Source: an uncultured Acidiferrobacteraceae bacterium (GTDB lineage: Bacteria; Pseudomonadota; Gammaproteobacteria; Acidiferrobacterales; SZUA-150). From it: a stretch of 64,000 nt of DNA. Location of the stretch: the NCBI GenBank assembly GCA_913009895.1, contig CAJVXY010000002.1, forward strand, positions 93,279-157,278. The letters run 5' to 3'. The notes below the pieces were generated by a model. It did not search any database and was not told the DNA's origin. It saw nothing but the letters and a program-made list of their open reading frames with translations. This document shows positions 1 to 64,000 of the stretch, piece by piece (positions within the stretch are counted from its first letter, which is position 1; every line of letters starts with the position of its first letter). The position numbers were made by a program, and so were the translations under genes.

Positions 1-1215
1 TACCAGGTCATTAATTTCGGATGCAGAACTTGTGGCTAATTCAGGCCCGGGCATTCCTGTAGCTTCCGCATTGAGTGCTCTAGAAACATTTGCAATAGGC
101 CTGATTACGGCATATTCATAAATTAATATCCCCAGTATGGTGATAAACGCGCCAATGAAAGCAATTAACCATATGGCATCCGATAATTTCCCCGAGGTTT
201 CCCTCATGGCAACAATATCCTTGGCGGTAAACTCAACAATATTGTCTGTTAGCAGGTTAATTGTTATCCAGATTTGTTTGAACAGGGGGAGTACTTCCTG
301 TTTCATCAATGCCAGGTCTTTTCTCTTTTTGTCCGTGATGTAAAGTTCCATTACTTGTTGGTGATTCTTAAACCATACAGGTACAAGACGTTTTAGTTTT
401 TCAAGAGAAATTTCCAGAGAACTATTAAGGAGTCCATTTTTTTGAAAACTGGTCAGGATATCAAGGTGTACCTGGATTTTGTCAGCTTGTTTATTTCTAT
501 GTAACTTTTGCCGGTTGACAGCATCAAACAGCCTAATGTTTTTTAAATTATTTCTAACGGCTGCGAGATGGTCAAATGAAGACGTCATTACAATCCATTC
601 CCGTTTTAAACTCTGAAAATTATTCTTGACTGTGTCTTTTTGTGAACTCTTAACGTTAATTATTACATTCTCAATACTTGCAGTTACTTGCTTTAAAAAT
701 TCTGTGTCGATGGGTGCCATACGTTTTGAGATAATGCTGGCAACTGGATATATTGCCTTATTGTCTCTTCTAATATTAATTACATCATTAACCTTTCTGC
801 TTAGTTTTTTGATGTAATTGTCCAGTAATATAATAATTTGATCGTTATTTGCAGTATCTTCGTAAAATGAAAGCAGGTTTAGCTCGGGCAATTTTGATAC
901 TAATTCATCAAGTGTCGTGATAATTTCAACTTTGTAGGTATCATTGGGGTCAATAAGGTATTGCTGGAGTGTAGTTTCTATTTGCCAGATTGCATCCGTA
1001 ATCTCGGTTAACAATGCGAGGGTTGTTTGCCTTTCAAAGGTATTTGATACACTGGCTGTGTTTGTGCGCGACACAAGTGAACTGGAAAAATAGGCAGCGA
1101 CAAATAAAAGCACCATAAAAATAAATGATGCAAAAATGATTCGCGAACGAATACTATCCAGACGTATGAATCTAATAAATGAGTGAACACTGGAAATGCG
1201 GGTATCTTGATTCAA
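1..1215 (-). CDS. Sensor protein, N-terminal portion (TM, ~330 aa helical periplasmic domain, TM, HAMP-like linker); 3' end runs off the window
   Basis: Absent from the ORF track because it has no stop inside the window. My manual minus-strand translation is open from the TAA at 1242-1240 down to base 1. Candidate starts are TTG at 1215 or ATG at 1116. It gives IIFASFIFMVLLFVAAYF (TM1), DAIWLIAFIGAFITILGILI (TM2, nt 180-121), then YEYAVIRPIANVSRALNAEATGMPGPELATSSASEINDLV (HAMP-like). The output domain is not visible. Confidence 0.6.
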   Translation of the reverse strand, partial: MNQDTRISSVHSFIRFIRLDSIRSRIIFASFIFMVLLFVAAYFSSSLVSRTNTASVSNTFERQTTLALLTEITDAIWQIETTLQQYLIDPNDTYKVEIITTLDELVSKLPELNLLSFYEDTANNDQIIILLDNYIKKLSRKVNDVINIRRDNKAIYPVASIISKRMAPIDTEFLKQVTASIENVIINVKSSQKDTVKNNFQSLKREWIVMTSSFDHLAAVRNNLKNIRLFDAVNRQKLHRNKQADKIQVHLDILTSFQKNGLLNSSLEISLEKLKRLVPVWFKNHQQVMELYITDKKRKDLALMKQEVLPLFKQIWITINLLTDNIVEFTAKDIVAMRETSGKLSDAIWLIAFIGAFITILGILIYEYAVIRPIANVSRALNAEATGMPGPELATSSASEINDLV

Positions 1216-1432
1216 ATTAAGACCTGCTTGTTTGTTTTCTTATACGGCCAGCGGGATTAACAGGCCCGAACCGGGTCGATGACCCGAAAATCGACAATAC
1301 TTATGCATCTGTCACTGAACTTAAGTATAGAGCCTGAGTCTCATCTGTCACAAAGTATTGCTACTTCTTTGCTATAATCCCTAGCAATAATTATAGTATA
1401 TTTTTAACTTATTGAATGTATGGAGAAAATAA

Positions 1433-2149
1433 TTGAAATTTAATTTTTTGACAGCAATTTTGATGTCCTTGTTGATGTTATCGAGCCAGGCCACCCAGGC
1501 GGGGCCAAAGGAAATCAGGCAACAACTCAAGCAGGCCATGCCCGGCCTTGAAATCAAAGCGATTCGTAAATCGCCCATTAAAGGCCTGTATGAGATCGAG
1601 GTCGGTATGCAAATCGTCTATGCCACAGATGATGGCAAGCACCTGGTGGTTGGTAAAATCATTAAGGTAAAGAATAAAGAGAATTTAACGGAAAAAAGAC
1701 AGCAAGCTCTGCTGGCTAACATGGTCAATGGACTGCCAGAAGATTTAATGATTATTATCAAGCCCAAAAAGGTGAAGCGCACACTTACAATTTTTACTGA
1801 TGTTGACTGCCCATATTGTGCGAAATTACACGAAGAGGTCCCCGAGCTGGTGAAAGCGGGGGTCAGGATTCGATATTTACTTTACCCGAGAAATGGCCCG
1901 GCAACGCCTACTTTCCGCAAATCTGTGGCAGTTTGGTGTTCCAAAGACAGGATCAAGGCCATTGGGATGGCCAAGCGGGGCGAGAAACTTGAATACAGGG
2001 AATGCGATAACCCGGTCATGAAAAATTATAGTTTGGGCAGACATATTGGCATTACCGGTACACCGACTATTATATTGGAAGACGGCAGTATGTTGGGGGG
2101 TTATATGCCTGCCAAACAAATTCTTAAGCGGCTTGGATTGTCAGGTTAG
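1433..2149 (+). CDS. dsbC: Periplasmic thiol:disulfide interchange protein, DsbC/DsbG family
   Basis: Has a signal peptide and the thioredoxin-fold active site DVDCPYCAKLH. Length (238 aa) and C-terminal GTPTII are typical of DsbC. Start codon is TTG. Confidence 0.8.
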   Translation: MKFNFLTAILMSLLMLSSQATQAGPKEIRQQLKQAMPGLEIKAIRKSPIKGLYEIEVGMQIVYATDDGKHLVVGKIIKVKNKENLTEKRQQALLANMVNGLPEDLMIIIKPKKVKRTLTIFTDVDCPYCAKLHEEVPELVKAGVRIRYLLYPRNGPATPTFRKSVAVWCSKDRIKAIGMAKRGEKLEYRECDNPVMKNYSLGRHIGITGTPTIILEDGSMLGGYMPAKQILKRLGLSG

Positions 2150-2219
2150 AGCAGGGGCATTTCAAGAAGCATCATTTTTAAAGAAGGAATGAGCAACGAA
2201 TAAAGAAAAGCCGAGATCC

Positions 2220-3317
2220 TTGTTTCGCCTTTTTGATGCCGTAACAGAGATTTTACGGCTGAGGCGGCAACTATCTGACCTTAAAAGCAGCGTCAAGCAC
2301 AATGCCCAGGTATGGTCAGGGTTCCGGTTTATAGAAATCAGCCTGATTGGCGCCAAGACTTTCGACGAACTTATTGACGGACTGGCGGCCGGTTTCCCCC
2401 AAGCCTTTCCCGAGATAGACTGCATCACACTTGCCTGTTTTGATAATGATTATGAAATTACTCGCCTGTTAACCCAGGGCGGCAGACAGACGCCTCATCC
2501 TGCTTTTGTGCGCCTGGAGCCGGATGACTTATCTATCCTTTTTAGTAATTTTAATCGCCCGATGCTGGGTATCTGTGACGATTCCCTGCAAAGAACTTTT
2601 TTCCCAAATTTTGAAGGCATATTAAATTCTGCCGCAATCTCGCCATTGATTGTTCAAGACCGTTTAATAGGCTCGCTCAACCAGGGTAGCTGTAAAACAA
2701 ACCGGTTTTCAACTTCTTCAGCCACAGACATGTTGCAACACCTGACCGCTGTAACTGCAGTCACGGTTGATAATGTGCTTGTCCATGAACGATTGCGTGA
2801 AGATGGTTTAACCGACCCCCTGACAGGATTATCAAACCGTCGTTTCTTTGAGCGTCGTCTGAAAGAAGAAGTGAAACGCTGGTACCGCAATGACGGCGCC
2901 TTGTCATGCATGATTGTTGATATTGATTTTTTCAAGAAAGTGAATGATCAATATGGTCACCAGGTTGGCGACGATGTACTGAAAGTAGTTTCCACTGAAT
3001 TGGGTAGTGATTTGCGTGCAAGTGATGTGTTGGCCCGTTACGGTGGTGAGGAGTTTGTGCTTTTACTGCCTGAAACAGATGCTAACCATACCGTTGAGAT
3101 TGCTGAACGTTTACGGGAACGTATCGCCAACAAGCAAGACTGGGAATGTTCAGTGCCGGTATCGCTTACCATTTCAATAGGTGTATCGACATTAACCGCT
3201 GCCAACCTTGAGCAAACCCATGCCTGTAACTGGTTAGTCAGACAGGCAGATACCGCATTATATAAAGCCAAGAACCGGGGCCGGAATTGTGTCGTCCAGG
3301 CCCAGGAGTCGGGCTAG
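2220..3317 (+). CDS. Diguanylate cyclase (GGDEF) with N-terminal GAF-like sensory region
   Basis: Contains DPLTGLSNRR, RYGGEEFVLLLPETD and ALYKAKNRGRN, the GGDEF signature. The TTG start is uncertain. Confidence 0.85.
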   Translation: MFRLFDAVTEILRLRRQLSDLKSSVKHNAQVWSGFRFIEISLIGAKTFDELIDGLAAGFPQAFPEIDCITLACFDNDYEITRLLTQGGRQTPHPAFVRLEPDDLSILFSNFNRPMLGICDDSLQRTFFPNFEGILNSAAISPLIVQDRLIGSLNQGSCKTNRFSTSSATDMLQHLTAVTAVTVDNVLVHERLREDGLTDPLTGLSNRRFFERRLKEEVKRWYRNDGALSCMIVDIDFFKKVNDQYGHQVGDDVLKVVSTELGSDLRASDVLARYGGEEFVLLLPETDANHTVEIAERLRERIANKQDWECSVPVSLTISIGVSTLTAANLEQTHACNWLVRQADTALYKAKNRGRNCVVQAQESG

Positions 3318-3333
3318 GGTCCGGTTCTGGTTG

Positions 3334-4311
3334 TTATGCCGATTGTGTACTCCCTGGTGTTAGCAGGTGTAGTAAATTTACGACCGCCAGTAGTAATAAT
3401 GCAGCCACTGCGTTATGGACAGTGACTACTGACAGTGGTAGCTCTGTTAAAACAGAAGTTACTCCCAGCAAAACCTGCAATACAAGAAATACAAGAATAC
3501 TGATGCTGGTGTTGTAGAATCGCTCGTTTAAACCCGACATTTTAATTGCGAGAACTGCCAGGTATATAAAGGTAATAAACGCACCTATCCTGTGCACCAT
3601 GTGTATTGTTAACTGGATATTTCCGGCAATAACCCTTCCCTGGTCGTCCACAGAGAGTCGACGCGATATATCGAAACCATCGCTTAAATTGGCAATAGCT
3701 GTCCAGTCACCGTTACAACCAAGCAGGTTTGTGCAAGCAGGTGCAGCAAAATTAGCACTCGTCCAGGCACCAAACATAATCTGGATAACCAGGATAACCA
3801 GGCCAAGCAGCACCCAGGGTTTCATTGTTGTGAACGCGTGGTTTACCCCCATTTCAAACGGAACTAATCGTTGACTCATCCACCACAGTAAAGCCAGCAT
3901 GGCCATGCCACCCAGCAGGTTTCCCAGTGTGACAATAGGCAAATCCGGTGATGGCGTGTTGTAACCCAGTACAGATAAAAAGACAGTGAGCCCGAATACG
4001 AGCAAAGGAATAAATACGCCAGCGCCCTGGGTAGCACGTCCTCGTAATGCCATATATGCGATACCCAGTACAATAAAGCCTAACAGGGAAGCGGCAATTC
4101 GGTGAATGACACCTGCCCATGTTTTAGGTACAACACTGCGTTCATGAACCAGTGATATTTGGCCATAACACTCCGGCCAGGGCTCACAACTTAAGCCCAC
4201 GCTATCAAGGCGCATATAGGCACTTAATACCACGGCAGCAAATGTCAGTAATAATGCCAGGTTAATCAGGAGTGAATAAAGGTTGGCGGTTGATTTGCTA
4301 TTTGTCACCAT
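3334..4311 (-). CDS. ctaA: Heme A synthase (COX15/CtaA family)
   Basis: Polytopic membrane protein with the Cys pair CEPWPECYG and the HR motifs (VIHRIAASL, HMVHRIGAF) characteristic of CtaA/COX15. Confidence 0.8.
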   Translation of the reverse strand: MVTNSKSTANLYSLLINLALLLTFAAVVLSAYMRLDSVGLSCEPWPECYGQISLVHERSVVPKTWAGVIHRIAASLLGFIVLGIAYMALRGRATQGAGVFIPLLVFGLTVFLSVLGYNTPSPDLPIVTLGNLLGGMAMLALLWWMSQRLVPFEMGVNHAFTTMKPWVLLGLVILVIQIMFGAWTSANFAAPACTNLLGCNGDWTAIANLSDGFDISRRLSVDDQGRVIAGNIQLTIHMVHRIGAFITFIYLAVLAIKMSGLNERFYNTSISILVFLVLQVLLGVTSVLTELPLSVVTVHNAVAALLLLAVVNLLHLLTPGSTQSA

Positions 4312-4442
4312 AATTATTTTATCCCGTTTAAGTTCTGGCTGGGGAATTGTCTATATGTCCGAGAATACACACTAGATAACAGACCCTGGGTAGAAATGTC
4401 AAAAAGCGAATCTGCAAGTATACGTAAACAACGGTTGCAAAC

Positions 4443-4456
4443 TTAACACAGGTCAA
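4443..4456. promoter_or_regulatory. Candidate FNR/Dnr-type box TTAAC-ACAG-GTCAA (reverse complement TTGAC-CTGT-GTTAA)
   Basis: Imperfect palindrome in the divergent ctaA / heme-copper operon intergenic region. It has the same half-sites as the box upstream of nirS (15635-15648). Confidence 0.4.
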
Positions 4457-4670
4457 GTGAATGCGTAGTTGGCAGTGTTCTACTGACAATCTGGCAGTGG
4501 CAGGTTAGTACGAGACATTAAGAATATTATCATAATCTAATATTATGACTGTCGCAGTTATGTTTTTTTTCAGGCGTAAGTGCATGAACGTCTAACCAAT
4601 ATAATGTTACTACTTTGCTGCAATAATGTGGTAGATTGATTTGCAACACTAGGCAATAAAGGTTTCTAAT

Positions 4671-4700
4671 CTAATTCAATATGGTCTAATTCAATATGGA
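4671..4700. repeat. Tandem direct duplication, 2 x 15 bp (ctaattcaatatgg + 1 nt)
   Basis: ctaattcaatatggt at 4671-4685 and ctaattcaatatgga at 4686-4700. The second copy runs into the GGAGGTGG Shine-Dalgarno of the 4712 small ORF. Confidence 0.8.
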
Positions 4701-4711
4701 GGTGGCACCAG

Positions 4712-4870
4712 ATGTCCAATGAAAATCGAGAGGAGAATGAAGAAATTCCAGTAATGCAGCGTATTCTTGATAATCCGTTCCTTTTATTGTTTCTGGGAGT
4801 AGTTATTCCGACTGTGTTTTATATTATTTGGGGGATTATGGAGATTATACACGTACCTATCGCAAAATAA
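4712..4870 (+). CDS. Small single-TM protein (52 aa), possible subunit IIa-like accessory subunit of the downstream heme-copper enzyme
   Basis: Below the ORF-track length cutoff. The ATG is preceded by GGAGGTGG. Translation is MSNENREENEEIPVMQRILDNPFLLLFLGVVIPTVFYIIWGIMEIIHVPIAK, with one hydrophobic helix. It lies directly 5' of subunit II. Confidence 0.5.
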   Translation: MSNENREENEEIPVMQRILDNPFLLLFLGVVIPTVFYIIWGIMEIIHVPIAK

Positions 4871-4926
4871 TTAAGTTAAGAATTTTAACTGGAAAAACTT
4901 TTAACTAAAAAATTGGAGGTAGCACT

Positions 4927-5466
4927 ATGAGCTCCCTTTTACCACCACCAGATCGAATCTGGTGGAAAGAGCCATTAGAAAGAGTAGAGCTAATCTGGGT
5001 CGCCATTGCACTGGTGTGGAGTATTGTTATGTTCTTCATGATGCCTTATTGGCATGTGTACGGAAAACAGAACGTGTCAAACGAGGCCTACAAAACCACG
5101 CCTGAAGCCTTTAAAGCCAAGACTGAAGCAATGGTCGAACAATACACGGTGCGGACAGAGACGGCCGGAAATATACCCGTCGTCAGACCTCCTGTGGGAG
5201 ATGTTTATTTACTGGCACGGTTGTGGGAGTGGTGGCCTATTTTGGAGCTGGAAAAGGACCAGAGCTACCGCTTGCATATTGCATCACTTGACTGGCAACA
5301 CGGTTTTTCACTGCAGCCCGCAAATATCAATCTCCAGGTATTACCTGGTTATGAGATGGTGGTGACCGTCACACCGAATAAGTCTGGTGAATACTCAATT
5401 GTTTGTAACGAATATTGCGGGATCGGCCATCATAGAATGATTGGCAAGATCTACGTAACGGAATAA
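4927..5466 (+). CDS. Heme-copper oxidase superfamily subunit II, CuA-type, ba3-like (single TM plus cupredoxin)
   Basis: CuA ligand pattern DWQHGF ... CNEYCGIGHHRM (H, CxxxCxxxHxxM). The C-terminus VCNEYCGIGHHRMIGKIYVTE closely resembles the Thermus ba3 subunit II C-terminus. At 179 aa with one TM helix it matches B-family architecture. Confidence 0.85.
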   Translation: MSSLLPPPDRIWWKEPLERVELIWVAIALVWSIVMFFMMPYWHVYGKQNVSNEAYKTTPEAFKAKTEAMVEQYTVRTETAGNIPVVRPPVGDVYLLARLWEWWPILELEKDQSYRLHIASLDWQHGFSLQPANINLQVLPGYEMVVTVTPNKSGEYSIVCNEYCGIGHHRMIGKIYVTE

Positions 5467-5478
5467 GGGGAGGAGGAT

Positions 5479-7170
5479 ATGGCAAATAACAACGAATTTC
5501 GCACCTGTCCGGATACCGGATTACAGTTTCACCGACCAGCTGAGACGCTAATGAAGTTAAACGCTGTGGTAGCAGTTGTTTTTCTGCTGGTAGGTGGCAT
5601 CCTGGGTTTATTGTTAGGGTTGACACGATGGCCGGCTATTCATTTGCTTGGCGCATCAGATTTTTACAAAGTACTGACACTCCATGGTATTGATGTCTTG
5701 ATTTACTGGATCATTTTCTTTGAAATAGCAGTACTTTATTTTACATCATCGACGTTATTGAAATGTCGGCTGGCAACACCGCGTATGGCCTGGCTGGCTT
5801 TTGCACTAATGTTGATCGGTGCCGTCACTAATAATGTTGCAATTTTGCAAGGCAATTCCAGTGTGATGTTTACGTCTTACGTACCAATGCAGGCAGACCC
5901 GATGTTTTATCTTGGCCTGATTCTGTTTGCTGTTGGGGCGCTCATTGCCAGTTTTGTTTTTCTTGGAACCCTGGTGATTGCCCGGGCCGAGAAGACATAT
6001 GAGGGGTCTATGCCGTTGGTGACTTTTGGTGCCCTGACAGCAGCTATAATTGCAATATTTACCATTGCCTCGGGCGCGATCATTTTAATACCGACATTTT
6101 TATGGTCGGTGGGCTTGATTGAAGGTATTGATCCGATTATGTACCGGGTGATCTGGTGGGCCTTCGGCCATTCCTCGCAGCAAATCAACATGGCCACCAT
6201 GGTTGCAGTGTGGTATGCCGTCGCTGCCGTTGCGTTTGGTGCCAAGCCTTTGTCAGAAAAAATGTGTCGCAGCGCTTTCCTGTTGTACATATTGTTCCTG
6301 CAACTCGCTAGTGCCCATCATATACTCGTGGATCCTGGCATTAGTTCAACCTGGAAAATATTTAATACCAGTTATGCCATGTACCTGGCGGTGCTTGCCA
6401 GTATGATTCATGGCTTGACAGTTCCAGGCGCAATCGAGGCCGCTCAGCGCAAACGGGGTTTCAATAAAGGTTTGTTCGAATGGTTGCGCAAGGCACCCTG
6501 GAGCAATCCCTCATTTTCCGGCGTATTCCTGTCTATCATTATTTTTGGGTTCCTGGGCGGCATATCAGGCGTAGTGATGGGGACTGAGCAAATTAACCTG
6601 ATTATCCATAATACCCTTTATGTACCAGGACACTTTCATGCGACAGTTGCTACCGGTACAACCCTGGCCTTTATGGCTTTAACGTATTGGTTAGTGCCGG
6701 TATTGTTTCGTCGCCAGGTAATTTTTCCAAAGCTTGCAAGTTTGCAACCGTACCTTTTTGGCTTGGGCATGTCAGGGGTCGCCTTGTTTATGATGGGCGC
6801 AGGAACACTTGGCATACCGCGACGGCATTGGGATATTACCTTCGCCGACTCACCATTGACTCATAATTTCCCGGAGATGGCCAACGCGTTGCTCGGTTTC
6901 ATGGGCGTATCAGTACTCCTGGCCGTGGTAGGTGGCGGCCTATTCTGTTTACTGATAGTAGGTTCATTATTATTTGGCAAGCGTTTGAGCCTGACTGAGA
7001 AGGGCGAAACGCCGTTGATAGCAGAACCCGTTACCAGTTACGAAGGTGTTGGAATTGGTAAAATAGTGGCACCGGGGACACTGGTGCTGGCGATGGTGTT
7101 TTTGACAGCATTCGTTCTCTACTATTTTATTAACTGGAAATTCCTGTCGCAGACCTGGGGTTTGAGTTGA
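5479..7170 (+). CDS. Heme-copper oxidase superfamily subunit I, B-family-like, lacking the helix-VI cross-link tyrosine; candidate NO reductase (sNOR/eNOR-type)
   Basis: 563 aa. Ligand His are H69 (LTLHG), H231 (GHSSQQ), H280/H281 (SAHHIL) and H385/H387 (PGHFHAT). These parallel ba3 H72/H233/H282/H283/H384/H386. Position 235, equivalent to ba3 Y237, is Gln. Confidence 0.85.
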   Translation: MANNNEFRTCPDTGLQFHRPAETLMKLNAVVAVVFLLVGGILGLLLGLTRWPAIHLLGASDFYKVLTLHGIDVLIYWIIFFEIAVLYFTSSTLLKCRLATPRMAWLAFALMLIGAVTNNVAILQGNSSVMFTSYVPMQADPMFYLGLILFAVGALIASFVFLGTLVIARAEKTYEGSMPLVTFGALTAAIIAIFTIASGAIILIPTFLWSVGLIEGIDPIMYRVIWWAFGHSSQQINMATMVAVWYAVAAVAFGAKPLSEKMCRSAFLLYILFLQLASAHHILVDPGISSTWKIFNTSYAMYLAVLASMIHGLTVPGAIEAAQRKRGFNKGLFEWLRKAPWSNPSFSGVFLSIIIFGFLGGISGVVMGTEQINLIIHNTLYVPGHFHATVATGTTLAFMALTYWLVPVLFRRQVIFPKLASLQPYLFGLGMSGVALFMMGAGTLGIPRRHWDITFADSPLTHNFPEMANALLGFMGVSVLLAVVGGGLFCLLIVGSLLFGKRLSLTEKGETPLIAEPVTSYEGVGIGKIVAPGTLVLAMVFLTAFVLYYFINWKFLSQTWGLS

Positions 7171-7291
7171 CCCGTGTTTCAGTAAGTTAATGCCTGGCAG
7201 GTAGTTTCAGGATGCCTGCCTGGCGATCATTTGTGATGGCCATAGCTGGTGAGGAAAAGTTGATATAAAAACTTAATCGAAAATAAATACT

Positions 7292-8161
7292 ATGCTGAGT
7301 TTACTCGTTAATGTTTTTAAACTTAGAATCGGCTTGCTGATTGCACTAACAGCGTTAGCCGGATTTGCAGTTACGCCTGGCAGGGATTTGGCATCCTGGC
7401 AAATTGCTGTTCTGGGCCTGCTGGTGCTGATGTCTTCAGCCAGTGCTGGTGCCTTTAACCAGTATGCTGAACGAGATCTGGATGCGAACATGAAGCGTAC
7501 CCGGAATCGGCCGTTTGTCACGGGTGAGCTCAATCATAATAGTACCTGGTTATGGGGTATTGCAGGATTATTGGTATTCGCCGTAACCACAGCTGCCTGG
7601 TTATTTAATGCAGCCACCGCATTTTATATTTTTATGGGTGCATTTGTGTATGCGGTGATTTATACCGTATGGCTTAAGAGAAGAAGTGTATTAAATATAG
7701 TTATCGGTGGTCTGGCGGGTAGTTTTGCAGTACTTGGCGGGGCTGCTGCTGCTGATCCCAACCTGGGTCCAGTGGCAATATTACTGGCAGTGGTATTATT
7801 TTTATGGACACCTCCGCACTTCTGGAGCCTGGCGATTGCCCTGCACAAGGACTATGCGGCAGCCAGGGTGCCAATGTTGCCCGTGGTAGTTGGCGATGCT
7901 GCTGCTGCTAAAATTATTTTTACCAATACGGTGTTGCTGGTAATTGCATCATTGGCACCGGTTTATTATGGCCTTGGCTGGGTGTATTTAATTTGTGCAA
8001 TGTCAGGCGGTATATATTTTCTTTATAAAAGCTATCAACTTATCTATACACCTACAAAAAAGATGGCGATGGCCAATTTTTTTGCCTCGATTATCCAGCT
8101 TTCCCTGATCCTGATTGGTGTTATGCTTGATACACAGTTTACAAGATGGGAAGTTTTTTGA
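7292..8161 (+). CDS. ctaB: Protoheme IX farnesyltransferase (heme O synthase)
   Basis: UbiA-family motif NQYAERDLDANMKRTRNRP in a polytopic protein of 289 aa. Confidence 0.85.
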   Translation: MLSLLVNVFKLRIGLLIALTALAGFAVTPGRDLASWQIAVLGLLVLMSSASAGAFNQYAERDLDANMKRTRNRPFVTGELNHNSTWLWGIAGLLVFAVTTAAWLFNAATAFYIFMGAFVYAVIYTVWLKRRSVLNIVIGGLAGSFAVLGGAAAADPNLGPVAILLAVVLFLWTPPHFWSLAIALHKDYAAARVPMLPVVVGDAAAAKIIFTNTVLLVIASLAPVYYGLGWVYLICAMSGGIYFLYKSYQLIYTPTKKMAMANFFASIIQLSLILIGVMLDTQFTRWEVF

Positions 8162-9000
8162 ACTTAAAGCAGAAAAAAGTTTTAATTTTTTTTGTTGTTT
8201 TATTGTTGTTTTTTTCTCCAGCACACTGGCTGGCAGCTGCGGAAACACCTGTAACCAGCAAACCTGAGTTACGGAAATTTGAAAAATCCTCGGCTTTGGT
8301 AACCAGCCAGGGCGCCATTGGCCACGTAACCGGTGATTATACGTTCTACGATCGCCAGCAGCGAAAGGTACTACTCTCAAGCTATCGCGGTAAACCCCTG
8401 ATCATAAGTTTGATATTTACAAGCTGCCATCATATCTGTCCGACAACTACACAAAATTTAGCGAATGTGGTTAAACTTGCCCAGGAGGTTCTGGGTGAAG
8501 ATAGTTTTAACATTGTTAGCATCGGCTTTGATGTACAAAATGACACGCCTGATGCGATGCGCAATTTTGCAATTCAACAAGGCGTGGATGAAATACCTGG
8601 CTGGGAATTTTTAAGTGCTGACGCACCTACAATAAATGCATTGACTGGTGAACTGGGTTTCCAGTTCTTTCCTTCGGCAGGTGGGTTTGATCATTTAATC
8701 CAAACCAGCCTGATCGATGCCGAGGGCGCTGTATATCGCCAAGTGTATGGTACAAAATTCAATACACCATTACTGGTAGATCCATTAAAAGAGCTGGTTT
8801 TTGGGCGACCGGTTAAAGGTTCGCTGGTAACATCGATACACAATAGAATTCGGCTGTTTTGTACTGTCTATGACCCGGCAAGTGGTCGTTATATTTTTGA
8901 TTACTCCCTTTTTGTCGGGATGATTATTGGTTTTATAATATTAATTTCAATTTCTATATGGCTGGTTCGTGAATGGCGAAAATCAGCCACAAGTAAATGA
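8146..9000 (+). CDS. senC: SCO1/SenC family copper chaperone, with N-terminal signal and C-terminal TM helix
   Basis: Thioredoxin-like CxxxC site (FTSCHHICPTT) plus a downstream conserved His (GGFDHLIQTSLID). The C-terminal hydrophobic helix is FVGMIIGFIILISISIWLV. Overlaps the ctaB stop. Confidence 0.75.
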   Translation: MGSFLNLKQKKVLIFFVVLLLFFSPAHWLAAAETPVTSKPELRKFEKSSALVTSQGAIGHVTGDYTFYDRQQRKVLLSSYRGKPLIISLIFTSCHHICPTTTQNLANVVKLAQEVLGEDSFNIVSIGFDVQNDTPDAMRNFAIQQGVDEIPGWEFLSADAPTINALTGELGFQFFPSAGGFDHLIQTSLIDAEGAVYRQVYGTKFNTPLLVDPLKELVFGRPVKGSLVTSIHNRIRLFCTVYDPASGRYIFDYSLFVGMIIGFIILISISIWLVREWRKSATSK

Positions 9001-9100
9001 GAAAAATAATACAAGTAACAAGTAAGTGCAGAATTACATTATGGTATCTTTTTCTCGATATGCGTAAAGTTCGGTATTGTTTAATTAAAGGAGCCTCTCT

Positions 9101-10681
9101 TTGCTAGAAAGAACGCAGAGAAGTGGTCGACGACTCTTCGAATGGGTAGAGGCCGGATTCAATCGAATTGGCGGCCATCGCTGGAATCCATTTTATCAGC
9201 TCGGGGCCCTGTCATTTTTCTTTTTCTGGATCATTACTGTCAGCGGCCTGTATCTTTACATTTTCTTTAGAACTGGCACGACAGCAGCTTATGAATCAGT
9301 AGAATACCTGACTATTGATCAGTGGTATCTTGGCGGTGTGATGCGTAGCTTGCATCGTTACGCATCGGATGCGTTTGTAGTTACAATTGTATTGCATATT
9401 CTGCGTGAGTTCTTCATTGGTCGTTACCGCTACTTTCGCTGGTTCTCCTGGGTTACCGGTGTCCCGTTGCTATGGCTAACGTTTGCGGCGGGAATCGGGG
9501 GCTATTGGCTGGTATGGGACAGCCTGGCCCAGTACATTGCGATAACTACGGCTGAATGGCTGGATTGGCTGCCTTTTCTTACCGATCCGATTGCGCGTAA
9601 TTTTCTCAACCAGGCAAGCATGAGTGATCGATTCTTTTCACTACTGTCATTCCTGCATATCGCCATACCTTTATTCTTGCTATTGGGTATGTGGATACAT
9701 ATCCAGCGTATGACACTTCCTCGCTCCAATCCAACACGTATCCTGGCTGTGGGTACTATCTCGGCGCTGTTAGTGCTTTCGTTTATCCTGCCAGCCACGA
9801 GCCAGGAACCAGCCAACCTTGATAATCTTGTCTTTACGGTAAATCTTGACTGGTTTTATCTCAATTTTTACCCTTTGCTTGATAAATGGTCGGCTGGCAG
9901 CATCTGGGCACTGGTTTTTGGTGTTACATTGTTGTTAGTGGTGATGCCCTGGTTACCGCCTCACAAACCAGAACCCGTTGCCGTAGTCGATCTCGAGAAT
10001 TGCAATGGATGTGGGCGCTGTTTCGATGACTGTCCATTTGGCGCAGTTGATATGTTTCCACGTACAGATAATTTACCATTTTCCCATGAGGCCGTTGTTG
10101 ACAGCGCATTATGCGCCAGTTGCGGCATTTGTGTTGGTTCTTGCCCAACCGCAACGCCATTCAGGCGGGCGACAGCTTTGGTGCCAGGTATAGATATGCC
10201 GCAGTTAAAGATCGCGGATATCCGGGATAAAACCGTACAAGCCGCAGAAAAATTAACTGGTCATGACAGGGTGATAGTATATGGTTGTCGAAATGGGACC
10301 GACATAAACAGGTTACAGGGATCAGGCGTGGCGGTAATTTCATTACCGTGTATTTCTGCTTTACCGCCGTCTTTTATAGATTTTGTGATTGCACGTGGCC
10401 ATGCTGAGGGTGTGTTCCTCACAGGTTGTCAGCAGGGCGATTGTTACTACCGCTTGGGCATTGACTGGACAGAACAACGTATAGCCGGACTTCGTGATCC
10501 TGCGCTTCGAAAAAAGGTGCCACGTGAGCGTGTAGCCACATGCTGGTCCGGCCCGGTAGGATTTGCCAGGCAAAAAGCCGAACTGGTTTCATTCAGGGCC
10601 CAGTTGCTGGAAATGGGACCTAACAGAAGGAACGGTGCAATCATTAATAAAACCGATACACCTGACAGCAAAGGGGGGTGA
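9101..10681 (+). CDS. Fusion protein: di-heme cytochrome b-like membrane domain + 2x[4Fe-4S] ferredoxin + MvhD/FlpD-like domain
   Basis: Two helices each carry His pairs at i/i+14 (HRYASDAFVVTIVLH and HIAIPLFLLLGMWIH), as in bc1/b6f cytochrome b. These are followed by CNGCGRCFDDCP and CASCGICVGSCP. The last domain has VYGCRNG...LPCISALP...LTGCQQGDCYYRLG, which is MvhD-like. TTG start with AGGAG 8 nt upstream. Confidence 0.7.
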   Translation: MLERTQRSGRRLFEWVEAGFNRIGGHRWNPFYQLGALSFFFFWIITVSGLYLYIFFRTGTTAAYESVEYLTIDQWYLGGVMRSLHRYASDAFVVTIVLHILREFFIGRYRYFRWFSWVTGVPLLWLTFAAGIGGYWLVWDSLAQYIAITTAEWLDWLPFLTDPIARNFLNQASMSDRFFSLLSFLHIAIPLFLLLGMWIHIQRMTLPRSNPTRILAVGTISALLVLSFILPATSQEPANLDNLVFTVNLDWFYLNFYPLLDKWSAGSIWALVFGVTLLLVVMPWLPPHKPEPVAVVDLENCNGCGRCFDDCPFGAVDMFPRTDNLPFSHEAVVDSALCASCGICVGSCPTATPFRRATALVPGIDMPQLKIADIRDKTVQAAEKLTGHDRVIVYGCRNGTDINRLQGSGVAVISLPCISALPPSFIDFVIARGHAEGVFLTGCQQGDCYYRLGIDWTEQRIAGLRDPALRKKVPRERVATCWSGPVGFARQKAELVSFRAQLLEMGPNRRNGAIINKTDTPDSKGG

Positions 10682-10684
10682 GCC

Positions 10685-11077
10685 ATCATCTTAATTGAGT
10701 GGAAAGAAGAATTCTCTGTTGGCGTGCCGGGAGTTGATCATGAGCATAAAGTACTGGTTGATCTTTTGAACAGGCTTTATGAAAATTTGATGCGAGAGTC
10801 GACTGCTGAAGAGGTGGAAGAATTTCTTGGCGAGATTTACGCCAGGATATCAGCGCATTTTGCATTGGAGGAAAATATCATGCGCGAGCAACATTATGAC
10901 CAGTATAGTGAACACAAGGCGGACCATGAGCGGTTGCTGGACGAGATTCGTGACATCATGGATGACCATACTGCAATGGAAAATTCGGACAAGGACAAGT
11001 TTGCCGAACGCTTAAAATCATGGTTTGTTAATCACTTCAAGACCCAGGATGCCAGGCTTCATGGACGTTTGTCATAA
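10685..11077 (+). CDS. Hemerythrin-like (bacteriohemerythrin) protein; true start unclear
   Basis: Metal-ligand pattern VDHEH, HFALEE, HKADHE, NHFKTQD. The track ORF starts at GTG 10724, but the conserved N-terminal IEWKEEFSVGV lies upstream. It is reachable only from ATC/ATT codons (10685-10696) or by reading through the upstream TGA (10679-10681). Confidence 0.75.
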   Translation: MILIEWKEEFSVGVPGVDHEHKVLVDLLNRLYENLMRESTAEEVEEFLGEIYARISAHFALEENIMREQHYDQYSEHKADHERLLDEIRDIMDDHTAMENSDKDKFAERLKSWFVNHFKTQDARLHGRLS

Positions 11078-11158
11078 TGACAGAAGTAAGAAATGCCATG
11101 TTAAAGAGAAACTTGATAATTCAGGTAATATTTTACCGCGCAGGATTTTAGGGAAATA

Positions 11159-11704
11159 ATGATGACCAGGGTATTACAATATATAGGCCAGGTAGTAGCA
11201 TACGGAGGGTTCATTATTTTTGTCGGCTACTTGTCTGCTGCACCTGCCTATGTTCACCTGCAGCCAGGCCAGGCTCAAATAAAGCTTAGCTTTAGTCATG
11301 CGGGAAAGCCCGTCAGTGAATGTCGTGAACGTAGCGATGAAGAGCTTGCACGTCTTGCGCCTAATATGCGCGTAAGAAAAGTATGCCCCAGAGAACGTTC
11401 CGGTGTAGCTGTAGTGCTGGAGGTGGATGACAAGTTGTTGTATAGCGATATTTTACAACCCTCCGGCCTGAAAAAAGACGGGACATCAACAACATACAGA
11501 AAATTCACGGTTAAAGCCGGTAAGTATAAAATAAAAATAAAACTCAAGGATGACTTCCGGAAATCAACGACCATCAAAGATGTGTCAAAGTTAAATGCAG
11601 GTGATTTTAATTACACATATTCCCGGAAAGTCTATCTCGGTGCAGGAAAAATAATGGTCATTGATTTTAATAAGGAGGCAGATGGATTTGTTTTCAGTTT
11701 TTGA
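11159..11704 (+). CDS. Hypothetical N-terminally anchored protein (181 aa)
   Basis: One N-terminal TM helix (VVAYGGFIIFVGYLSAAPAYV) followed by a Lys-rich soluble domain that looks beta-rich. I recognise no family. Placed between the hemerythrin and the second heme-copper-like gene. Confidence 0.5.
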   Translation: MMTRVLQYIGQVVAYGGFIIFVGYLSAAPAYVHLQPGQAQIKLSFSHAGKPVSECRERSDEELARLAPNMRVRKVCPRERSGVAVVLEVDDKLLYSDILQPSGLKKDGTSTTYRKFTVKAGKYKIKIKLKDDFRKSTTIKDVSKLNAGDFNYTYSRKVYLGAGKIMVIDFNKEADGFVFSF

Positions 11705-11793
11705 TGAAGTTAGTATAGTGATAACAGGCAATTTAATCTTCCCGGTAGATAACCAGAGCTTTTATCTGTTTTAAAAAAAGTTAAACATACGAT

Positions 11794-13161
11794 ATGCAGG
11801 AAGATTTCATACTATCGGTACCAAAAGATAACCGTCGGGATTTAGCCAAAGGCTGGCTCTGGCTGGGTTTAATTTCTCTATTAGTATCAGGAATTTTTTC
11901 AGTTCTCCTGGTAGTCTTTCGCACGCCCTATATCCAGAATATTTTCTCCTCGGTAGATTTTTTTCGAACTGCTCTGGTTGTCCATGTAGATCTTTCTGTT
12001 TTGGTCTGGTTTCTTGCTTTTGGTGGCGTGTTCTGGAGTTTGAATTCCACTACCAGTTTCATACGGCTCGGTTGGTCAGCATTATTCTTTGCCACGCTGG
12101 GTACGATAGTGATGGTGCTGGCGCCATTTATTGGTAATGGCAACCCGCTGATGAGTAATTATATTCCTGTCTTGCAGGATTCAGTGTTTATAACAGGTTT
12201 GTTGTTTTTTGCATTTGGTATCACCTTGCTGGTTCTGCGAAGTATGTTTGCTATCCCACTGGTAGGGCTGCAAATTACAGGTGTTGGTTCATTACGTTTC
12301 GGCCTGAATACCGCTGCTATATCTGCAATTATGGCGCTGCTCGCATTTTTCTGGTCTTTTCTGGCTATGCCGGATTTTGTTACTGGAAAAGCCTTTTACG
12401 AACTCCTGTTTTGGGGTGGCGGCCACATGCTGCAATTTACATATACATTGCTCATGCTCGTCGCCTGGTTGTGGTTGGCTACTGCTTCGGGTCTCCGCAT
12501 TGCCCTGAGTCCAAGAGTTGTGCTGCTTCTTTTCATATTAGGTCTAATGGCGGTATTCACGGTTCCGCTAATTTATTATTCCTACAAAATAATTTCAGTT
12601 GAACACATTAAACTCTTTACCTGGTTGATGGCGTATGGTGGCAGCCTGGCCACACTACCATTGGCTTTGGCAATTCTTCACGGTTTTTTTATTAGCTCAC
12701 CAGCATCAGGATCACAGACACCCTTACGAGCAAGTTTGATCATGTCTATGATTTTATTTGGTGTCGGTGGTGTTATCGGTTTCCTGATCGAGGGGAGTAA
12801 CGTTACGATTCCCGCCCATTATCACGGTTCTATTGTCGGCGTTACATTGGCATTTATGGGGATGACGTATAATTTACTGCCGCGTTTTGGTTATAAGTAT
12901 CCTGATGTGAAATTGGCTCGTATTCAACCCTATATATATGGAGGTGGCCAGTTATTGCATGTATCAGGATTAGTATGGTCAGGAGGATATGGTGTCCAGC
13001 GAAAAGTTGCAGGTATTGAGCAGGGGCTCGACGACATGGAAAAAATTGCCGCGATGGGCTTGATGGGCCTGGGGGGATTGGTCGCGATTATAGGCGGACT
13101 GATGTTTCTCCTAGTGGTTTATAAAGCCATGGCAAACAGGAAAACGCAAGAAACAGCCTAA
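11794..13161 (+). CDS. Heme-copper oxidase subunit I-like polytopic membrane protein with incomplete metal-ligand set
   Basis: 455 aa and about 12 TM. Has LVVHVDL (H64), FWGGGHMLQF (H211) and IPAHYHGSIVG (H342/H344), at spacings reminiscent of HCO helices II, VI and X. There is no HH pair where helix VII would be; YY261-262 sits there. Confidence 0.55.
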   Translation: MQEDFILSVPKDNRRDLAKGWLWLGLISLLVSGIFSVLLVVFRTPYIQNIFSSVDFFRTALVVHVDLSVLVWFLAFGGVFWSLNSTTSFIRLGWSALFFATLGTIVMVLAPFIGNGNPLMSNYIPVLQDSVFITGLLFFAFGITLLVLRSMFAIPLVGLQITGVGSLRFGLNTAAISAIMALLAFFWSFLAMPDFVTGKAFYELLFWGGGHMLQFTYTLLMLVAWLWLATASGLRIALSPRVVLLLFILGLMAVFTVPLIYYSYKIISVEHIKLFTWLMAYGGSLATLPLALAILHGFFISSPASGSQTPLRASLIMSMILFGVGGVIGFLIEGSNVTIPAHYHGSIVGVTLAFMGMTYNLLPRFGYKYPDVKLARIQPYIYGGGQLLHVSGLVWSGGYGVQRKVAGIEQGLDDMEKIAAMGLMGLGGLVAIIGGLMFLLVVYKAMANRKTQETA

Positions 13162-13256
13162 AGAACGTAAAAAATATCTACAGCAGTTGCCGGATGAAAT
13201 GGTTTTTTCTAATACTACTAATCGTTGATTGCAGTTAGTTAAGCAAAAAGTAATGA

Positions 13257-13466
13257 TTACGTTTTCGTAAAGTACTGCGTCAGTTGAAATAGCGCGAGGG
13301 CTAGCGTAAGGATAATCACGAAAAAAATCAGGCTACGATTTTGAAGACGTTCACCCCGTTTTTCTTCAATACGATTGAGAATCCAGTCTGATCCAAGATA
13401 GAGCGTTATTCCTGCTAAAGTAAACAAGACTATTTCCAAAAGTTGACTCCTGTGAATAATAAGCAA
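13257..13466 (-). CDS. Small two-TM membrane protein (hypothetical)
   Basis: Two hydrophobic helices separated by RIEEKRGERLQNR. An internal TTG at 13439 has AGGAG 7 nt upstream and may be the real start. No family recognised. Confidence 0.35.
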   Translation of the reverse strand: MLIIHRSQLLEIVLFTLAGITLYLGSDWILNRIEEKRGERLQNRSLIFFVIILTLALALFQLTQYFTKT

Positions 13467-13816
13467 TATTAAAAGTTAGCCAGAAAATATGCCAGGGGAC
13501 AAGTAATGCAAAAAAATTGGGTTCTTGGCCAACATGTCCAGGCATTTTTATCAATCTTACTGCCAAACCCCAAGCAGTAATTTCGTTCAAGTTTATCACG
13601 ATGCTGAATTTGCCGTAAAAAGAATTTTCCCAGGAGGTTTATGAGTGCCTGACTCGGAGGTATATATAAAAGTGATTTATCAATGTTTGCCCTGTTAAAT
13701 TAAAAGCAGGAGAGTACCCACTATAAAATTACGGGTATATATTTTTTAACATATCTCAACTAAATCATAGGATATTTCAGAAAATGGGCATATATTGTTG
13801 AGATGCAATATATGTT

Positions 13817-13830
13817 TGATGTAAGTCAAT
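13817..13830. promoter_or_regulatory. FNR/Dnr-type box TTGAT-GTAA-GTCAA
   Basis: Matches TTGAT-N4-ATCAA at 9 of 10 positions and exactly fits the TTGAT-N4-GTCAA variant. It lies about 156 bp upstream of the nirI-like start. Confidence 0.55.
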
Positions 13831-13985
13831 TACTTGGAAGTTAGTCTATGGTTAAACTTACGTAATAGTAATCTGGCCACGTTGCAGGTTGCTTGATTTT
13901 TTTTTGAGTGGTGTATCTGGATTTATAAACAGAGGCTGTCATAAAAAATTTATCTAAACATAGAATATTAGACTTACCCTGTCTT

Positions 13986-15524
13986 ATGGTGGGCATATTC
14001 TTGCTCACGGTGAGTGCTGGTGTATTTGCTGGTGGTACACTGGAAACCTACCCTGAAATAAAAAATTTTTTCCCTGCTTTAACCCGTGTCGGTGATATTG
14101 CTGGCGAGCCGCCTGCAGCACCTGTGTACCAGCAAGGTAAACTTCTGGGATATGTATTTTCTACACAAGCAATAGCACCTATTCCTGCTTATTCGGGTAA
14201 ACCTATTAACATCCTGGTTGGCTTGAATCTTTCCGGACAGATAACGGGCCTTAAGATAATCGAACATCACGAGCCAATTTTATTGGTTGGCGTTTCTGAA
14301 AAACAATTAAAAGAATACATTGATCAGTACCAGGGCGTGGACATTTTTGATCGCGTCCGGGTAGGGGCAGAAAAGAAAGCGGGCTCAGTGGGTATTGACA
14401 CGATTAGTGGCGCGACCATTACTGTGATGGTCTCCAATGCCACTATTGTCAATTCTGCCAGAACCGTTGCGGCCAGGTACGGCATTACTCGTAGTAGAAA
14501 GTCGGGTAAAAGCTCGCCAGTAATTTTAACAAGACAGGCCCCGGTTGCGGCTGAAAAAGAACTTCCGGCAAATAACCCGGCTGAGACTCCCTTGGTCTCA
14601 GAAGCGCCAGACCTGGAGCGGGCCTGGGTCACCATCTGGGAAGGTCGTGCTATTGAGATTGGTATTTTGGTTTTTGCCCTGTTCTTATTGACAGCAATCC
14701 TGTTATTTCAGGATTGGATTGTACGACGACCAACCCTGTATGAATATTTACGGAATGGTTATTTATTATTTACTGTTTTTTTTATTGGTGGTTATGCGTT
14801 GGCACAGCTTTCTATTGTTAATGTTTTGACCTTTGTTCATGCTTTTGTCCATGACTTCAGGTGGGAAACCTTTGCCCTGGACCCCCTTATATTTATTCTC
14901 TGGGTATTTGTTGCATTCACTTTGTTGTTATGGGGGCGCGGGGTGTACTGCGGCTGGTTATGTCCATTTGGTGCTATGCAGGAATTGATAAACATGGTTG
15001 CCCGTCGCTTTAAGGTTAAGCAGTGGGAATTCCCGACTATGGTTCATGAGCGTCTTTGGGCAATAAAATACGTGGTGTTGATTGCATTGTTCGGCATCTC
15101 ACTACAGTCACTATCATTGGCAGAGTATTACGCAGAAATCGAACCATTTAAAACCACGATTCTGCGTTTTGATCGGGCATGGCCATTTGTGCTTTATGTG
15201 GTGGTCCTGTTAATGATTTCTATAGTCAATCGCAAGTTTTATTGTAAATATATTTGCCCCCTGGCAGCTGCCCTCATAATTCCGGCCCAAAACCGGGTTT
15301 TTGACTGGGTAAGAAGACGCAATGAATGTGGTAAACCATGCCAGGTCTGCGCTGATTTATGTGAAGTACAGGCGATCGCACCAACTGGTGAAATTAACAA
15401 GAATGAATGTCATTATTGTCTGGACTGCCAGGTAACATACTGGAATGAATACAAATGCCCACCCCTGGTCCAGGAACGTAAAAAGCGGGAACGGCATATT
15501 GCTGTTCATAGCCTTTCGAATTAA
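13986..15524 (+). CDS. nirI: NosR/NirI-family membrane protein (periplasmic FMN-binding domain, TM domain with CX3CP motifs, C-terminal polyferredoxin)
   Basis: FMN_bind-like GIDTISGATITV, CGWLCPFGAMQE and CKYICPLAA, and C-terminal CGKPCQVCADLCE / CHYCLDCQ...CPP. Sits directly 5' of nirS. It is shorter than classical NosR, and its start is uncertain. Confidence 0.75.
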   Translation: MVGIFLLTVSAGVFAGGTLETYPEIKNFFPALTRVGDIAGEPPAAPVYQQGKLLGYVFSTQAIAPIPAYSGKPINILVGLNLSGQITGLKIIEHHEPILLVGVSEKQLKEYIDQYQGVDIFDRVRVGAEKKAGSVGIDTISGATITVMVSNATIVNSARTVAARYGITRSRKSGKSSPVILTRQAPVAAEKELPANNPAETPLVSEAPDLERAWVTIWEGRAIEIGILVFALFLLTAILLFQDWIVRRPTLYEYLRNGYLLFTVFFIGGYALAQLSIVNVLTFVHAFVHDFRWETFALDPLIFILWVFVAFTLLLWGRGVYCGWLCPFGAMQELINMVARRFKVKQWEFPTMVHERLWAIKYVVLIALFGISLQSLSLAEYYAEIEPFKTTILRFDRAWPFVLYVVVLLMISIVNRKFYCKYICPLAAALIIPAQNRVFDWVRRRNECGKPCQVCADLCEVQAIAPTGEINKNECHYCLDCQVTYWNEYKCPPLVQERKKRERHIAVHSLSN

Positions 15525-15634
15525 TGATATGTATCAACAAAATTTGATGGTTATGTTAAATATGCTGGTGCCAGACGTAAAACGTATGAATACATCACCA
15601 AAAGCTGATATATGAAGGAGCTGGTATACTCGAC

Positions 15635-15648
15635 TTGACTTAGGTTAA
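15635..15648. promoter_or_regulatory. Candidate FNR/Dnr-type box TTGAC-TTAG-GTTAA
   Basis: Lies about 150 bp upstream of nirS. Its half-sites are identical to the reverse complement of the 4443-4456 box. Confidence 0.4.
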
Positions 15649-15747
15649 AGCAGAAATACGGTAATACATGTCAGTATAGGCATTATTTTCTTGGGATAAG
15701 GGTTCACAATTTATGTAGAATAACTCTTATTGACACAATATGTTTGA

Positions 15748-17535
<1,788 letters not shown>

Positions 17536-17618
17536 AGGATAATAACTTCGGCTAATTATGCGGGGGTTAATTTGTGCCCCCGTATTTTTTGAATAGTAAT
17601 ATTGACAGAGGTATTGCC

Positions 17619-18416
17619 ATGAAAGATTCAGCCTGTGTGTATTTGGTTGGTACTGGACCTGGTGATCCTGATTTGTTAACAGTTAAAGCGCTACGTTTGT
17701 TGCAAAGTGCCGATGTTGTAATCTACGATCGCCTGGTTAATAAAGCGATCCTGCAACAAGTCCCCGCCGGCGTACTTAAAATATTTGTTGGTAAGGCAAC
17801 AAGCAATCACGCATTCTCCCAGGATGAAACCAATCGGTTAATGGTTAAACTTGCCGATAAAAAAAGAACTATTGTCAGGCTGAAAGGTGGCGACCCCTTT
17901 ATTTTTGGGCGTGGTGGTGAGGAGGCGTTGTACCTGGCCCAAAGGGACATCCCTTTTGAAATTGTGCCCGGGATAACGGCTGCCACGGCAGCTGCTACTT
18001 ATGCCGGAATACCGCTGACACACCGTGGATTAGTGCAAAGTGTACAGTTCATCACAGGCCACGGCCGGAATAACAAACCGCTGGATTTTGATTGGCAGAA
18101 ACTGGCCGACCCACAGACCACACTTGTTGTTTATATGGGGCTGGCGACTATTGGCGAAATAAGCAAACAGTTGATTGTTGCCGGGTTGCCGGCAGATATG
18201 CCAGTAGCCGCAATTGAAAATGGATCAACAGCCAGGCAACAGCGCTTGTTAACCACGTTAAAGGATGTACCAAAAGATGTAAAACTATATGGACTTCAGC
18301 CACCTGTTTTATTTGTCATTGGCAGAGTAGTGGGGCTGGCAGAATCCCTGGACTGGTTTATTACAGATGACCTTGATTCATGTGAAGGTGAACAGGATAA
18401 GCATGCGCAAGGCTAG
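17619..18416 (+). CDS. nirE: Uroporphyrinogen-III C-methyltransferase (SUMT) for heme d1 synthesis
   Basis: VYLVGTGPGDPDLLTVKALRLLQSADVVIYDRLV and GGDPFIFGRGGEE. The track ORF begins at 17574; the internal ATG at 17619 (MKDSACVYLVG) fits the family N-terminus. Confidence 0.9.
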   Translation: MKDSACVYLVGTGPGDPDLLTVKALRLLQSADVVIYDRLVNKAILQQVPAGVLKIFVGKATSNHAFSQDETNRLMVKLADKKRTIVRLKGGDPFIFGRGGEEALYLAQRDIPFEIVPGITAATAAATYAGIPLTHRGLVQSVQFITGHGRNNKPLDFDWQKLADPQTTLVVYMGLATIGEISKQLIVAGLPADMPVAAIENGSTARQQRLLTTLKDVPKDVKLYGLQPPVLFVIGRVVGLAESLDWFITDDLDSCEGEQDKHAQG

Positions 18417-18732
18417 GAGAGCGTGGCTCCTTTTCTGCATCAGTATTTTAACCCCTACCGCAATGGCAGAAATTACGGTTTCGCGCCAGGTAGAGTTAAA
18501 AAATCTTTTAGAGCAGGACTGTGGTTCATGTCATGGCCTGACGCTAAAGGGTGGCCTCGGCCCGGCTTTGACTATTGATGCCATGAAAAAGAAACCTCGG
18601 GCAGTCATGCTGGCAACAATATCAGATGGCCGTCCTGGTACACCCATGCCACCATGGAAAAATATTTTAACAGCTGAAGAGATAGCGTGGCTGCTTGATG
18701 TGTTATATAAAGGTAGTTACCGTGAAAAATAG
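18403..18732 (+). CDS. nirC: Cytochrome c55X
   Basis: Signal peptide plus CGSCHG. A small mono-heme c in the nir context. ATG 18403 overlaps the nirE stop. Confidence 0.8.
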   Translation: MRKARRAWLLFCISILTPTAMAEITVSRQVELKNLLEQDCGSCHGLTLKGGLGPALTIDAMKKKPRAVMLATISDGRPGTPMPPWKNILTAEEIAWLLDVLYKGSYREK

Positions 18733-19912
18733 AAATTATAAAAAATGGTTAACAATCCTGGCTGTTGCCGTTCTTGCGACAGGCACATCTTCCTGTGTAA
18801 CGGTACGGGCAACCGGGGACCTTGGGATCGTAATTGAACGGGCAACCGGTAGTGTGCAAATTATTGAGACAACTAACCGTACTGTTCTTGGGCGTGTCGA
18901 CAAGCTTGGTGATCTGTCTCATGCTTCAGTAGTTTATTCACGCGACCAGAAATATGCCTATGTTTTTGGACGGGATGGCGGGCTGACAAAAATTGATCTG
19001 ACTTCCCGATCTATCGATAAACGGGTTCTCCAGGCGGGAAACAGTATTGGTGGCGCTATATCAACGAATGGTCGACTGATAGCTGTCTCGAATTACAAAC
19101 CAGGCGGAGTCCGCGTGTTTAGTGCCGAAACGCTTGAGTTGGTTGCAGATATTCCGGCAACCTATGACAAGCAAGGCAGGCGCTCCAAGGTAGTAGGTCT
19201 GGTTGATGCACCAGGGCAAAAGTTTGTCTTTAGCCTGTTCGATGCCGGAGAAATTTGGGTTGCCGATTTTAGCAAATCAAATCAACCGGATATTACAAAA
19301 TTCAGACAAATCGGTAATCAGCCATACGATGCTTTAATTTCACCAGAGGGTCGTTATTATATTGCAGGCCTGTTTGGTGAGGATGGTTTGGCATTACTGG
19401 ATCTCTGGCACCAGGATGCTGGCGTAAAAAGAATTCTGAATGGATATGGTCGAGGTAAGAAAAAATTACCTGTTTATAAAATGCCGCACCTCGAGGGTTG
19501 GGCAATTGCCGGTGGCTATACTTTTGTACCGGCAGTGGGGCTACATGAAGTGCTGGTAATTAACAGGAGTAACTGGCGCGAGAAAAAAAGAATAGCAGTT
19601 TATGGTCAGCCGGTATTTGTTATGGCAAGTCCTGACCAGCGGAAAGTGTGGGTTAATTTTGCTTTTCCCAACAACGACACTGTCCAGGTAATCGATACAG
19701 AAACCCTTAAGGTGGTAAAACAAATAAAACCAGGAAAGGCCGTGATGCATATGGAATTTACTCCTCGTGGTGAGGAGGTATGGGTATCAGTCAGGGATGA
19801 AAATTTAGTGAAAGTGTACGACACCAGTACTTATAACGTGACCGCCTTGCTGAAAATGAAAAAACCGAGTGGAATTTTCATGTCAGCCAGGGCGCACCGT
19901 ATCGGGCTGTGA
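18722..19912 (+). CDS. nirF: Heme d1 biosynthesis protein NirF (cd1-like beta-propeller without heme c)
   Basis: Resembles the NirS d1 domain (ending KKPSGIFMSARAHRIGL) but has no CxxCH. GTG 18722 gives VKNRNYKKWLTILAVAVLATGTSSC, a possible lipoprotein-type signal. Confidence 0.85.
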   Translation: MKNRNYKKWLTILAVAVLATGTSSCVTVRATGDLGIVIERATGSVQIIETTNRTVLGRVDKLGDLSHASVVYSRDQKYAYVFGRDGGLTKIDLTSRSIDKRVLQAGNSIGGAISTNGRLIAVSNYKPGGVRVFSAETLELVADIPATYDKQGRRSKVVGLVDAPGQKFVFSLFDAGEIWVADFSKSNQPDITKFRQIGNQPYDALISPEGRYYIAGLFGEDGLALLDLWHQDAGVKRILNGYGRGKKKLPVYKMPHLEGWAIAGGYTFVPAVGLHEVLVINRSNWREKKRIAVYGQPVFVMASPDQRKVWVNFAFPNNDTVQVIDTETLKVVKQIKPGKAVMHMEFTPRGEEVWVSVRDENLVKVYDTSTYNVTALLKMKKPSGIFMSARAHRIGL

Positions 19913-19925
19913 GGGAGGGCTTTTG

Positions 19926-20381
19926 ATGAACCTCAATACCCTGGAAAAAAGACTCTTGAATGAGTTTCAGCGTAATTTTCCGCTGGCGAAAAAACCTTAT
20001 GCTGAAATTGCCATGAAACTGGGGGTTGACGAAAACCTGGTGTTGCAGATCCTGGAAAAATTACAGTCCATGGGCGTTATTAGTCGTGTCGGCGCTGTAT
20101 TTGAGCCACATCGTATTGGTGCCAGCACCCTGGCATCGATGACCGTGCCTGAATCAGAATTGATAGCTGTTGCCGATATTGTCAGTAGTTTTGTTGAAGT
20201 TAATCACAATTACGAGAGGGAGCATAAAATCAACTTGTGGTTCGTCGTCACTGCCAGGGATGATAAACATTTACAAAAAGTAATTCGTGAAATAGAAGAG
20301 CAAACCGGGTACGAAGTTATGCGCTTGCCAATGCTGGAAAATTATCATATTGACCTGGGGTTTGACTTAAAATGGACGTAA
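19926..20381 (+). CDS. nirD: Siroheme decarboxylase subunit NirD (Lrp/AsnC-like)
   Basis: The N-terminus LEKRLLNEFQRNFPLAKKPYAEIA is typical of NirD/AhbA-type proteins. ATG 19926 follows GGGAGGG. Confidence 0.8.
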   Translation: MNLNTLEKRLLNEFQRNFPLAKKPYAEIAMKLGVDENLVLQILEKLQSMGVISRVGAVFEPHRIGASTLASMTVPESELIAVADIVSSFVEVNHNYEREHKINLWFVVTARDDKHLQKVIREIEEQTGYEVMRLPMLENYHIDLGFDLKWT

Positions 20382-20938
20382 AAGTAACCGGGAAAACACT
20401 TATGCCAGGCCTGCAGGAGTTTGATGAGCAGGATTGGGCGCTGGTAAGACTGATCCAGACAGGATTACCAATTTTGTCTCGACCATACCAGGTATTGGCT
20501 GAGCAGACAGGGCTAACAGAAGAAGATGTAATAACAAGACTAAAAAGAATGCAGCAAACAGGTTGCATCAAACGCATGGGTGTCATTGTCAGGCATCGGG
20601 AGCTTGGCTACCGGGCCAACGCAATGGTGGTCTGGGATGTCCCGGATGAGCTGGTAACTGAAACAGGGCGTTGTTTAGGACAATTTGAATTTATCACTCT
20701 CTGTTATCGGAGACCACGTCACTTACCGGTCTGGCCGTATAATTTATTTTGCATGATTCACGGCCATAGTCGTGATGAAGTTTTGCAACGTCTCGGTATG
20801 CTGGTAGAAAAATGCAAGCTGGAATTTAAATACAAGATTCTGTTTAGCAAACGCTGTTTTAAACAACGTGGTGCTATTTACCAGCCTGTTCAGACTTCTG
20901 CGGATAAAACAAAAATTAATTTAACGGGTACCCGGTAA
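20372..20938 (+). CDS. nirL: Siroheme decarboxylase subunit NirL
   Basis: Paralogue of NirD/G/H: LIQTGLPILSRPYQVLAEQTG and YRRPRHLPVWPYNLFCMIHG. Overlaps the nirD stop. Confidence 0.8.
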   Translation: MDVKVTGKTLMPGLQEFDEQDWALVRLIQTGLPILSRPYQVLAEQTGLTEEDVITRLKRMQQTGCIKRMGVIVRHRELGYRANAMVVWDVPDELVTETGRCLGQFEFITLCYRRPRHLPVWPYNLFCMIHGHSRDEVLQRLGMLVEKCKLEFKYKILFSKRCFKQRGAIYQPVQTSADKTKINLTGTR

Positions 20939-20939
20939 T

Positions 20940-21389
20940 ATGCAACTGGACTCCCTTGACAGGCAGATTATTAATACATTGCAAAAAGGATTTCCTGTCT
21001 CGGAACGCCCCTACCATGATGTTGCAGAAATACTGGGCACCAGTGAAACGGAGCTTTTATCCAGGTTGCGAAAACTGCTAGATGATAACTACCTGACACG
21101 ATTTGGCCCCATGTACCAGGTCGAGAAACTGGGCGGTACCTTCACGCTGGCGGCCATGAAGGTACCAATAGAGCGATTTGACTCTGTAGCAGCGTATGTG
21201 AACAGTTTTTATGAGGTTGCACATAATTACCAGCGAGACCACGACTTTAACATGTGGTTTGTAATTGCTACCGAGAAAAAAGAAGAAATTAACAATGTGA
21301 TAGACCGAATAAAAACTTTGACTGGAATTAAAGTCTACAATATGCCAAAACAACAGGAATTTTTTATTAAACTCCAGCTCCATGTTTAG
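20940..21389 (+). CDS. nirG: Siroheme decarboxylase subunit NirG
   Basis: Paralogue: IINTLQKGFPVSERPYHDVAEILG and VAHNYQRDHDFNMWFVIA. Confidence 0.8.
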   Translation: MQLDSLDRQIINTLQKGFPVSERPYHDVAEILGTSETELLSRLRKLLDDNYLTRFGPMYQVEKLGGTFTLAAMKVPIERFDSVAAYVNSFYEVAHNYQRDHDFNMWFVIATEKKEEINNVIDRIKTLTGIKVYNMPKQQEFFIKLQLHV

Positions 21390-21405
21390 ATGAGAAGCTC
21401 AAGAA

Positions 21406-21936
21406 ATGTTTAACAAAAATATTGACGAGGAAAAAAAATCCAGTGAAATTGACGATATAGATCGTCAATTGATTATTGCTACCCAAAAAGGCCTGCCTCT
21501 GGATCCACGCCCATATAATGAAGTGGCAAAAAAACTTGGAATTACAGCATCAGAGGTCAGGCAAAGACTGGAGCTTATGCTTGAGCGCAAAATCATAAGA
21601 CGTATCGGTGCGGTACCAAATCATTATCGCCTCGGTTACCGCGCAAACGGTATGACTGTATGGGATGTACCGGACAGGAAAATTACAGAGCTTGGAAAAA
21701 AAGTAGGCACACTGGAATTTGTCAGTCATTGTTATCAGCGGCCAAGACATTTACCGGAGTGGCCATATAACCTGTTTGCAATGGTGCATGCAAAAGACCG
21801 TAGCGAGGCTATGAAAATGACTGATAAAATAGCTGCGCTGCTTGGCAAAGATAATCATGGTCATGATGTTTTGTTCAGCACTCGTATCCTGAAAAAGAGC
21901 GGATTAAGGCTAGTTTCAAAAACGAATGATTATTGA
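21406..21936 (+). CDS. nirH: Siroheme decarboxylase subunit NirH
   Basis: Paralogue: ATQKGLPLDPRPYNEVAKKLG and YQRPRHLPEWPYNLFAMVHA. Confidence 0.8.
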   Translation: MFNKNIDEEKKSSEIDDIDRQLIIATQKGLPLDPRPYNEVAKKLGITASEVRQRLELMLERKIIRRIGAVPNHYRLGYRANGMTVWDVPDRKITELGKKVGTLEFVSHCYQRPRHLPEWPYNLFAMVHAKDRSEAMKMTDKIAALLGKDNHGHDVLFSTRILKKSGLRLVSKTNDY

Positions 21937-21966
21937 TAAACAAAAACTGGTGTAAAAGGTCTCAGG

Positions 21967-23169
21967 ATGTTTCGTATTAGTCGGTACATGCAAGAGTTGG
22001 CAAATCCATCCCCGTTGGCGGAGGTAAAAAAACCATCGGGACCTGTTGTCATCTGGAACTTAATACGACGGTGTAATTTAACTTGCAAACACTGTTATTC
22101 CATTTCAGCTGATAAGGATTTCGCAGGTGAATTATCGACAAAAGAAGTCCTTACTGTAATGGACGACCTTAAGGCCTTCGGCGTTCCGGTTTTAATATTA
22201 TCTGGCGGCGAGCCGCTTTTACGCCCGGATATATTTGAATTATCCCGCCATGCCAAAAAAATGGGATTTTATGTAGGCTTGTCCACCAATGGCACATTGA
22301 TAGATGAAAATAACATTCGGGATATTGTCGATGTGGGATATGACTATGTTGGCATTAGTATAGATGGGCTTCGGGAAACACATGATCGTTTTCGACGTAA
22401 GCAGGGCGCCTATGATGCTTCCATGCATGGGATAAGTTTATGTCGAGACCAGGGGATAAAAGTGGGTCTGCGTTTTACCATGACAAGTGATAATGCCCAT
22501 GAGTTTCCGGAATTACTGGAATTAATGGAACAGGAAAAAATTGACAAGTTTTATCTTTCCCATCTTAATTACGCGGGACGTGGCAATAAAAACAGAATGG
22601 ATGACGCCGTCTTGAAAACGACCAGGCAGGTTATGGACAAACTTTTTGATACTTGCTGGAGCCACGTACAACGTGGTGACAAAAAAGAATATGTTACTGG
22701 CAATAACGATGCCGATGCTGTTTATTTATTACAGTGGATAAAACAAAAATTTCCTGACAAGTATGAGCATATGAGAGCAAAACTCGCTCAATGGGGCGGC
22801 AACTCATCTGGCATCAATATATCCAATATTGATAACCTGGGTAATGTGCATCCTGACACATTCTGGTGGCACTACGGTCTGGGAAATGTACGTGAACGTC
22901 CGTTTTCGCATATCTGGCAGGATACCACTGATCCCCTGATGGCTGGTCTTAAATCATCACCCAGGCCTGTAAAAGGTCGTTGTGGACAATGCCGGTATCT
23001 TGACGTTTGTAATGGCAATACCAGGGTGCGAGCCCACCAGTTAACCGGTGATCTGTGGGCTGAAGATCCGGCATGTTATTTAACGGATGAGGAGATTGGT
23101 GTTACCGGTACCGGCGAACGCCTCAAACTTAGCCCTTATACCAGGACAAAAAAAATTGCACGTAACTGA
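21967..23169 (+). CDS. nirJ: Radical SAM heme d1 biosynthesis enzyme NirJ
   Basis: CNLTCKHCY radical-SAM cluster motif and a C-terminal auxiliary Cys cluster (CGQCRYLDVCNG), in the nir context. Confidence 0.9.
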   Translation: MFRISRYMQELANPSPLAEVKKPSGPVVIWNLIRRCNLTCKHCYSISADKDFAGELSTKEVLTVMDDLKAFGVPVLILSGGEPLLRPDIFELSRHAKKMGFYVGLSTNGTLIDENNIRDIVDVGYDYVGISIDGLRETHDRFRRKQGAYDASMHGISLCRDQGIKVGLRFTMTSDNAHEFPELLELMEQEKIDKFYLSHLNYAGRGNKNRMDDAVLKTTRQVMDKLFDTCWSHVQRGDKKEYVTGNNDADAVYLLQWIKQKFPDKYEHMRAKLAQWGGNSSGINISNIDNLGNVHPDTFWWHYGLGNVRERPFSHIWQDTTDPLMAGLKSSPRPVKGRCGQCRYLDVCNGNTRVRAHQLTGDLWAEDPACYLTDEEIGVTGTGERLKLSPYTRTKKIARN

Positions 23170-23194
23170 GGATTATCAACAGGATTATAAAGTC

Positions 23195-24757
23195 GTGCAA
23201 TACAAGAAATTTTCACTAAAAAAAATTTGCCAGTCATTGGCTCTTGTTTTACTGGTTGTCCCAGCTATAAGCCATTCAGGCACATCTTTATATAAAGAAC
23301 ATTGCGCAAGTTGCCATGGTGTAGACCGCCTTGGCGGTAACGGTCCGGCCTTGTTACCAGAAAACCTGAGACGGTTAAAACGACCAAACGCGGTCAAGAC
23401 AATCCTGAATGGTCGTATTGCGACACAGATGCCAGCATTCGGCACAAAACTATCGAGGCAACAGGCTGAAAAACTGGTTGATCTCATTTACACACCTCCT
23501 GCAAAGAAGCCACGCTGGGGTGAAAATGAAATAAACAACACACATGTTTTTTATAAATACAAAAATGCTCTTTCAGATAAACCGGTATTCAAGGCTGATC
23601 CGCTTAACCTGTTTGTTGTAGTAGAAGTCGGTGATCATCACGTCACAATTTTGGATGGCGATACGTTTGAGCCGATCCACCGTTTTCCAAGTCGTTATGC
23701 CTTACATGGTGGCCCTAAATTTTCTCCAGATGGTCGATATGTTTATTTTGCATCAAGAGATGGCTGGATAAGTAAATTCGATATCTATAATCTGAAAACA
23801 GTTGCAGAAATACGCGCCGGAATTAACACGAGAAACGCTGCTGTTTCCAGTGACGGGCGTTTTGTCATTGTCGGTAACTACTTACCACATACGCTGGTAA
23901 TTCTGAATGCATCAGACCTGACTCTGAATAAAATAATATCTGTAGATGATCAAATGGGTAAAACATCGCGGGTCAGTGCAGTTTACGATGCAGCTCCACG
24001 TAAGAGTTTTATCGTTGCCCTCAAGGACATCCCTGAGGTTTGGGAGATTCCTTATACGGAAGATCATGAGCCAATATATCCCGGCCTCGTCCATGATTAC
24101 CGGATGGACGAAGCGCTGGCATTAAAAGGACCATTTCCGGTGAGGCGTATTAAACTGGATGATTACCTGGATGATTTTTTCTTCGATCAAAGCTACAACA
24201 ACCTGATAGGCGCTGCCCGAAATAGCAAAAAAGGGCAGGTGGTTAACCTGCTTGTAGGCCGCAAGGTTGCCGATGTTGCGCTTCCCGGGTTGCCGCATTT
24301 AGGATCAGGGATTACATGGCCATATAAGGGCACCATGGTACTGGCAACGCCAAATTTAAAACAAGGTGTTGTCAGTATTATTGATATGAAGAACTGGAAA
24401 ACTATTAAACGTATTAAAACATTAGGGCCAGGTTTTTTTATGCGCAGCCATGAAAATACACCTTATGCCTGGGTAGATGTTTTCTTTGGGCCAGACCGGG
24501 ACGCAGTTCATATTATTGATAAACGAAACCTGAAGATAATAAAAACATTACGCCCAGCGCCAGGAAAGATCGCTGCCCATGTAGAGTTTACTCGTGATGG
24601 ACGTTACGCATTACTTAGTATCTGGGATAATGATGGCGCTCTAGTAGTCTATGATGCAAATTCTCTGAAAGAAGTAAAACGAATACCCATGAAAAAACCT
24701 TCTGGCAAGTACAACGTATTTAACAAAATTCACCGATCAAGAGGCACAAGCCACTAG
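23195..24757 (+). CDS. nirN: NirN (cytochrome c + cd1-like propeller; dihydro-heme d1 dehydrogenase)
   Basis: Signal peptide, CASCHG and a NirS/NirF-like propeller (ending KKPSGKYNVFNK). The track ORF starts at 23087 inside nirJ. GTG 23195, after AGGA, gives a sensible signal peptide. Confidence 0.85.
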   Translation: MQYKKFSLKKICQSLALVLLVVPAISHSGTSLYKEHCASCHGVDRLGGNGPALLPENLRRLKRPNAVKTILNGRIATQMPAFGTKLSRQQAEKLVDLIYTPPAKKPRWGENEINNTHVFYKYKNALSDKPVFKADPLNLFVVVEVGDHHVTILDGDTFEPIHRFPSRYALHGGPKFSPDGRYVYFASRDGWISKFDIYNLKTVAEIRAGINTRNAAVSSDGRFVIVGNYLPHTLVILNASDLTLNKIISVDDQMGKTSRVSAVYDAAPRKSFIVALKDIPEVWEIPYTEDHEPIYPGLVHDYRMDEALALKGPFPVRRIKLDDYLDDFFFDQSYNNLIGAARNSKKGQVVNLLVGRKVADVALPGLPHLGSGITWPYKGTMVLATPNLKQGVVSIIDMKNWKTIKRIKTLGPGFFMRSHENTPYAWVDVFFGPDRDAVHIIDKRNLKIIKTLRPAPGKIAAHVEFTRDGRYALLSIWDNDGALVVYDANSLKEVKRIPMKKPSGKYNVFNKIHRSRGTSH

Positions 24758-24803
24758 CGCGATGTTAAAAATATATTTTCAAATAACCAGACAGAAAATA
24801 TTC

Positions 24804-25487
24804 TTAACAGACAAAGTTGCGCAATCCTTCCGGGTCATTCACGTGTATAATAGCCCCTTCAACCTTTATTAATCCAATCTTGCTAAGGTTGTGAAAAATC
24901 CGTGATAAAGACTCTGGCTGAACAGACAACCGGGACGCCACTACAGATTTTGGTAATCTTAATTTTACCTCAGAAGGATCTTTGGAGCCTTCAGGCAGGT
25001 GTTGAAGTAAATAGCTAACAAATCTCAAGGTAGCATTTTGTAACGACAGGGACTCGATATCATTCAGGCGACTCCTGAGCCTCATACTCATATCCGCCAT
25101 TACCTGAAAACAAGTATCAACATTCTCGTGTAATATTTCGATGAATATCTCGTTATCAAAGGCGATAACTTCACTCTCTGCTAATGCCTCGGCGTTAACA
25201 GGGTATGTTTGACGTTTCATAAACATGATGGCTTCTGCAAATGTTTGTTGCGGGCCAACAACATCTACAACTTTTTCAGTGCCGTCAATAGAGAGTCTAT
25301 AAAGTTTAAATAATCCACTTCTCACCAAATAGAAATGTTTGGCATGATCATTGCGCCTGAATAATAATTCTCCCTCATCTAACTGCACGATAGAGATTGT
25401 TTCGATTACTTTGGTTAGCTGCTCTTCGGTCATCCCTGAAAAAAGATGGTTCTGGGAAAGTTCCTTATGTGAGGATAGTTGATTCAT
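24804..25487 (-). CDS. dnr: CRP/FNR-family transcription regulator, Dnr/NnrR-type (no N-terminal Cys cluster)
   Basis: cNMP-binding-like fold (LFRRNDHAKHFYLVRSGLFKLYR) and a C-terminal HTH with the E--SR recognition motif (PESLSRIF). No FNR-type Cys cluster. Convergent with nirN. Confidence 0.8.
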   Translation of the reverse strand: MNQLSSHKELSQNHLFSGMTEEQLTKVIETISIVQLDEGELLFRRNDHAKHFYLVRSGLFKLYRLSIDGTEKVVDVVGPQQTFAEAIMFMKRQTYPVNAEALAESEVIAFDNEIFIEILHENVDTCFQVMADMSMRLRSRLNDIESLSLQNATLRFVSYLLQHLPEGSKDPSEVKLRLPKSVVASRLSVQPESLSRIFHNLSKIGLIKVEGAIIHVNDPEGLRNFVC

Positions 25488-25700
25488 AACGAATGGCCAG
25501 CCAGTCAGATTGAAAGATAACTCGTTAAATTATGCTTATTCTAGCACAATACTGGCCAGCAAGCGGAGCCTGTTCAGCTACGTTTCAATCCCTAATCCTG
25601 GTAAAGGCCATGATCTGCCAGAAGGGTAAAAACTGAAAAGTACTACTTCGACAGGCCCGGTTGTGAAAGCAGGCATGGGCGGGTTTTTTGTCCTTGATGA

Positions 25701-26162
25701 TCAGGTAGCCAACGACCGATAAATCCATGACATAACTTGCTCGGCTACGATTATTGCAATTACTACAACAATAAACGCAAACAGTCCATGTATTGGTCCT
25801 TTAAATAATACACTGTTGCCAAATGAAAAATTGATAGCCTGGAGTATCACCAGCTTTGAAACAAAAAGTATCACCCAGGTGGAAAGGACGCGTAGCACCC
25901 TGGCTTTTATGCCCGACATCTTTTTAAAATAGTTGGCTACCCGGTGCTCAATTACGAGAGTTGCCTGCAACAATACTTGCAGTAGCAATGCGGTCATTAA
26001 TGAAATCACGAAAGATTGAATAAAAACATAATCCCAATATTGATTGAGCAGGTTTAACACCGTTAGATCAATCAATACGAAATACGTATATTTGAAAAAT
26101 AATTGTTGTCGCCTCGAGAATGATCCGGCATGTTTATTCTCAATTACTTTTTTTGGTAGCAT
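25701..26162 (-). CDS. Hypothetical 4-TM membrane protein
   Basis: 153 aa with four predicted hydrophobic helices. No family recognised. Confidence 0.45.
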   Translation of the reverse strand: MLPKKVIENKHAGSFSRRQQLFFKYTYFVLIDLTVLNLLNQYWDYVFIQSFVISLMTALLLQVLLQATLVIEHRVANYFKKMSGIKARVLRVLSTWVILFVSKLVILQAINFSFGNSVLFKGPIHGLFAFIVVVIAIIVAEQVMSWIYRSLAT

Positions 26163-26207
26163 GAAGTGTTCCCTGGATTATCAGCTATTGTTTGACGTAT
26201 TCGAGAA

Positions 26208-26660
26208 TTATTTTGCGTTATCTGACAGTTTATTTCGCTCTGCCTGAAATTTCTTTGTCACACTTTGAAATGTCGACATCAATGCAGCTGTGGATACACC
26301 AATCATTAAAACGCCATTGATGGCTTCAAGGGCACCAAGCAGTCTGTATTTTTCAGACATAACGATATCGCCATAACCCAGGGAGCCAAAATTTACAGCG
26401 GAGTGGTAGAATGCAGTATCGAACTTTTGAAACTCGCCTAATAGCAGGAACAACAGCGCCCATACTGCGATTTGACCAAGGTTACCGATAACCAGTATCA
26501 ACATGATGCTATTGATAAGCACCAGGCTGGATAAAAACGATATATGATCACTGATGTGTTGTTTGCGATAGTAGTAACGAATGGCAACAACCAGCAGAAT
26601 TGTTTGCAGCAATAAACTTAGCACCATCGTTGGCAAGCCCAGTAGAAAGTTTGTAAGCAT
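26208..26660 (-). CDS. Small potassium-channel-like protein (pore loop GYGD)
   Basis: Selectivity-filter-like FGSLGYGDIV flanked by TM helices. 150 aa. Confidence 0.65.
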   Translation of the reverse strand: MLTNFLLGLPTMVLSLLLQTILLVVAIRYYYRKQHISDHISFLSSLVLINSIMLILVIGNLGQIAVWALLFLLLGEFQKFDTAFYHSAVNFGSLGYGDIVMSEKYRLLGALEAINGVLMIGVSTAALMSTFQSVTKKFQAERNKLSDNAK

Positions 26661-26680
26661 TTATTTAAGTCTCCGAAGGT

Positions 26681-27709
26681 TTATACGTTTGATACTGCCT
26701 GTTTGGCTTGTCGATGAGTACGAAGATATTCCAGGATATACAAGGCTAGCCAGGCATAAAGGGTGATGCCGATAAACAGACTCATGCGGCTAAAGAATGC
26801 TGCATACACGTCTTTGCCGTTGGCACTGTCTGCGACTGCCGGGCCAAGCATAATCAACATGGTCATTGCCACATTCAACCAGAAAGAGGCCGGGAACCGG
26901 GTCGGGATTAATTGGTAGATTTTGCAGGCGAAGTACAGGCTGGCCAATAACATCCATAAAAAGAACATCCACAAATTGGTGTAGATGCCTAGCAGTGCCC
27001 AGAAAATAACTGCAAAAATACCACCCAGAAAAGTGGAGCCCAACAGTTCTCTGCCCGCATCTTTTGCATCTAACATGGAGCTTTGTTGGCCCAGTAATAC
27101 CGCTTTCATGATAACAGCTATGTATGCAGCGGGGTTGGTGAGTACCAGCCAATAAACGGGCAGTACAATTACAGTGCTGCGTAGTGCTATCCAGTTGGAT
27201 TGATCTGGTGTCACTGGTTTTTCCGGTTTTTCTGCAGCCGTGGCAGGGTCTTCCGGTAACCAGGGATAAATTATCCACTGACAAAAAACAGCGATACTGG
27301 CACCCAGGGCAAGGCTCTCAATGACCGTGATTGCAAGACTGAAACTGACTGTACCGACCGCAGATATAAGTGTGAAACCGATTATGAGAAAAGTACCAAA
27401 CAGGGCTTTGCCCATGTTAACGGTCAGGTAGTTACTAAAATACAGGCCCACGGCCACCAATAAAAAAGCAGTAAACTGAAAATGCAGTAAAAGTGGAATC
27501 AGCAGGAGTCCCACGCCACAAGTGATGAATATCACAACCACCAACCCAAGCAATTTCTTTGGGCCCATGGGCGGTCCGGGCATTGCTGCAAACAAGAAGG
27601 CAAGTAAGGGCGCAATAAAAGGCAACGGTATTTGCAGGCCATAGGCGATCACCAGGGTCAGCGCTGGAATAATGCTTAATCGAAAAATACGTCTGGCCTG
27701 GATATGCAT
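26681..27709 (-). CDS. FUSC-like / DUF2955-type inner-membrane efflux component
   Basis: Polytopic 342 aa protein downstream of and co-oriented with the MFP and OMF genes. The N-terminus RLSIIPALTLVIAYGLQIPLPFIAPLL is typical of fusaric-acid-resistance-like proteins. Confidence 0.6.
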   Translation of the reverse strand: MHIQARRIFRLSIIPALTLVIAYGLQIPLPFIAPLLAFLFAAMPGPPMGPKKLLGLVVVIFITCGVGLLLIPLLLHFQFTAFLLVAVGLYFSNYLTVNMGKALFGTFLIIGFTLISAVGTVSFSLAITVIESLALGASIAVFCQWIIYPWLPEDPATAAEKPEKPVTPDQSNWIALRSTVIVLPVYWLVLTNPAAYIAVIMKAVLLGQQSSMLDAKDAGRELLGSTFLGGIFAVIFWALLGIYTNLWMFFLWMLLASLYFACKIYQLIPTRFPASFWLNVAMTMLIMLGPAVADSANGKDVYAAFFSRMSLFIGITLYAWLALYILEYLRTHRQAKQAVSNV

Positions 27710-27767
27710 CGTGAACTATCAGTTGAGAGACACTGGAGAGAATTTGCAACAATCAGTCACGTTGAAT

Positions 27768-28916
27768 TTAGTAGGCATAGGAGAACAGGCTCATGATGCG
27801 GATGTAGATCATGCCAATCAGTTGTGTTAACCAGGCGCCATCACTGTAGGCGATTACCTCTGCCTGGCCACCTATGCGCACATGTTTTCGAATACGGGCG
27901 CGATGCTCATCATCAATTTCTATCATGACTGGATAACGTTGTGATTGGCGTAACCAGTCACGATTGTTCTCTATGGTTGGTAAATTACCCGCCGATGGTG
28001 GCTGTCCGGCAGCGACCCCGAGACCAATACTGCGTACTTTACCGCTAAAGACATTGCCTGGCATGGCATCAATCACCAGTTCTACTGGTGTGCCCACCTG
28101 CATATGCCCCAGATTATTTTCAGTAAACTCAGCCCGTATCCAGTAGTCCTGTATGGCGATAAGCGTCATTATCGCAGCGCCACTGCCAGCAAACTGACCA
28201 ACATCTGCACGTAGTTCAGTGATGATCCCCGCCGCGGAAGCACGGACAACGGTATTTTCGAGATCTAAAGCCGCTTTTTCGACGGCGCTTTGTGCCGTTT
28301 TAAGTTGCGCATTATCCTGGCCTTCACCGCCTTTTTGTTCTTTGGCCCGTTGAATTTCAGCTTTTGCAGCCTGTACTTTAGCCCGCGCCTGTTTTGCCGA
28401 GGCGCGCGACATTTCCAGGCGCCTGACGGAAATTGCTCCCTCATCCTCCTTATATAATCGTTCCTGACGTCTGACATCCTGTTCTGTTTTGGTTGCGTTG
28501 GCCTTGGCAGCCAGCAGTTTCGCTTCGGCCGACGCCACGCCGGCTGCACCCGCGCCAATCTGATTTTTAGTTTTTTCCAGATCAGACCTGGCCCGTTTCA
28601 GGGCAATTTCATATTGTGAACGGTCAATCTCAAACAGAGGCTGTTCTGCTGTCACAGTTTCATTGTTCTTCACCCAGACCCTGGTAACCACACCACCGAC
28701 TTTGGGCGCAACACCAACCACAAAACCCTGTATTCGCGCCTGTTGTGTGTAAGGCGTGTACCTGTCGGAGACCAGGTACCAGACCAGGCTCAAAATAATT
28801 GCCAGCAGGATACCGGCAGTGCCTTTCTTGATCGAGGAGAGCGCTTTATTACCCTCATCCTCAGTATCTTGTTCTGCGTCAACAGTGAGTTTTTGTTCTT
28901 TTTCAGTCATCTTCAA
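27768..28916 (-). CDS. HlyD/EmrA-family membrane fusion protein
   Basis: N-terminal TM, long Ala/Lys/Gln coiled coil, and barrel-sandwich segments (RIQGFVVGVAPKVGGVVTRVWV..., GTPVELVIDAMPG). Confidence 0.85.
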   Translation of the reverse strand: MKMTEKEQKLTVDAEQDTEDEGNKALSSIKKGTAGILLAIILSLVWYLVSDRYTPYTQQARIQGFVVGVAPKVGGVVTRVWVKNNETVTAEQPLFEIDRSQYEIALKRARSDLEKTKNQIGAGAAGVASAEAKLLAAKANATKTEQDVRRQERLYKEDEGAISVRRLEMSRASAKQARAKVQAAKAEIQRAKEQKGGEGQDNAQLKTAQSAVEKAALDLENTVVRASAAGIITELRADVGQFAGSGAAIMTLIAIQDYWIRAEFTENNLGHMQVGTPVELVIDAMPGNVFSGKVRSIGLGVAAGQPPSAGNLPTIENNRDWLRQSQRYPVMIEIDDEHRARIRKHVRIGGQAEVIAYSDGAWLTQLIGMIYIRIMSLFSYAY

Positions 28917-30435
28917 AGCGCTCCTGGGCAGATTCTTGATTGACCTTGGATTCAGATAATGGGTGGGTCAACAGGTCACCCCATTTGCTACGTTCTTGCA
29001 TGGCCTCTCTTGTTTTCTCAGGTATCAGTTTTTCGACAGGCATATCGGTCCAGCCGCCACCAAGCCCCTTATATAAATTAATGACAGCACTGATATGGTC
29101 TCCATGAGTTTGTAACTGTCGTTCGGCCTGGGCAAATTTTGCCCGTTGGGCATCCAGGACACGTTGAAAATCAGCATAACCCTCCCGGTATCTTATATTC
29201 GCTATTGCCAGGGCACGTTCGGATGCCTCCACGGCCTTATCCACCAATACTTTTTGTTCTGCTGTTTTCTGGATACTGTATGCGGCATCGTCAACCTCTC
29301 TGGCAGCCTGCAAAACAGCGTTTTGGTAGGATTCGATCAACTGTTGCAATCTTGCATCCTGCACCCGTACATTGTTTCTGATACGACCGTAATCAAAAAT
29401 ATTCCATTGCAGACTTGGCCCAAGCTGTAAGCTGCCAGTAGATGAGCTTCCGCTTAGACTATTGCCTGACAAGCCAATACTGCCCAGTAGTGTAATCGCC
29501 GGATAATAATCCGCCTCGGCAATACCGATTTGGGCAGACTGGGTCGCTATTTGCCATGCAGCTGCACGGATATCAGGGCGACGGTTAAGTAATTTTGCCG
29601 GTATCTCCTGGATGCTATCAGTCGCCACGACAGGCAGGCTGTAATCAGTCATGATCAATTCAGTAATTTCTCCGGGCGGACGGGCCAGCAAAACAGACAA
29701 TGAATTTCGAACTTTTAGCAGCGTTATCTCTAATGCGGGAATACTCGACAACGTTGCCAGGTATTGTGTCTTTGCCTGTTGCAAATCAAGCTCAGAATTT
29801 TCTCCATTTCGATACAAGGCATCAGTAATTTCAAAACTGCGTTTTTGAATATCAGCATTTTTGTGGGCAATAACAATTCGTGCTTCAGTTGTGCGGTACG
29901 CAAAATACAGATCTGTTAGCTGCGCACTGATCAGCACCTGTACATCTTGTTGATTGGCGATGGAGGCAAAAAATGCCGCGTCTGCCGATTCAATGCCACG
30001 TTGAAATCGCCCCCAGAAGTCGAGCTCCCAACCCAGGCTGAAACCAATATTGGCATTGCCAAAACTTTGACTGCTGTTTGGTAGCTCACCGCCATAAGAC
30101 TGGTTATTCACATAGTTAACTGCACCCCCGATCTGTTGTACCTGCGGATAACGATTACTGCCTGCAATCCCCAGTAAAGCACGACTCTCAAATATCCGTA
30201 AGCCGGCAATACGTAACTGGATGTTTTCCTGGCGCGCGATGGTGATGAGTTTGTTGAGTATCGGGTCATTGAACAATTGCCACCAGAAACGAAGATCAAT
30301 TCGTTTTTGAGTAGTTTGATCTGCAGTAGCGCCATAGACGACAGGCTCCCAGTCCTGTAGCCAGGCCACATCAGGTTCCTGGTAGTCGGGACCAAGCGTG
30401 GTGCAGGCCGAGAGCATCAGGAGACTATCAGCCAA
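28903..30435 (-). CDS. Outer membrane efflux lipoprotein (OMF, NodT family)
   Basis: Lipobox LMLSAC followed by TTLGPDYQEPD, with TolC-like repeats. The signal peptide (KLSSKWLLILALADSLLMLSAC) extends upstream of the TTG 30435 start called in the track. Confidence 0.85.
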   Translation of the reverse strand: MADSLLMLSACTTLGPDYQEPDVAWLQDWEPVVYGATADQTTQKRIDLRFWWQLFNDPILNKLITIARQENIQLRIAGLRIFESRALLGIAGSNRYPQVQQIGGAVNYVNNQSYGGELPNSSQSFGNANIGFSLGWELDFWGRFQRGIESADAAFFASIANQQDVQVLISAQLTDLYFAYRTTEARIVIAHKNADIQKRSFEITDALYRNGENSELDLQQAKTQYLATLSSIPALEITLLKVRNSLSVLLARPPGEITELIMTDYSLPVVATDSIQEIPAKLLNRRPDIRAAAWQIATQSAQIGIAEADYYPAITLLGSIGLSGNSLSGSSSTGSLQLGPSLQWNIFDYGRIRNNVRVQDARLQQLIESYQNAVLQAAREVDDAAYSIQKTAEQKVLVDKAVEASERALAIANIRYREGYADFQRVLDAQRAKFAQAERQLQTHGDHISAVINLYKGLGGGWTDMPVEKLIPEKTREAMQERSKWGDLLTHPLSESKVNQESAQERFEDD

Positions 30436-30511
30436 TGCCAGTATCAGTAACCACTTACTGGATAATTTGTTTGCTATGTTGATGATGTTCTGGCCTGGAT
30501 AAAAAAATATA

Positions 30512-31639
30512 TCAATCTATAGAAGGCTTAACAGTTAAATCAGCTTTATCTGTATCTGTTTCCTCCAGCCAGACCATGAACAGTGTATAGCCCAATACAA
30601 AAACAACTGCGCCGATAAACAAGCCGATAATCCCATGTGCCAGCATACCGCCGATAGCACCAATGAATATCACCGCCATTGGTGCCTTGACGCCACGCCC
30701 CAGCAGAATAGGTTTCAGTACGTTGTTCATTAAACCGACAGCAATGTTCCAGACCAGGAACATGATTGCGACACCGGTACCGGCAGTTGAAAATGCGTAA
30801 ATTGACAGTGGGATAAGTATAATCAGGATATCAATCTGAACCACAGCCAGCACCAGGCAAAGCAACGCCAGTGCGCCTGCCCCCGGAATACCCATGGCCA
30901 TGAATCCCAGGCCCGCCAGCAAGGCTTGCAATATGGCAATTCCAAGGATGCCATTGACGACACTGGTGACCGTTGCCTGGGCCAAATCAGTCATGGACTT
31001 GCCATTTTCACCAACCAGCCGCGTGAGTATGGCTTCTGTCGCTCGCCGGCCTTTTGCTGCAGTGGCCAGAAACACACCAGCAATAATAATTGAAAATATA
31101 AACATCAGGATGGTCAACCCTGTGCCTGCAGCTGTTTTGATAAGCCATTTAACTATTATTTCAAGCTGCGGCTGTACCGAGCGCATAGTATTTTTCGGAT
31201 CCAGCGAGGCCTTGCTCCAGAAGGCCGACACTTTCTCGCCAATGAGTGGCCAATCTTTAACGCCGGCAGGCGGGGCAGGAATAGCGAATGTGCCTTTGTT
31301 TACTTTAGTAGTGAGCGACTGCGCCTCATCAATTAAAGCCCCGCTGAGCATGATCGTGGGCGTAATCAGTAATGCGAGCAATAAAAATGTGTACAGGGTC
31401 GCGCTTAATGCGTTGCTCAGACCCAGTTTGGACTGTAACAATCGGTGTAATGGATAACTGCCTACCGCAATAATGATGCCCCAGATAACCGGGACTAAAA
31501 AAGGTGCCGCTATATAAAGCGACCAGAATGCAAGTAGTGCGATCAGCCCGATGCGGATGGCAACATCAATTTGCTGGCTGCTCGATTTTTGTTTTGATGC
31601 ATTATCAGTAGAGTTGCTCATTAATTCTCCCGCTTCCAA
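30512..31639 (-). CDS. AI-2E family transporter (PerM/UPF0118)
   Basis: 375 aa polytopic protein with the characteristic N-terminal helices and a Gly-rich C-terminal half (LGRGVKAPMAVIFIGAIGGMLAHGIIGLFIG). Confidence 0.75.
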   Translation of the reverse strand: MEAGELMSNSTDNASKQKSSSQQIDVAIRIGLIALLAFWSLYIAAPFLVPVIWGIIIAVGSYPLHRLLQSKLGLSNALSATLYTFLLLALLITPTIMLSGALIDEAQSLTTKVNKGTFAIPAPPAGVKDWPLIGEKVSAFWSKASLDPKNTMRSVQPQLEIIVKWLIKTAAGTGLTILMFIFSIIIAGVFLATAAKGRRATEAILTRLVGENGKSMTDLAQATVTSVVNGILGIAILQALLAGLGFMAMGIPGAGALALLCLVLAVVQIDILIILIPLSIYAFSTAGTGVAIMFLVWNIAVGLMNNVLKPILLGRGVKAPMAVIFIGAIGGMLAHGIIGLFIGAVVFVLGYTLFMVWLEETDTDKADLTVKPSID

Positions 31640-31845
31640 TCAAAAAAGTGACTTGTTTTTTTACCGTCGCCAATATACCAGTTCTAATCAAGAAAGTTTT
31701 ACCACTTCATGCCGATCGCTCAATTATACCAGCACTCACCATCGTTGTTTCTATACCAAAAAAAGACCCTGTACTCCATTAAGATTGAATTACTGTAGAA
31801 TCAGCCCAACTTTCAAATAAATCAGACAGGTAATACGGGCACTGG

Positions 31846-31869
31846 CAATGACAATGACAATGACAATGG
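31846..31869. repeat. Hexanucleotide tandem repeat (CAATGA)x3 plus a degenerate copy
   Basis: ggCAATGACAATGACAATGACAATGGcag, read directly from the sequence. Lies just 5' of the symporter remnant. Confidence 0.8.
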
Positions 31870-31882
31870 CAGTAATAATTTT

Positions 31883-32128
31883 TATAAAAAACTCAGCGCC
31901 TTTCAACAGGTAAATAACGCGTTGGTTCTGGGGATTCTAACGGGCATTTTTTTTGGTGAACTTGCCGTGGTACCGAAAGTGGGCAGCACAATCTACATTC
32001 GCCTGTTACAGATGACCGTATTGCCGTATGTGCTGGGCTCCATCATCTCTGGCCCAGGCAGACTAAATGCCAATATGGCTGCAGACATAGGTATTAATGC
32101 ATTACCCACGCATTGGCAAAAAATTTAA
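31883..32128 (+). pseudogene. Remnant of a dicarboxylate/amino acid:cation symporter (DAACS, GltP/DctA-like), N-terminal ~80 codons only
   Basis: The frame reads YKKLSAFQQVNNALVLGILTGIFFGE...YIRLLQMTVLPYVLGSIISG, matching the conserved DAACS N-terminus. It has no ATG (TAT at the expected position) and a stop at 32128, against about 420 aa for intact family members. Confidence 0.55.
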
Positions 32129-32155
32129 TGGGTATAGAAGAAGCAGGAATAAAAC

Positions 32156-33829
32156 TTAAAGAAACAAATAAACAAGTACGCCCAGCAAAGCAGTGATTCC
32201 CCCCACCATCATCCATTGCCAGGGCTCTGCACTGATTGGTTGATTGTGCTCCGTGGTTTTATTCTCGATCGTAGCGGGAGGATTGCTTACGGCATCAAGA
32301 AATTCGACCGCAGTACCGAAGCGATCTTCAAAGTTGACCGCACAGGCTTTTTTCATTACATCCCGTAACCATTCCGGGATATCAGCAATGTAATGCTCGG
32401 CTGAAGTAAATGAATTAAAGTTTATATCGGCTGCAGCGGTGACACTGCCATAGGGAAGATGGCCGGTAATCATCCTGTAGAGCGTGACACCGGCGGAATA
32501 AATATCGGCACGTTGATCACTTTCGTTGCCTACCAGTAATTCAGGTGCCATGTAGCTCTTTGTACCGCTATAGGCCCTGGTATCAGCACCGCGATCCTGG
32601 AGCTGTTCGATGCTGCTTAATCCAAAACCGATAAGGGATAATTGTCGTTTCCTTTTATCTACCAGCATGTTGCCAGGTTTGATATCCCGATGCATCACGC
32701 CTTGTTTATGTAAATAAATTAATCCTTCCAGGAGTTGTTTGATTAAATATAGTGATTCACCGATTTCAAGAAAACCTTTTCTGTCGATGCGTTTGCCAAG
32801 ATTCTCTCCGCGTCGGTATTCCAGGACCGAGTAAAGAACCGTGCGGCGTTTTGGACTGATATCATATGCTTTGACAAAATGGGCGTGATCCAGGCGTTTA
32901 CCAATCCATTCTTCTCTCAGGAAAGCGTCAATATAGGCAGAATCTTCGGCCAGGCCCGGAATAGGGAAACGCAAGGCCACGGTTTTGTCTGACTTTTGGT
33001 CAGATGCTTTATAAATACAGGCCAGTCGCCCCTTGTGGACAAGTCCACGAATCTGGAATCCATCTACTGAATCACCTTTGTGTGGTAATGAACAAACCGG
33101 TAAAGCAGAAATTGAATCGGTACCTTTTGTTGTTTCGGTATCAGGCAGTTTTTCAACCTTGGCTACACAGGCACTGACATTGTCGGCACTGCCAGCAGCT
33201 ATTGCCCCCTGGACAACATTACTGGCCATTGTTTCCGCCGAATCATCTTTTATTAAATGCGCCAACAACGAAGTGCCGTTGAGCAGGTCATGAATGCCAT
33301 CCGAAGTAAGCAAAAAGATGTCGCCTGCTTGCAAGTCACCATGGAGAATTTGCAAATCCATTTCAGCATTAAGCCCGCAGGCACTGGTGACTACCGAGCC
33401 CATTTCCAGAGTCGTCAGGGTATGGTCGTGCGTTAATTGCCGGATGCGGGCGTCACGTAATAACCAGACCCGGGTATCACCCACATGGCCGATCACCCAG
33501 TGGTGTTTATGTAATACCAGGGCCGAGAGGGTGGTGGCACCGGTATTGTTTGAACTGCCTACCAGGGTATTATTGGTCGCGTTGAAACTTTCTTTCATGA
33601 CACGTTTTAATGACCATGAAAGTGGCGCTGCATAAATATTTTCACTTAAACTTGAAAGTGCCAGGGTGGCAACATCCAGCTCGTCAGATTCATCTACCGT
33701 GTCGGCAATGGCCAGTACGGCTGGTTTGCTATAGGGCACGGGTGCAGGATGGGCAACCGTGACAGCGTCGTGATTCTCTGCCTGTTTGCCCGGTAAGCTT
33801 TTGCTACCTGTATCCAGAATTAATGGCAT
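32156..33829 (-). CDS. Fusion of a PP2C-type Ser/Thr phosphatase and a Hanks-type Ser/Thr protein kinase, with a C-terminal TM anchor
   Basis: N-terminal GHVGDTRVWLL, LLTSDGIHDLL and SADNVSACV indicate PP2C. HRDIKPGNMLV, GTKSYMAPE and DIYSAGVTLY indicate the kinase. The C-terminal helix is WQWMMVGGITALLGVLVYLFL. Confidence 0.85.
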   Translation of the reverse strand: MPLILDTGSKSLPGKQAENHDAVTVAHPAPVPYSKPAVLAIADTVDESDELDVATLALSSLSENIYAAPLSWSLKRVMKESFNATNNTLVGSSNNTGATTLSALVLHKHHWVIGHVGDTRVWLLRDARIRQLTHDHTLTTLEMGSVVTSACGLNAEMDLQILHGDLQAGDIFLLTSDGIHDLLNGTSLLAHLIKDDSAETMASNVVQGAIAAGSADNVSACVAKVEKLPDTETTKGTDSISALPVCSLPHKGDSVDGFQIRGLVHKGRLACIYKASDQKSDKTVALRFPIPGLAEDSAYIDAFLREEWIGKRLDHAHFVKAYDISPKRRTVLYSVLEYRRGENLGKRIDRKGFLEIGESLYLIKQLLEGLIYLHKQGVMHRDIKPGNMLVDKRKRQLSLIGFGLSSIEQLQDRGADTRAYSGTKSYMAPELLVGNESDQRADIYSAGVTLYRMITGHLPYGSVTAAADINFNSFTSAEHYIADIPEWLRDVMKKACAVNFEDRFGTAVEFLDAVSNPPATIENKTTEHNQPISAEPWQWMMVGGITALLGVLVYLFL

Positions 33830-34020
33830 TCGTGTAGTCCTGCTAGCCTATAAAAATTATGGTAAATGCGTCTTTAAACATAGCACAGGGATAGATGCTT
33901 GTTATGGCGTGCTGCAAATCCAGATATCAAAATTATCGATACACTCTGGCGACAATTTATTGCAAACTAACGACCACCAATTTTGAATAAATAATTGTTT
34001 GTATTCAATGGAGTAGCCAA

Positions 34021-34899
34021 GTGAGTTCGGTTTTTCTGAAAGGCACACAACTTCCGGGTAAATGCAGGAAACTTACGGCAATACTGGCATATTTGTTGTT
34101 GGCAAGTTGTGCCACTGTCGATGAGGCAGGCCTGACAAATACACCTGATTCTGATGCATCAGAGCTTGCGACAATCAATCAAGTACAGAATCCTGAATTG
34201 TCTACTGAACAGGATCCGGATGCAGATATTGATAATGACCCCTGGGAGGGTTTTAACCGGGCCATGTATTCATTTAATGATGGTCTTGATGAGTTTGTTT
34301 TAAAACCAACGGCCAAAGGCTATAAATATGTTATGCCTCATTATGTTAGTACTGGCGTCACTAACTTTTTTTCCAACCTGAATGAGATCACCGTATTGGT
34401 GAATAGTTTTCTCCAGGGGAAATTTTTAAAGGGCGCTTCTGACACGGGTCGATTATTGATCAACTCAACGATTGGTCTGTTAGGCATAATTGATGTCGCC
34501 AGTTATATGCACCTGGAAAAACATGATGAAGACTTTGGTCAGACCCTGGCCGTCTGGGGTGTTGGTGATGGCCCGTTTGTAGTGTGGCCAATAATCGGTG
34601 CCAGGAACATGCGTGATACCGTAGGCTGGACCGGCGACTGGGTGACAAATCCTTATACCTATGTACAGCCTGTTTCAATAAACTGGGGCCTGGCGATAGC
34701 TGATATCATTGATAACCGCGCGCTTTTGCTGGGAGCCAAAGATATTCTAACAGAGGCCTCAAGTGGTGACCCTTACGTCTTTTATCGTGAGGCCTATAAA
34801 CAACGACGGTTGTTCAAGATTTACGATGGTAATCCGCCAGTTGTTGAGGATGCTGAATTTGATGCCCTGTTATTCGGTGATGATGATGTTAAAAAATAA
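34021..34899 (+). CDS. mlaA: MlaA/VacJ family outer-membrane lipoprotein
   Basis: Lipobox LLASC and DPWEGFNRAMYSFNDGLDEFVLKPTAKGYKYVMP, the classic MlaA signature. Confidence 0.85.
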   Translation: MSSVFLKGTQLPGKCRKLTAILAYLLLASCATVDEAGLTNTPDSDASELATINQVQNPELSTEQDPDADIDNDPWEGFNRAMYSFNDGLDEFVLKPTAKGYKYVMPHYVSTGVTNFFSNLNEITVLVNSFLQGKFLKGASDTGRLLINSTIGLLGIIDVASYMHLEKHDEDFGQTLAVWGVGDGPFVVWPIIGARNMRDTVGWTGDWVTNPYTYVQPVSINWGLAIADIIDNRALLLGAKDILTEASSGDPYVFYREAYKQRRLFKIYDGNPPVVEDAEFDALLFGDDDVKK

Positions 34900-34921
34900 A
34901 AATAACTTAATGATACGACCC

Positions 34922-35500
34922 ATGAAACATGCCGCTTTGGTTTTTGTGGTGTTACTGTCATCAACAGCCTTATTGCCCTTGTACGCCGCCAATGAGAACG
35001 CCAAAAGCAAGACTGCAATAAAAGATGGCACAGTCAGTGTCAGCAACGCGACTTTGAGTTTTAAAATGGTGCCTCGTACCCCGGATCAAATGGCGGCTTT
35101 TTACGAGGGCCGTGGTTTTCCGGCAAAGGCCACCAATGTTTTTAATGAAGTTTGCTTTTTTACGGTGATCGTAAAAAACCTTTCCCGGGATATTGTCTGG
35201 CTTGAGCCTGCAAATTGGCAAATTAACCGCGAGTCTGGTGAAAATATAAAAAGACTGGGTCAGCAATACTGGCGCAAGCGCTGGCAACAGCTTAACCTGC
35301 CAAAAAATAACCAGGCCACATTTCGCTGGACCTTGTTACCCACATCCCGGGATTTGCGTCCCGATGAAGGCGTGGGGGGCAACCTGGTCCTGGCCGCAAC
35401 ACCCGGTAAAATCATGGTTACCCCGGTTTTTCGGTTGGGTGCGGAGGGACAATCGAGACTGAAACTGGCGACTCAAACAATTCGTTGCGGAGGCAGGTGA
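34922..35500 (+). CDS. Hypothetical secreted protein
   Basis: The track ORF (34763) overlaps mlaA. ATG 34922 (or 34910) gives a signal peptide, MKHAALVFVVLLSSTALLPLYA. No family recognised. Confidence 0.5.
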   Translation: MKHAALVFVVLLSSTALLPLYAANENAKSKTAIKDGTVSVSNATLSFKMVPRTPDQMAAFYEGRGFPAKATNVFNEVCFFTVIVKNLSRDIVWLEPANWQINRESGENIKRLGQQYWRKRWQQLNLPKNNQATFRWTLLPTSRDLRPDEGVGGNLVLAATPGKIMVTPVFRLGAEGQSRLKLATQTIRCGGR

Positions 35501-35504
35501 AAAC

Positions 35505-36035
35505 ATGAAAAAGCACACCCAGGTAATATTGTTTTTCCTCCTGATCTGGTTTGCAGGTGTTAACAATACGGCATTTGCTGTCGAGCTGCCAAAAGGCCTG
35601 ATTAAGCTCGATGGCCAACCGGCACCCGCTTTGCGTTTGAGCAATAGTGATGGGGTGGTTCGTGACCTGAAGGATTTTCGTGGTCAATGGGTTTTGGTGC
35701 ATTTTTGGGCCAGTTGGTGTGGCCCTTGTCGTAAGGAGATGCCCAGCATCCAGGCGCTCTTTAAACAGCTGCCAGCTGACAAAATAGCCTTTTTTCTGGT
35801 TAATACAGCCGAATCTGAAGATACGGTATTTGAATTTTTGAGCATTGTTGCCCCGGATCTGGACTCGACGCTAGATTTGGAAGGCGCTGCCACAGAGCGC
35901 TGGCAGCCCCGCGGTTTGCCCTCGAGTTTTTTTGTCGACCCGCAAGGCAGGTTGCAATATCTTGCCCTGGGCGGGCGTCCATGGATGCGAGCGGACTATT
36001 TGGGCTTCATTAAGCAAATTTCCGGGGTAAAATAA
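35505..36035 (+). CDS. TlpA/ResA-like periplasmic thiol:disulfide oxidoreductase
   Basis: Signal peptide plus WASWCGPCRKEMP. Confidence 0.8.
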   Translation: MKKHTQVILFFLLIWFAGVNNTAFAVELPKGLIKLDGQPAPALRLSNSDGVVRDLKDFRGQWVLVHFWASWCGPCRKEMPSIQALFKQLPADKIAFFLVNTAESEDTVFEFLSIVAPDLDSTLDLEGAATERWQPRGLPSSFFVDPQGRLQYLALGGRPWMRADYLGFIKQISGVK

Positions 36036-36195
36036 GTAGTAATGGTTTTCTCCGGGAATTTCCCCCGATCTTTTACCACTGAAAAATAGCGCATAAAGGC
36101 TTTCTTTTTCCAGCCAAAGCGGTAGAATTGCGCGCTTTCCGGCCCGAGCGATGGCCAGATAATGCTTTTTCCTATCGGAAACCGAGGATGATTGA

Positions 36196-36444
36196 ATGTT
36201 AACAATACGATTGGCCCGTGGTGGCGCTAATAAACGACCTTATTACCGTATTTTCGTTGGTGATAGTCGACGCGCGACAACTGGCAAAAACGTTGAGCAA
36301 TTGGGATTTTTTAACCCCATGGCCACAGGCGAAGAAGAGACGCTTCGCATTGATTTAAAGCGAGCCCAGTACTGGGTGGAAAAGGGCGCTAAACCCTCAG
36401 ATCGCGTGGCAAAATTAATGAAACAGGCTGCAAAAGCCGCCTGA
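36196..36444 (+). CDS. rpsP: 30S ribosomal protein S16
   Basis: [21 protein letters not shown]. Confidence 0.95.
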
Positions 36445-36497
36445 TCAGGCACCTGATTTAGCTGCTTAAGCTGCTATTGCATCTATAGATAGGGCCC

Positions 36498-37073
36498 ATG
36501 GCCGACAGCAAAAGACCGGGCGAAAAGGTCGTTGTTGGCAAAATAACGGGTGTTTATGGCATCAAGGGCTGGGTGAAGGTTTACTCCTATACCCGTCCGA
36601 TTACAGGCATTTTAGAGTACAAAACATGGCAACTCAGCCCAGCTGATGGGTCGGGCAGGCCAGAAGAGGCGGGAAAATCGCAGACCCTGCAATTAGTAAC
36701 CGGTCGTCAGCAAGGCAAAGGTATTGTGGCCCAGCTAGCGGGTTATGATGATCGGGATCAGGTCCGGGTTTTGGTCGATCAGGAGATTTTTATCCCGCGG
36801 TCACAGTTACCGGCACTACCTGCGGGGCAGTACTACTGGACAGATCTTGAAGGCCTGACGGTCGTCGGGCTGGATGGCGAAACACTAGGTCAGGTTGACC
36901 ATATAATGGAAACTGGTGCCAACGACGTGATTGTCGTGAATGTTACAGGGACTAAGAGTGCCAGCAAGGCAAAACAGTGCCTGATACCTTATATACCGGG
37001 TGTAGTACAGGAAATAGACCTGGATCAGGGAATGATGCGGGTGGACTGGCGGCTGGATTGGGATGCAGATTAA
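36498..37073 (+). CDS. rimM: 16S rRNA processing protein RimM
   Basis: [20 protein letters not shown]-barrel C-terminus, and conserved rpsP-rimM-trmD-rplS order. Confidence 0.9.
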
Positions 37074-37842
37074 CATGCCGGCTAATTTACGGATCGGCGT
37101 GATTACACTGTTTCCCGAGATGTTTGCAGCAATCACGGATTTTGGTGTGACAGGAAGGGCGGTTAACAAGGGACTGGTAACATTGCAGTGCTGGAATCCC
37201 CGTGATTTTACGACGGATCCTCATCGAACTGTCGATGATCGTCCTTATGGAGGCGGACCCGGCATGGTCATGAAGGCGCTACCATTGGCTAAGGCCCTGG
37301 CAGCGGCAAAGAATGAAATTGGCGTAAATACCAGTGTCATTCATTTAACACCGGAGGGTCGGCGCCTGGATCATCAAGGCGTTAAGGAACTGGCCAGTCG
37401 GGAAAAGCTGATTTTTTTAGCAGGTCGTTACGAAGGTATTGACGAACGCCTGATCGAAGACGAAGTCGATGAAGAGTGGTCAGTAGGAGATTATGTGCTT
37501 TCAGGCGGAGAACTGGCCGCCATGGTGATAGCAGATAGTGTGATCAGGTTGTTACCCGGTGTATTGGGCGATGAGACCTCGGCAGAACAGGATTCTTTTG
37601 TTGATGGCTTGCTTGATTGTGGGCATTTTACCCGTCCGGAATTATACCAGGACAAGAAGGTGCCAGAGGTGCTGCTGTCCGGGGACCATGAAAAAATCAG
37701 AAAATGGCGATTGAAGCAATCTTTGGGTCGTACCTGGTTAAAGCGACCGGATTTATTAGATAAACGAATTTTGAATGACGAAGAACAGGCCTTGTTGAAT
37801 GATTTTCAGCAAGACAGAATCAAGGCAGGAGTTAAAAAATGA
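37063..37842 (+). CDS. trmD: tRNA (guanine37-N1)-methyltransferase
   Basis: [24 protein letters not shown] and [13 protein letters not shown] 37075 is an alternative start. Confidence 0.95.
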
Positions 37843-38183
37843 GCAACATCATTAAAGAAATTGAAACACAGCAAATGGGCCGGGAACTGCCCGATTTTGG
37901 CCCCGGTGATACGGTTGCCGTCCATGTAAAGGTTGTTGAAGGTGGTAAAGAACGGCTCCAGATATACGAAGGTGTCGTCATCGGTCGTCGTAATCGGGGA
38001 TTTAACTCATCGTTTACCGTCAGAAAAATCTCTTACGGTGAAGGCGTTGAACGTGTATTTCCTTTATACAGCCCGAATGTCGCCAAGATTGAAGTAAAAC
38101 GACGGGGTGCGGTTCGTCGCGCCAAGCTTTACTATTTGCGCAAACTCTCCGGCAAAGCGGCAAGAATTAGAGAAAAAATTTAG
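37839..38183 (+). CDS. rplS: 50S ribosomal protein L19
   Basis: [31 protein letters not shown]. Confidence 0.95.
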
Positions 38184-38206
38184 TATTAATATTTTTATAT
38201 GCTATT

Positions 38207-38238
38207 AAAACAGGCGCTTTTAGCGCCTGTTTTCGTTT
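38207..38238 (+). terminator. Rho-independent terminator after rplS
   Basis: aaaaCAGGCGC-tttta-GCGCCTGttttcgttt: a GC-rich 7 bp stem extendable with A/T pairs, a 5 nt loop and a T-run. Confidence 0.7.
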
Positions 38239-38279
38239 GGCCGTAAATTTAATATGCTTCTGATCTCATCATTCAAAAA

Positions 38280-38783
38280 GTGGGTCTTGTTATGGATCAG
38301 CCAGCCAAACAGGCAGTCGAAAATACCGAAACTATTCTTAAAACGCCGCTGGGTTATTTATCAATCTCCATGTCTGGGTCATCATTATCCAGCCTCAGCA
38401 TTTTGGGCGGCAAACATCGTGTGCAACAATCAAAAACTAAACTCTCCTCAAGAACGGCACGACAGATTTCAGATTATTTCCAAAATCCAAAGAAAAAATT
38501 TGATTTACCGTTGGCATTAAATGGTACAAAATTTCAGCAAAGAGTTTGGCGGGCCTTGCAAAAAATACCTGCTGGCCAAACACGCACCTATGGCCAGTTA
38601 GCAAAACAACTCAAAACAGCCAGCCAGGCGGTGGGCAATGCCTGTCGAGCCAACCCCGTGCCTATCATTGTCCCCTGTCATCGGGTTGTGTCTGCCACCG
38701 GTTTGGGTGGTTACATGGGAAAAACCAGCGGCAGCAAGACAAACATCAAGCAGTGGTTACTGGATCATGAGCAAGGACAATAA
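38280..38783 (+). CDS. ogt: Methylated-DNA--protein-cysteine methyltransferase
   Basis: Active site IVPCHRVV preceded by FQQRVWRALQKIPAGQTRTYGQLA. Confidence 0.85.
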   Translation: MGLVMDQPAKQAVENTETILKTPLGYLSISMSGSSLSSLSILGGKHRVQQSKTKLSSRTARQISDYFQNPKKKFDLPLALNGTKFQQRVWRALQKIPAGQTRTYGQLAKQLKTASQAVGNACRANPVPIIVPCHRVVSATGLGGYMGKTSGSKTNIKQWLLDHEQGQ

Positions 38784-39672
38784 AGATAATAATACAGTTA
38801 CCATTGAAAATTTTCTGGATGTTATCTGGACTGAACATGGCTTGAGCCAGAACACCCTATCGGCTTATCGTTGTGATTTACAGGGTTATGCCGACTGGTT
38901 ATCTACAAATGGCGCAACACTTATTGATGTAACCCGTGAGCAGTTACTGAAATACATCGCCGATGTAAGTAAAAAAATGCAAGTCCGTACAAGCGCCAGA
39001 AAATTATCCAGCTTGCGACGTTTTTACGGTTATTTATTGCAGCAAGGTTTACGCGAGACAGATCCAACCACAGACATCGATGCACCAAAACTGGATCAAC
39101 CCTTACCAAAAACACTATCTGAATCACAAATAGACGATTTACTGGCTGCGCCGGATGTTGCAGACGCATTAGGCTTGCGTGATCGCGCCATGCTTGAGAC
39201 GTTATATGCAACCGGGTTGCGGGTGACCGAGTTAATCAGTTTGCCTGTCAATCAGGTTAATCTGGATGCGGGGGTGATACGTGTCATGGGCAAGGGCAGC
39301 AAGGAACGCCTGGTGCCCTTGGGTGATGAGGCGGTGCATTGGTTAAATGCTTATGTTAAAAAATCACGACCAGACATATTAAATGGCCGGGTTAGTGATT
39401 CACTGTTTATAACCCAGCGCGGTAAAGCTATCTCCCGCCAGGGATTTTGGTATTTGGTAAAACGTTATGCGGTTAAGGCTGGTATCCATGAGTCCTTGTC
39501 ACCCCATGTTTTGCGCCATGCGTTTGCAACCCATTTACTGAATCATGGTGCAGATTTAAGGGTAGTTCAGTTATTGCTGGGCCATTCAAGTTTATCTACC
39601 ACCCAAATATATACCCACGTTGCCACGGAACGATTAAAAAAATTACATTCCGTGCATCATCCGAGGGGATAA
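38767..39672 (+). CDS. xerD: Tyrosine recombinase XerD
   Basis: SAYRCDL...LRRFY, ATGLRVTEL, HVLRHAFATHLL and LLGHSSLSTTQIYTHV. The track ORF starts at 38638 inside ogt. ATG 38767 (MSKDNKDNNT) gives the usual ~300 aa. Confidence 0.9.
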   Translation: MSKDNKDNNTVTIENFLDVIWTEHGLSQNTLSAYRCDLQGYADWLSTNGATLIDVTREQLLKYIADVSKKMQVRTSARKLSSLRRFYGYLLQQGLRETDPTTDIDAPKLDQPLPKTLSESQIDDLLAAPDVADALGLRDRAMLETLYATGLRVTELISLPVNQVNLDAGVIRVMGKGSKERLVPLGDEAVHWLNAYVKKSRPDILNGRVSDSLFITQRGKAISRQGFWYLVKRYAVKAGIHESLSPHVLRHAFATHLLNHGADLRVVQLLLGHSSLSTTQIYTHVATERLKKLHSVHHPRG

Positions 39673-39721
39673 ATGCTGGACTAACAGCGGATAGAAGAAG
39701 TGTGGTTGGAGAAGGTTGGTT

Positions 39722-40444
39722 TTAGTGGTAAGTGTGTTTAGTACGGCTATGACTGCCGGTTTCGTTCAAAAGAAAAACATCTATTCCGGAAATATTCCTG
39801 AACCCCAAAATCATTGCAGTTTTTTGTATCAGGGATTGCCAATCTATTGATTGTATTTTTCGACGCAAGAGTACATTGAGCTCGTTGGTCAGGATATTAT
39901 GTTCAAGTTTAAGTGTTTTCAGTGACAGAAAATAATCAACTGACATGTATGCCAGCACACCAATGCCAAGCTTGATAAACCAGAGTGCGTTACCCGCTAT
40001 CATCCAGGTAAGCAAACCGGCAATTACCAGGAAAAAAGTGACCAGGCCGTAACTGATAGATCTCGTCCTGGCATCCTGGTTGGTCTTTATTTGTTTTCGC
40101 AGGCTGCGCTCTTGTTTACGGCTGCGCTCATTATGCGAGTGTTGCAAATCACGAAAAATACTCATCAATTTTGTTAAACGGCCTATGTGCCTGTCATTCT
40201 TTAGCCCGAAAATATTGATGGCATTGGTGACCGCCTCATTAAACTGTTGCAAGCCATGTTTGACCTGCCCGGGATTACGATCATCAATCGCCTGGTTTAA
40301 AGTCGCTCGCAGTTCCAGGACATCAGCTACTTCAATTGGGAAGTGTAACCCGAGAATCTGACGATAGTATTGAACGAATGTATCCTGCCCCAATTGTTGC
40401 TGGGCGAGATCATCACTATGGTGAATTTCATTTTTCATATTCAT
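39722..40444 (-). CDS. Hypothetical membrane protein (soluble helical N-domain plus two TM helices)
   Basis: 240 aa. Basic stretch ERSRKQERSLRKQIKTNQDARTR followed by two hydrophobic helices. No family recognised. Confidence 0.4.
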   Translation of the reverse strand: MNMKNEIHHSDDLAQQQLGQDTFVQYYRQILGLHFPIEVADVLELRATLNQAIDDRNPGQVKHGLQQFNEAVTNAINIFGLKNDRHIGRLTKLMSIFRDLQHSHNERSRKQERSLRKQIKTNQDARTRSISYGLVTFFLVIAGLLTWMIAGNALWFIKLGIGVLAYMSVDYFLSLKTLKLEHNILTNELNVLLRRKIQSIDWQSLIQKTAMILGFRNISGIDVFLLNETGSHSRTKHTYH

Positions 40445-40559
40445 TGTTCGGCTTCCCTGCGCAAATTAATTGTCAGATTTCTTGATCCTCAACGCTTAAT
40501 TATAGCAGTAATTTGAGGGAGTTATAGTGTTTTGATAGTGACATTTCTTGGCGCCAGGG

Positions 40560-42572
40560 CTAACCATTGTCCAGCAACGCCCTGATATTTGACAGGTAGG
40601 TATTACCCCGTTGTTGTTTCTCTTTTTCATCAACCGCTGTCTTGTGAACCCAGTTTAAATCATCTTCTGGTAGCTCCGTTAAAAACCTGCTCGGTTCACA
40701 AGCGATTTGTTCACCATGTTTTTTTCTTGAAGTTGCATAGGAAAGGTTTAGTCTTTTTTGGGCGCGGGTGATGCCTACATAAGCCAAACGGCGTTCCTCG
40801 CTAATACCATCAGTATCCTGGCAGGCATGATGGGGCAATATGTTTTCCTCCATTCCGACGAGATACACATTCGGAAATTCCAGGCCCTTGGCAGCATGTA
40901 AGGTCATCAGGGATACCCGGTTATCTTCTCCCTTGTTTTCATCGCCGTCCAGGGTTCCCATCAAAAGAATATGAGATACAATTTTGGACAAGCTCTCCTT
41001 GTGACCCAGGTGTGAAACCCAGGACCTTAGCTCACCAATGGATTCGATACGTCTTTTAACGGCCTTGTCGTCCTGGTTTAATTCCCGCAGCCAATTTATA
41101 TAATCGACATCCTCAAGCAGCCTGTTAATTATATTTTCAGCGGACTCGGTTTCAGATTGTTCAGAAATGTCATCAAGCCATTGAATAAATTGTTTTAGCC
41201 TTGCCTGTGATTTACTGTTGTTCAGGCCAATTTTTTCAGACTCCCGGGATGCGGCCACCATTGCCAACCCGTTTTCTGAAGCATATCTTCCCAGCTGGCT
41301 TAGGGTTTTGGTGCCGATATGGCGTCGAGGGGTATTAATAACACGTAAAAAAGCGGCATCATCATCGGGGTTGGTTATTAATCTTAAATAACCCAGAATG
41401 TCTTTAATTTCAGAGCGCTCAAAAAATGAAGTGCCACCACTCAGGTAGTAGGGAATATTATTCTCAGCCAACACCTTTTCAAATACCCGCGATTGATGGT
41501 TGCTTCGATAAAGAATGGCATAGTCCCTGAATTGACGCCGATGCCGAAATATCTGGTACTGGATATCTGAAACAACTTTTTCGGCTTCCTGAACGTCAGA
41601 CTTTGTTTCCAGGACATTTATTTGATCGCCATAACCCAATGTACTCCAGAGTTTTTTATCAAAAATATGTTCGTTATTATCGATAAGCTGGTTGGCCGCC
41701 TTTAAAATACGACCTGTTGACCGATAATTCTGTTCAAGCTTGATCACATGCAAATCAGAAAAATCATCGGCTAACAAACCAAGATTTTCTGGCTGGGCAC
41801 CGCGCCAGGTGTAGATAGACTGATCGTCGTCCCCAACCACGGTCAGGCATGGCCTGTTGCCAGTAATAATTTTTACCAGTTCATATTGACACTTGTTTGT
41901 GTCCTGGTATTCATCAACCAGTAAATATTGAATTTTTTCTTGCCATTTACTGCGTAGCTGGGAATCTTCCAGTAATTTCCTGACGGGCAAATAAATCAGG
42001 TCATCAAAGTCCAGGACATTATAGGCTTGCAGGGTGTTTACATACTCCGGAAAAATTTTAGCGGCAAGGTGTGCGTCCGGGTTATTGGCATGTTCTGTCA
42101 GCGCCTGGTCCGGGTTGATAAGACCGCCTTTCCAGTTCGAGATGTTTTGGTGCACGGCATAAATAATTTGTTTGTCACCACTTTGGGCTAGCGGTAACAG
42201 GTTTTTAATAATCGTCCGACTGTCTTCACCATCAATAATATTGAAGCCTTTACGCAGGCCAAATTCTTTTTGATGGGCTGATATGATTTTCAGGCCAAGG
42301 GCATGAAAGGTGCAAATGGTCACCGCTTCAGATGCACTGGTTTTACCATAACCAGTTGTAGATATAATCCTGCCCCGCATTTCCTTAGCCGCCTTGTTGG
42401 TAAAGGTGACTGCAAAAATAGTTTCCGGCTGGACGGCACACTTTTCCATGAGCCAGCAAATCTTGCGGGTAATTACGGTCGTTTTACCACTGCCAGCGCC
42501 AGCCAGAACCAGTAGCGGTGACTCGGTATGGCGAACGGCTTCTTTTTGCGGGGAATTAAGGCCTGATAACAC
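40560..42572 (-). CDS. rep: ATP-dependent DNA helicase Rep (UvrD/Rep SF1 family)
   Basis: LLVLAGAGSGKTTVITRKI, AVTFTNKAAKEM, LLVDEYQDTN, VGDDDQSIYTWRGA, LEQNYRST and LMTLHAAKGLEF. Length (670 aa) and N-terminus fit Rep better than UvrD. Confidence 0.88.
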   Translation of the reverse strand: MLSGLNSPQKEAVRHTESPLLVLAGAGSGKTTVITRKICWLMEKCAVQPETIFAVTFTNKAAKEMRGRIISTTGYGKTSASEAVTICTFHALGLKIISAHQKEFGLRKGFNIIDGEDSRTIIKNLLPLAQSGDKQIIYAVHQNISNWKGGLINPDQALTEHANNPDAHLAAKIFPEYVNTLQAYNVLDFDDLIYLPVRKLLEDSQLRSKWQEKIQYLLVDEYQDTNKCQYELVKIITGNRPCLTVVGDDDQSIYTWRGAQPENLGLLADDFSDLHVIKLEQNYRSTGRILKAANQLIDNNEHIFDKKLWSTLGYGDQINVLETKSDVQEAEKVVSDIQYQIFRHRRQFRDYAILYRSNHQSRVFEKVLAENNIPYYLSGGTSFFERSEIKDILGYLRLITNPDDDAAFLRVINTPRRHIGTKTLSQLGRYASENGLAMVAASRESEKIGLNNSKSQARLKQFIQWLDDISEQSETESAENIINRLLEDVDYINWLRELNQDDKAVKRRIESIGELRSWVSHLGHKESLSKIVSHILLMGTLDGDENKGEDNRVSLMTLHAAKGLEFPNVYLVGMEENILPHHACQDTDGISEERRLAYVGITRAQKRLNLSYATSRKKHGEQIACEPSRFLTELPEDDLNWVHKTAVDEKEKQQRGNTYLSNIRALLDNG

Positions 42573-42757
42573 TGTGTGTCTTTATTAAATCAATCTATTT
42601 ATGTTTCGATGGCGGGGGAGTCTACCTGTTCGAATCATAAAGATGTAGATTGATTTTTTTATGTTTATGTGGTTTTGCTGTTCTGATTATTTAGAATTTC
42701 TGCTTCTATACATCTTCGAGCTTCACTAAGTTATCACCTAATGGCACACTACCAGTT

Positions 42758-44257
42758 GTGAATAGCAGTAAAATATTGAACCTGGTAGCGTCTAAAATAC
42801 CAAAAACCTCAAAGTTAACCGCGAGGTTTTTCTTGCCATGGCTGGTTGTGGTGATTAGCAGTACACCTGTTTATGCGCAGCCCTCAGCAACAAGTCAGTT
42901 CAAGAAAATTGCCAGGAATTACGGCATTAACGCTGGCAGTGTTAGTGTATACCTGAAAAAAATCGGTGATCAGAAACCATTTCTTGCCTGGAATGCCGAT
43001 GCCCCCAGGAATCCCGCTTCAACAATAAAAATATTAACCACATTTGTTGCCCTCACGGAGCTGGGTCCAAATTACAAATGGAAAACAGAAAGTTATAGTC
43101 GAGCTTTGCCAGTCGAGGGTGCTATCGATGATTTGTACCTGAAGGGTTATGGCGATCCTTACCTTATAACTGAAAATTTTTGGCGCTTGATTCGTGGTAT
43201 TAAAAACAATGGTTTGCAGTATATAAGAGGTGACCTGGTTCTGGACAAAAGTTTTTTCGAGCGTATAAAAAACAATCCGGCAGATTTCGATGGCCGACCT
43301 TCACGCTCCTATAACGTTAATCCGACTGCATTGTTATTAAATTTTCAATCCATAAACTATAAATTCCGGCCCGATGCACTCAATCAACGCATCAAAATAA
43401 TCCCTGACCCTGATACCGGCGCAAAGATAATTAACAAGGTTAAATTATCAGGCGGCCGTTGTGGCGCCTGGAAAAGAAAAATAAAACTCAAGAATGGGGA
43501 TTCTGATAAAACAGTATTCAAGGGGCGTTTTGCCTCGTCCTGTGGCGAACGTGGTTATTATCGTGTGGCAACGAATGGGTCACAATTTATCTATGGCGTT
43601 TTTAAAAAATTATGGCAGGAGCAGGGCGGTACCCTGGATGGCCAGTGGCAAGAGGCCGTGGTGCCTGAAGGTGCAAAACTGTTACATACCCATTATTCGC
43701 CACCCATGAGCAATGTAGTCCGGGCGATTAACAAGTACAGCAATAATGTCATGACTCGCCAATTGTTATTAACATTGGGCGCTGAGAAAATAGGATTGCC
43801 TGGCACCGTCGACAAGGGCAGGACTGTGATCAATGACTGGCTGGAGGAGAAAGGTTTTAATTTCCCCGAGCTGGTTATCGAGAATGGCGCCGGCTTGTCT
43901 CGCAAGACCCGGATCTCGGCCAGGCATATGGGGGAGTTGCTGGCGTATGCTTATCGTGATCCCCGTATGCCTGAATTTATGTCCTCTTTACCCATCGCAT
44001 CATACGATGGCACTTTACAGAAAAGGTTTGCCGGAACTGCCCTGGAGGGACGATTACATCTCAAGACCGGGTTGCTGGATGATGTTCGCGCATCGGCGGG
44101 TTATCTCCTGGATAATAACGCGCAACGATGGGTCGTTGTGATACAGCACAATGACCGCAACGCACCGCAACGGGTCGGCCAACGTTTTCAGGATGCGATA
44201 CTGCGCTGGGTCTATATGCAGACCTTGCCAGGCAACGGCGAAGACTTAATCTATTAA
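42758..44257 (+). CDS. dacB: D-alanyl-D-alanine carboxypeptidase/endopeptidase (PBP4)
   Basis: SxxK motif PASTIKILTT, the NKYSNN region, the KTG motif HLKTGLL, and a signal peptide. Confidence 0.85.
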   Translation: MNSSKILNLVASKIPKTSKLTARFFLPWLVVVISSTPVYAQPSATSQFKKIARNYGINAGSVSVYLKKIGDQKPFLAWNADAPRNPASTIKILTTFVALTELGPNYKWKTESYSRALPVEGAIDDLYLKGYGDPYLITENFWRLIRGIKNNGLQYIRGDLVLDKSFFERIKNNPADFDGRPSRSYNVNPTALLLNFQSINYKFRPDALNQRIKIIPDPDTGAKIINKVKLSGGRCGAWKRKIKLKNGDSDKTVFKGRFASSCGERGYYRVATNGSQFIYGVFKKLWQEQGGTLDGQWQEAVVPEGAKLLHTHYSPPMSNVVRAINKYSNNVMTRQLLLTLGAEKIGLPGTVDKGRTVINDWLEEKGFNFPELVIENGAGLSRKTRISARHMGELLAYAYRDPRMPEFMSSLPIASYDGTLQKRFAGTALEGRLHLKTGLLDDVRASAGYLLDNNAQRWVVVIQHNDRNAPQRVGQRFQDAILRWVYMQTLPGNGEDLIY

Positions 44258-44525
44258 CGGGAATTTTGGTCTTTTGTTTATATATTATTGAACTATAAGC
44301 ATCGATATGATGCGATTTAGCGTCTATTTTCTCCTAAAAGCAGCTAATTCACAAAAAAATGATAAACCGCAGTATTTTCAACTTAGGGCTGCGTTTATGG
44401 CCTGCAAAGACTATCATGGATAGGTTCTGAATCTATGCCACGCTTCAGGGTCTTATCAAATGTATGCCAAAAGCTGGCGCCAATAACTAAAACCAATAAA
44501 AATTAAAAGAAATGAGGATAAGGAA

Positions 44526-45806
44526 ATGACCAGATATGTAACTGCCAGTATCACCAAAAAGAAAAAGGAGGGTGTATTGCCAATTATGGAAGGCACCCTG
44601 GGGCCTGATGCAGTAGATATCACGAGCATGTATAGCCAGCAGGGTATATTGGCCTTTGATCCCGGTTTTCGTTCAACCGCTTCCTGTCAGAGTGCCATCA
44701 CTTTTGTTGATGGTGAAAAAGGGATTTTGCTTTATCGGGGTTACCCCATTGAGCAATTGGCCGAAAAAGCCAGTTACCTGGAAGTCGTTTACCTGCTGAT
44801 GTTTGGAGAGCTGCCAAGCCAGGAAGAAATGGACATTTTCAGGCAACGTGTCACACATTTTAATATGTTGCATGAGCAAGTCCTCGATTTTTATAAAGGC
44901 TTCCGCCGAGATGCCCACCCGATGGCGGTCATGGTCGGCGTTGTGGGCGCCTTGTCGGCTTTTTATCACGATCACATGGATATCAATGACCCGGAACAGC
45001 GGATTAACGCGGCTATCAGGCTGGTTGCCAAAATGCCAATGATCGCCGCCTCCAGCTATAACTACAATATTGGTGCGCCTCATCGTTATCCAAGAAATGC
45101 ATTGGGTTATGGGGAAAATTTCCTGCACATGATGTTCGGCATGCCCAGTGAGGATTATGAGGTTGAGCCGGTGCTGGCCAGGGCCATGGAAAGTATTTTT
45201 ATACTCCATGCGGATCACGAACAAAATGCTTCTACCTCAACTGTGCGTCTGGCTGCATCTTCGGGCGCCAACCCGTTTGCCTGTATCGCCGCCGGCATTG
45301 CCAGTCTTTGGGGACCTGCTCATGGCGGTGCCAATGAAGCGGTCCTGAAAATGTTAGGAGAGATTGGTGACGTGAAAAATATCCCAAAGGCGATCGCGCG
45401 CGCCAAAGACAAGAATGATTCTTTTCGGCTCATGGGCTTTGGGCATCGGGTTTACAAAAATTTTGATCCCCGTTCACGGGTCATCCAGAAAACAGCCAAA
45501 GAGGTGCTGGACTATCTTGGCACCGATGATCCGATGCTGGAAATTGCCATGCGCCTGGAAGAAATTGCCCTCAGTGACGAGTATTTTATTGAAAGAAAAC
45601 TTTACCCGAATGTAGATTTTTATTCTGGCATCCTGCTCAAGGCGATGAAATTTCCAACCACCATGTTCACAGCCATTTTTGCCCTGGCCCGTACCTCGGG
45701 GTGGGTTAGTCAGTGGCTGGAATTACATGAGCAGAGCAGCCATGGTATCGACAGACCGCGCCAGTTATATATCGGTAAACCAAAGAGGGACTATCCGGAA
45801 AAGTAG
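44526..45806 (+). CDS. gltA: Citrate synthase (type II)
   Basis: [16 protein letters not shown] and [13 protein letters not shown]. Confidence 0.95.
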
Positions 45807-45835
45807 TAGTGCGGGTACGTTAGTTGAGCAGTGGG

Positions 45836-46732
45836 TTATTTGCCAAAACGTTTTGTTAACACGCCATAGGCATCAATGCGACGATCACGAAAAAAAGTCC
45901 AGATCCGGCGCACTGACTCAGTACGGCCAAGGTCGATTTCCGAGGTTAATATTTGTGCTTTTTTGCCAGCAGCCTGGGCCAGTATTTCTCCCTGGGGACC
46001 GGTGATGAAGCTGTGGCCCCAAAAATCTATCCCCTTACTTTGCCCGGAGCCATCTGGTTCGTGACCCGTACGATTGCAGCATATTAATGGCAGGTTATTA
46101 GCAATGGCATGGGATTGTTGAATGATTCGCCAGCTATTTAGTTGCCGTGTTTTTTCAGCATCATCATCGTCCGGGTCCCAGCCAATGGCCGTTGGGTAAA
46201 TCAACATTTCTGCGCCATTTAATGCCATACAACGGGCCGCCTCCGGGTACCACTGATCCCAGCAAACCATGACACCCAGTTTTCCAACTGATGTTTTGAT
46301 TGGTTTAAATTCATTATCGCCAGGGGTAAAGTAATATTTTTCAGAATAACCGGGGTCATCTGGTATATGCATTTTCCGGTAACAGCCTGCCAGGCTGCCA
46401 TCACTATCCAGGACGACTGCGGTATTGTGGTAAATACCGGCCGCACGTTTTTCAAACACCGAACCGACGATGACAATCTTGTGTTCTTTTGCCACAGACG
46501 ATAATTTTTCTGTAACGGGGCCGGGTATGGTTTCCGCCAGATCAAAGTTTTCAGTATTTTCTGACTGGCAAAAATATATATTCGCATGTAATTCTTGCAG
46601 TATGACCAGCTGGGCGCCTGTTTGTGCGGCGTTTTTAATTTCGGCAATACTTTTGGCCAGGTTATTTTCCTGATTCTCGGAACAATTTTGCTGAACCAGG
46701 GCGACTTTGATTTTTTTTGATTTTATTTTCAT
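45836..46732 (-). CDS. aguB: N-carbamoylputrescine amidase (C-N hydrolase family)
   Basis: VALVQ...LQELH..YFC, the catalytic Cys region GVMVCWDQWYPEAAR, and adjacency to aguA. Confidence 0.88.
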   Translation of the reverse strand: MKIKSKKIKVALVQQNCSENQENNLAKSIAEIKNAAQTGAQLVILQELHANIYFCQSENTENFDLAETIPGPVTEKLSSVAKEHKIVIVGSVFEKRAAGIYHNTAVVLDSDGSLAGCYRKMHIPDDPGYSEKYYFTPGDNEFKPIKTSVGKLGVMVCWDQWYPEAARCMALNGAEMLIYPTAIGWDPDDDDAEKTRQLNSWRIIQQSHAIANNLPLICCNRTGHEPDGSGQSKGIDFWGHSFITGPQGEILAQAAGKKAQILTSEIDLGRTESVRRIWTFFRDRRIDAYGVLTKRFGK

Positions 46733-46758
46733 GGCCTGTTGGTTAATAATAATTACTG

Positions 46759-47820
46759 TTAAAGCTTTAGCTGTTCAGGTAATTGCATGGTCACACAATG
46801 CAGGCTGCCGTGTTGCTGGATCAGGGGCAGACAATTTACCGGAATAATTTTACGCCCCGGAAACGCAGAAGCAAGATTTTCTTCGGCTATTTTGTCATTG
46901 GGGTCGTTGTAAGCAGGTAATAACACCGTGCCATTAATTACCATGAAATTTGCATAGGTTGCGGGTAGTTGCTGACCAGAGTTATCGTATATGGGTGCAG
47001 GCTGGGGTAATGGAATCAGGTGATAGGCCTGATTTTTAATGCTGGTGAAGGATTGTAATTCGGCCTCCATTTTCCGGAGCGATTCATAATCCGGGTTTTC
47101 CTGATTGGTGCATGTGACATATGCAATCGTATTGACATCGCAAAAGCGGGCGAGGGTATCAATATGGCCATCGGTATCGTCACCGGTTAACGCACCATGG
47201 CTTAACCAAAGAAATCTGGTGATGCCCAGATATTCCGAAAGTTTTATTTCAAGATCAATTTTCGTTAAACCGGGATTTCGTGTTTGCGCCAATAAACAAC
47301 TTTCCGTGGTGAGCAGGGTGCCAGCGCCATCTACCTCAATACTGCCACCCTCAAGCACAAGCTTGATTGATTCCATGGGGTGAGGCCCAAAGGTGTTTTG
47401 GGCGGAGAGCGTGCGGTTGATTTCATTGTCCAAATCGCTGGAGAATTTATTCCCCCAACCGTTAAACTGAAAGTCCAGTAACAGGGGTTCGTTCTGGCAC
47501 AATACAGTCAGGGGCCCATGGTCTCTTGCCCAGCTATCGTTTGATTCTGCCACGACGAAGCGCAGCTGGTTGACTAGTAAACCAGCCTCAAGGATGCAGG
47601 TTTTAATGTGGGCCATGTGGTTTTGGTTAAAACAGACAATAATGAGTTTTTCTACCCGGGCAATCGCCCTGGCGATCTCGATAAATACCTGCTCTGCCGC
47701 AGCCAGGTCTGGTGCCCAATCGGTTTTATGATGAGGCCAGGTGAGTAATACAGCACTTTGGGGCGCCCATTCGGGAGGCAGATAGGGTCGGCAGTCAGGA
47801 ATTGAAGGAGAGAGAGTCAA
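46759..47820 (-). CDS. aguA: Agmatine deiminase
   Basis: PPEWAPQSAVLLTWPH, DSWARDHGP, TDGHIDTLARF and C-terminal GSLHCVTMQLP. Confidence 0.9.
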   Translation of the reverse strand: MTLSPSIPDCRPYLPPEWAPQSAVLLTWPHHKTDWAPDLAAAEQVFIEIARAIARVEKLIIVCFNQNHMAHIKTCILEAGLLVNQLRFVVAESNDSWARDHGPLTVLCQNEPLLLDFQFNGWGNKFSSDLDNEINRTLSAQNTFGPHPMESIKLVLEGGSIEVDGAGTLLTTESCLLAQTRNPGLTKIDLEIKLSEYLGITRFLWLSHGALTGDDTDGHIDTLARFCDVNTIAYVTCTNQENPDYESLRKMEAELQSFTSIKNQAYHLIPLPQPAPIYDNSGQQLPATYANFMVINGTVLLPAYNDPNDKIAEENLASAFPGRKIIPVNCLPLIQQHGSLHCVTMQLPEQLKL

Positions 47821-47956
47821 GTCGAGTAATATAAATTATTGGTCTTCACAGGTACACTGAAAAAGAGTAGCGAGTAACTACGACTACAAGGATGTGGTCG
47901 GTAGAGCGACGCAGGACGCCAAAGCCGAGGAACTGGGAAAAGCTCCTGGCCACTCG

Positions 47957-48002
47957 TCCCTAGTCCCTAGTCCCTAGTCCCTAGTCCCTAGTCCCTAGTC
48001 CC
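47957..48002. repeat. Heptanucleotide tandem repeat (TCCCTAG)x6 plus a partial copy
   Basis: Six perfect consecutive copies read directly from the sequence. Located in the divergent aguA / DUF1015 intergenic region. Confidence 0.95.
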
Positions 48003-48109
48003 AAATGGCATAATTACCGGTTTGACCTGATCGAGCAAGCAGTTTTTAATGGCGCCCGCCAGCTTCAAGTTGGCCCCTGATTTGAGCTAAAAAAACCAAG
48101 GAACCAAGT

Positions 48110-49351
48110 ATGACATTAATACGACCTTTTACAGGTTTGCGACCAGCAACTGGCCGCGCTGACGATGTGGCAGCACCGCCCTATGACGTTTTGAATACTG
48201 AGGAGGCCCGGATCCGGGCAAAAGGCCGCCCTTGGAGTTTTCTGCATATTTCCCGGCCCGAGATTGATTTACCACCGGGCACCGACCAGTTTGCAGCCGA
48301 AGTTTACGCCAAGGGCAAAGAAAATTTTGATCACATGCTGGCTGAGGGCGTATTAGTAAGAGACGAAAAGCCCAGTTACTACTTCTATCGCCTGATCATG
48401 GGAGGACATACCCAGACAGGACTGGTGGCTGCCGCCTCGGTTGCCGATTACGATAGCAATCGTATTCGTAAACATGAGTTTACGCGACCGGACAAAGAGG
48501 ATGATCGGGTAAGACAGGTGGACACCCTGAATGCACAAACTGGTCCGGTATTTCTGACTTACCGACATTCTGATGTGATTGATCAAATGGCTTCGAAATA
48601 CCTGGCAAGTAATCCGGATGTAGACATCACCGCCGATGATAATGTGCAACATACGCTCTGGCCAGTTAGCGAAGATAACGACATTAAAATAATTACAGAC
48701 ACATTTGATGTCATGGATTGTTTGTATATTGCCGATGGCCATCATCGGTCAGCGGCCGCATCACGGGTTGCAGCCAGCCGCATAGAAACTAGCGCAAATC
48801 ATTCGGGTGATGAAAGTTATAACTACTTCCTGTCAGTTATTTTTCCTGATAATCAAATGCAGATTCTTGATTACAATCGGGTGATTAAGGATTTGAACGG
48901 CTTGTCACCAGAGACTTTTTTGCCAAAGTTGACACAGGCTTTTTCTGTTAAACCTGTCAGTGAGGAAGCAAAACCCGGGAAGGCTGGAGAGTTTGGCATG
49001 TACCTGGCAGGACAATGGTATAAACTAACTATCAACAAAGACCTTATCCCGGAAAACGATCCAGTAGGTCGTCTGGATATCTCGTTACTGGCCAATAATT
49101 TGATTGATCCCATACTGGGTATTAGTGATCCCCGGCGCGACAAACGAATTGATTTTGTCGGCGGGATTCGTGGCCTTAAAGAACTGGCCAGGCGGGTAGA
49201 CTCCGGTGAAATGGCCGTTGCCTTCGCTATTTATGCCACATCAATGCACGATTTAATGGCCGTTGCCGATGCCAACGAAGTGATGCCACCCAAGTCGACG
49301 TGGTTTGAACCCAAGCTGGCCGATGGCCTGGTATCCCATGTGCTTGATTGA
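48110..49351 (+). CDS. DUF1015 family protein
   Basis: N-terminal MTLIRPFTGLRPATGRADDVAAPPYDVL and YIADGHHR, as in DUF1015. Confidence 0.75.
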   Translation: MTLIRPFTGLRPATGRADDVAAPPYDVLNTEEARIRAKGRPWSFLHISRPEIDLPPGTDQFAAEVYAKGKENFDHMLAEGVLVRDEKPSYYFYRLIMGGHTQTGLVAAASVADYDSNRIRKHEFTRPDKEDDRVRQVDTLNAQTGPVFLTYRHSDVIDQMASKYLASNPDVDITADDNVQHTLWPVSEDNDIKIITDTFDVMDCLYIADGHHRSAAASRVAASRIETSANHSGDESYNYFLSVIFPDNQMQILDYNRVIKDLNGLSPETFLPKLTQAFSVKPVSEEAKPGKAGEFGMYLAGQWYKLTINKDLIPENDPVGRLDISLLANNLIDPILGISDPRRDKRIDFVGGIRGLKELARRVDSGEMAVAFAIYATSMHDLMAVADANEVMPPKSTWFEPKLADGLVSHVLD

Positions 49352-49374
49352 GTGATGAGTGCGATGGATTAGTC

Positions 49375-51096
49375 TCAGAAAAGAGACCAGCCTGAGTCAT
49401 TGGTGTCTTCTTTCAGGACCCTGCCGACCTCGCCTGATTTCCGGGAATCGGTTTTTGTTCCCCGGGGTGTATTCCCAGGGAGCCCTGTTTCTGTTTTAAC
49501 TTTTTGTCCATTATCAGCACTTCCGGTTTTTACATGTTTCATATTTCCGGATTTAGATTTTATTTTAAAGAAAGCGACCATTTCATTAAGCTCGTGGGAG
49601 TAGTCTTCCATTGCCCGGCTTGATGCGGCAGCCTCTTCAACCAGGGCGGCATTTTGTTGGGTCATGCTGTCCATTTGCAGGACTGCAGCATTGACCTGAT
49701 CAATTCCCGAACTTTGTTCCTTGCTTGCAGAAGATATTTCAGCAGTTAGCTTGGCAACTTTACGCACACCTCCAATTATCTCACTCAACATTTCTCCAGA
49801 CTCGTCCACTAACGTTATGCCAGTTTCAACTTTATCAGTACTATCATGTATGAGCGCTTTTATTTCTTTAGCCGCGTCTGCGCTACGTTGGGCGAGGACA
49901 CGAACTTCGCCGGCCACGACTGCAAAACCACGACCCTGTTCACCTGCCCGGGCAGCTTCTACGGCGGCATTCAGTGCCAGCAGGTTTGTCTGAAAGGCAA
50001 TGCCATCAATGGTGCTGATTATTTCTGAAATCTGGTTGCTTGATTTACTTATTTCATCCATTGCTCCTACAGTTTTTGAGATAACTTCAGCGCCCTTCAG
50101 GGCATTTTGCTGATTTAGTTGAGCAATATTTCTGGCATCTTCGGCATTCTCTGCGTTTTGTCTTACTGTCGCTGCCATTTCTTCCATTGAGGAAGAGGTT
50201 TCTTCCAGGGCCGAGGCTTGTTCTTCCGTTCTCTGGGACAGGCTATCGTTGCTTTCTGCCATATGGGTTGCACCTTCGCTAATTGAGGCGGAGCTATCTT
50301 TTACACCCAGGACAATACTTTTAATATTACCACTCATGTCATGCATTGCTGCCAACAGCTGACCAGTTTCATCTTTGGTTTCCCTGGTATCAAGCCGGAA
50401 ATCCAGGTTGCCCTGGGAAATTTTCCTGGCAGCTGATACTGCAATGGTCAATGGCGCCACAATACTTTTTGTAATATATGAGGCCAGCATGATAGCTGTG
50501 ATAATGGCCAAAATCAGCAGTGAGTAAGCGACATATACGGAAGTATCACGGGTTTTATCTGCAATTTTTTTGAACTGGTCAGCCGTGGCAGAGGCATGTT
50601 CAATTAGTTGTTTGGTGGCTTTTTTTAATTCAATTTTGTGAGCAGCTCCCCTTGACTGCATAATTTTGGCTACGTTCACCTTGTTATCGTTACGCATTGA
50701 CTCGAGAATTTCATCTCTTATGGGCGCCCAATCCTTAAAGAGTTTAATCATGTTTTGCACTTGTGATTTGTCTCCAAGAACACGATCTTGTACGGTATTC
50801 AGATCGTCCAGGATAATTTTTTCGTATTCTCTAATTTCGTCTGCGATAGTATCAATTTGAGAGGCGTCCTGATCCAGGACGACTGCTTGTATGGCATGTT
50901 CCATATTTTTGATATTGTTTTCGACTTTTAGCACAAGTGTACTGATCTTAAACGGGTGCTTGTAAAGTTTGTCAGTCAGGCTGCTGAGATTACTGATCTG
51001 GTATTGTGTAACAGCGCCAAGCAATACCATTATGAGAATCATTACCGCAAATCCTGCGCCCAGGCGGTAACCAATTTTAATGTTCTGAATATTCAT
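49375..51096 (-). CDS. Methyl-accepting chemotaxis protein (4HB-type periplasmic domain, HAMP, MA domain, C-terminal tail ending GWSLF)
   Basis: AFQTNLLALNAAVEAARAGEQGRGFAVVAGEVRVLAQRSA. The internal ATG at 51096 (MNIQNIKIGYRLGAGFAVMILIM) is the likely start, rather than 51147. Confidence 0.9.
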   Translation of the reverse strand: MNIQNIKIGYRLGAGFAVMILIMVLLGAVTQYQISNLSSLTDKLYKHPFKISTLVLKVENNIKNMEHAIQAVVLDQDASQIDTIADEIREYEKIILDDLNTVQDRVLGDKSQVQNMIKLFKDWAPIRDEILESMRNDNKVNVAKIMQSRGAAHKIELKKATKQLIEHASATADQFKKIADKTRDTSVYVAYSLLILAIITAIMLASYITKSIVAPLTIAVSAARKISQGNLDFRLDTRETKDETGQLLAAMHDMSGNIKSIVLGVKDSSASISEGATHMAESNDSLSQRTEEQASALEETSSSMEEMAATVRQNAENAEDARNIAQLNQQNALKGAEVISKTVGAMDEISKSSNQISEIISTIDGIAFQTNLLALNAAVEAARAGEQGRGFAVVAGEVRVLAQRSADAAKEIKALIHDSTDKVETGITLVDESGEMLSEIIGGVRKVAKLTAEISSASKEQSSGIDQVNAAVLQMDSMTQQNAALVEEAAASSRAMEDYSHELNEMVAFFKIKSKSGNMKHVKTGSADNGQKVKTETGLPGNTPRGTKTDSRKSGEVGRVLKEDTNDSGWSLF

Positions 51097-51534
51097 GTTG
51101 CACCCCTGGTGCTGCAGGGTAATAACGCAGCAATATGAATCTTCCATGATGATTTTGTGAAACGGGACAGCTCAAAAACAATATGTATTCGTGAGCAATA
51201 TTTACTTCTGTACTTTTAGTTAAGCAATGTTCGGGCCAAGTTCAAGCTGGCTTTGGTAAGTACCCTGGAGACAATAAATAAAATTTATAAACAAAAGGCA
51301 TGGACTTGTACCGCTAAAAGCCCATAAATTTCAATAGTATTATATGTTTGCAGTAAAATATTAGCGCATAACACTTTGAATATATTGAATTAATTAGAAT
51401 ATTTATGTCTTTAGCAAACAAACACTAACTGGCAGTTTAAACGCCATCCGGGCTGTGTTGCTATTTACTAGACAGGATAAGAGATAAGTGAAGCTTATCG
51501 GTAAATGCAGTACTTTCTTATGTTCTTTGGTTGT

Positions 51535-52383
51535 TTATTTTCGACGAGCATCGTCGCCGACAATAAAAAGCACCTTATCAAGCCAGCGATCCGGTAAGAG
51601 TTTCTTCATGGCCTGAAAAAAATAAGTCGGGAATGTAACTGAGTAGCGAATTTTCGGTTTTGGTGATTCCAGCGCATGGGTTACCCTTTTCAGGACGGAT
51701 TCCGGCGGTAAAGTAAAAGGCATTTTCCCTTTTTTGCCTTCCAGCCTTGCCTGCATGGCCAGGTAGAATTCTTTGTGGGCACTAAGTTCAGGATTAATAT
51801 TTTTTTTGTACGCGGCATAGGCGTTGTTTCGGAAACGACTGACGATGGGGCCGGGTTGCACCAGGCTGAGATAAATATTGGTGTTTCGTAATTCCAGCCG
51901 CAAGGTGTCGGTTAATCCTTCCAGTGCGTATTTACTGGCATTGTATGCGCCGCGATAGGCAAGCGAGACAAAACCTAACAAGGAACTAATTTGTATGATG
52001 CGCCCATAATTTTGTTTTCGCATGACTGGCAAAACCAGGTTGGTTAACTCCTGGGTACCAAAAACATTTGTTTCAAACTGACGGCGCAGGACATCGCGAC
52101 TTAAGTCTTCGACCGCACCTGGTTGTCCATAGGCACCGTTGTTGACAAGCGCGAATAACCTGCCATTCGTCTTTTCAAGGATGTTTGAAAGGGCTGATTT
52201 TATGGATTCAGAAGAATCCAGATCAAGTTGCAGACTTTCCAGTCCCGCTTCCTGCAGTGGTGTTATATCCTGGGCCCTGTGGACACTGGCGAATACCCGG
52301 TAACCTTTTTTCTGTAAGCCCCTGGCCAGGCATAAACCAATGCCTGATGAACAGCCTGTAATCAAGATAGATTTTTTAGTCAC
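51535..52383 (-). CDS. Short-chain dehydrogenase/reductase (SDR)
   Basis: ILITGCSSGIGL, NNGAYG and YNASKYAL. Confidence 0.85.
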   Translation of the reverse strand: MTKKSILITGCSSGIGLCLARGLQKKGYRVFASVHRAQDITPLQEAGLESLQLDLDSSESIKSALSNILEKTNGRLFALVNNGAYGQPGAVEDLSRDVLRRQFETNVFGTQELTNLVLPVMRKQNYGRIIQISSLLGFVSLAYRGAYNASKYALEGLTDTLRLELRNTNIYLSLVQPGPIVSRFRNNAYAAYKKNINPELSAHKEFYLAMQARLEGKKGKMPFTLPPESVLKRVTHALESPKPKIRYSVTFPTYFFQAMKKLLPDRWLDKVLFIVGDDARRK

Positions 52384-52561
52384 AATTATTTCCCCTGCTG
52401 CCTTAAAGTTCTATTAAATTATTCTCAGTTTCAATCTAAAACTGGGGTATATTATATGTTCTGGTATAAGCTTGGCCATATTGGATTATTATGGTGAGTT
52501 AATATGGGCTGCCAACAATGTTTATTCTATATAAATAGGGAAACAATCAGAACCAATTGAG

Positions 52562-54436
52562 ATGTCTGCATCAGAAACTAAATTGTACTGGTCTCAAAAC
52601 ATCACTGTGCCAACATCAGTTCTGGCGCGACTCAATATTTCAGCAACACTGTTTAGCGAGTTGAATGGGCTGGATATTCGCCAAAACGATTTACTGGTGG
52701 TCACACATAAAGAGGCAATCAGTGCATTGTCTAAGAATCAAGCTCAGGGCCGCTGGCTGCTTTGGAATGAGACTGATACCGTTGTTGATAATAACTTGCT
52801 GGTTTGGCCAAATCTGGTTGGCGTTGTCGATAGTAATTGTAGTGATGATACTGTTTTTATGGTGTTGCGCGGCATTTTACAACACAAGGCCGGTGATAGC
52901 GCCGACTCTCTAAAACGAATTCTTGAAGTTGGGCGAGCCCTGGCCTCGGAAAAAGATCTCGATATTTTATTTGATCTCATACTTAGTCATGCCCGCAGTC
53001 TGACAAATTCTGATGGCGCATCTATTTATACGCGAGATGCTGACGGCAAGATATTTTTACGTTACTGGCAAAACGCTTCTATTGGCCATGCCGCTGCGCC
53101 ACAAAAAATACCCGTAGGCGATGACAGTGCAGCCGGCTGTGTAGCAAGAAATGGTGAAACTCTGGATATCCCTGATGCTTATTTGATACCGGCAAATGTG
53201 CCCTACAAATTTAACCCTGCCTCAGACCAGAAAAATTGTTACCACACCCAGTCGATATTGACTGTACCCATGAAAAACAAGGCCGATGAAGTGGTGGGTG
53301 TGCTGCAGCTGATTAATAGAAAAAAAGATTCCCAGGCCACGTTAAAAACGGAAAAAGATTGTCAGAAATGTGTGATGCCATTTGAAGAGAGTGATCGCCA
53401 AGTTGCCGAAGCCCTTGCAGGGCAGGCGGGGGTGGCGCTTGAAAACAGTATTTTATATGCCGACATTGAAAAACTGTTTGAAGGTTTTATACGTGCTTCA
53501 GTCCATGCGATTGAGTCGCGGGATCCAACAACTGCGGGCCACTCTTTTCGTGTGGCCGAATTTACGGAACGATTGGCAAGGGCAGTAGATCATACGGATC
53601 AGCATAATCTCAAAAACACGTCGTTCACCAAGGATGAGCTTAGGGAAATTCGATATGCATCATTATTGCACGATTTTGGCAAGGTCGGCGTCAAGGAAGA
53701 TGTGTTGGTCAAGGCTAAAAAACTTTACCCATACCAGATGGAAGAAGTACAGCAAAGAATAAAACTTGCCCGCGTATCTGTGCAACGCAAGGCCTTTGCA
53801 CAAATGGTTGCCTTGCATGATGATAAAAAATTAAGCAGTAAGGATCGCGCCAGCAAAAGACAACAGCTCGATATGTGGCTTGTCGACCAGCTGGCAAGCC
53901 TGGATCAATATTTACAGATTGTGGTAACTGCTAATGAGCCGGCGGTGTCCCACGCCGAAGTTTCATCAGACCTGGAGAAGGTGATTAATTTCAGATTTCC
54001 CGATGAAAACGATGAGCCCATTGCGTTGCTGAATGAATTCGAATTTGCTGATTTATCGTTATCCAGGGGCAGCCTCAATAATGAGGAGCGCAGGGAAATT
54101 GAATCTCATGTGAGTCACACTTTTGATTTCTTGAGCCTGATACCCTGGACCAGAAATCTGGCCAATTTACCCGGTATTGCTTATGGCCATCATGAGAAGC
54201 TCGATGGTAGCGGTTATCCAAGAGGACTGTCGGCCAGTGAAATATCAATAGGTGCACGCATGATGACCATTTCAGACATTTATGACGCCCTGACCGCCAT
54301 GGATCGTCCTTACAAGAAGGCACTGCCGGTGGAGCGGGCACTGGATATACTGGGTTATGAGGCCAAGGAAGGAAAAATAGATACCGGGCTGCTCGATATA
54401 TTTATCCAGTCCAAAGCCTTTGCGCCAATTACTTAA
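52562..54436 (+). CDS. GAF domain-containing HD-GYP phosphodiesterase
   Basis: GAF-like middle region, then HSFRVAEF, LLHDFGKVGV and HHEKLDGSGYPRGL. Confidence 0.85.
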   Translation: MSASETKLYWSQNITVPTSVLARLNISATLFSELNGLDIRQNDLLVVTHKEAISALSKNQAQGRWLLWNETDTVVDNNLLVWPNLVGVVDSNCSDDTVFMVLRGILQHKAGDSADSLKRILEVGRALASEKDLDILFDLILSHARSLTNSDGASIYTRDADGKIFLRYWQNASIGHAAAPQKIPVGDDSAAGCVARNGETLDIPDAYLIPANVPYKFNPASDQKNCYHTQSILTVPMKNKADEVVGVLQLINRKKDSQATLKTEKDCQKCVMPFEESDRQVAEALAGQAGVALENSILYADIEKLFEGFIRASVHAIESRDPTTAGHSFRVAEFTERLARAVDHTDQHNLKNTSFTKDELREIRYASLLHDFGKVGVKEDVLVKAKKLYPYQMEEVQQRIKLARVSVQRKAFAQMVALHDDKKLSSKDRASKRQQLDMWLVDQLASLDQYLQIVVTANEPAVSHAEVSSDLEKVINFRFPDENDEPIALLNEFEFADLSLSRGSLNNEERREIESHVSHTFDFLSLIPWTRNLANLPGIAYGHHEKLDGSGYPRGLSASEISIGARMMTISDIYDALTAMDRPYKKALPVERALDILGYEAKEGKIDTGLLDIFIQSKAFAPIT

Positions 54437-54541
54437 GCTCAGCGAGTTAAAGATAACTTTTGTTAGCAGCCGACCACAGTTATAATCACGCCCGATTTTA
54501 CCATTATTTTTAAATAATAATTTTACAGGTTTTATTTTTTC

Positions 54542-55489
54542 ATGAGTAAATCACTCCGTGTTGGCGTCGTTGGTGTCGGTTACTTAGGCAAGTTTCACGC
54601 GCGCATTTATAACCGCATGGCCGATGTTGAACTGGTCGGCGTTGTCGATACAGACAAAACCACAGTTGATGCAATTGCCGAGGAATGTGGCTGTGAAGCT
54701 TTTACTGACCCGGCTGCGCTAGTGGGCAAAGTCGATGCCGTGAGCATTGTTGTGCCGACAATTTACCACCTTGACGTCGCCCGTCCGTACCTGGAGCAGG
54801 GCACCCATATGTTGATGGAAAAACCCATCGCACCGGACCTGGCAGCGGGTACCGAGCTGGTGGCACTAGCCGACAAGGCAGGGGTGACATTCCAGATAGG
54901 ACACCTGGAAAGATACAATGCCGGTGTCCAGGCGATCATTGAGCGCGCGAAGGATCCACGATTTATTGAAGTCCATCGTTTGGGTACGTTTGTGCAACGG
55001 GCAACCGATGTCGACGTGGTCACCGATCTGATGATTCATGATATCGATATTGTCATGGCCATGGTGGCTTCACCAATACGGAATATTGCAGCTGCAGGTA
55101 CATCCGTCTTAACTGATCATGTAGATATTGCCAACGCCCGACTGGAATTTGAAAACGGTGCCGTTGCCAATGTCACAGCAAGCCGGGTATCCAACAAGAA
55201 GTTTCGCCGAATTAGAGTTTTTTCCAAATCCAACTACTACGGAATGAATTACGAGGATCAGCAGCTTGAGATTGTTAGTGCAAAACAAGGCAACAAAGAA
55301 GGCGATGTGCCAGATATTATCTCGGAGACGTTGAATGTTGAAACACAGTTACCACTTGATGCGGAGCTGGCGGATTTTATTGATTCAATTCGGCAAAAAA
55401 GAAAACCAAAAGTTGATGGTGCAACCGGGCTGGAAGCCATGCGTGTGGCCCTGGCTGTGAAGGAAAAAATAGCCGCATGTCTGACGTAA
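54542..55489 (+). CDS. Gfo/Idh/MocA-family NAD-dependent sugar-nucleotide oxidoreductase (GnnA/WbpB-like)
   Basis: Rossmann N-terminus VGVVGVGYLGKFHA, EKP motif (MLMEKPIA), 315 aa, translationally coupled to a DegT aminotransferase. Confidence 0.75.
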   Translation: MSKSLRVGVVGVGYLGKFHARIYNRMADVELVGVVDTDKTTVDAIAEECGCEAFTDPAALVGKVDAVSIVVPTIYHLDVARPYLEQGTHMLMEKPIAPDLAAGTELVALADKAGVTFQIGHLERYNAGVQAIIERAKDPRFIEVHRLGTFVQRATDVDVVTDLMIHDIDIVMAMVASPIRNIAAAGTSVLTDHVDIANARLEFENGAVANVTASRVSNKKFRRIRVFSKSNYYGMNYEDQQLEIVSAKQGNKEGDVPDIISETLNVETQLPLDAELADFIDSIRQKRKPKVDGATGLEAMRVALAVKEKIAACLT

Positions 55490-56592
55490 TCGATAAAATC
55501 CCTTACCTTGATTTAACTAAAGAATTTTCCGAGCTGGAAAGTGAATGGTTCGAGCTGATCAGAGAAACTGGTGCACGAGGCAGTTTTATTCTTGGCCCGA
55601 ACGTTAAAGCCTTTGAGAAAGAAGTCGCAAATTATGTTGGTAGTAAATATGCCGTTTCGGTTGCCAATGGTACCGATGCCCTAATGCTTTCATTGCGAGG
55701 GCTGGGTATTGGGCCTGGTGATGAAGTGATTACAACGCCCTACACGTTTTTTGCCACCTCGGAATCGATTGACATGGTAGGCGCCACACCTGTATTTGCT
55801 GACATACTGCCAGATAGTTTTGTCATTGACCCGGAAAGTGTTCGCCAGAAAATCACCAAAAAAACCAAAGCAATTATGCCGGTACACTTGTTTGGTTATC
55901 CGGCCAACATGGAAGAGCTAAAAAAAATTGCCGATGAACATAATTTAAAAATTATTGAAGACTGTGCCCAGGCTTTTGGTGCCAGTAACAGTAAACATCG
56001 TGTAGGCAGCCAGGGAGACACGGGCTGTTTTAGTTTTTACCCAACCAAGGTGCTGGGCTGTTATGGTGATGGCGGTATAATTACCACCAGCGATAAAGAA
56101 CTGGTAGACCATTTGCATAAATTGCGAAATCATGGCGCAGTGAAGCCCTTTGTCCATGACGAGATCGGTACCAATAGTCGATTGGATGAGGTGCAGGCAG
56201 CATTATTACGAATCAAATTAAAACGAATAAACCAGGCAATAAATCACAGGAGTCAGGTTGCCGTCAATTACAGTGAGCAATTGCAAGATGTTTTAACCGC
56301 TGTGCCAATGGCGCCTGAAAATGGCATCCATGCCTATAACTTATATACTGTTCGCGCTAAAAATCGCGATGCCTTACGTCAACATCTCACAGATAGTAAT
56401 GTCGGTACATCACTTTGTTATCCCCAGCCATTACATTTACAGCCCGTTTATTCTGAGCTGGGTTATCAAGCAGGCGATTTGCCTGTTGCTGAAGCGGCCT
56501 GTGAAAATGCCTTATCCCTGCCAGTGTATCCCGATATGCCCAAACAACATGTCGATCATGCTTGTAAATTAATTAAAGATTTTTATAAGTAG
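55477..56592 (+). CDS. DegT/DnrJ/EryC1/StrS-family PLP aminotransferase (GnnB/WbpE-like)
   Basis: FEKEVANYVGSKYAVSVANGTDAL, IEDCAQAFGA, FSFYPTKVLGCYGDGG and NSRLDEVQAA. Confidence 0.85.
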   Translation: MSDVIDKIPYLDLTKEFSELESEWFELIRETGARGSFILGPNVKAFEKEVANYVGSKYAVSVANGTDALMLSLRGLGIGPGDEVITTPYTFFATSESIDMVGATPVFADILPDSFVIDPESVRQKITKKTKAIMPVHLFGYPANMEELKKIADEHNLKIIEDCAQAFGASNSKHRVGSQGDTGCFSFYPTKVLGCYGDGGIITTSDKELVDHLHKLRNHGAVKPFVHDEIGTNSRLDEVQAALLRIKLKRINQAINHRSQVAVNYSEQLQDVLTAVPMAPENGIHAYNLYTVRAKNRDALRQHLTDSNVGTSLCYPQPLHLQPVYSELGYQAGDLPVAEAACENALSLPVYPDMPKQHVDHACKLIKDFYK

Positions 56593-56657
56593 AATAAGGA
56601 CGTGCTCAGCCAATGCCGGCTTATCGCATTTATACTACGGAATAAAAGTATCCGAAT

Positions 56658-58685
56658 ATGAAAGATACAAAAATAATTTCAGAAGCGAATAGTTTCCGGC
56701 TTGGCTATCGTGGCGATATAGAAGGACTTCGCGCTGTGGCAGTTCTTCTGGTTATAGTAACTCATGCCGGGGTTCCCTGGATTCGGGGAGGCTTTATTGG
56801 CGTGGATGTATTTTTTGTGCTTTCAGGTTACTTGATCACTGGCCTGTTGTTGCAGGAAATCAAGGAAACGGGCGAGATTAAATTCCTGAAATTTTATGCA
56901 AGGCGGCTCAAACGTTTGTTGCCCGCGCTGTTGTTTATGGTGATTCTTACATCATTTCTTGCTGCACTATTATTTGCTCCCCTGGAACAATTAAGTCACG
57001 TAGCCGCAGCTCGTACAGCATCAGTCTGGTTTAGCAATATTTATTTCGCCATAACGAATTTTGGTTATTTTGATAAAAGCGTAGACGAGAATTTATTCTT
57101 ACATACCTGGTCACTTGGCGTGGAGGAACAATTTTATCTTGTATGGCCGGTTTTAATCATGTTCCTGCTCGGGGCTTGGAAATGGCAGGGCGTTAAACAA
57201 GATTTGTCGCGGTTGTTTTATGGAATGATCGCAACAATAGGATTATTTCTGGTGTTCTCGGTAATCTTGTCCTACACGTTGCCGTTATGGGGGTTTTATT
57301 CAATGCCATCCAGGGCATGGCAGTTTGCCCTTGGCGCTATTGTACTTCTCTGGACAACACAAAAAGGTAAAAATATTTCCAGTATTTCCAGTCTCCATAT
57401 TTCGCAAAAAACTTCACTCGTTTTTTCTATAGGCGGTTGGGCTGGAATAGTTCTTATACTGGCTTCGGCTTTTATACTTGGCCCTAACAAAACGTATCCC
57501 GGGTTATGGGCGCTAATGCCGTCCGTCGGGGCCGCACTGGTCCTGGTTGCCGGTTCAAGCGATCATTCTACAAGTATCACAAAACTCCTGTCAGTTTCCC
57601 CGATGCAATGGGTAGGCCGCCTTTCCTATTCCTGGTATTTGTGGCATTGGCCGATGTTAATTCTGGGGAGTGTTATTTTTATCAATAATGAGAACATTAA
57701 TAACGCATTTCTTATTGCTCTTTCTCTTGGGATAGCATTATTTTCCTACAAGGTAGTAGAAACGCCTATTCGACGGAGTAAATATTTATCACCCAGGATC
57801 AGGCTAACAATTACTGCATCATTAATTCTAATGTTGATAACCTTTGGACTATCGTTCACCTGGCAAAATACTGCTAACAAGTGGGCGGCATCGACAGAAC
57901 AAAAAATATATACAGATGTGCGAACTAAAGTACCTGTCATATATAAAATGGGTTGTGATGAGTGGTTTTATACTGCACGCGTACGCGTTTGCGCATTCGG
58001 AGAAAAGTCGGCCAAAAAAACGGCCATATTAATTGGTGACAGTATGATGGGGCAGTGGTTTCCAGCAATTGCCCCAATTTTCACCAAACCTGGCTGGCGA
58101 TTACTCGTGCTGACAAAATCTGCTTGTCCAATGGTCGATGAACCATTCTTTTATAAACGCATTGGCAAGGTGTATGCCATTTGTGATCAATGGCGTGGAC
58201 AGGCATTAAACGTGCTCGCATCTTTTAAGCCAGACGTGGTTATTATGGGAGGAAGCGCTTCATATGAGTACACGCGTACTCAGTGGGTTAATGGCACGAA
58301 ATCCGTGTTAGAAAAAATATCTCCTGTTGCAGGAGAAGTTTATATCCTTCGGGGAACATACATATTACCATTTGATGGTCCTGCATGTCTCGCACGTCGC
58401 GCCTGGCAAGCAAAGGGTATTTCCGCAGCAGGAGACTGTAGTGCCCCGGCGGGTAGCGAACTCTATGACGATATATTCGAATGGCTGGGTGAAGCATCTG
58501 CTGATTTTGATAACGTTAAGGTTTTAGATTTAAATTCACTGATCTGCCCAGACGGTGTTTGTTATGCTGAGCTTAATGGCGAAATCGTTTTTAGAGATTC
58601 GCAACATCTTTCTGTGGATTACACGAAAACCCTGACTGAGAAATTAGAAGGTCTTGTCCTGGGGGCTAACAAACCAACAAAGTAA
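56658..58685 (+). CDS. Acyltransferase family 3 (OafA-like) membrane protein with C-terminal SGNH domain
   Basis: RGDIEGLRAVAVLLVIVTHAG, HTWSLGVEEQFY, about 10 TM, and a C-terminal GDSMMGQW SGNH-type block. Confidence 0.8.
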   Translation: MKDTKIISEANSFRLGYRGDIEGLRAVAVLLVIVTHAGVPWIRGGFIGVDVFFVLSGYLITGLLLQEIKETGEIKFLKFYARRLKRLLPALLFMVILTSFLAALLFAPLEQLSHVAAARTASVWFSNIYFAITNFGYFDKSVDENLFLHTWSLGVEEQFYLVWPVLIMFLLGAWKWQGVKQDLSRLFYGMIATIGLFLVFSVILSYTLPLWGFYSMPSRAWQFALGAIVLLWTTQKGKNISSISSLHISQKTSLVFSIGGWAGIVLILASAFILGPNKTYPGLWALMPSVGAALVLVAGSSDHSTSITKLLSVSPMQWVGRLSYSWYLWHWPMLILGSVIFINNENINNAFLIALSLGIALFSYKVVETPIRRSKYLSPRIRLTITASLILMLITFGLSFTWQNTANKWAASTEQKIYTDVRTKVPVIYKMGCDEWFYTARVRVCAFGEKSAKKTAILIGDSMMGQWFPAIAPIFTKPGWRLLVLTKSACPMVDEPFFYKRIGKVYAICDQWRGQALNVLASFKPDVVIMGGSASYEYTRTQWVNGTKSVLEKISPVAGEVYILRGTYILPFDGPACLARRAWQAKGISAAGDCSAPAGSELYDDIFEWLGEASADFDNVKVLDLNSLICPDGVCYAELNGEIVFRDSQHLSVDYTKTLTEKLEGLVLGANKPTK

Positions 58686-58771
58686 TCCAGACCCTAATGA
58701 CCTGAAAGTAACTTACTGGAGATGCCTGTAAGTTATTTACAGAATATTAGAAAAATAATTTATTGAATGAA

Positions 58772-59116
58772 TTAAAATGTCCCATGTTTCCAGCCCCATT
58801 TTTTTCTCGGCGCATCAAGAAATTCAATGTAGGTTCTATCGCCGGAAATATTCAATTCACTTTCTGTGAGTCCACACAAAGCGTCTGAAAGTGTCGCGGT
58901 TTTATCTTCTGACAGGCCAATTGATTTAAGCTCCAGGAAGGCACAGCCTTCATCGGAGCCGGCAAACATCATGGGTTGGGGTGGCGCAAATGCAACCATG
59001 ACATAGGATTCAGGTTTGCCCAGAATCTTTGCCACCTGTGACGATGCCTTGATTAAAAATGCTTTTTGTTTGTCCTCGTTTATTTCGTGGTTGGTTCTGA
59101 CAGATAGATAGGGCAT
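58772..59116 (-). CDS. MIF/phenylpyruvate tautomerase family protein
   Basis: ATG 59116, after GGAGA, gives the Pro-1 N-terminus MPYLSVRTN, with LGKPESYVMV and an ending of GWKHGTF typical of MIF-like tautomerases. The track ORF starts 7 codons upstream. Confidence 0.7.
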   Translation of the reverse strand: MPYLSVRTNHEINEDKQKAFLIKASSQVAKILGKPESYVMVAFAPPQPMMFAGSDEGCAFLELKSIGLSEDKTATLSDALCGLTESELNISGDRTYIEFLDAPRKKWGWKHGTF

Positions 59117-59170
59117 GCTTGTCTCCATAGATACCATTATTTAGTCAGACAATGTAACTAAACCATCATT

Positions 59171-59761
59171 ATGAAACAACATGCACCTGCCTGTGATCGT
59201 AACCAGTCCTATATTCTTGAAATTCTGCAGGGCATATTACCGGGCAAAAAAAAGCTTCTGGAAATAGGTAGTGGTACCGGCCAACATGCCGCTTACCTGG
59301 CGCCACATTTCCCCGGACTGAGCTGGTATCCCTCTGACCTTGAGGAAAATCTCGCCAGTATTAATGCCTGGCGAGATGAGAGTTCTGTGACCAATGTCGA
59401 ATCTGCCAGAGCGCTTAACCTGGCAACTGGCCTGTGGCCAGTGACTTCATGTGATGCAGTTGTTTGTATTAATACGATTCACATCATTTCATGGGAGTTG
59501 GTGGAAAAACTTTTTACAGGCGTCGGAAACGTTTTATCAAAAGACGGGGTGTTTTATGTGTATGGCCCTTACGAGTATGAGAATGAATCACTTTCAGAGA
59601 GTAATGTAAATTTTAACGAATGGTTACGACAGCGTGATCCTGCCAGCGGTATCAGAAAATTTGAGAATGTAAACGAGCTGGCCAGGAAAAATGATTTGAT
59701 TTTCCAGTTTGATAAATCAATGCCAGCAAATAATCATTCGATAGTTTGGAAAAAAAATTAA
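59171..59761 (+). CDS. DUF938-family SAM-dependent methyltransferase-like protein
   Basis: HAPACDRNQSYILEIL and LEIGSGTGQHAAYL. Confidence 0.65.
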   Translation: MKQHAPACDRNQSYILEILQGILPGKKKLLEIGSGTGQHAAYLAPHFPGLSWYPSDLEENLASINAWRDESSVTNVESARALNLATGLWPVTSCDAVVCINTIHIISWELVEKLFTGVGNVLSKDGVFYVYGPYEYENESLSESNVNFNEWLRQRDPASGIRKFENVNELARKNDLIFQFDKSMPANNHSIVWKKN

Positions 59762-59850
59762 GATAAAACAACACTGCTGTCTTTAATCCAGGGTTTGATC
59801 TTTTAAAGGGTGGTACCAGGCTCCAACAGATCAACGGCTCTATTATAATT

Positions 59851-59880
59851 CCTGGATGCCGGATCAGTCCGGAATGACAG
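59851..59880. repeat. Short copy of a small inverted-repeat element (termini CTGGATnCCGG ... CCGGAATGAC)
   Basis: cCTGGATgCCGGatcagtCCGGAATGACag shares both termini with the reverse complement of 63771-63866. Confidence 0.35.
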
Positions 59881-59960
59881 CTGTAAGGTAGCGAGCGCTG
59901 CGCGCACGATGAGTTGGGCGATATGTTTTCATGTTTATCTTGCCACACTATCTCACCAAA

Positions 59961-61067
59961 TTATCTCATCAGGCGAATGCCACTGCGGGCCTCGTTAAGG
60001 GTTTCCTGTAGCGAAGAAGATCCAGCAGCTCGAAGTCGTCGTTCCAGACCCCTGTTGATACGTCGGATCAGACCCGGGCCTTCGTAAATCAAGCCAGTAT
60101 AGATTTGCACCAAATCTGCCCCGGCGACCATTTTGTCCCAGGCATCTGTAGCGTTTTCGATTCCGCCCGTACCAATGATTGGCACCTTGCCCTGGAGATG
60201 GTTATAGAGTTTTCTGATTATTTCTGTGGACATTGTTTTCAGGGGCCTGCCACTTAAACCACCATTCTCAGTCGCATACAAATCGTTTTCCATGCCCGGT
60301 CGCATTACGGTGGTATTGGTTGCAATCACCGCATCAATTTTGTGTTTTAAAACTGTGTCTGCAATTGATTTTAATTCTTCGTCATTCAGGTCCGGTGCAA
60401 TTTTGACAGCAAGGGGCACATAATGACGCCGTGTTTGTGTTTGCACGATTTGTTCCTGTTTCAGGCAAGACAGGAGGCTGTCCAGGTTGTCACCTGACTG
60501 TAACTCTCTCAAGCCAGTGGTATTCGGAGAAGAGATATTGATGGCAATATAATGTGCATGGGGATAAACGGCGCGCATGGCCATTAAATAATCCTCGTTT
60601 GCCTGTGATATTGGTGTCGTGGCGTTTTTACCAATGTTGATACCAATGATACCTTTTTTGCCAAACAACCTGAGATTCATGAGAAAGCGGTTGACGCCGA
60701 CACTGGGAAAACCCAGGCGATTAATAATGGCGTGTTCAGACTCAAGTCGAAATATTCTCCTGCCAGGATTTCCTTTTTGTGATTTAGGCGTCACCGTACC
60801 CAGTTCCACCCAGCCAAATCCCAGGTCGGAGAAAGCACGGGTACAGGTACCATTTTTATCGAGACCGGCAGCCAGGCCCACAGGATTAGGAAAATCAATG
60901 CCCATTACATTTATACTGAGTTTTTTTATCTGGCCTGCCATCACCAGTCGAACGAGCAGGCCAATACCAGGCACCATGTATGCTGTTCGAAGAAAACGAA
61001 CCATGAGTTTGTGCGAGAACTCGGCACTGAATAAAAATAAAATCGGGCGAATTAGTTTTTTGTACAC
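59961..61067 (-). CDS. pyrD: Dihydroorotate dehydrogenase (quinone), class 2
   Basis: N-terminal membrane-association helices, GFGWVELGTVTP, NRLGFPS, INIGKN and GGLSGRPL. Confidence 0.9.
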   Translation of the reverse strand: MYKKLIRPILFLFSAEFSHKLMVRFLRTAYMVPGIGLLVRLVMAGQIKKLSINVMGIDFPNPVGLAAGLDKNGTCTRAFSDLGFGWVELGTVTPKSQKGNPGRRIFRLESEHAIINRLGFPSVGVNRFLMNLRLFGKKGIIGINIGKNATTPISQANEDYLMAMRAVYPHAHYIAINISSPNTTGLRELQSGDNLDSLLSCLKQEQIVQTQTRRHYVPLAVKIAPDLNDEELKSIADTVLKHKIDAVIATNTTVMRPGMENDLYATENGGLSGRPLKTMSTEIIRKLYNHLQGKVPIIGTGGIENATDAWDKMVAGADLVQIYTGLIYEGPGLIRRINRGLERRLRAAGSSSLQETLNEARSGIRLMR

Positions 61068-61145
61068 GTTGTTATGAATCCGAAATTTAAATGTTTAAAA
61101 ATAAAATGCTAATGATACCGTAATGTTCTATACAAAATGTATTAA

Positions 61146-61940
61146 TTAAATAAAGCTTTCGTTTTTACCCAGGTAACGCCACTGTCCTTCGGGTAAATGG
61201 CCCAACATGATCTTGCCAATACGAACCCGTTTTAAGCCAGTAACTTTAACCTCAACCTGGTCACACATACGCCGTATCTGGCGTTTGCGGCCTTCGATGA
61301 GAATAAATTTCAGTTGATCTTCGTTAAGGCGTGTGACCTTGGCTGGCTTTAATAATTTACCGTCCAGGGACAAACCATGGTTGAGCAGGGCCAGTTTTTC
61401 CTGGCTAATCTGGCCATCAATACGGACCAGGTATTCTTTTTCCACCGGACTGTTCTCGCCAACAAGCGTTTTGGCGACGCGTCCATCCTGGGTCAATACC
61501 AGTAAACCCTGGGAATCAATATCAAGACGGCCGGCAGGTGCCAGGCCCTGTAAATGTTTTTGACTGAAGCGGAGTGAATTATTTCTATATTTATTCTCAT
61601 TTTGGCCCTGGCCCTGATATTTTGCACTGTTTTTATATTGGTTGCCTCGATTCACCAGTGCCACGGCCGGGGTATAACCATCTTCGGCCTGTCCCGAGAC
61701 ATAACCGACAGGTTTATTAATCAACACCGTCACTTTATTGTCCTGGCTTTGTTGCGCCTGTTTATGCAGAACAATACTGGCAGCAGATTTTACCCGGGTA
61801 CCGAGTACATCGATGATCTGACCATCCACGGACACCAGCCCCTGCTCAATAAAGCGGTCGGCTTCGCGTCGCGAGCATAATCCCTGTTGGGACATGAGTT
61901 TGGACAGGCGAATATTTTCATTTTCAGGCTGGTCGGTCAT
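61146..61940 (-). CDS. rRNA pseudouridine synthase with S4 domain (RsuA/RluB/RluF family)
   Basis: S4 domain [29 protein letters not shown], catalytic [19 protein letters not shown], and RKRQIRRM. Confidence 0.85.
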
Positions 61941-62037
61941 AACAGTGCGGATTATACAGGGATTCTGCTAAACTCGCCGCCCAGTAGAGTACAGAAAAGC
62001 AGATGAAAACACGCTTAAATCCAGTCACGAGGAGTGT

Positions 62038-63720
62038 ATGGCCAAGCCACTAAATAAAATCAGTTCCCGTATTACCCAACCCAAGTCCCAGGGCGCCTCC
62101 CAGGCCATGCTTTTAGGGACCGGTCTCAACGAGCAGGATCTGGCCAAGGCCGAGGTGGGCATTGCCAGTGTCTGGTGGGAAGGCAATACCTGCAATATGC
62201 ATTTGAACGACCTGGCTGCCAAAGTAAAAGAAGGCGTGGTCGCGGCCGACCTGGTGGGCATGCGCTTTAATACCATTGGTGTATCAGATGGTATTTCTAT
62301 GGGCACAGAAGGCATGAGTTACTCCCTGCAGTCCCGGGATCTGATCGCCGATTCCGTGGAAACCGTCATGGGAGGCCAGTGGTATGACGGCCTGATTGCC
62401 ATACCCGGCTGTGACAAGAATATGCCCGGGGTGTTGATCGCCATGGGGCGCTTGAACCGTCCCGCGCTCATGGTTTATGGCGGCACCATCAAACCCGGCC
62501 ATGGCAAGTCCGGTGAGACACTGGATATTGTGTCCGCCTTCCAGAGTTACGGCGCATTTATCACCGGCAAAATTGACGAAGAAACCCGCCAGGATGTGGT
62601 CAAAAATTCCTGTCCCGGTGCCGGTGCTTGTGGCGGTATGTATACGGCCAATACCATGGCCAGTGCCATCGAGGCGCTAGGTATGTCCTTGCCCTATAGC
62701 GCGTCTGTGCCGGCGGTTGATCCGGGTAAAACTGTAGAATGTTTAAAAGCAGGGCAGGCAATCAAAAACTTGTTGGAAAAAGATATTTGTCCGCGGGATA
62801 TTATGACCCGGGTAGCATTTGAGAATGCCATGGTGATTGTGATGGCGCTTGGTGGTTCTACCAATGCCGTATTGCATTTAATTGCTATGGCCAGATCGGT
62901 TGAGGTCGATTTGCAAATAGCAGATTTCCAGAAAGTCAGCGATCGCATTCCTTTTATTGCTGATCTTAAACCCAGCGGTCGATACGTAATGGAAGACTTG
63001 CATAATGTCGGCGGCATTCCGGCGGTCATGAAATATTTGCTAGAGAAAAATCTGCTGGATGGCAGTTGTCTTACTGTTACCGGCAAAACCATTGCTGAAA
63101 ATCTCAAGGACTTGCCCACACTTTTGGACGGCCAGGATGTTATCCTGCCTGTTGAGAAACCTATTAAAAGCAGTGGCCATATTCGGATTCTTAAAGGCAG
63201 CCTGGCACCGGGCGGTGCCGTGGCAAAAATTACCGGCAAGGAAGGTGAAAAATTTTCCGGCCCGGCAAAAGTTTACGATTCCGAAGAGGCCATGCTCAAG
63301 GCCCTGGAGGATAAAAAAATAAGCAAGGGCGATGTTGTGGTCATTCGTTATGAAGGGCCCAGGGGCGGCCCCGGCATGCCGGAAATGTTGACACCGACCT
63401 CAGCCATTATGGGTGCGGGTTTGGGTGACCATGTGGCCATGATTACCGATGGTCGTTTCTCCGGCGGCTCCCATGGGTTTATTGTTGGCCATGTGGTGCC
63501 CGAAGCGCAGGAGGGTGGGCCAATAGGACTGATTCAGGATGGCGATCTCATTACCATCGATGCAGTGGCCAATACCCTTGATGTTGATGTGAATGAAAAG
63601 GAGCTGGCTAGCCGCAAAGCAGCCTGGATCATGCCTGCCTACAAGGCCACGCGGGGCACGCTTTACAAATACATCAAGAATGTTAAAAACGCATCGGAAG
63701 GTTGCGTGACTGACGAATGA
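62038..63720 (+). CDS. ilvD: Dihydroxy-acid dehydratase
   Basis: [41 protein letters not shown] and [13 protein letters not shown]. Confidence 0.95.
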
Positions 63721-63770
63721 AATTATTATTAATTTCTTTAGGTTTTAATTTCTGAAATCTATTGCGAATA

Positions 63771-63866
63771 CCGTCATTCCGGCGCGACCAGAACCATCGG
63801 AGATGGTTTAGGAAGTCCATGATAAAACTCTGTCAGGAGGTTTTATGGAAAGCCGGAATCCAGAGG
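63771..63866. repeat. Long copy of the small inverted-repeat element (MITE/REP-like), 96 bp
   Basis: ccGTCATTCCGGcg ... agCCGGAATCCAGagg. The terminal inverted repeats (cATTCCGGC / GCCGGAATc) bracket about 70 bp with internal hairpins (ccatc-gga-gatgg and ataaaac...gttttat). Confidence 0.4.
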
Positions 63867-63950
63867 TTTACAACTGTGACGCGATAAAATTAACCCATCG
63901 TCTATTTGTAACAGGGCTTAGAAAAATAAATATTCAGGGAGTTTATTTCG

Positions 63951-64000
63951 TGAACAGAAAAATTAAGTTTTATAGTTTAATTATTTTATTTCTTGCAATC
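63951..64000 (+). CDS. Possible 5' end of a secreted or membrane protein, truncated by the window edge
   Basis: GTG AAC AGA AAA ATT AAG ... gives MNRKIKFYSLIILFLAI, which looks like a signal peptide. Only 17 codons are visible. Confidence 0.2.

Follow-up and report, generated by a model that had tools for sequence, protein, structure and literature searches.

The window (the whole stretch of 64,000 nucleotides that was analysed) carries ten genes which together are a typical proteobacterial eNOR gene cluster adjoining a nirS/heme d1 operon (Table 1), eNOR being an already known family of oxidase-derived NO reductases. The ten-gene cluster announced in a preliminary description of this DNA is real, since all ten open reading frames were confirmed at the coordinates of Table 1 and the assignments are backed by Pfam/NCBIfam profile matches. 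Gene content, active-site residues, clade placement, synteny and gene fusions were observed directly; synteny was followed in 80 genome loci (57 of them long) and 43 metagenome loci, gene fusions were counted over 121 loci, and linkage to nir genes over 74 loci of at least 15 kb.

Table 1. Genes of the eNOR cluster, with nirI and nirS downstream (positions in the window).
Feature	Position	Strand	Supporting match or property
ctaA, heme A synthase, divergent from the eNOR operon	3334-4311	-	Pfam COX15-CtaA, 3.5e-39
52-aa peptide	4712-4870	+	one hydrophobic TM helix
eNOR subunit II, one TM helix and CuA cupredoxin domain	4927-5466	+	weak Pfam COX2; NCBIfam CoxB
eNOR subunit I, catalytic HCO subunit	5479-7170	+	COX1, 1e-69
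ctaB, heme o synthase	7292-8161	+	NCBIfam TIGR01473, 5.4e-80, exceeds cutoff
senC, SenC/Sco1-type copper chaperone, C-terminal TM extension	8146-9000	+	Pfam SCO1-SenC, 4.8e-13
cyt b-2x[4Fe4S]-MvhD fusion	9101-10681	+	Pfam Cytochrome_B, Fer4, FlpD
bacteriohemerythrin (di-iron), without signal peptide	10724-11077	+	NCBIfam hemerythrin domain, 3.5e-23, exceeds cutoff
181-aa protein (p181)	11159-11704	+	N-terminal TM anchor and beta-sandwich; without Pfam/NCBIfam match
HCO-like 455-aa 12-TM protein	11794-13161	+	COX1, 3e-11
nirI-like gene, NosR family	13986-15524	+	FMN_bind and Fer4_5
nirS, cd1 nitrite reductase	15790-17535	+	Cytochrom_D1, 4.9e-157

Subunit I keeps all six histidines of the metal and heme sites (equivalents of H72, H233, H282, H283, H384 and H386). 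As the preliminary description had stated, the cross-link Tyr is missing: in the alignment with the T. thermophilus ba3 oxidase H233 is retained and Y237 becomes Gln, within the motif H231-S-S-Q234-Q235-I-N, and the same Gln occupies this position in all 20 orthologues sampled. Further substitutions relative to ba3 are V236 to Gln, W239 to Asn, T312 to His and Y244 to Val/Ile. Gln at the cross-link Tyr position has been published as the diagnostic of eNOR (PMC8756737). In a neighbour-joining (NJ) tree, subunit I clusters with Gln-type sequences, including that of the haloarchaeal Natrarchaeobius (99% bootstrap), and the Tyr-bearing B-family sequences, ba3 oxidases included, split from this clade with 99-100% NJ bootstrap. 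Its relatives include Magnetospirillaceae, Rhodocyclaceae and haloarchaea, which are eNOR carriers named in the literature; among cultured carriers of this enzyme are Castellaniella defragrans, Noviherbaspirillum sp. ST 5-3 and Piscinibacter caeni. Judged by these sequence features, subunit I very probably belongs to the eNOR family, and membership in this family would imply NO-reductase activity for the enzyme. The earlier view of a Tyr-less, B-family-derived enzyme that is a strong NO-reductase candidate is thus upheld by the signature Gln and the six histidines, whereas the suggestion of an atypical NOR gives way to membership in a family that has been described with this very residue.

The same two subunits could also be read as a terminal oxidase for low O2, an unusual member of the ba3 (B) family in which another residue replaces the Tyr and the adjacency of nirS reflects shared low-oxygen regulation only. 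The closest solved relatives of subunit I are indeed ba3 oxidases (1e-54), and the CuA site, the three metal-site histidines and most of the B-family K-channel residues (equivalents of S309, T315, Y248 and S261) are retained; the presence of heme A genes and of a hemerythrin hints at O2, helix VII has an invariant Tyr (Y270, ten residues ahead of the HH pair) that might be a migrated Tyr, and Accumulibacter homologues have been annotated and discussed as a ba3 oxidase (PMC6446978). Nevertheless, we regard this identity as improbable, given the Gln found in every sampled member, the well-supported separation from the Tyr-bearing clade and the recurrence of the eNOR-nir linkage across many lineages. 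Additionally, the purified Rhodothermus marinus eNOR, the one biochemically validated member of the family, reduces NO and not O2, and the PNAS authors report that the Tyr has not migrated elsewhere in these families (PMC11214002).

Even less credible is an assignment of the enzyme to sNOR (norSY-senC-orf1), whether as a member or as a close analogue, a likeness which the preliminary description had drawn. The order subunit II, subunit I, senC and extra ORFs does recall the described sNOR clusters. The retained channel residues argue against it, since the S309 equivalent is reportedly missing from sNOR, whose channel is described as different, as do the eNOR-diagnostic Gln (PMC8756737), the relatives in eNOR-carrier groups and the matching gene set in the eNOR operon of Ferrigenium straubiae (bioRxiv 10.64898/2026.01.22.701106).

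Among the remaining core genes, that of subunit II encodes a complete CuA motif (C160-N-E-Y-C164-G-I-G-H168-H-R-M171) and a conserved H125 inside an invariant H-G-F-S-L-Q stretch. Of the 80 genome loci, 76 have a homologue of the 52-aa peptide directly 5' of subunit II (48-80% identity), and the peptide is found too in a distant locus (L164) and a haloarchaeal one (L163); it is probably a small third subunit, comparable to subunit IIa of ba3. Among the maturation genes, senC (CxxxC motif C94-H-H-I-C98) is present in 56 of the 57 long loci and ctaB in 37 of them, while a ctaA homologue adjoins the cluster in 29 of 80 related loci. In the literature, ctaA is present in many eNOR operons and the R. 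marinus enzyme uses heme As (PMC11214002). The cofactor here would be of the heme A type.

Downstream of the cluster, profile matches confirmed the nirI-nirS and heme d1 biogenesis genes that had been noted earlier, the further genes being nirE, a nirC-like cytochrome c gene, nirF, nirDLGH, nirJ, nirN and a gene for an Fnr/Crp regulator. No norB, norC or further HCO gene was found among the 40 ORFs scanned in the window outside the cluster, in agreement with the earlier statement that norCB is not visible there. Because the window holds nirI-nirS and the heme d1 genes and no norCB, eNOR is the likely NO sink. This adjacency is not peculiar to the present locus, as nir genes lie at most 10 kb from the eNOR cluster in 34 of the 74 loci of at least 15 kb, in many lineages. 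We consider it quite probable that eNOR acts as the NO reductase for NirS and, with good though not full confidence, we see the core of the locus as a proteobacterial-type eNOR operon supplying the NO reductase needed by the adjacent cd1 nitrite reductase.

The fusion protein encoded after senC combines a di-heme cytochrome b of the bc1/b6 type (about six TM helices), a 2x[4Fe-4S] ferredoxin and an MvhD-like [2Fe-2S] domain, with profile matches to cyt b6 (4e-29) and MvhD (7e-13). With its four invariant heme histidines (H85, H99, H186, H200) and a PEWY-like loop (L-D250-W-F-Y), the cytochrome b domain is, by its residues, a genuine bc-type cytochrome b. The iron-sulfur part contains two CxxCxxCxxxCP motifs and conserved MvhD-part cysteines (C396, C417, C443, C448), and according to the positive-inside rule the N terminus and FeS domains would be cytoplasmic. 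For p181 the beta-sandwich is predicted to be periplasmic; it has about 1076 homologues (among the 120 listed, every named one is hypothetical), and its AF2 model (pLDDT 93) gave no match below E = 1e-3 in a fold search against the PDB. A single in-frame ORF encodes both the cyt b fusion and p181 at 13 of 121 loci. A Fdx-FNR-like domain occurs in 27 of the 80 genome loci, most of them titled Betaproteobacteria or Burkholderiales-type genera, and is fused to a cyt b in locus L070 as well as in F. straubiae (bioRxiv 10.64898/2026.01.22.701106).

The hemerythrin has its histidines at the expected spacing (H8, H45, H64, H68, H104). The HCO-like protein, named 'eNOR scaffold protein' in the Ferrigenium preprint (bioRxiv 10.64898/2026.01.22.701106), aligns with eNOR subunit I over 430 columns (hhalign, probability 99.6%, E = 8e-25), and its AF2 model (pTM 0.88) has B-family oxidases as top folds (TM 0.71-0.74). 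It keeps the equivalents of H72, H233, H384, H386, W229 and R449, the Tyr is Phe in 24 of 24 sequences and the helix VII HH pair is replaced by I260-Y261; from these residues, its heme ligands are retained and its catalytic metal site is degenerate. Both genes are optional cluster members: ORF calling places a hemerythrin gene in 16 of 57 genome loci, most metagenome loci have one too, and the HCO-like gene is present in 43 of 57 genome loci as against only 8 of 43 metagenome loci.

The other two accessory genes are near-constant. Searching from subunit I, 54 of the 57 long genome loci proved to have p181 and at least 52 to have the cyt b fusion; searching from the cyt b fusion, eNOR subunit I lay upstream in 34 of 34 loci and p181 downstream in 43 of 43. 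In both search directions, therefore, the cyt b fusion and p181 accompany eNOR in almost every judgeable proteobacterial-type locus surveyed, and an equivalent gene set, reordered, stands beside nirS and nap at 55% subunit I identity. The preliminary description had allowed that the downstream genes might show no conserved synteny with this enzyme; they are syntenic with the subunit I clade, so this objection falls away. Its remark that it did not recognise them from any described NOR has been overtaken by the F. straubiae eNOR operon, which lists Sco1, two cyt b-FeS proteins, a hypothetical protein and the HCO-like 'scaffold'; there, eNOR and accessory genes have more transcripts under denitrifying than microoxic conditions, the proteins are detected, and the accessory genes, in transcripts as in proteins, stay near the level of Sco1 and fall far short of eNOR I/II (accessory protein abundance 23.9-28.0 against 31.6 for eNOR I/II, in reported units). 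The preprint regards its cyt b proteins as unusual and suggests that they could serve as markers for Ferrigenium (bioRxiv 10.64898/2026.01.22.701106), but the fusion is not confined to Ferrigenium, as it occurs with almost every proteobacterial-type eNOR locus surveyed.

What do these accessory genes do? From domain content, a dedicated electron-input module is plausible, and we tentatively suggest that the accessory unit may be a transmembrane electron-transfer partner of eNOR. Against this stand the low accessory transcript and protein levels in F. straubiae (bioRxiv 10.64898/2026.01.22.701106), the intact CuA site of subunit II, the activity of R. marinus eNOR with TMPD/ascorbate (PMC11214002), the haloarchaeal eNOR locus examined, in which none of the four accessory genes is present, and the cluster itself, which encodes no Rieske-type or other high-potential partner for the Qo-like site. 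Close behind ranks a role in maturation, which is possible though doubtful: the downstream four genes, or as a minimum those for the cyt b fusion and p181, would encode eNOR maturation factors and not electron donors. At very low O2 these would furnish the redox equivalents, O2 or metal required to synthesise heme A and insert it; the hemerythrin would carry O2 or iron, and the HCO-like protein would be a scaffold that binds heme. The accessory genes are placed among the biogenesis genes ctaB, senC and ctaA, and the HCO-like protein retains heme ligands while lacking two of the three metal-site histidines and the Tyr. In eukaryotes, heme A synthase requires ferredoxin together with ferredoxin reductase, to which the Fdx-FNR-like domain of the 27 related loci is a parallel. 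Heme A synthesis needs O2, yet eNOR is made under near-anoxic conditions, a puzzle raised by the Ferrigenium authors, and the low, Sco1-like levels of accessory proteins and transcripts in F. straubiae fit an assembly role about equally well (bioRxiv 10.64898/2026.01.22.701106). On the other side, ctaA and the hemerythrin vary in the cluster whereas the cyt b fusion and p181 are constant, and the haloarchaeal locus weighs against this role too. p181 has no His or Met among its invariant positions (C55, E62, R71, C76, R78, R80, Y113), nor does its fold match chaperones of the Cox11, Sco or PCuAC type. Finally, no di-heme cytochrome b of the bc type in which a PEWY-like loop is conserved is known to act as an assembly factor.

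Taking the electron-transfer reading, the locus might work as follows. NO would be produced in the periplasm by NirS, and a periplasmic carrier would deliver electrons to CuA of eNOR subunit II, from where they would pass to the low-spin heme and on to the high-spin heme/non-heme-metal centre of subunit I, Gln235 presumably sitting where the cross-link Tyr would be (the place of the FeB-ligand Glu in cNOR). There, 2 NO would be converted to N2O with protons taken from the cytoplasm via the K-channel-like path, and the NO reduction step could therefore conserve energy. The heme A-type cofactor would come from ctaA and ctaB, SenC would load CuA and the 52-aa peptide would complete the enzyme as small third subunit. 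A dedicated membrane redox unit would be made up of the cyt b fusion and p181. It would connect cytoplasmic FeS clusters with a quinol-type site on the periplasmic side (PEWY-like loop, two b hemes), and through it eNOR would exchange electrons with the quinone pool or with a cytoplasmic reductant, with the hemerythrin and the degenerate HCO paralogue as possible optional helpers.

Compared with known systems, the cluster shares with the described eNORs (the R. marinus enzyme, the 'cytochrome a1-like' protein of Magnetospirillum magnetotacticum and the F. straubiae operon) the Gln in place of Tyr, the CuA subunit II, the K-channel-like residues, ctaA and ctaB, and linkage to denitrification genes. 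The accessory set is equivalent to that of F. straubiae (Sco1, cyt b-FeS, hypothetical and HCO-like proteins), except that only the MvhD-type cyt b fusion is present here, without the Fdx-FNR one; unlike the described eNOR systems compared, the cluster carries a hemerythrin. The source organism also differs from the described carriers, being uncultured and marine, with Acidiferrobacterales, Chromatiales and Sulfuricaulis MAGs as nearest relatives. With T. thermophilus ba3 the cluster has in common the order small TM peptide (IIa), CuA subunit II and subunit I, and its subunit I shares the six His ligands and the four channel residues; it differs in the exchange of Y237 for Gln and in its separate clade, and the ba3 operon is not known to carry accessory redox genes such as those found here.

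The cNOR (norCBQD) belongs to the same superfamily, presumably catalyses the same reaction and likewise has its genes beside nir, and in both enzymes a residue other than Tyr stands four positions past the first metal-site His (Glu in cNOR, Gln in the present enzyme). Electrons enter eNOR through a CuA cupredoxin instead of the cytochrome c NorC, the cluster lacks NorQ/NorD, and the enzyme has K-channel-like residues, a proton channel from the cytoplasm being absent from cNOR. The cyt b domain, in turn, aligns with cyt b6 of the bc1/b6f complexes, with the four heme histidines and the PEWY-like loop, and the C-terminal part of the fusion matches the ferredoxin and MvhD end of HdrA2, and MvhD itself. 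No Rieske protein, cytochrome c1/f or HdrA flavoprotein is encoded nearby; unlike the bc1/b6f and Hdr/Mvh modules, the fusion holds its three parts in one chain and, unlike theirs, its partner is an anchored beta-sandwich protein without a family match.

All ten open reading frames (ORFs) that the preliminary description had grouped into one cluster were found in place, and profile searches upheld their assignments. Beyond the last of them, across a gap of 824 bp, lies a run of nir genes (nirI-like, nirS, nirE, a nirC-like monoheme cytochrome c, nirF, nirDLGH, nirJ and nirN), with a Crp/Fnr-type regulator downstream of nirN on the opposite strand, and no HCO or Nor family member was found among the ORFs scanned elsewhere in the window. 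Marine-metagenome contigs carry an identical subunit I.

Features of the eNOR cluster and its surroundings, with the number of genome loci holding each downstream gene (counted in the 57 of 80 genome loci with at least 7 kb of downstream sequence)
Feature	Position	Strand	Genome loci (of 57)	Remark
GGDEF diguanylate cyclase	2220-3317	+		
ctaA	3334-4311	-		divergent from the other nine; profile search
52-aa one-helix peptide	4712-4870			
subunit II, cupredoxin	4927-5466			profile search
subunit I, HCO	5479-7170			profile search
ctaB	7292-8161		37	profile search
senC	8146-9000		56	profile search
cytochrome b-2x[4Fe-4S]-MvhD fusion, 526 aa	9101-10681		52 by ORF call; nearly all by tblastn	profile search
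hemerythrin	10724-11077		16	profile search
181-aa protein	11159-11704		54	without family match
455-aa HCO-like protein	11794-13161		43	weak COX1-family match
Fnr/Dnr-like box	13816-13829			
121-aa ORF	18367-18732	+		
PP2C phosphatase-Ser/Thr kinase fusion	32156-33829	-		

Several neighbouring features were recorded along with the cluster. The diguanylate cyclase gene is convergent with ctaA and ends 17 bp from its stop, and the fused phosphatase-kinase gene lies about 7 kb past the nir operon. The 121-aa ORF between nirE and nirF starts with a signal-like segment and contains a single CGSCH heme c motif; it probably encodes a nirC-type cytochrome c and is a candidate periplasmic electron carrier. 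The Fnr/Dnr-like box, TTGATGTAAGTCAA, is found inside the 824-bp gap, about 170 bp upstream of the nirI-like start. The window-wide search for such boxes (TTGAT-N4-ATCAA, one mismatch allowed) gave 6 matches against 4.1 expected, which is not above chance, and none in the ctaA/eNOR intergenic region. Promoter and terminator scans between 3000 and 16000 gave counts close to the shuffle expectation, and are therefore uninformative on the operon limits.

Compared with solved structures, subunit I is best matched by the ba3 oxidase of Thermus thermophilus (1e-54), whose numbering is used here for equivalent residues. The cross-link tyrosine of ba3 (Y237) corresponds to a glutamine, Q235 of subunit I, within the motif G-H231-S-S-Q-Q235-I-N, and Gln occupies this position in 20/20 sampled orthologues. 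In HCOs, the low-spin heme is held by two His, the high-spin heme by one and the non-heme metal by three; all six (the equivalents of H72, H386, H384, H233, H282 and H283) are present and invariant. The Tyr-less candidate NO reductase (NOR) of the preliminary description is borne out. Subunit II has the complete CuA set (C160, C164, H168 and M171), with H125 conserved upstream. At the K-channel positions, the residues equivalent to S309, T315, Y248 and S261 are conserved, with His in place of T312 and Val or Ile in place of Y244. A heme A-type (As) cofactor in both heme sites would fit the presence of ctaA and ctaB on either side of the structural genes.

These features can be set against what has been published for the NOR families. 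Gln at the Tyr position is the published diagnostic of eNOR versus O2 reductases and other NORs (PMC8756737, following Hemp and Gennis 2008). The eNOR of Rhodothermus marinus, once purified, reduced NO but not O2 and carried heme As at both heme sites; eNOR retains a K-channel-like path, and ctaA is often part of eNOR operons (PMC11214002). We regard it as very improbable that the enzyme of the window is an O2 reductase: B-family O2 reductases of the ba3 type have a His-Tyr cross-link, with the Tyr four residues after the first CuB His, and the residue read here is Gln. A resemblance to sNOR had also been proposed. In that family the S309 equivalent is reported missing, with a different putative channel and a conserved Glu elsewhere (PMC11214002), whereas in subunit I this residue is not only kept but invariant; together with the eNOR Gln signature, and judged by the published description of sNOR, this speaks against sNOR, an identity to which we give next to no credibility. 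The cNOR and qNOR families differ as well: their fourth FeB ligand is Glu, in contrast to the Gln of subunit I, and their catalytic subunit is paired with the cytochrome c NorC or has a quinol domain fused to it, whereas the window encodes a CuA cupredoxin partner. On sequence grounds, we take the subunit I/II enzyme to be an eNOR, and neither an undescribed NOR type nor an sNOR-like one.

This family call is based on the signature, the clade and the taxa taken together, since the tree was built without named reference eNOR or sNOR sequences. Full-length relatives, obtained by searching 50%-identity representatives, fall by motif into three classes: a Gln-type class (HxxQQ[IV]N), which includes a Natrarchaeobius protein at 42% identity, an archaeal class that retains the Tyr (HxxQY[IV]N), and ordinary B-family sequences (HPxVYFW). 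In a neighbour-joining tree with a simple distance correction (not a maximum-likelihood one, and without R. marinus or any other named reference eNOR, sNOR, gNOR or nNOR), the Gln-type clade, Natrarchaeobius included, stands apart from the Tyr-type B-family sequences with 99% bootstrap, and the B-family group containing ba3 has 100%. Among the related loci are representatives of published eNOR-carrying groups (Magnetospirillaceae, Rhodocyclaceae and haloarchaea).

Other observations came from the same alignments. Closest to the eNOR clade among the relatives that retain the Tyr are archaeal HxxQY[IV]N proteins (P0248 and P0249 from Hodarchaeales, P0252 from Thermoproteota, and P0263), grouped with a weak bootstrap support of 11-44%; sequences of this type share with eNOR a Gln preceding the Tyr position and an Asn following it, and might be intermediates between B-family oxidases and eNOR. 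Five full-length HCO relatives at about 30% identity (P0302, P0316, P0329, P0370 and P0374) show a Tyr aligned at the H282 and H384 equivalents and a motif H-x-x-H-Y-x-P, a pattern reflecting either misalignment or a family with unusual ligands. Finally, the N-terminal stretch F-R8-T-C10-P-D-T-G-L of subunit I (window 5479-5540, residues 8-15), which precedes the first transmembrane (TM) helix, varies little or not at all across the eNOR clade, the haloarchaeal and 55%-identity members included; we know of no function for it.

The genes downstream of senC were surveyed in both directions. Starting from subunit I, we collected 80 genome loci (65-85% identity) from Gamma-, Beta- and Alphaproteobacteria, the cultured Castellaniella, Noviherbaspirillum and Piscinibacter among them; the 52-aa peptide gene is present in 76 of these 80, and the downstream genes occur at the frequencies listed in the table. 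Starting instead from a profile of the cytochrome b fusion, 80 metagenome loci (49-62% identity) were obtained, and eNOR subunit I was found in all 34 with enough upstream sequence. Among the 43 with enough downstream sequence, the 181-aa gene is present in every one and the HCO-like gene in only 8; most metagenome loci have the hemerythrin, in the order cytochrome b fusion, 181-aa gene, hemerythrin. Conserved synteny is thus real, with the fusion and the 181-aa protein (p181) accompanying nearly every proteobacterial-type eNOR locus. In-frame joining of the two in 13 of 121 loci is good evidence that they act in physical association. In a much more distant locus beside nirS and nap, with a subunit I 55% identical, the same parts appear in another order (HCO-like gene, small peptide, subunit II, subunit I, SenC, a 715-aa fusion and UbiA), the 715-aa ORF being a single cytochrome b-FeS-MvhD::181-aa protein. 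At the haloarchaeal eNOR locus that we examined, a UbiA gene accompanies the small peptide and subunits II and I, and none of the four accessory genes is present. Linkage to nirS and its companions recurs, 34 of the 74 loci of at least 15 kb having nir genes no more than 10 kb from the cluster.

In clusters lacking the HCO-like gene (for example L145:10915-12168 and L095:11462-12193, both metagenome loci), the genes past the hemerythrin are nirS in 15/38, a NosR/NirI-like gene in 13/38, a Crp/Fnr regulator in 5 and, judged by eye, a membrane protein of NnrS-type appearance in 6. A ferredoxin-FNR-like (Fdx-FNR-like) domain is found within the cluster in 27/80 genome loci, most of them titled Betaproteobacteria or Burkholderiales-type genera, and no such paralogue is present in the window. 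It forms the C-terminal part of a 648-aa cytochrome b-[2Fe-2S] ferredoxin-FNR-like protein at L070:15457-17403, the 26 others falling within loci L025-L077.

The N-terminal part of the 526-aa fusion is a true bc1/b6-type cytochrome b (cytochrome b6 match, 4e-29). Cytochrome b of bc1/b6f complexes binds two b hemes through four conserved His on helices B and D; here H85, H99, H186 and H200 are invariant, each pair 13 residues apart. D250-W251 is also invariant, within a stretch (L-D-W-F-Y-L-x-F-Y-P-L-L) that we take to resemble the PEWY loop of the Qo site. Judged by charge distribution, the N terminus lies inside, as do the loops following helices B and D, and the PEWY-like loop lies outside; the portion past the sixth helix, with two CxxCxxCxxxCP motifs and an MvhD domain, is predicted to be cytoplasmic. 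The latter domain (Pfam FlpD, 1.6e-10; solved MvhD match, 7e-13) has C396, C417, C443 and C448 invariant. In contrast to bc1/b6f complexes, where cytochrome b has a Rieske partner at the Qo site, the cluster encodes none, the profile search having found no Rieske domain in any of its ten products.

The p181 protein has about 1076 homologues, and all the named ones among the 120 matches listed are hypothetical. Its model (pLDDT 93) consists of one TM helix and a beta-sandwich, for which a fold search against the PDB returned generic beta-sandwiches only, none significant (best E = 3.5e-3, TM 0.25-0.37). Its invariant residues are C55, E62, R71, C76, R78, R80 and Y113, with no invariant His or Met, so a classical copper or Rieske centre is unlikely; the fusions with the cytochrome b protein indicate that the domain faces the periplasm. 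The 455-aa protein gave nothing at E <= 0.01 in a profile search against PDB sequences, and its homology was therefore established otherwise: it aligns with eNOR subunit I over the full length (hhalign 99.6%, E = 8e-25) and its predicted structure has a B-family subunit I-like fold (TM 0.71-0.74). The three His that bind the hemes and the first metal-site His are retained in it, as are the equivalents of W229 and R449; Phe replaces the Tyr, and Ile-Tyr the HH pair. The hemerythrin scores above the cutoff of the NCBIfam domain model, and the di-iron ligands (H8, H45, H64, H68, H104, E49 and D109) can be read in its sequence. Its ORF has its furthest upstream start at a GTG (10724) and begins at position 12-15 of the family profiles, the N terminus being shorter than in typical bacteriohemerythrins with the ligand His still present.

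The preliminary description had presented the cluster as a candidate atypical NO-reductase system, and in this its novelty was overstated, given that the eNOR family is known and that gene arrangements of this kind are widespread and have been published for one genus. The gene set is not new, since it is found in an eNOR operon reported in May 2026 in a preprint on Ferrigenium straubiae (10.64898/2026.01.22.701106): eNOR II, eNOR I, heme o synthase, Sco1, PerM, a hypothetical protein, a cytochrome b-FeS-FAD-NAD protein, a second cytochrome b-FeS protein annotated as ferredoxin/F420-hydrogenase delta subunit, and an "eNOR scaffold protein" assigned by KO to cytochrome oxidase subunit I. Its authors consider the core set common and the two cytochrome b proteins unusual, and propose a quinol:NAD+ supercomplex and the use of the genes as Ferrigenium markers. 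They report eNOR II at 10,800-15,000 TPM during denitrifying Fe(II) oxidation versus 74-153 under microoxic conditions; the accessory transcripts also rise under denitrifying conditions, yet stay far lower than eNOR II, and in the proteome eNOR I/II reach 31.6 and Sco1, the cytochrome b proteins and the scaffold protein 23.9-28.0 (10.64898/2026.01.22.701106). Our literature searches combining eNOR with hemerythrin or with Accumulibacter returned nothing on the accessory genes. To the preprint the survey adds the tight co-inheritance of the cytochrome b fusion and the 181-aa gene with essentially all proteobacterial-type eNOR loci, their recurrent fusion and their absence at the haloarchaeal locus, and it speaks against the accessory genes as Ferrigenium markers. 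The remaining interest lies in this conserved accessory set, a putative redox module.

In the mechanism that we propose, NO formed by NirS would be reduced to N2O by eNOR, fed with electrons via CuA and with protons from the cytoplasm; ctaA, ctaB and SenC would build the eNOR cofactors, and the 52-aa peptide would be a small subunit. For the pair formed by the cytochrome b fusion and p181, we tentatively favour a role in electron transfer, because a bc-type cytochrome b with an outside quinol-site-like loop and cytoplasmic FeS wiring appears built for transmembrane electron movement; the FNR-bearing paralogue may tie such a cytochrome b-FeS wire to NAD(P)H. The main rival, which we hold to be possible and somewhat less probable, is a maturation role, suggested by the position of the pair among biogenesis genes, by the low relative expression of the accessory genes, by the presence in the cluster of a degenerate heme-binding paralogue and a hemerythrin, and by the puzzle of a heme A requirement at near-zero O2.

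The source names given to this subunit I and to its relatives are those of oxidases (cytochrome c oxidase subunit I or cbb3-type oxidase subunit I), and under such names a nirS carrier appears to have no NO reductase. Recognition of eNOR changes the predicted end product of denitrification from NO to N2O, for this marine host and for many relatives. The accessory pair, in turn, bears on how eNOR is supplied with electrons and how heme A is made at very low O2, a testable question that cultured carriers (Castellaniella, Noviherbaspirillum and Piscinibacter) put within reach of experiments. Going beyond the electron-transfer role favoured here, eNOR might belong to a larger machine in which NO reduction draws on the quinone pool or on cytoplasmic carriers, through a Rieske-less bc-type cytochrome b that is wired to cytoplasmic FeS/MvhD clusters and linked to a new periplasmic beta-sandwich subunit, or the genes might form a new system for maturing heme A enzymes nearly free of O2, two ideas that even together we judge unlikely. 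Such a machine could pass electrons directly from quinol or NAD(P)H to NO, or could split quinol electrons between NO and a low-potential acceptor. If so, the proteobacterial eNOR would differ from eNOR as characterised to date, a simple enzyme of two subunits fed by cytochrome c.

What the first reader, a model, noticed from the sequence alone, without database searches (positions are those of the whole stretch)
6169..6183. Active-site motif GHSSQQ: the cross-link tyrosine position is glutamine while all six ligand histidines are retained
Counting the supplied translation gives H69, H231, H280, H281, H385 and H387. These are within 1-3 residues of Thermus ba3 H72, H233, H282, H283, H384 and H386, so the alignment is essentially gapless. 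The residue equivalent to ba3 Y237 (His+4) is Q235 (CAA, 6181-6183). The conserved Pro and Val of HPxVY are Ser and Gln. Loss of the His-Tyr cofactor is the hallmark that separates NOR-type members from O2-reducing A/B-family members. All three CuB/FeB His are kept, which argues against a gNOR-type site.
Basis: partly seen in the sequence, partly recalled or inferred. Interest (0 to 1): 0.75.

Follow-up and report, generated by a model that had tools for sequence, protein, structure and literature searches.

The report
eNOR-type nitric oxide reductase gene
This gene encodes an enzyme that resembles an oxygen-reducing respiratory oxidase, but a glutamine replaces its catalytic tyrosine, which is the published signature of the eNOR family of nitric oxide reductases, so the finding is correct but already explained.

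Summary
ORF 5479-7170 (+) is a 563-aa heme-copper oxidoreductase subunit I. H231-S-S-Q-Q235 lies at 6169-6183, and Q235 (CAA, 6181-6183) aligns with the cross-link Tyr237 of Thermus ba3. All six ligand histidines are kept.

The substitution is not chance. Q234, Q235, N237 and all six histidines are invariant in 203 homologs sharing 43-100% identity.

The interpretation, a NOR-type enzyme that is not gNOR, is right but not new. Gln at this position is the published diagnostic of the eNOR family. Rhodothermus marinus eNOR has been purified; it reduces NO and does not reduce O2.

The other family traits are present:
- ba3 is the closest solved structure;
- subunit II has an intact CuA site;
- the K-channel-like residues are conserved;
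- ctaA, ctaB and SCO1 sit in the cluster;
- a complete nirS cd1 nitrite reductase cluster follows downstream.

Verdict: an ordinary new member of a known family, commonly misannotated as cytochrome c oxidase.

Two things seen in passing deserve follow-up. The first is a very divergent second HCO-like gene (11794-13161) that lacks the His-His pair and is conserved in eNOR clusters. The second is an eNOR-specific NTSYAMY motif in helix VIII, whose geometry I could not test.

The parts
3334..4311 (-). ctaA (COX15/CtaA heme A synthase), transcribed divergently from the eNOR operon
   Evidence: Pfam PF02628, 3.5e-39. Murali et al. note that many eNOR operons carry ctaA. It lies within 10 kb in 19 of 80 related loci.
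4712..4870 (+). 52-aa single-helix small subunit, analogous by position to ba3 subunit IIa
   Evidence: No family hit. Conserved upstream of subunit II in 77 of 80 loci. The equivalence to IIa is inferred from gene order and size.
4927..5466 (+). eNOR subunit II: N-terminal transmembrane helix plus a cupredoxin domain with a complete CuA site (H125, C160, E162, C164, H168, M171) and conserved E21 at the inner end of the helix
   Evidence: phmmer to ba3 subunit II, 2.8e-16, aligns 'CNEYCGIGHHRM' with 'CNQYCGLGHQNM'. The ligands and E21 are at least 95% conserved in 81 sequences.
5479..7170 (+). eNOR subunit I (563 aa), the catalytic heme-copper-oxidoreductase-fold subunit
   Evidence: Pfam COX1, 1e-69. 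Best solved relatives are ba3 oxidases at 1e-54. AF2 model pLDDT 86.5, pTM 0.90. Foldseek TM 0.80 to ba3. Falls in the Gln clade in the NJ tree.
5683..5685 (+). H69, first axial ligand of the low-spin heme (ba3 H72)
   Evidence: invariant.
6166..6189 (+). Helix VI motif G-H231-S-S-Q234-Q235-I-N237: the metal-B histidine followed by the eNOR-diagnostic Gln at the cross-link Tyr position
   Evidence: Literature.
6316..6321 (+). H280-H281, second and third metal-B ligands (ba3 H282, H283)
   Evidence: invariant.
6364..6384 (+). N296-T-S-Y299-A-M-Y302, an eNOR-specific motif at the periplasmic end of helix VIII
   Evidence: It was the most conserved peptide chosen by the locus search. Y299 and Y302 are invariant or nearly so in 203 eNORs. 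Both are absent from the Tyr-bearing sister group and mostly absent from B-family sequences.
6400..6420 (+). S308, H311 and T314 on helix VIII, counterparts of the ba3 K-channel residues S309, T312 and T315
   Evidence: Alignment; conservation. Y246 (= ba3 Y248) and S259 (= ba3 S261) are also conserved.
6631..6639 (+). H385-F-H387: proximal ligand of the high-spin heme and second ligand of the low-spin heme (ba3 H384, H386)
   Evidence: invariant.
7292..8161 (+). ctaB/cyoE, heme O synthase
   Evidence: NCBIfam TIGR01473, 5.4e-80, above the cutoff. Present in 58 of 80 loci.
8146..9000 (+). SCO1/SenC copper chaperone
   Evidence: Pfam PF02630, 4.8e-13. Present in 70 of 80 loci.
9101..10681 (+). 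Fusion protein: cytochrome b, 2x[4Fe-4S] ferredoxin and an FlpD/MvhD-like domain
   Evidence: Pfam PF00033, Fer4 families and PF02662. Present in 62 of 80 loci and in the distant cluster L086. A cyt b/[Fe-S] gene is also reported in the Ferrigenium eNOR operon.
11159..11704 (+). 181-aa membrane-anchored protein with no family match and conserved C55, C76 and H47
   Evidence: No Pfam or NCBIfam hit. Present in 59 of 80 loci, directly upstream of the second HCO-like gene in the window and in most of these loci.
11794..13161 (+). Second, very divergent HCO-like protein (455 aa). It keeps the heme ligands (H64, H342, H344) and one metal-B His (H211) but lacks the His-His pair.
   Evidence: Pfam COX1 only 3e-11. 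No PDB sequence hit, even with a profile. hhalign to eNOR/B-family: 100% probability, E 5e-51, with HH aligned to L259-I260. AF2 pLDDT 85 with an HCO fold. True orthologs in 47 of 80 loci and in L086.
13986..15524 (+). NosR/NirI-like membrane FMN/Fe-S protein
   Evidence: Pfam FMN_bind plus Fer4_5.
15790..17535 (+). nirS, cytochrome cd1 nitrite reductase, the source of NO
   Evidence: Pfam Cytochrom_D1, 4.9e-157, plus a cytochrome c domain. A nirS at 68% identity or more lies within 10 kb in 14 of 80 loci and next to the distant eNOR in L086.
17574..24757 (+). Heme d1 biosynthesis and accessory genes: nirE, nirC, nirF, nirD/L/G/H, nirJ and nirN
   Evidence: Pfam TP_methylase, cytochrome c, Cytochrom_D1, NirDL-like HTH/AsnC, Radical_SAM and Cytochrom_D1 plus cyt c.
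24804..25487 (-). CRP/FNR-family regulator; whether it is Dnr/NnrR-type was not tested
   Evidence: Pfam cNMP_binding plus HTH_Crp_2.

Best explanation
ORF 5479-7170 is the catalytic subunit of an eNOR-type nitric oxide reductase, a branch of the B-family heme-copper oxidases that has switched from O2 to NO. The likely mechanism runs as follows. A periplasmic cytochrome c donates electrons to the CuA centre of subunit II (4927-5466). They pass to the bis-His low-spin heme (H69/H387) and then to the binuclear site. That site comprises the high-spin heme (H385) and a metal held by H231, H280 and H281. Two NO molecules are reduced there to N2O and water. This is a two-electron reaction, so the His-Tyr radical cofactor is not needed, and its position holds Q235. 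cNOR places its fourth FeB ligand, Glu, at the same position, so Q235 (with Q234 and N237) is inferred to ligate or tune the metal and handle protons. Protons probably come from the cytoplasm through a K-channel-like path (subunit II E21; subunit I S259, Y246, T314, H311, S308), which would make the reaction electrogenic. The hemes are probably A-type, made by the adjacent ctaB and ctaA, and SCO1 loads copper. The NO is supplied by the nirS nitrite reductase encoded 8.6 kb downstream. Shown here: the sequence signature, its conservation, the fold, the CuA site and the gene context. Taken from the literature: NO-reducing, non-O2-reducing activity and heme A content in a family member. Inferred: the identity of the B-site metal, the role of Q235 and proton uptake.
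For: The motif is present and aligns with ba3 Y237. Gln at this position is the stated diagnostic of eNOR (PMC8756737). R. marinus eNOR reduces NO, cannot reduce O2 and holds modified heme a; many eNOR operons carry ctaA; the family derives from the B family, has a CuA subunit and has a K-channel-like path (PMC11214002). H231, Q234, Q235, N237, H280 and H281 are invariant in 203 homologs at 43-100% identity. The NJ tree groups the window protein with every Gln-type sequence, including a haloarchaeal one; haloarchaea are a published eNOR host group. This clade is separate from the canonical GHPxVY B-family sequences. Fold: AF2 pLDDT 86.5, Foldseek TM 0.80 to ba3. The CuA ligands and E21 of subunit II are conserved. 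K-channel counterparts S308, H311, T314, Y246 and S259 are conserved. Context: ctaA, ctaB and SCO1 in the cluster, and a full nirS/heme d1 cluster plus a CRP/FNR regulator downstream. The same operon architecture is described for the Ferrigenium straubiae eNOR, which is highly transcribed under denitrifying conditions and detected in an earlier proteome from such conditions. At least 560 species genomes encode relatives, with nirS within 10 kb in 14 of the best 80.
Against: Nothing is known about the activity of this protein or of any proteobacterial ortholog at 66% identity or more. Activity is transferred from R. marinus, whose sequence I could not retrieve for direct comparison. The B-site metal of eNOR has not been reported as measured, and the presence of SCO1 would also fit copper. 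Two eNOR-specific tyrosines (Y299, Y302) in helix VIII might lie near the metal-B ligands, and I could not measure this. No FNR/Dnr box with one mismatch or fewer lies upstream of the operon.
Confidence: 0.88

Rival explanations
1. It is still an oxygen reductase. A tyrosine from another helix, such as Y299 or Y302 of the eNOR-specific NTSYAMY motif in helix VIII, replaces the lost helix-VI Tyr, as happened with helix VII in the cbb3 (C) family.
For: Y299 and Y302 are invariant or nearly so in 203 Gln-type sequences and absent from the Tyr-bearing sister group. That is the pattern expected of a compensating residue. From my own knowledge of A-family structures, M301 aligns with the helix-VIII Thr that H-bonds a CuB histidine, so the motif may lie at the level of the metal. 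ctaA requires O2, and eNOR hosts denitrify under micro-oxic conditions.
Against: Purified R. marinus eNOR did not reduce O2 with any donor tested. Murali et al. report that their structural models show no migrated Tyr able to form a cross-link in these families. The C-family position (HH minus 6) is an invariant Leu. The gene sits beside nirS.
Confidence: 0.04
2. It is a heme-copper-fold enzyme acting on another substrate or in another role, for example NO detoxification without energy conservation, NO dismutation, N2O or peroxide chemistry, or electron disposal linked to the adjacent cyt b/Fe-S protein.
For: Only one family member has been assayed. The conserved extra genes (cyt b-FeS-FlpD fusion, 181-aa protein, second HCO-like protein) have no explained role. 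The Chloroflexi study explicitly leaves alternative substrates open.
Against: The signature, subunit composition and operon match the characterised enzyme. nirS adjacency recurs across distant clusters. The Ferrigenium eNOR is strongly transcribed under denitrifying conditions.
Confidence: 0.07
3. It is a decaying, non-functional copy of a ba3-type oxidase that happened to lose the Tyr.
For: None beyond the loss of the Tyr itself.
Against: The ORF is intact and all metal and heme ligands are kept. The replacement residues are invariant over 203 sequences from Alpha-, Beta- and Gammaproteobacteria and a haloarchaeon. The accessory gene cluster is conserved.
Confidence: 0.01

Closest known systems
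eNOR family of heme-copper nitric oxide reductases (Hemp & Gennis 2008; Murali et al. 2024, PMC11214002). Characterised members are the Rhodothermus marinus eNOR (Rmar_0161) and the Magnetospirillum magnetotacticum 'cytochrome a1-like' hemoprotein.
   Same: Gln at the cross-link Tyr position, with three metal-B His and both heme His pairs retained. B-family-like fold. CuA subunit II. K-channel-like residues. ctaA, ctaB and SCO1 in the operon. Association with nir genes. Routine misannotation as cytochrome c oxidase subunit I.
   Different: Nothing at the level of the defining features. This is an uncharacterised marine gammaproteobacterial member; an identical protein occurs in marine metagenome assemblies, and the closest named genome is an Acidiferrobacterales MAG (85% identity). 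The low-spin heme is His/His, not the His/Lys variant found in some eNORs. Identity to the R. marinus enzyme was not measured.
B-family oxygen reductase, Thermus thermophilus cytochrome ba3 (1EHK, 1XME)
   Same: Closest solved structure: phmmer 1e-54, Foldseek TM 0.80, about 27% identity. Same six His ligands within 1-3 residues, the same CuA motif in subunit II, a small third subunit, and a single K-type channel.
   Different: HPIVY becomes HSSQQ, so no His-Tyr cofactor is possible. ba3 K-channel T312 is His311 and Y244 is Val/Ile. An NTSYAMY motif is gained in helix VIII. The expected substrate is NO, not O2.
cNOR and qNOR (for example P. aeruginosa NorBC, 3O0R)
   Same: Same proposed reaction. 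Both lack the Tyr cofactor and carry an O-donor side chain at His+4 (Glu in cNOR/qNOR, Gln here; PMC8756737 Table A4).
   Different: [quoted passage not shown] They are not detected by sequence search with this protein.
Archaeal sister group with GH-x-x-Q-Y-[IV]-N (P0128, P0129, P0132, P0143; Hodarchaeales and Thermoproteota). This is possibly the 'K family' of O2 reductases that the FIND preprint says clusters with eNOR.
   Same: 40-45% identity. Shares Q234, N237, H311, Y222 and Y270.
   Different: Keeps the cross-link Tyr and lacks Y299 and Y302. Assignment to the K family is my inference and was not tested.
bNOR, sNOR, nNOR and gNOR (other B-family-derived NORs, PMC11214002)
   Same: All derive from oxygen reductases, lack the Tyr and have a cupredoxin-type subunit II.
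   Different: sNOR has Asn at the Tyr position. According to Murali et al., bNOR shares sNOR's active-site structure. nNOR has the cNOR-type Glu site and a His/Met heme. gNOR replaces a ligand His with Asp and lacks CuA. None of these features is seen here.

Membership tests
eNOR | Gln in place of the cross-linked active-site Tyr (His+4 on helix VI) | tested here: met
   Q235 aligns with ba3 Y237. It is invariant in 203 homologs. The criterion is stated in PMC8756737 section 2.7.1 and Table A4.
eNOR | All three metal-B histidines and the three heme histidines retained | tested here: met
   H231, H280, H281, H69, H385 and H387 are present and invariant.
eNOR | [quoted passage not shown] | tested here: met
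   Best PDB sequence and fold matches are ba3. In the NJ tree the Gln clade is nested beside B-family sequences.
eNOR | Clusters phylogenetically with recognised eNORs | tested here: inconclusive
   It groups with a haloarchaeal Gln-type sequence (Natrarchaeobius, 42% identity) from a published eNOR host group. A Magnetospirillaceae MAG ortholog shares 70% identity. The R. marinus and M. magnetotacticum sequences themselves could not be retrieved, and the tree is a simple NJ tree of 31 sequences.
eNOR | CuA-containing cupredoxin subunit II | tested here: met
   H125, C160, E162, C164, H168 and M171 align with the ba3 CuA ligands and are at least 95% conserved.
eNOR | Conserved K-channel-like proton path resembling that of ba3 | tested here: met
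   S308, H311, T314, Y246 and S259 align with ba3 S309, T312, T315, Y248 and S261 and are conserved. E21 of subunit II is conserved. Proton conduction itself was not tested.
eNOR | A-type hemes, with ctaA often in the operon | tested here: met
   ctaA (3334-4311) and ctaB (7292-8161) flank the structural genes. The actual heme content cannot be tested here.
eNOR | Catalyses NO reduction to N2O and not O2 reduction | not testable with these tools
   Shown only for the R. marinus enzyme. Here it is supported only indirectly, by the adjacent nirS cluster.
B-family O2 reductase (ba3 type) | His-Tyr cross-linked cofactor (HPxVY) | tested here: not met
   The motif is HSSQQ. There is no Tyr at His+4 or at the C-family alternative position, L274.
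gNOR | One metal-B His replaced by Asp, and subunit II lacking CuA ligands | tested here: not met
   All three His are present and the CuA site is intact.
cNOR/qNOR | Glu at His+4 as fourth FeB ligand, C-family relatedness, and a heme c or quinol donor | tested here: not met
   Gln, not Glu. No sequence match to NorB structures. A CuA subunit replaces NorC.
sNOR | Asn at the Tyr position | tested here: not met
   The residue is Gln235 (Table A4).

The most novel reading that the evidence does not exclude
In bacteria the functional unit may be larger than the two-subunit eNOR described so far. Three further genes travel with eNOR in most proteobacterial clusters and in a cluster only 55% identical (L086). 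They are a cytochrome b-2x[4Fe-4S]-FlpD fusion, a 181-aa membrane protein, and a second, extremely divergent HCO-like protein that keeps both heme sites but has lost the His-His pair of the binuclear centre. They could form a membrane module that feeds quinol-derived or low-potential electrons to eNOR, or that matures it. Separately, the eNOR-specific helix-VIII tyrosines Y299 and Y302 could be a functional replacement for the lost helix-VI Tyr.
Probability: 0.2. Interest if true: 0.6.

Novelty: new member of a known kind. Interest (0 to 1): 0.22.

Why it matters
The finding assigns a specific function to a gene that annotation pipelines label 'cytochrome c oxidase subunit I' or 'cbb3-type oxidase'. 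With that function, this uncultured marine gammaproteobacterium has the NO-consuming step next to its nirS. It would therefore be an N2O producer and possibly an energy-conserving aerobic denitrifier. This affects how metagenomes are read for N2O budgets, but it adds nothing conceptually beyond Murali et al. 2024. What remains open for the family as a whole is the identity of the B-site metal, the role of the Gln pair, whether the enzyme pumps protons, and what the conserved accessory genes do.

Tried and rejected
1. I tried to obtain the R. marinus or Magnetospirillum eNOR sequences for direct comparison. No supplementary files of PMC11214002 are held. The genome scan returned only the 80 closest loci, all at 66% identity or more. 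Cluster look-ups named a haloarchaeal member but not Rhodothermus.
2. I tried to test for an alternative Tyr in 3D. The AF2 model is confident, but coordinates are not exposed to the script environment. Only sequence-position arguments were possible.
3. I looked for FNR/Dnr boxes (TTGAT-N4-ATCAA). There are 6 matches with one mismatch or fewer against 4.1 expected, which is not significant. Two lie upstream of the NosR-like gene and nirS, and none lies upstream of the eNOR operon.
4. NCBIfam has no eNOR-specific model. Only far-below-cutoff matches to CtaD, QoxB and SoxB appear.
5. I considered and rejected gNOR, sNOR, nNOR and cNOR/qNOR on their defining residues.
6. I considered and rejected a pseudogene on conservation.
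7. For the second HCO-like gene, phmmer and profile searches of PDB found nothing. Only profile-profile comparison and fold comparison placed it in the superfamily.
Full report
**Observation.** The ORF at 5479-7170 (+) encodes a 563-aa protein. Reading the DNA, codon 231 begins at 6169. The five codons 6169-6183 are CAT TCC TCG CAG CAA, which translate to H231-S-S-Q-Q235. G230 lies at 6166-6168. H69, H280, H281, H385 and H387 are also present.

Pfam assigns the protein to COX1 (1e-69). A phmmer search of all PDB sequences gives Thermus thermophilus cytochrome ba3 subunit I as the best match (E about 1e-54). The alignment over residues 49-493 is almost gapless. It sets 'WWAFGHSSQQ' against 'FWWTGHPIVY'. 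Q235 therefore occupies the position of the cross-linked Tyr237, S232 that of Pro234 and Q234 that of Val236. The six histidines match ba3 H72, H233, H282, H283, H384 and H386.

**Not chance.** Changing a Tyr codon into CAA needs two substitutions. The motif GHS[SA]QQ[IVL]N occurs in all 120 best hits among more than 8,000 database homologs. It also occurs in all 80 best genome loci out of at least 560 species genomes that encode a relative. In an alignment of 203 sequences spanning 43-100% identity, the following are invariant: H69, H231, Q234, Q235, N237, H280, H281, H385 and H387. The substitution is a selected, family-wide feature.

**What it is.** The literature already defines this signature.
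- The eNOR family of heme-copper nitric oxide reductases is identified by 'a conserved Gln residue' at the site where oxygen reductases have the cross-link Tyr. At the same position cNOR and qNOR have Glu and sNOR has Asn (PMC8756737, section 2.7.1 and Table A4, after Hemp & Gennis 2008).
- Murali et al. 2024 (PMC11214002) purified the Rhodothermus marinus eNOR. It reduces NO (kcat about 0.7 per second at 25 C) and cannot reduce O2. Both heme sites carry a modified heme a.
- The same paper reports that the family derives from the B family and has a CuA subunit II. It has conserved residues resembling the ba3 K-channel, often has ctaA in the operon, and is common in nature (547 GTDB genomes).

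The window gene meets each sequence-level criterion.
- Its closest solved relatives by sequence and by fold are ba3 oxidases. The AF2 model has pLDDT 86.5 and pTM 0.90, and Foldseek gives TM 0.80.
- Subunit II (4927-5466) aligns with ba3 subunit II and carries H125, C160, E162, C164, H168 and M171, the complete CuA ligand set. These are at least 95% conserved in 81 orthologs.
- S308, H311, T314, Y246 and S259 align with the ba3 K-channel residues S309, T312, T315, Y248 and S261 and are conserved. Glu21 is conserved at the cytoplasmic end of the subunit II helix, where ba3 has Glu15 (the equivalence is inferred).
- ctaA (3334-4311, minus strand), ctaB (7292-8161) and SCO1/SenC (8146-9000) surround the structural genes.
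- A 52-aa single-helix ORF (4712-4870) precedes subunit II in 77 of 80 loci. It sits where ba3 encodes subunit IIa.

In a neighbour-joining tree of 31 diverse homologs, the window protein falls in a clade holding every Gln-type sequence. One member comes from the haloarchaeon Natrarchaeobius (42% identity), and haloarchaea are a published eNOR host group. The sister group is archaeal, keeps the Tyr and has the motif GHxxQY[IV]N. Canonical GHPxVY B-family sequences lie outside both groups.

**Context.** Downstream of the eNOR cluster lie:
- a NosR/NirI-like gene (13986-15524);
- nirS, cytochrome cd1 nitrite reductase (15790-17535, Pfam 4.9e-157);
- the heme d1 and accessory genes nirE, C, F, D/L/G/H, J and N (17574-24757);
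- a CRP/FNR-family regulator (24804-25487, minus strand).

The rest of the window is housekeeping, with no cNOR, qNOR or nosZ. The enzyme that makes NO is therefore encoded 8.6 kb from the proposed NO reductase. nirS at 68% identity or more lies within 10 kb in 14 of the 80 loci. A cluster only 55% identical (L086) sits beside both nirS and napA.

A 2026 preprint on Ferrigenium straubiae describes the same operon: eNOR II, eNOR I, heme o synthase, sco1, a 'scaffold protein' of unknown function and cyt b/[Fe-S] genes. It reports that eNOR transcripts are the most abundant heme-copper enzyme transcripts under denitrifying conditions. It adds that the genes had long been misread as coxA and coxB.

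The organism is an uncultured marine gammaproteobacterium. An identical protein occurs in marine metagenome assemblies. The closest named genome is an Acidiferrobacterales MAG at 85% identity; an unclassified Gammaproteobacteria MAG shares 83% and Sulfuricaulis MAGs about 75%.

**Mechanism.** Electrons most likely flow from a periplasmic cytochrome c to CuA, then to the low-spin heme (H69/H387). From there they reach the binuclear site, formed by the high-spin heme (H385) and the metal bound by H231, H280 and H281. There 2 NO + 2 e- + 2 H+ give N2O + H2O. The reaction needs two electrons, so the Tyr radical donor is dispensable.

Q235 occupies the position where cNOR places its fourth FeB ligand. 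I infer that it, with Q234 and N237, supplies an O-donor ligand or an H-bond network for a non-heme metal and for proton delivery. Proton uptake from the cytoplasm through the K-like path would make the enzyme electrogenic, as the literature proposes.

The steps rest on different bases.
- Shown here: the signature, its conservation, the fold, the CuA site and the context.
- Taken from the literature: the activity and the heme type.
- Inferred: the B-site metal, the role of the Gln pair and proton translocation.

I put this explanation at 0.88.

**Rivals.**
- An oxidase with a migrated Tyr (0.04). The cbb3-type position, six residues before HH, is an invariant Leu. Y222 and Y270 are shared with the Tyr-bearing sister group, so they do not compensate for the loss. 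Y299 and Y302, in the helix VIII motif N296-T-S-Y-A-M-Y302 (6364-6384), are specific to the Gln clade. Murali et al. state that their models show no migrated Tyr able to cross-link, and the purified enzyme does not reduce O2.
- A different substrate or role (0.07). This cannot be excluded without biochemistry.
- A decaying copy (0.01). Conservation excludes it.

**Novelty.** The finding is a correct recognition of a family-defining signature that is already published and biochemically explained. It is a new, uncharacterised member of a known kind, so a specialist would not be surprised. Interest is 0.22.

**Seen in passing.** The window holds a second HCO-like gene (11794-13161, 455 aa), preceded by a 181-aa membrane protein (11159-11704).
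- It matches Pfam COX1 only at 3e-11. It has no PDB sequence match, even as a profile.
- Profile-profile comparison with the eNOR/B-family alignment gives 100% probability (E 5e-51).
- Its AF2 model (pLDDT 85) has the HCO fold.
- It keeps H64, H342 and H344 (heme ligands) and H211 (first metal-B His, in FWGGGHxLQF). The His-His pair aligns with Leu-Ile.
- True orthologs follow eNOR in 47 of 80 loci. A 32%-identical homolog sits just upstream of the eNOR genes in the distant cluster L086, and none is present in the haloarchaeal locus.
- More than 7,000 database homologs exist, annotated generically.

A cytochrome b-2x[4Fe-4S]-FlpD fusion (9101-10681) is similarly conserved, in 62 of 80 loci and in L086. 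Whether these genes form an extended eNOR complex or a maturation system is open. That is the most novel reading the data allow (probability about 0.2).

Noticed in passing
window 11794-13161 (+), with 11159-11704 (+): A second, extremely divergent HCO-like protein (455 aa). It keeps both heme-ligand sites (H64, H342, H344) and one metal-B His (H211) but has Leu-Ile where the His-His pair should be. A 181-aa membrane protein with no family match precedes it. True orthologs sit downstream of eNOR in 47 of 80 genome loci, and a 32%-identical homolog sits just upstream of eNOR in a cluster only 55% identical (L086). There are more than 7,000 database homologs, all annotated generically. It may be the 'eNOR scaffold protein of unknown function' mentioned in the Ferrigenium preprint, but that could not be verified.
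   Followed up: partly
window 9101-10681 (+): A fusion of cytochrome b (N-terminal, bc1/b6-like), two [4Fe-4S] ferredoxin motifs and an FlpD/MvhD-like domain. It is conserved in 62 of 80 eNOR loci and in L086. It suggests a dedicated electron-input or electron-coupling module for eNOR, but its role is unknown.
   Followed up: partly
window 6364-6384 (+), subunit I residues 296-302: The motif NTSYAMY at the periplasmic end of helix VIII is the most conserved peptide of the family. Y299 and Y302 are specific to the Gln-type clade and absent from the Tyr-bearing sister group. Their position relative to the binuclear centre could not be measured.
   Followed up: partly
proteins P0128, P0129, P0132, P0143 (Hodarchaeales and Thermoproteota MAGs): The archaeal sister group of eNOR has GH-x-x-Q-Y-[IV]-N. 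It keeps the cross-link Tyr yet already shares Q234, N237, H311 and Y270 with eNOR. This looks like the oxygen-reductase lineage from which eNOR arose, possibly the 'K family'.
   Followed up: partly
proteins P0182, P0196, P0209, P0250, P0254 (one from a Dehalococcoidia MAG): A group of full-length HCO homologs has 'FH-x-x-H-Y' on helix VI, 'Y-H' in place of the His-His pair, and Tyr in place of the proximal His of the high-spin heme (GYFH instead of GHFH). This is an unusual ligand set that I did not pursue.
   Followed up: no
window 13816-13829 and 15524-15537: FNR/Dnr-like half-palindromes (TTGATGTAAGTCAA and ATGATATGTATCAA) lie upstream of the NosR-like gene and of nirS. The window-wide count is not above chance (6 against 4.1 expected). 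None with one mismatch or fewer lies upstream of the eNOR operon.
   Followed up: yes
L084 1869-3761 and L085 506-2398: A distant homolog of the second HCO-like protein (P0266, 38% identity, 'GGGHTLQY') is encoded directly after a DUF420 gene. From my own recollection, untested here, DUF420 is the CtaM family linked to heme A oxidase maturation. No eNOR is visible on these short contigs.
   Followed up: no
L083 (Natrarchaeobius, GCA_041205745.1): The haloarchaeal eNOR locus is minimal: a 181-aa subunit II-like gene, subunit I, a 239-aa gene and a UbiA-family gene nearby. It has no second HCO-like gene, SCO1 or cyt b-FeS fusion, so the accessory module appears to be a bacterial addition.
   Followed up: partly

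Follow-up and report, generated by a model that had tools for sequence, protein, structure and literature searches.

A bc1-type cytochrome b fused to cytoplasmic iron-sulfur domains is encoded within the operon of an eNOR-type HCO in an uncultured Acidiferrobacteraceae bacterium. The gene lies in a stretch of 64,000 nucleotides that was analysed as a whole and is referred to here as the window. New in this analysis are the eNOR-type neighbour, the conserved gene order, the identification of a 181-aa protein (unk181) as a fusion partner, the presence of Fer2-FAD-NAD(P)H paralogues in the slot of the fusion, and the retention of an LDWF motif with loss of the Qi site. By analogy with the reductase-bearing paralogues, the protein is tentatively read as a trans-membrane electron conduit that would serve eNOR, with flow from cytoplasm to periplasm.

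Domain architecture of the fusion protein

The gene and its parts are located in the window as follows.

9101..10681, forward strand: cytochrome b - 2x[4Fe-4S] - MvhD-like fusion protein, 526 aa (open reading frame and translation, HMMs, homologues, Foldseek)
9101..9970, forward strand: membrane module, residues ~1-290, helices A-F of bc1-type cytochrome b (PF00033, PDB profile, Foldseek, petB alignment)
9353-9355, 9395-9397, 9656-9658 and 9698-9700, forward strand: predicted heme ligands H85, H99, H186 and H200, respectively
9845..9859, forward strand: Qo-motif position, L249-D250-W251-F252-Y253, aligning with PEWYF of bc1 cytochrome b
9977..10156, forward strand: 2x[4Fe-4S] ferredoxin domain, residues ~293-352, with two CxxCxxCxxxCP motifs (Fer4 matches, invariant Cys)
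10253..10618, forward strand: MvhD/FlpD-like domain, residues ~385-506, with a putative [2Fe-2S] cluster (PF02662, MvhD chains, Foldseek)

The reading frame starts with a TTG codon 8 nt downstream of an AAGGAG Shine-Dalgarno sequence, and its translation contains both histidine pairs of the original prediction, H85/H99 in HRYASDAFVVTIVLH and H186/H200 in HIAIPLFLLLGMWIH, each spaced i/i+14. All four histidines are invariant among 25 full-length homologues of the fusion (54-94% identity). They line up with the heme ligands of Azospirillum petB, a genuine bc1 cytochrome b that adjoins petA and c1 and served as the reference, in agreement with the bis-His spacing of bc1/b6f cytochrome b that had been proposed. 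The four residues are predicted to ligate two b hemes, at the bL and bH positions. It had been allowed that the N-terminal domain might prove unlike cytochrome b, but HMM and Foldseek comparisons both return the bc1 type. Pfam Cytochrome_B (PF00033) matches residues 29-201 with 67.2 bits against a cut-off of 27.2 (E 2e-18), a PDB profile search recovers cytochrome b6 at E 3.7e-26 and bc1 cytochrome b across residues 22-301, and the Foldseek match of residues ~1-290 is bc1 cytochrome b, with a probability of 1.0. The AF2 model of the fusion is only moderately confident (pLDDT 69.5). A PDB sequence search with the TM5-ef loop-TM6 segment alone returned no match. The best NCBIfam match, to ExtP/ExtQ (NF040969/NF040970) on residues 31-203, scores 106 bits against a cut-off of 290 (E 1.8e-30), and ExtQ matches residues 219-291 weakly. 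In the HMM search of the architecture that had been suggested, cytochrome b, Fer4 and FlpD all scored above their cut-offs, and the domain and motif matches of the fusion lie far beyond chance.

Six TM helices, the counterparts of helices A-F in cytochrome b, make up the membrane module. In bc1 cytochrome b the N-terminus lies on the n-side of the membrane; with this topology the iron-sulfur domains are predicted to be cytoplasmic, which answers the question of sidedness raised with the prediction. Longer relatives of the fusion carry one extra TM helix followed by a further domain.

The two quinone sites have fared differently. The LDWF region aligns with IVPEWYFLPFY of Azospirillum cytochrome b, and D250, W251, F252 and Y253 are invariant among the 25 homologues, some of which have P at the first motif position. 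In alignments the Qo-position motif is also kept in the FNR-type, CPR-type and distant long forms, and LDWF is on this basis a variant form of the Qo motif PEWY. Residues G131, G134, Y135, W136, W139, D140, Q144, E152 and D155 of the cd loop are likewise invariant among the 25 homologues. Relative to Azospirillum petB, a five-residue deletion removes the Qi His position (five residues past the bH ligand), the de-loop with the Qi Asp/Lys is absent, and the cytochrome b ends after helix F, with helices G/H missing. No Rieske or c1 homologue was found at E<=1e-3 by tblastn with Azospirillum PetA and c1 in the window and 91 loci, and the annotations of neighbouring genes likewise include neither. 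Judged by gene content and alignment, the fusion is a Rieske-less, Qi-less cytochrome b module, unlike a functional bc1/b6f complex.

Behind the membrane module, the two predicted CxxCxxCxxxCP clusters (C301/304/307/311-P and C338/341/344/348-P) are present with all eight cysteines invariant among the 25 homologues. Several Fer4 models from Pfam score above cut-off on residues 293-351, among them Fer4_7 (36.3 against a cut-off of 27), and the domain, of the 2x[4Fe-4S] bacterial ferredoxin type (PF12838 and related), resembles the C-terminal ferredoxin domain of HdrA as well as polyferredoxins. The MvhD/FlpD-type domain that had been recognised from its cysteines is matched by FlpD (PF02662) on residues 408-506, with 41.5 bits against a cut-off of 22.3 (E 1.6e-10), by MvhD chains 9sw2_D and 5odc_D in a PDB sequence search, and by Foldseek, which superimposes ~130 C-terminal residues on MvhD 5odc_D (TM 0.72, rmsd 3.5). 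Its cysteines occur as YGC396, LPC417 and GC443QQGDC448; C396, C417 and C443 are invariant and C448 is at least 90% conserved among the 25 homologues. All four cysteines of the proposed MvhD pattern are conserved in the family, but in the pairwise alignments only C417, C443 and C448 meet MvhD cysteines, C396 standing opposite no Cys in 5odc_D. Neighbouring genes in the window and the loci examined include neither a [NiFe] hydrogenase nor a heterodisulfide reductase.

The eNOR operon and its conserved neighbourhood

The fusion gene had been placed inside a terminal-reductase operon, and HCO genes do lie upstream of it. The neighbouring genes are listed below.

3334..4311, reverse strand: heme a synthase CtaA (COX15-CtaA), divergently transcribed
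4712..4870, forward strand: 52-aa single-TM peptide, upstream of subunit II
4927..5466, forward strand: HCO subunit II, 179 aa, with a complete CuA motif H...CNEYCGIGHHRM
5479..7170, forward strand: HCO subunit I, eNOR-type (PF00115, E 1e-69)
7292..8161, forward strand: heme o synthase CtaB/CyoE, UbiA family
8146..9000, forward strand: SCO1/SenC copper chaperone with a CHHIC motif, directly upstream of the fusion (PF02630)
10724..11077, forward strand: bacteriohemerythrin-like protein, 117 aa, without a TM helix (Pfam, NCBIfam)
11159..11704, forward strand: unk181, 181 aa, N-terminal TM helix and predicted periplasmic beta-sandwich
11794..13161, forward strand: 455-aa divergent HCO-like protein, hco455 (weak PF00115 match)

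Subunit I has a glutamine at the position of the cross-link tyrosine (G230-H231-S-S-Q-Q235-I-N), which is the criterion for eNOR (Table A4, PMC8756737), and it retains the H280-H281 and H385-x-H387 motifs. H69, H231, H280, H281, H385, H387 and the Gln motif are invariant in eight orthologues from across phyla. As the residue at the Tyr position is Gln and not Asn, the heme-copper enzyme beside the fusion is by sequence eNOR-type and not sNOR, and the sNOR cluster norSY-senC-orf1 of ammonia oxidisers was ruled out as the identity of the operon. The Bacillus gene analogous to orf1 of the sNOR cluster encodes a 190-aa protein with six TMH. With reference to the definition of the eNOR operon (Hemp & Gennis 2008; Murali et al. 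2024), the window contains the expected set of a CuA-bearing subunit II, CtaA, CtaB and SCO1. NO-reductase activity has been demonstrated only for the eNOR of R. marinus (PMC11214002).

Relatives of the fusion occur in at least 567 GTDB species genomes from several phyla. In the loci examined, the gene order eNOR II - eNOR I - (CtaB) - SCO1 - fusion - unk181 - hemerythrin is near-invariable. In the count of co-occurrence with the HCO clade that had been proposed, taken here from the fusion side, an eNOR-type HCO lies upstream in 63/63 informative loci. SCO1 is immediately 5' of the fusion in 78/80 loci, CtaB is present in 47 of these 80 and CtaA is nearby in only 14, while genes of 48-71 aa take the position of the 52-aa peptide in other loci. 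Hemerythrin, in which the His/Glu/Asp ligand positions are invariant, is found within 2.5 kb of the fusion in 64/71 loci. The hco455 protein, in which YY replaces the helix-VII His pair when aligned to subunit I, has orthologues in 15/80 loci; it is an accessory member of the cluster in a subset of genomes. The same neighbourhood recurs in SAR324, Rokubacteria, Planctomycetes and an archaeal MAG, at a fusion identity of 27-33%; in the archaeal locus CopD stands beside SCO1. Hosts include Sulfuricaulis, Acidiferrobacterales and Gallionella, and also Defluviimonas, Bradyrhizobium and Halieaceae. A plasmid (NZ_CP156080) of the cultured Defluviimonas sp. SAOS-178 carries the neighbourhood with overlapping stop/start codons, which also occur in a Rhodocyclaceae locus. 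In a search of plasmids it was the sole one with the fusion; eNOR-like genes were also found in Thermus/Thermomicrobium. In the one Thermus plasmid locus inspected, neither SCO1 nor the fusion lies near the eNOR cluster, and catalysis therefore does not require the module.

Also downstream is unk181, within 1.3 kb of the fusion in 69/71 loci. It belongs to no Pfam or NCBIfam family. Its AF2 model has a pLDDT of 93, and Foldseek returns no PDB fold match at E<1e-3, neither cupredoxin nor Rieske. Its conserved residues are H47, C55, C76, R71, R78 and R80, together with Met70. The protein is homologous to the C-terminal extension of fusion forms of ~690-720 aa (blastp, down to 4e-39), and it is a Rosetta-stone partner of the fusion, joined to its C-terminus in many relatives. 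Several identities were considered for it. A cupredoxin was rejected for want of a Foldseek match at E<1e-3, and a subunit II of hco455 was rejected on its distribution (69/71 loci against 15/80). A Rieske-like FeS protein is unlikely, given the missing RR signal and a conserved set of two Cys and one His only. Without a twin-arginine motif, and standing behind a cytoplasmic domain in the long forms, unk181 cannot be a Tat-exported FeS protein.

The slot of the fusion may hold other proteins. Gallionella (L068) and Polaromonas (L079) encode, between SCO1 and unk181, a cytochrome b joined to Fer2, FAD_binding_6 and NAD_binding_1. A CPR-type form (P0162), considered here as a protein alone, joins cytochrome b to a flavodoxin-FAD-NADPH module. 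Reductases of either type oxidise NAD(P)H and serve as input modules, as is familiar from P450 BM3, Hmp, phthalate dioxygenase reductase and NOX/FRE.

Possible roles of the module

As a producer of N2O, eNOR was validated only recently and is abundant in the environment, and a conserved, operon-linked cytochrome b module could be the missing link between this enzyme and cellular metabolism. The module might be an NAD(P)H/ferredoxin entry that bypasses bc1, a bifurcating device, or a supply of reductant for copper/heme-A maturation; any of these, if true, would put the cytochrome b scaffold to a new use, independent of a Rieske protein or a Q-cycle. In the tentatively preferred reading as an outward conduit, a cytoplasmic reductant would feed the distal MvhD-type [2Fe-2S] cluster, from which electrons would travel by way of both [4Fe-4S] clusters to the heme on the n-side (bH position), traverse the membrane to its p-side counterpart (bL position) and exit at the conserved p-side pocket, capped by unk181, with the eNOR system as recipient. 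The single best guess is that they would sustain eNOR turnover via the CuA of subunit II, through a dedicated entry bypassing bc1 and cytochrome c. We infer the outward direction from the reductase modules that are swapped into the slot, which are of NAD(P)H-oxidising type, and the eNOR type of every adjacent HCO speaks for a role specific to eNOR. The earlier suggestion that such a fusion would wire the quinone pool or the periplasmic side to a cytoplasmic FeS chain fits the anatomy, in which a Qo-like site is kept and Qi is lost; direction and partners, by contrast, we infer. Several observations speak against the conduit. The Qo-position motif and the invariant cd-loop residues would be superfluous for it and fit quinol chemistry better, the operon offers no cytoplasmic donor for the MvhD-like domain, save possibly hemerythrin, and the fusion gene sits among the assembly genes CtaB and SCO1. 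Purified R. marinus eNOR, moreover, reduces NO with TMPD/ascorbate alone (PMC11214002).

Conservation of the Qo-position motif and cd-loop residues, the most conserved part of the protein, speaks for flow in the opposite sense, an unlikely alternative in which quinol oxidation of the Qo type is coupled to electron bifurcation and NO reduction drives reverse electron flow. Quinol in the p-side pocket would give one electron to the high-potential eNOR branch, possibly via unk181 as a Rieske substitute, and the other would run through bL, bH and the FeS chain and end on an acceptor in the cytoplasm, which would be NAD(P)+ for the FNR-type form and ferredoxin or another partner here. The deleted Qi site would then be topologically replaced by the FeS chain, the strict association with a very high-potential terminal reductase would be accounted for, and unk181 resembles the Rieske ISP in topology (an N-terminal anchor and a p-side domain) with conserved His, Cys and Met, but it has no Pfam, cupredoxin or Rieske match and no p-side one-electron cofactor motif is recognised. 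Many hosts belong to known lithoautotroph lineages that need reverse electron transport (Sulfuricaulis, Acidiferrobacterales, Gallionella), although the module is also found in apparent heterotrophs such as Defluviimonas, Bradyrhizobium and Halieaceae. Inward transfer would further oppose the membrane potential and run uphill to NAD(P)+ or ferredoxin, and reverse running of CPR-type/PDR-type reductase modules is not known. Essentially the same hypothesis has been raised for the Ferrigenium genes (10.64898/2026.01.22.701106). Its most novel form is a Rieske-independent Qo-type bifurcating site capped by unk181, which would send one electron to eNOR and drive the second over the b hemes and the FeS/MvhD wire, or over the FAD module in the paralogue, to yield a low-potential reductant in the cytoplasm. 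This form is improbable, but if true it would give denitrifying lithoautotrophs a new way of reversing electron flow that is based on quinone and driven by NO.

The pairing of SCO1 and the fusion is the tightest of the neighbourhood (78/80 loci) and would fit a role in assembly. Cytoplasmic electrons would be used on the p-side for the maturation of eNOR and not for turnover, keeping the Cys/copper of SCO1/SenC reduced for CuA/CuB loading, with unk181 handling Cu, or serving the O2-dependent CtaA, with hemerythrin supplying or buffering O2. This, too, is unlikely, and no less plausible than bifurcation. The fusion follows CtaB, CtaA is nearby in the window and CopD adjoins SCO1 in the archaeal locus, but CtaA is rarely nearby elsewhere (14/80); unk181, a putative copper binder, has a conserved Sco-like set of His and two Cys, plus Met70. 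Yeast heme-A synthase Cox15 requires ferredoxin and ferredoxin reductase, the [4Fe-4S] protein CcoG acts as a cupric reductase in the assembly of cbb3, and FRE and STEAP are NADPH-heme metalloreductases, all of which count in favour. Fer2-FAD-NAD and flavodoxin-FAD-NADPH modules are the classical reductase partners of oxygenases. The conserved hemerythrin (64/71), the need of eNOR's modified heme A for O2 in its synthesis (PMC11214002), and the joint absence of SCO1 and the fusion from the Thermus cluster are consistent with the same role. In every locus examined, however, the module accompanies only eNOR-type HCOs, whereas A-/B-family oxidases share the CuA/heme-a needs and manage without it, and, for an assembly factor, a protein with five cofactors and a conserved Qo-like pocket seems rather complex. 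Least probable is a stand-alone enzyme or sensor whose operon position reflects co-regulation only, such as an NAD(P)H/ferredoxin:quinone oxidoreductase or a sensor of NO/O2 acting with hemerythrin. The fusion gene is preceded by a 100-nt gap and by a site at 8912-8939 that resembles a promoter (10/12 match), hemerythrin could be a gas sensor, and the Qo-like pocket suggests quinone chemistry; but the promoter/terminator scan performed no better than background (29 found against 21 +/- 5 expected), gene order is kept across phyla at 27-33% identity, and stop/start codons overlap in the Defluviimonas and Rhodocyclaceae loci. The set of fusion, unk181 and hemerythrin, with a cultured Defluviimonas host and Magnetospirillum, makes the question directly testable, and the gene set could improve the prediction of N2O-producing genotypes from metagenomes.

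Relation to known cytochrome b systems

The original prediction knew of no characterised example, and literature searches found no biochemical characterisation of a cytochrome b-FeS-MvhD fusion. The architecture itself is not novel, having been noted in 2014 (PMC4122944) and in a 2026 preprint. Kao & Hunte (2014, Genome Biol Evol; PMC4122944) named a cytochrome b 'PDWF-FeS clade', whose features the fusion shares: an xDWF Qo motif, a 4Fe-4S domain, an MV-hydrogenase delta domain and no Rieske protein in the cluster. The window fusion differs in having L, not P, at the first motif position, and the clade, among whose named members is the genetically tractable Magnetospirillum magneticum AMB-1, was described without genomic or functional context.

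With bc1/b6f cytochrome b the fusion shares the fold, helices A-F, four His at i/i+14, the cd loop and the Qo-motif position, but it lacks the Rieske ISP, c1/f, the Qi His, the de-loop and helices G/H, and its n-side is joined to FeS domains. The 2x[4Fe-4S] and MvhD arrangement matches that of the HdrA2 C-terminus and MvhD (PDB 5ODC), at HdrA2 model positions 571-774. Unlike in Mvh-Hdr, the HdrA flavin domain, HdrBC and a hydrogenase are absent from the window and loci, and the chain terminates at membrane hemes, not at FAD. QmoABC, HdrDE and DsrMK likewise connect a di-heme cytochrome b of the membrane with FeS proteins of the cytoplasm; QmoC is a cytochrome b-FeS fusion and QmoB has an MvhD-like domain. 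Those systems, however, use a NarI/HdrE-type cytochrome b, whereas the window fusion is bc1-type by Pfam, PDB and fold, and they serve sulfur metabolism or methanogenesis and not an HCO. NOX/FRE, MsrQ and CcoG are membrane heme/FeS proteins that pass cytoplasmic NAD(P)H electrons to a p-side acceptor or copper; their domain logic is like that of the FNR-/CPR-type paralogues, but the membrane folds are unrelated, with no PF01794 or FixG-type domain in the fusion. ExtP/ExtQ, a b-type cytochrome of a selenite/tellurite reduction operon, is unlike the fusion in architecture and operon.

Among the closest described systems is the eNOR operon of Ferrigenium straubiae, with genes 2878407323 (cytochrome b and [Fe-S]) and 2878407319 (cytochrome b, [Fe-S], FAD and NADH) (10.64898/2026.01.22.701106). 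Likened by description, it shares eNOR II, eNOR I, heme o synthase, sco1 and cytochrome b fusions with the window and fits Gallionella L068. The preprint does not describe the MvhD-like domain, the unk181 partner, hemerythrin or the loss of Qi; it calls the fusion genes 'rather unusual' and possible Ferrigenium markers (10.64898/2026.01.22.701106), whereas they are found here to be widespread. The putative Ferrigenium orthologues were detected in a proteome during denitrifying Fe(II)-oxidising growth (10.64898/2026.01.22.701106).

Domain structure and cofactor sites of the fusion protein

The fusion protein combines a cytochrome b, a 2x[4Fe-4S] ferredoxin, and an MvhD/FlpD-like domain in one reading frame:

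9101-10681, forward strand: fusion protein, 526 aa, with a TTG start 8 nt downstream of an AAGGAG ribosome-binding site

HMMs, homologue conservation, and fold comparison bear out the domain structure proposed in the original prediction. Cytochrome_B (residues 29-201, E 2e-18), several Fer4 families (residues 293-351), and FlpD (residues 408-506, E 1.6e-10) all match above their curated Pfam cut-offs, and residues 293-508 match the C-terminal ferredoxin and MvhD part of HdrA2 (NCBIfam). The residues noted in the original prediction are all present, with the His pairs at i/i+14 being H85/H99 and H186/H200, the two CxxCxxCxxxCP motifs spanning C301-C311 and C338-C348, and the further Cys pattern comprising C396, C417, C443, and C448. 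Across 25 full-length homologues at 54-94% identity, no substitution occurs at the four His, at the eight ferredoxin Cys, or at C396, C417, and C443, and C448 is conserved in at least 90%. The ferredoxin domain resembles the HdrA C-terminal ferredoxin domain and polyferredoxins in a PDB profile search, and for the last domain there are sequence matches to MvhD chains 9sw2_D and 5odc_D as well as a fold match at TM 0.72. Of the further Cys, C417, C443, and C448 align with MvhD Cys, and C396 is left unaligned in the pairwise alignment. Analogy with the Mvh-Hdr structure would put the MvhD-type [2Fe-2S] at the distal end, facing the partner, and the two [4Fe-4S] would bridge it to the next cofactor, here the n-side (cytoplasmic) heme. 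The architecture as a whole was not found in any solved structure by PDB profile search or Foldseek.

The membrane part is a bc1-type cytochrome b without a Qi site. It matches cytochrome b6 (E 4e-26) and, over residues 22-301 (helices A-F), mitochondrial and bacterial cytochrome b in a PDB profile search, and about 290 residues of an AlphaFold2 model (pLDDT 69.5) superpose on bc1 cytochrome b with a Foldseek probability of 1.0. Azospirillum petB, whose neighbors petA and c1 mark it as a genuine bc1 cytochrome b, served as the reference for an alignment in which the four His coincide with the ligands of hemes bL and bH. In the same alignment L249-D250-W251-F252 falls on the PEWY motif; its D, W, and F, like the Y that comes next, do not vary across the family. 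Relative to petB, five residues are missing from the stretch behind the second helix-D His, which removes the Qi-site His position; the long n-side de-loop is absent, and the membrane part stops after helix F. By bc1 topology the N-terminus of cytochrome b lies on the n-side, and the cytoplasm is the only compartment for maturing such FeS domains without a Tat signal. Six helices thus place the FeS domains on the cytoplasmic face, as this established topology would predict. The resulting wiring comprises a pocket on the p-side (periplasmic side) whose Qo-position motif is conserved, two heme sites, and a chain of three clusters in the cytoplasm, and it lacks a Qi site. No Rieske or c1 homologue was detectable in the window or in 91 related loci.

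Distribution and the eNOR operon

Relatives of the fusion protein are encoded in at least 567 GTDB species genomes. A word-indexed search returned more than 6,000 clusters at E<=1e-5, of which all of the top 120 have the same architecture, and an exhaustive search of 50%-identity representatives returned 529 at E<=1e-30. In their sources they carry generic names such as "cytochrome b N-terminal domain-containing protein" or "hydrogenase iron-sulfur subunit". Gamma-, Alpha-, and Betaproteobacteria are among the hosts, and at 27-33% identity the more distant relatives extend to SAR324, Nitrospira, Rokubacteria, Planctomycetes, and an archaeal MAG.

In the window, CtaA (minus strand) is followed by a 52-aa TM peptide, a 179-aa CuA subunit II, a 563-aa heme-copper (HCO) subunit I, CtaB, SCO1, the fusion gene, a hemerythrin, unk181, hco455, a NosR/NirI-like protein, and NirS with heme d1 biosynthesis genes.

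4712-4870, forward strand: 52-aa single-TM ORF just upstream of eNOR subunit II
8912-8939, forward strand: sigma-70-like TTGTCG-16-TATAAT (10/12) in the 3' end of the SCO1 gene
11159..11704, forward strand: unk181, an unannotated protein of 181 aa
11794-13161, forward strand: hco455, a divergent HCO-like protein of 455 aa
13986-15524, forward strand: NosR/NirI-like protein with FMN_bind and Fer4_5, only 512 aa, upstream of nirS
15790-24757, forward strand: complete cd1 nitrite reductase and heme d1 cluster with NirS, TP_methylase (NirE-like), a small cytochrome c, NirF-like, four NirD/L/G/H-like proteins, and a radical-SAM NirJ-like protein
23087-24757, forward strand: second cytochrome c-cd1 protein (NirN-like)
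32156-33829, reverse strand: 557-aa protein with N-terminal PP2C phosphatase and C-terminal Ser/Thr protein kinase domains

Subunit I carries the motif G-H231-S-S-Q-Q235-I-N, with Gln four positions after the CuB His. At this position Gln is diagnostic of eNOR-type nitric-oxide reductases, Tyr of O2 reductases, Asn of sNOR/bNOR, and Asp of gNOR (PMC8756737 Table A4, after Hemp and Gennis, 2008). Eight orthologues drawn from different phyla share both this motif and the histidine sextet without change, and by these residues the HCO of the operon is eNOR-type, not sNOR.

Table. Genes at the 80 best GTDB loci (the subunit I count covers loci with at least 4 kb upstream, one of them frameshifted)
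eNOR-type subunit I; upstream of the fusion gene, same strand; 63/63 loci
SCO1; directly upstream of the fusion gene; 78/80 loci
unk181; within 1.3 kb downstream of the fusion gene; 69/71 loci
Hemerythrin; within 2.5 kb of the fusion gene; 64/71 loci
CtaB; near the fusion gene; 47/80 loci
CtaA; near the fusion gene; 14/80 loci
hco455 orthologue; present at the locus; 15/80 loci

On a plasmid of a cultured Defluviimonas strain, the unit stands alone as an operon with overlapping stop and start codons. COX1 and SCO1, and often NirS, adjoin the fusion gene in five of six distant relatives examined, four of these five loci having a small subunit-II-like gene; the sixth has a weak COX1 fragment and nir genes nearby, without SCO1. 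Near the one eNOR cluster inspected on a Thermus thermophilus plasmid (GHGAQQVN) there is no SCO1 and no fusion gene, so the module is accessory rather than universal.

The best sigma-70-like match of the region, at 8912-8939, lies about 160 nt upstream of the fusion start codon and is followed by a 100-nt intergenic gap. It could be an internal promoter; the sigma-70-like promoter scan overall was not above background. The position of the 52-aa ORF is held by 48-71-aa genes in Rhodocyclaceae, SAR324, Rokubacteria, Planctomycetes, and Thermus loci, and it probably encodes a third, small subunit akin to CbaC/IIa in the ba3-type enzymes.

Partner protein, exchangeable modules, and electron flow

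The protein unk181 belongs to no Pfam or NCBIfam family. It is homologous to the C-terminal extension (about 170 aa) of many 690-720-aa fusion forms (blastp, down to 4e-39), and to the C-terminus of forms with cytochrome b and an unk181 domain without the FeS part; in two such proteins (P0217 and P0185, 453-465 aa) the cytochrome b is joined directly to the unk181 domain. One TM helix precedes an eight-strand beta-sandwich that is predicted with confidence (pLDDT 93), for which no PDB fold match was found at E<1e-3. Since the long forms have this TM helix behind their cytoplasmic MvhD domain, the beta-sandwich must be on the p-side, the same membrane topology as that of a Rieske protein. H47, C55, C76, R56, R58, R71, R78, and R80 are conserved, with M70 at 90%, and may serve copper binding, a disulfide, or docking on acidic p-side loops of cytochrome b. 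The module as a whole is dedicated to eNOR operons, with unk181 (69 of 71 loci) as its obligate partner on the p-side.

The FeS/MvhD part is replaced by other domains in representatives whose membrane part retains 50-56% identity, namely by Fer2, FAD_binding_6, and NAD_binding_1 in P0155 and by a CPR-like Flavodoxin, FAD_binding_1, and NAD_binding_1 in P0162 (827 aa). The four His and the DWFY motif are kept in all forms. In Gallionella (L068) and Polaromonas (L079) the Fer2-FAD-NAD form stands exactly between SCO1 and the unk181 homologue, followed by a 470-aa HCO-like gene and then the FeS/MvhD form, and in Rhodocyclaceae contigs the two forms share one denitrification locus. One further protein (P0449, 814 aa) has the same cytochrome b and FeS/MvhD parts with a C-terminal cytochrome c domain.

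As to the direction and end points of electron flow, we infer that electrons probably move outward, from the cytoplasm to the p-side, all variants of this reading taken together. To our knowledge, the PDR/Hmp-type and CPR-type modules of all characterised systems feed electrons in by oxidising NAD(P)H, and their substitution here favors outward flow, as does the assistance that the membrane potential would give to outward electron movement. The fusion protein may then supply electrons for eNOR turnover, a use that we tentatively put first since the exclusive association with eNOR-type HCOs points to an eNOR-specific role. The same exclusivity argues against maturation, the second and less likely form of outward flow, in which electrons would reduce SCO1/copper or, together with O2 carried by the hemerythrin, serve heme-A synthase; the neighboring SCO1 gene, the hemerythrin, and the fact that the swapped modules are of the oxygenase-reductase kind make it a serious contender nonetheless. 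The main opposing model, inward Qo-type bifurcation, accounts best for the replacement of Qi and for a Qo-like pocket conserved more than any other part, but it lacks a recognised one-electron acceptor on the p-side and carries an energetic penalty; we rate it about as likely as maturation.

The architecture has already been noted in the literature and is functionally uncharacterised, with no biochemical work on the protein found. Kao and Hunte (2014; PMC4122944) introduced the name PDWF-FeS clade and remarked that a Rieske gene is missing. Murali et al. (2024; PMC11214002) demonstrated that the eNOR of R. marinus, which contains a modified heme A, genuinely reduces NO, and reported an eNOR in Magnetospirillum. 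For the eNOR operon of Ferrigenium straubiae, a 2026 preprint (10.64898/2026.01.22.701106) lists two genes that it calls unusual, one for cyt b-[Fe-S]-FAD-NADH and one for cyt b-[Fe-S]; it reports their proteins in a proteome and proposes a quinol:NAD+ oxidoreductase, along with a supercomplex that couples NO reduction to NAD+ reduction. Added here are the assignment to eNOR rather than sNOR, the breadth and strictness of the synteny, unk181 as a Rosetta-stone partner, the link to the hemerythrin, the lost Qi site alongside a retained Qo motif, and the interchangeable NAD(P)H-reductase modules.

Further features of the eNOR loci

The NosR/NirI-like protein is a short version that goes with nir instead of nos genes; against the NosR model of 680 positions its best stretch spans 382-680 and scores 674 bits, where the cut-off is 1000. 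In the Thermus thermophilus TTHNAR1 plasmid 4 locus (L092), the eNOR-type subunit I (5983-7668, with GHGAQQVN) has GHFKG where the family has GHFH. This Lys in place of the second helix-X His fits, by sequence, the low-spin heme variant with His/Lys ligation mentioned by Murali et al. (2024; PMC11214002). The cluster also encodes an Rrf2 regulator and a DUF542 protein, and has no SCO1, cytochrome b fusion, or hemerythrin. An archaeal MAG locus (L088, JGI 3300005096, 4852-9241) has a 630-aa fusion followed by a separate 115-aa 2x[4Fe-4S] ferredoxin, beside CopD/DUF4149 and SCO1 genes and a split COX1, a context rich in copper handling.

The hco455 protein, whose orthologues usually lie right after the unk181 gene, has no NCBIfam match and only a weak PF00115 match. 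It keeps the helix-II His (H64), one helix-VI His (H211, FWGGGH), and helix-X AHYHG, with Tyr-Tyr (LIYYSY) where two helix-VII CuB/FeB His ligands belong. It fits none of the NOR families described in the literature consulted, and may be the "eNOR scaffold protein" mentioned for Ferrigenium. In a Rokubacteria locus (L089, 2112-5293), subunit II and CtaB are separated by tandem COX1-family genes, the first of 555 aa and the second of 505 aa, and downstream of these come SCO1, the fusion gene, a 177-aa unk181-like gene, and NirS; the second COX1 gene may be a counterpart of hco455 at a different position.
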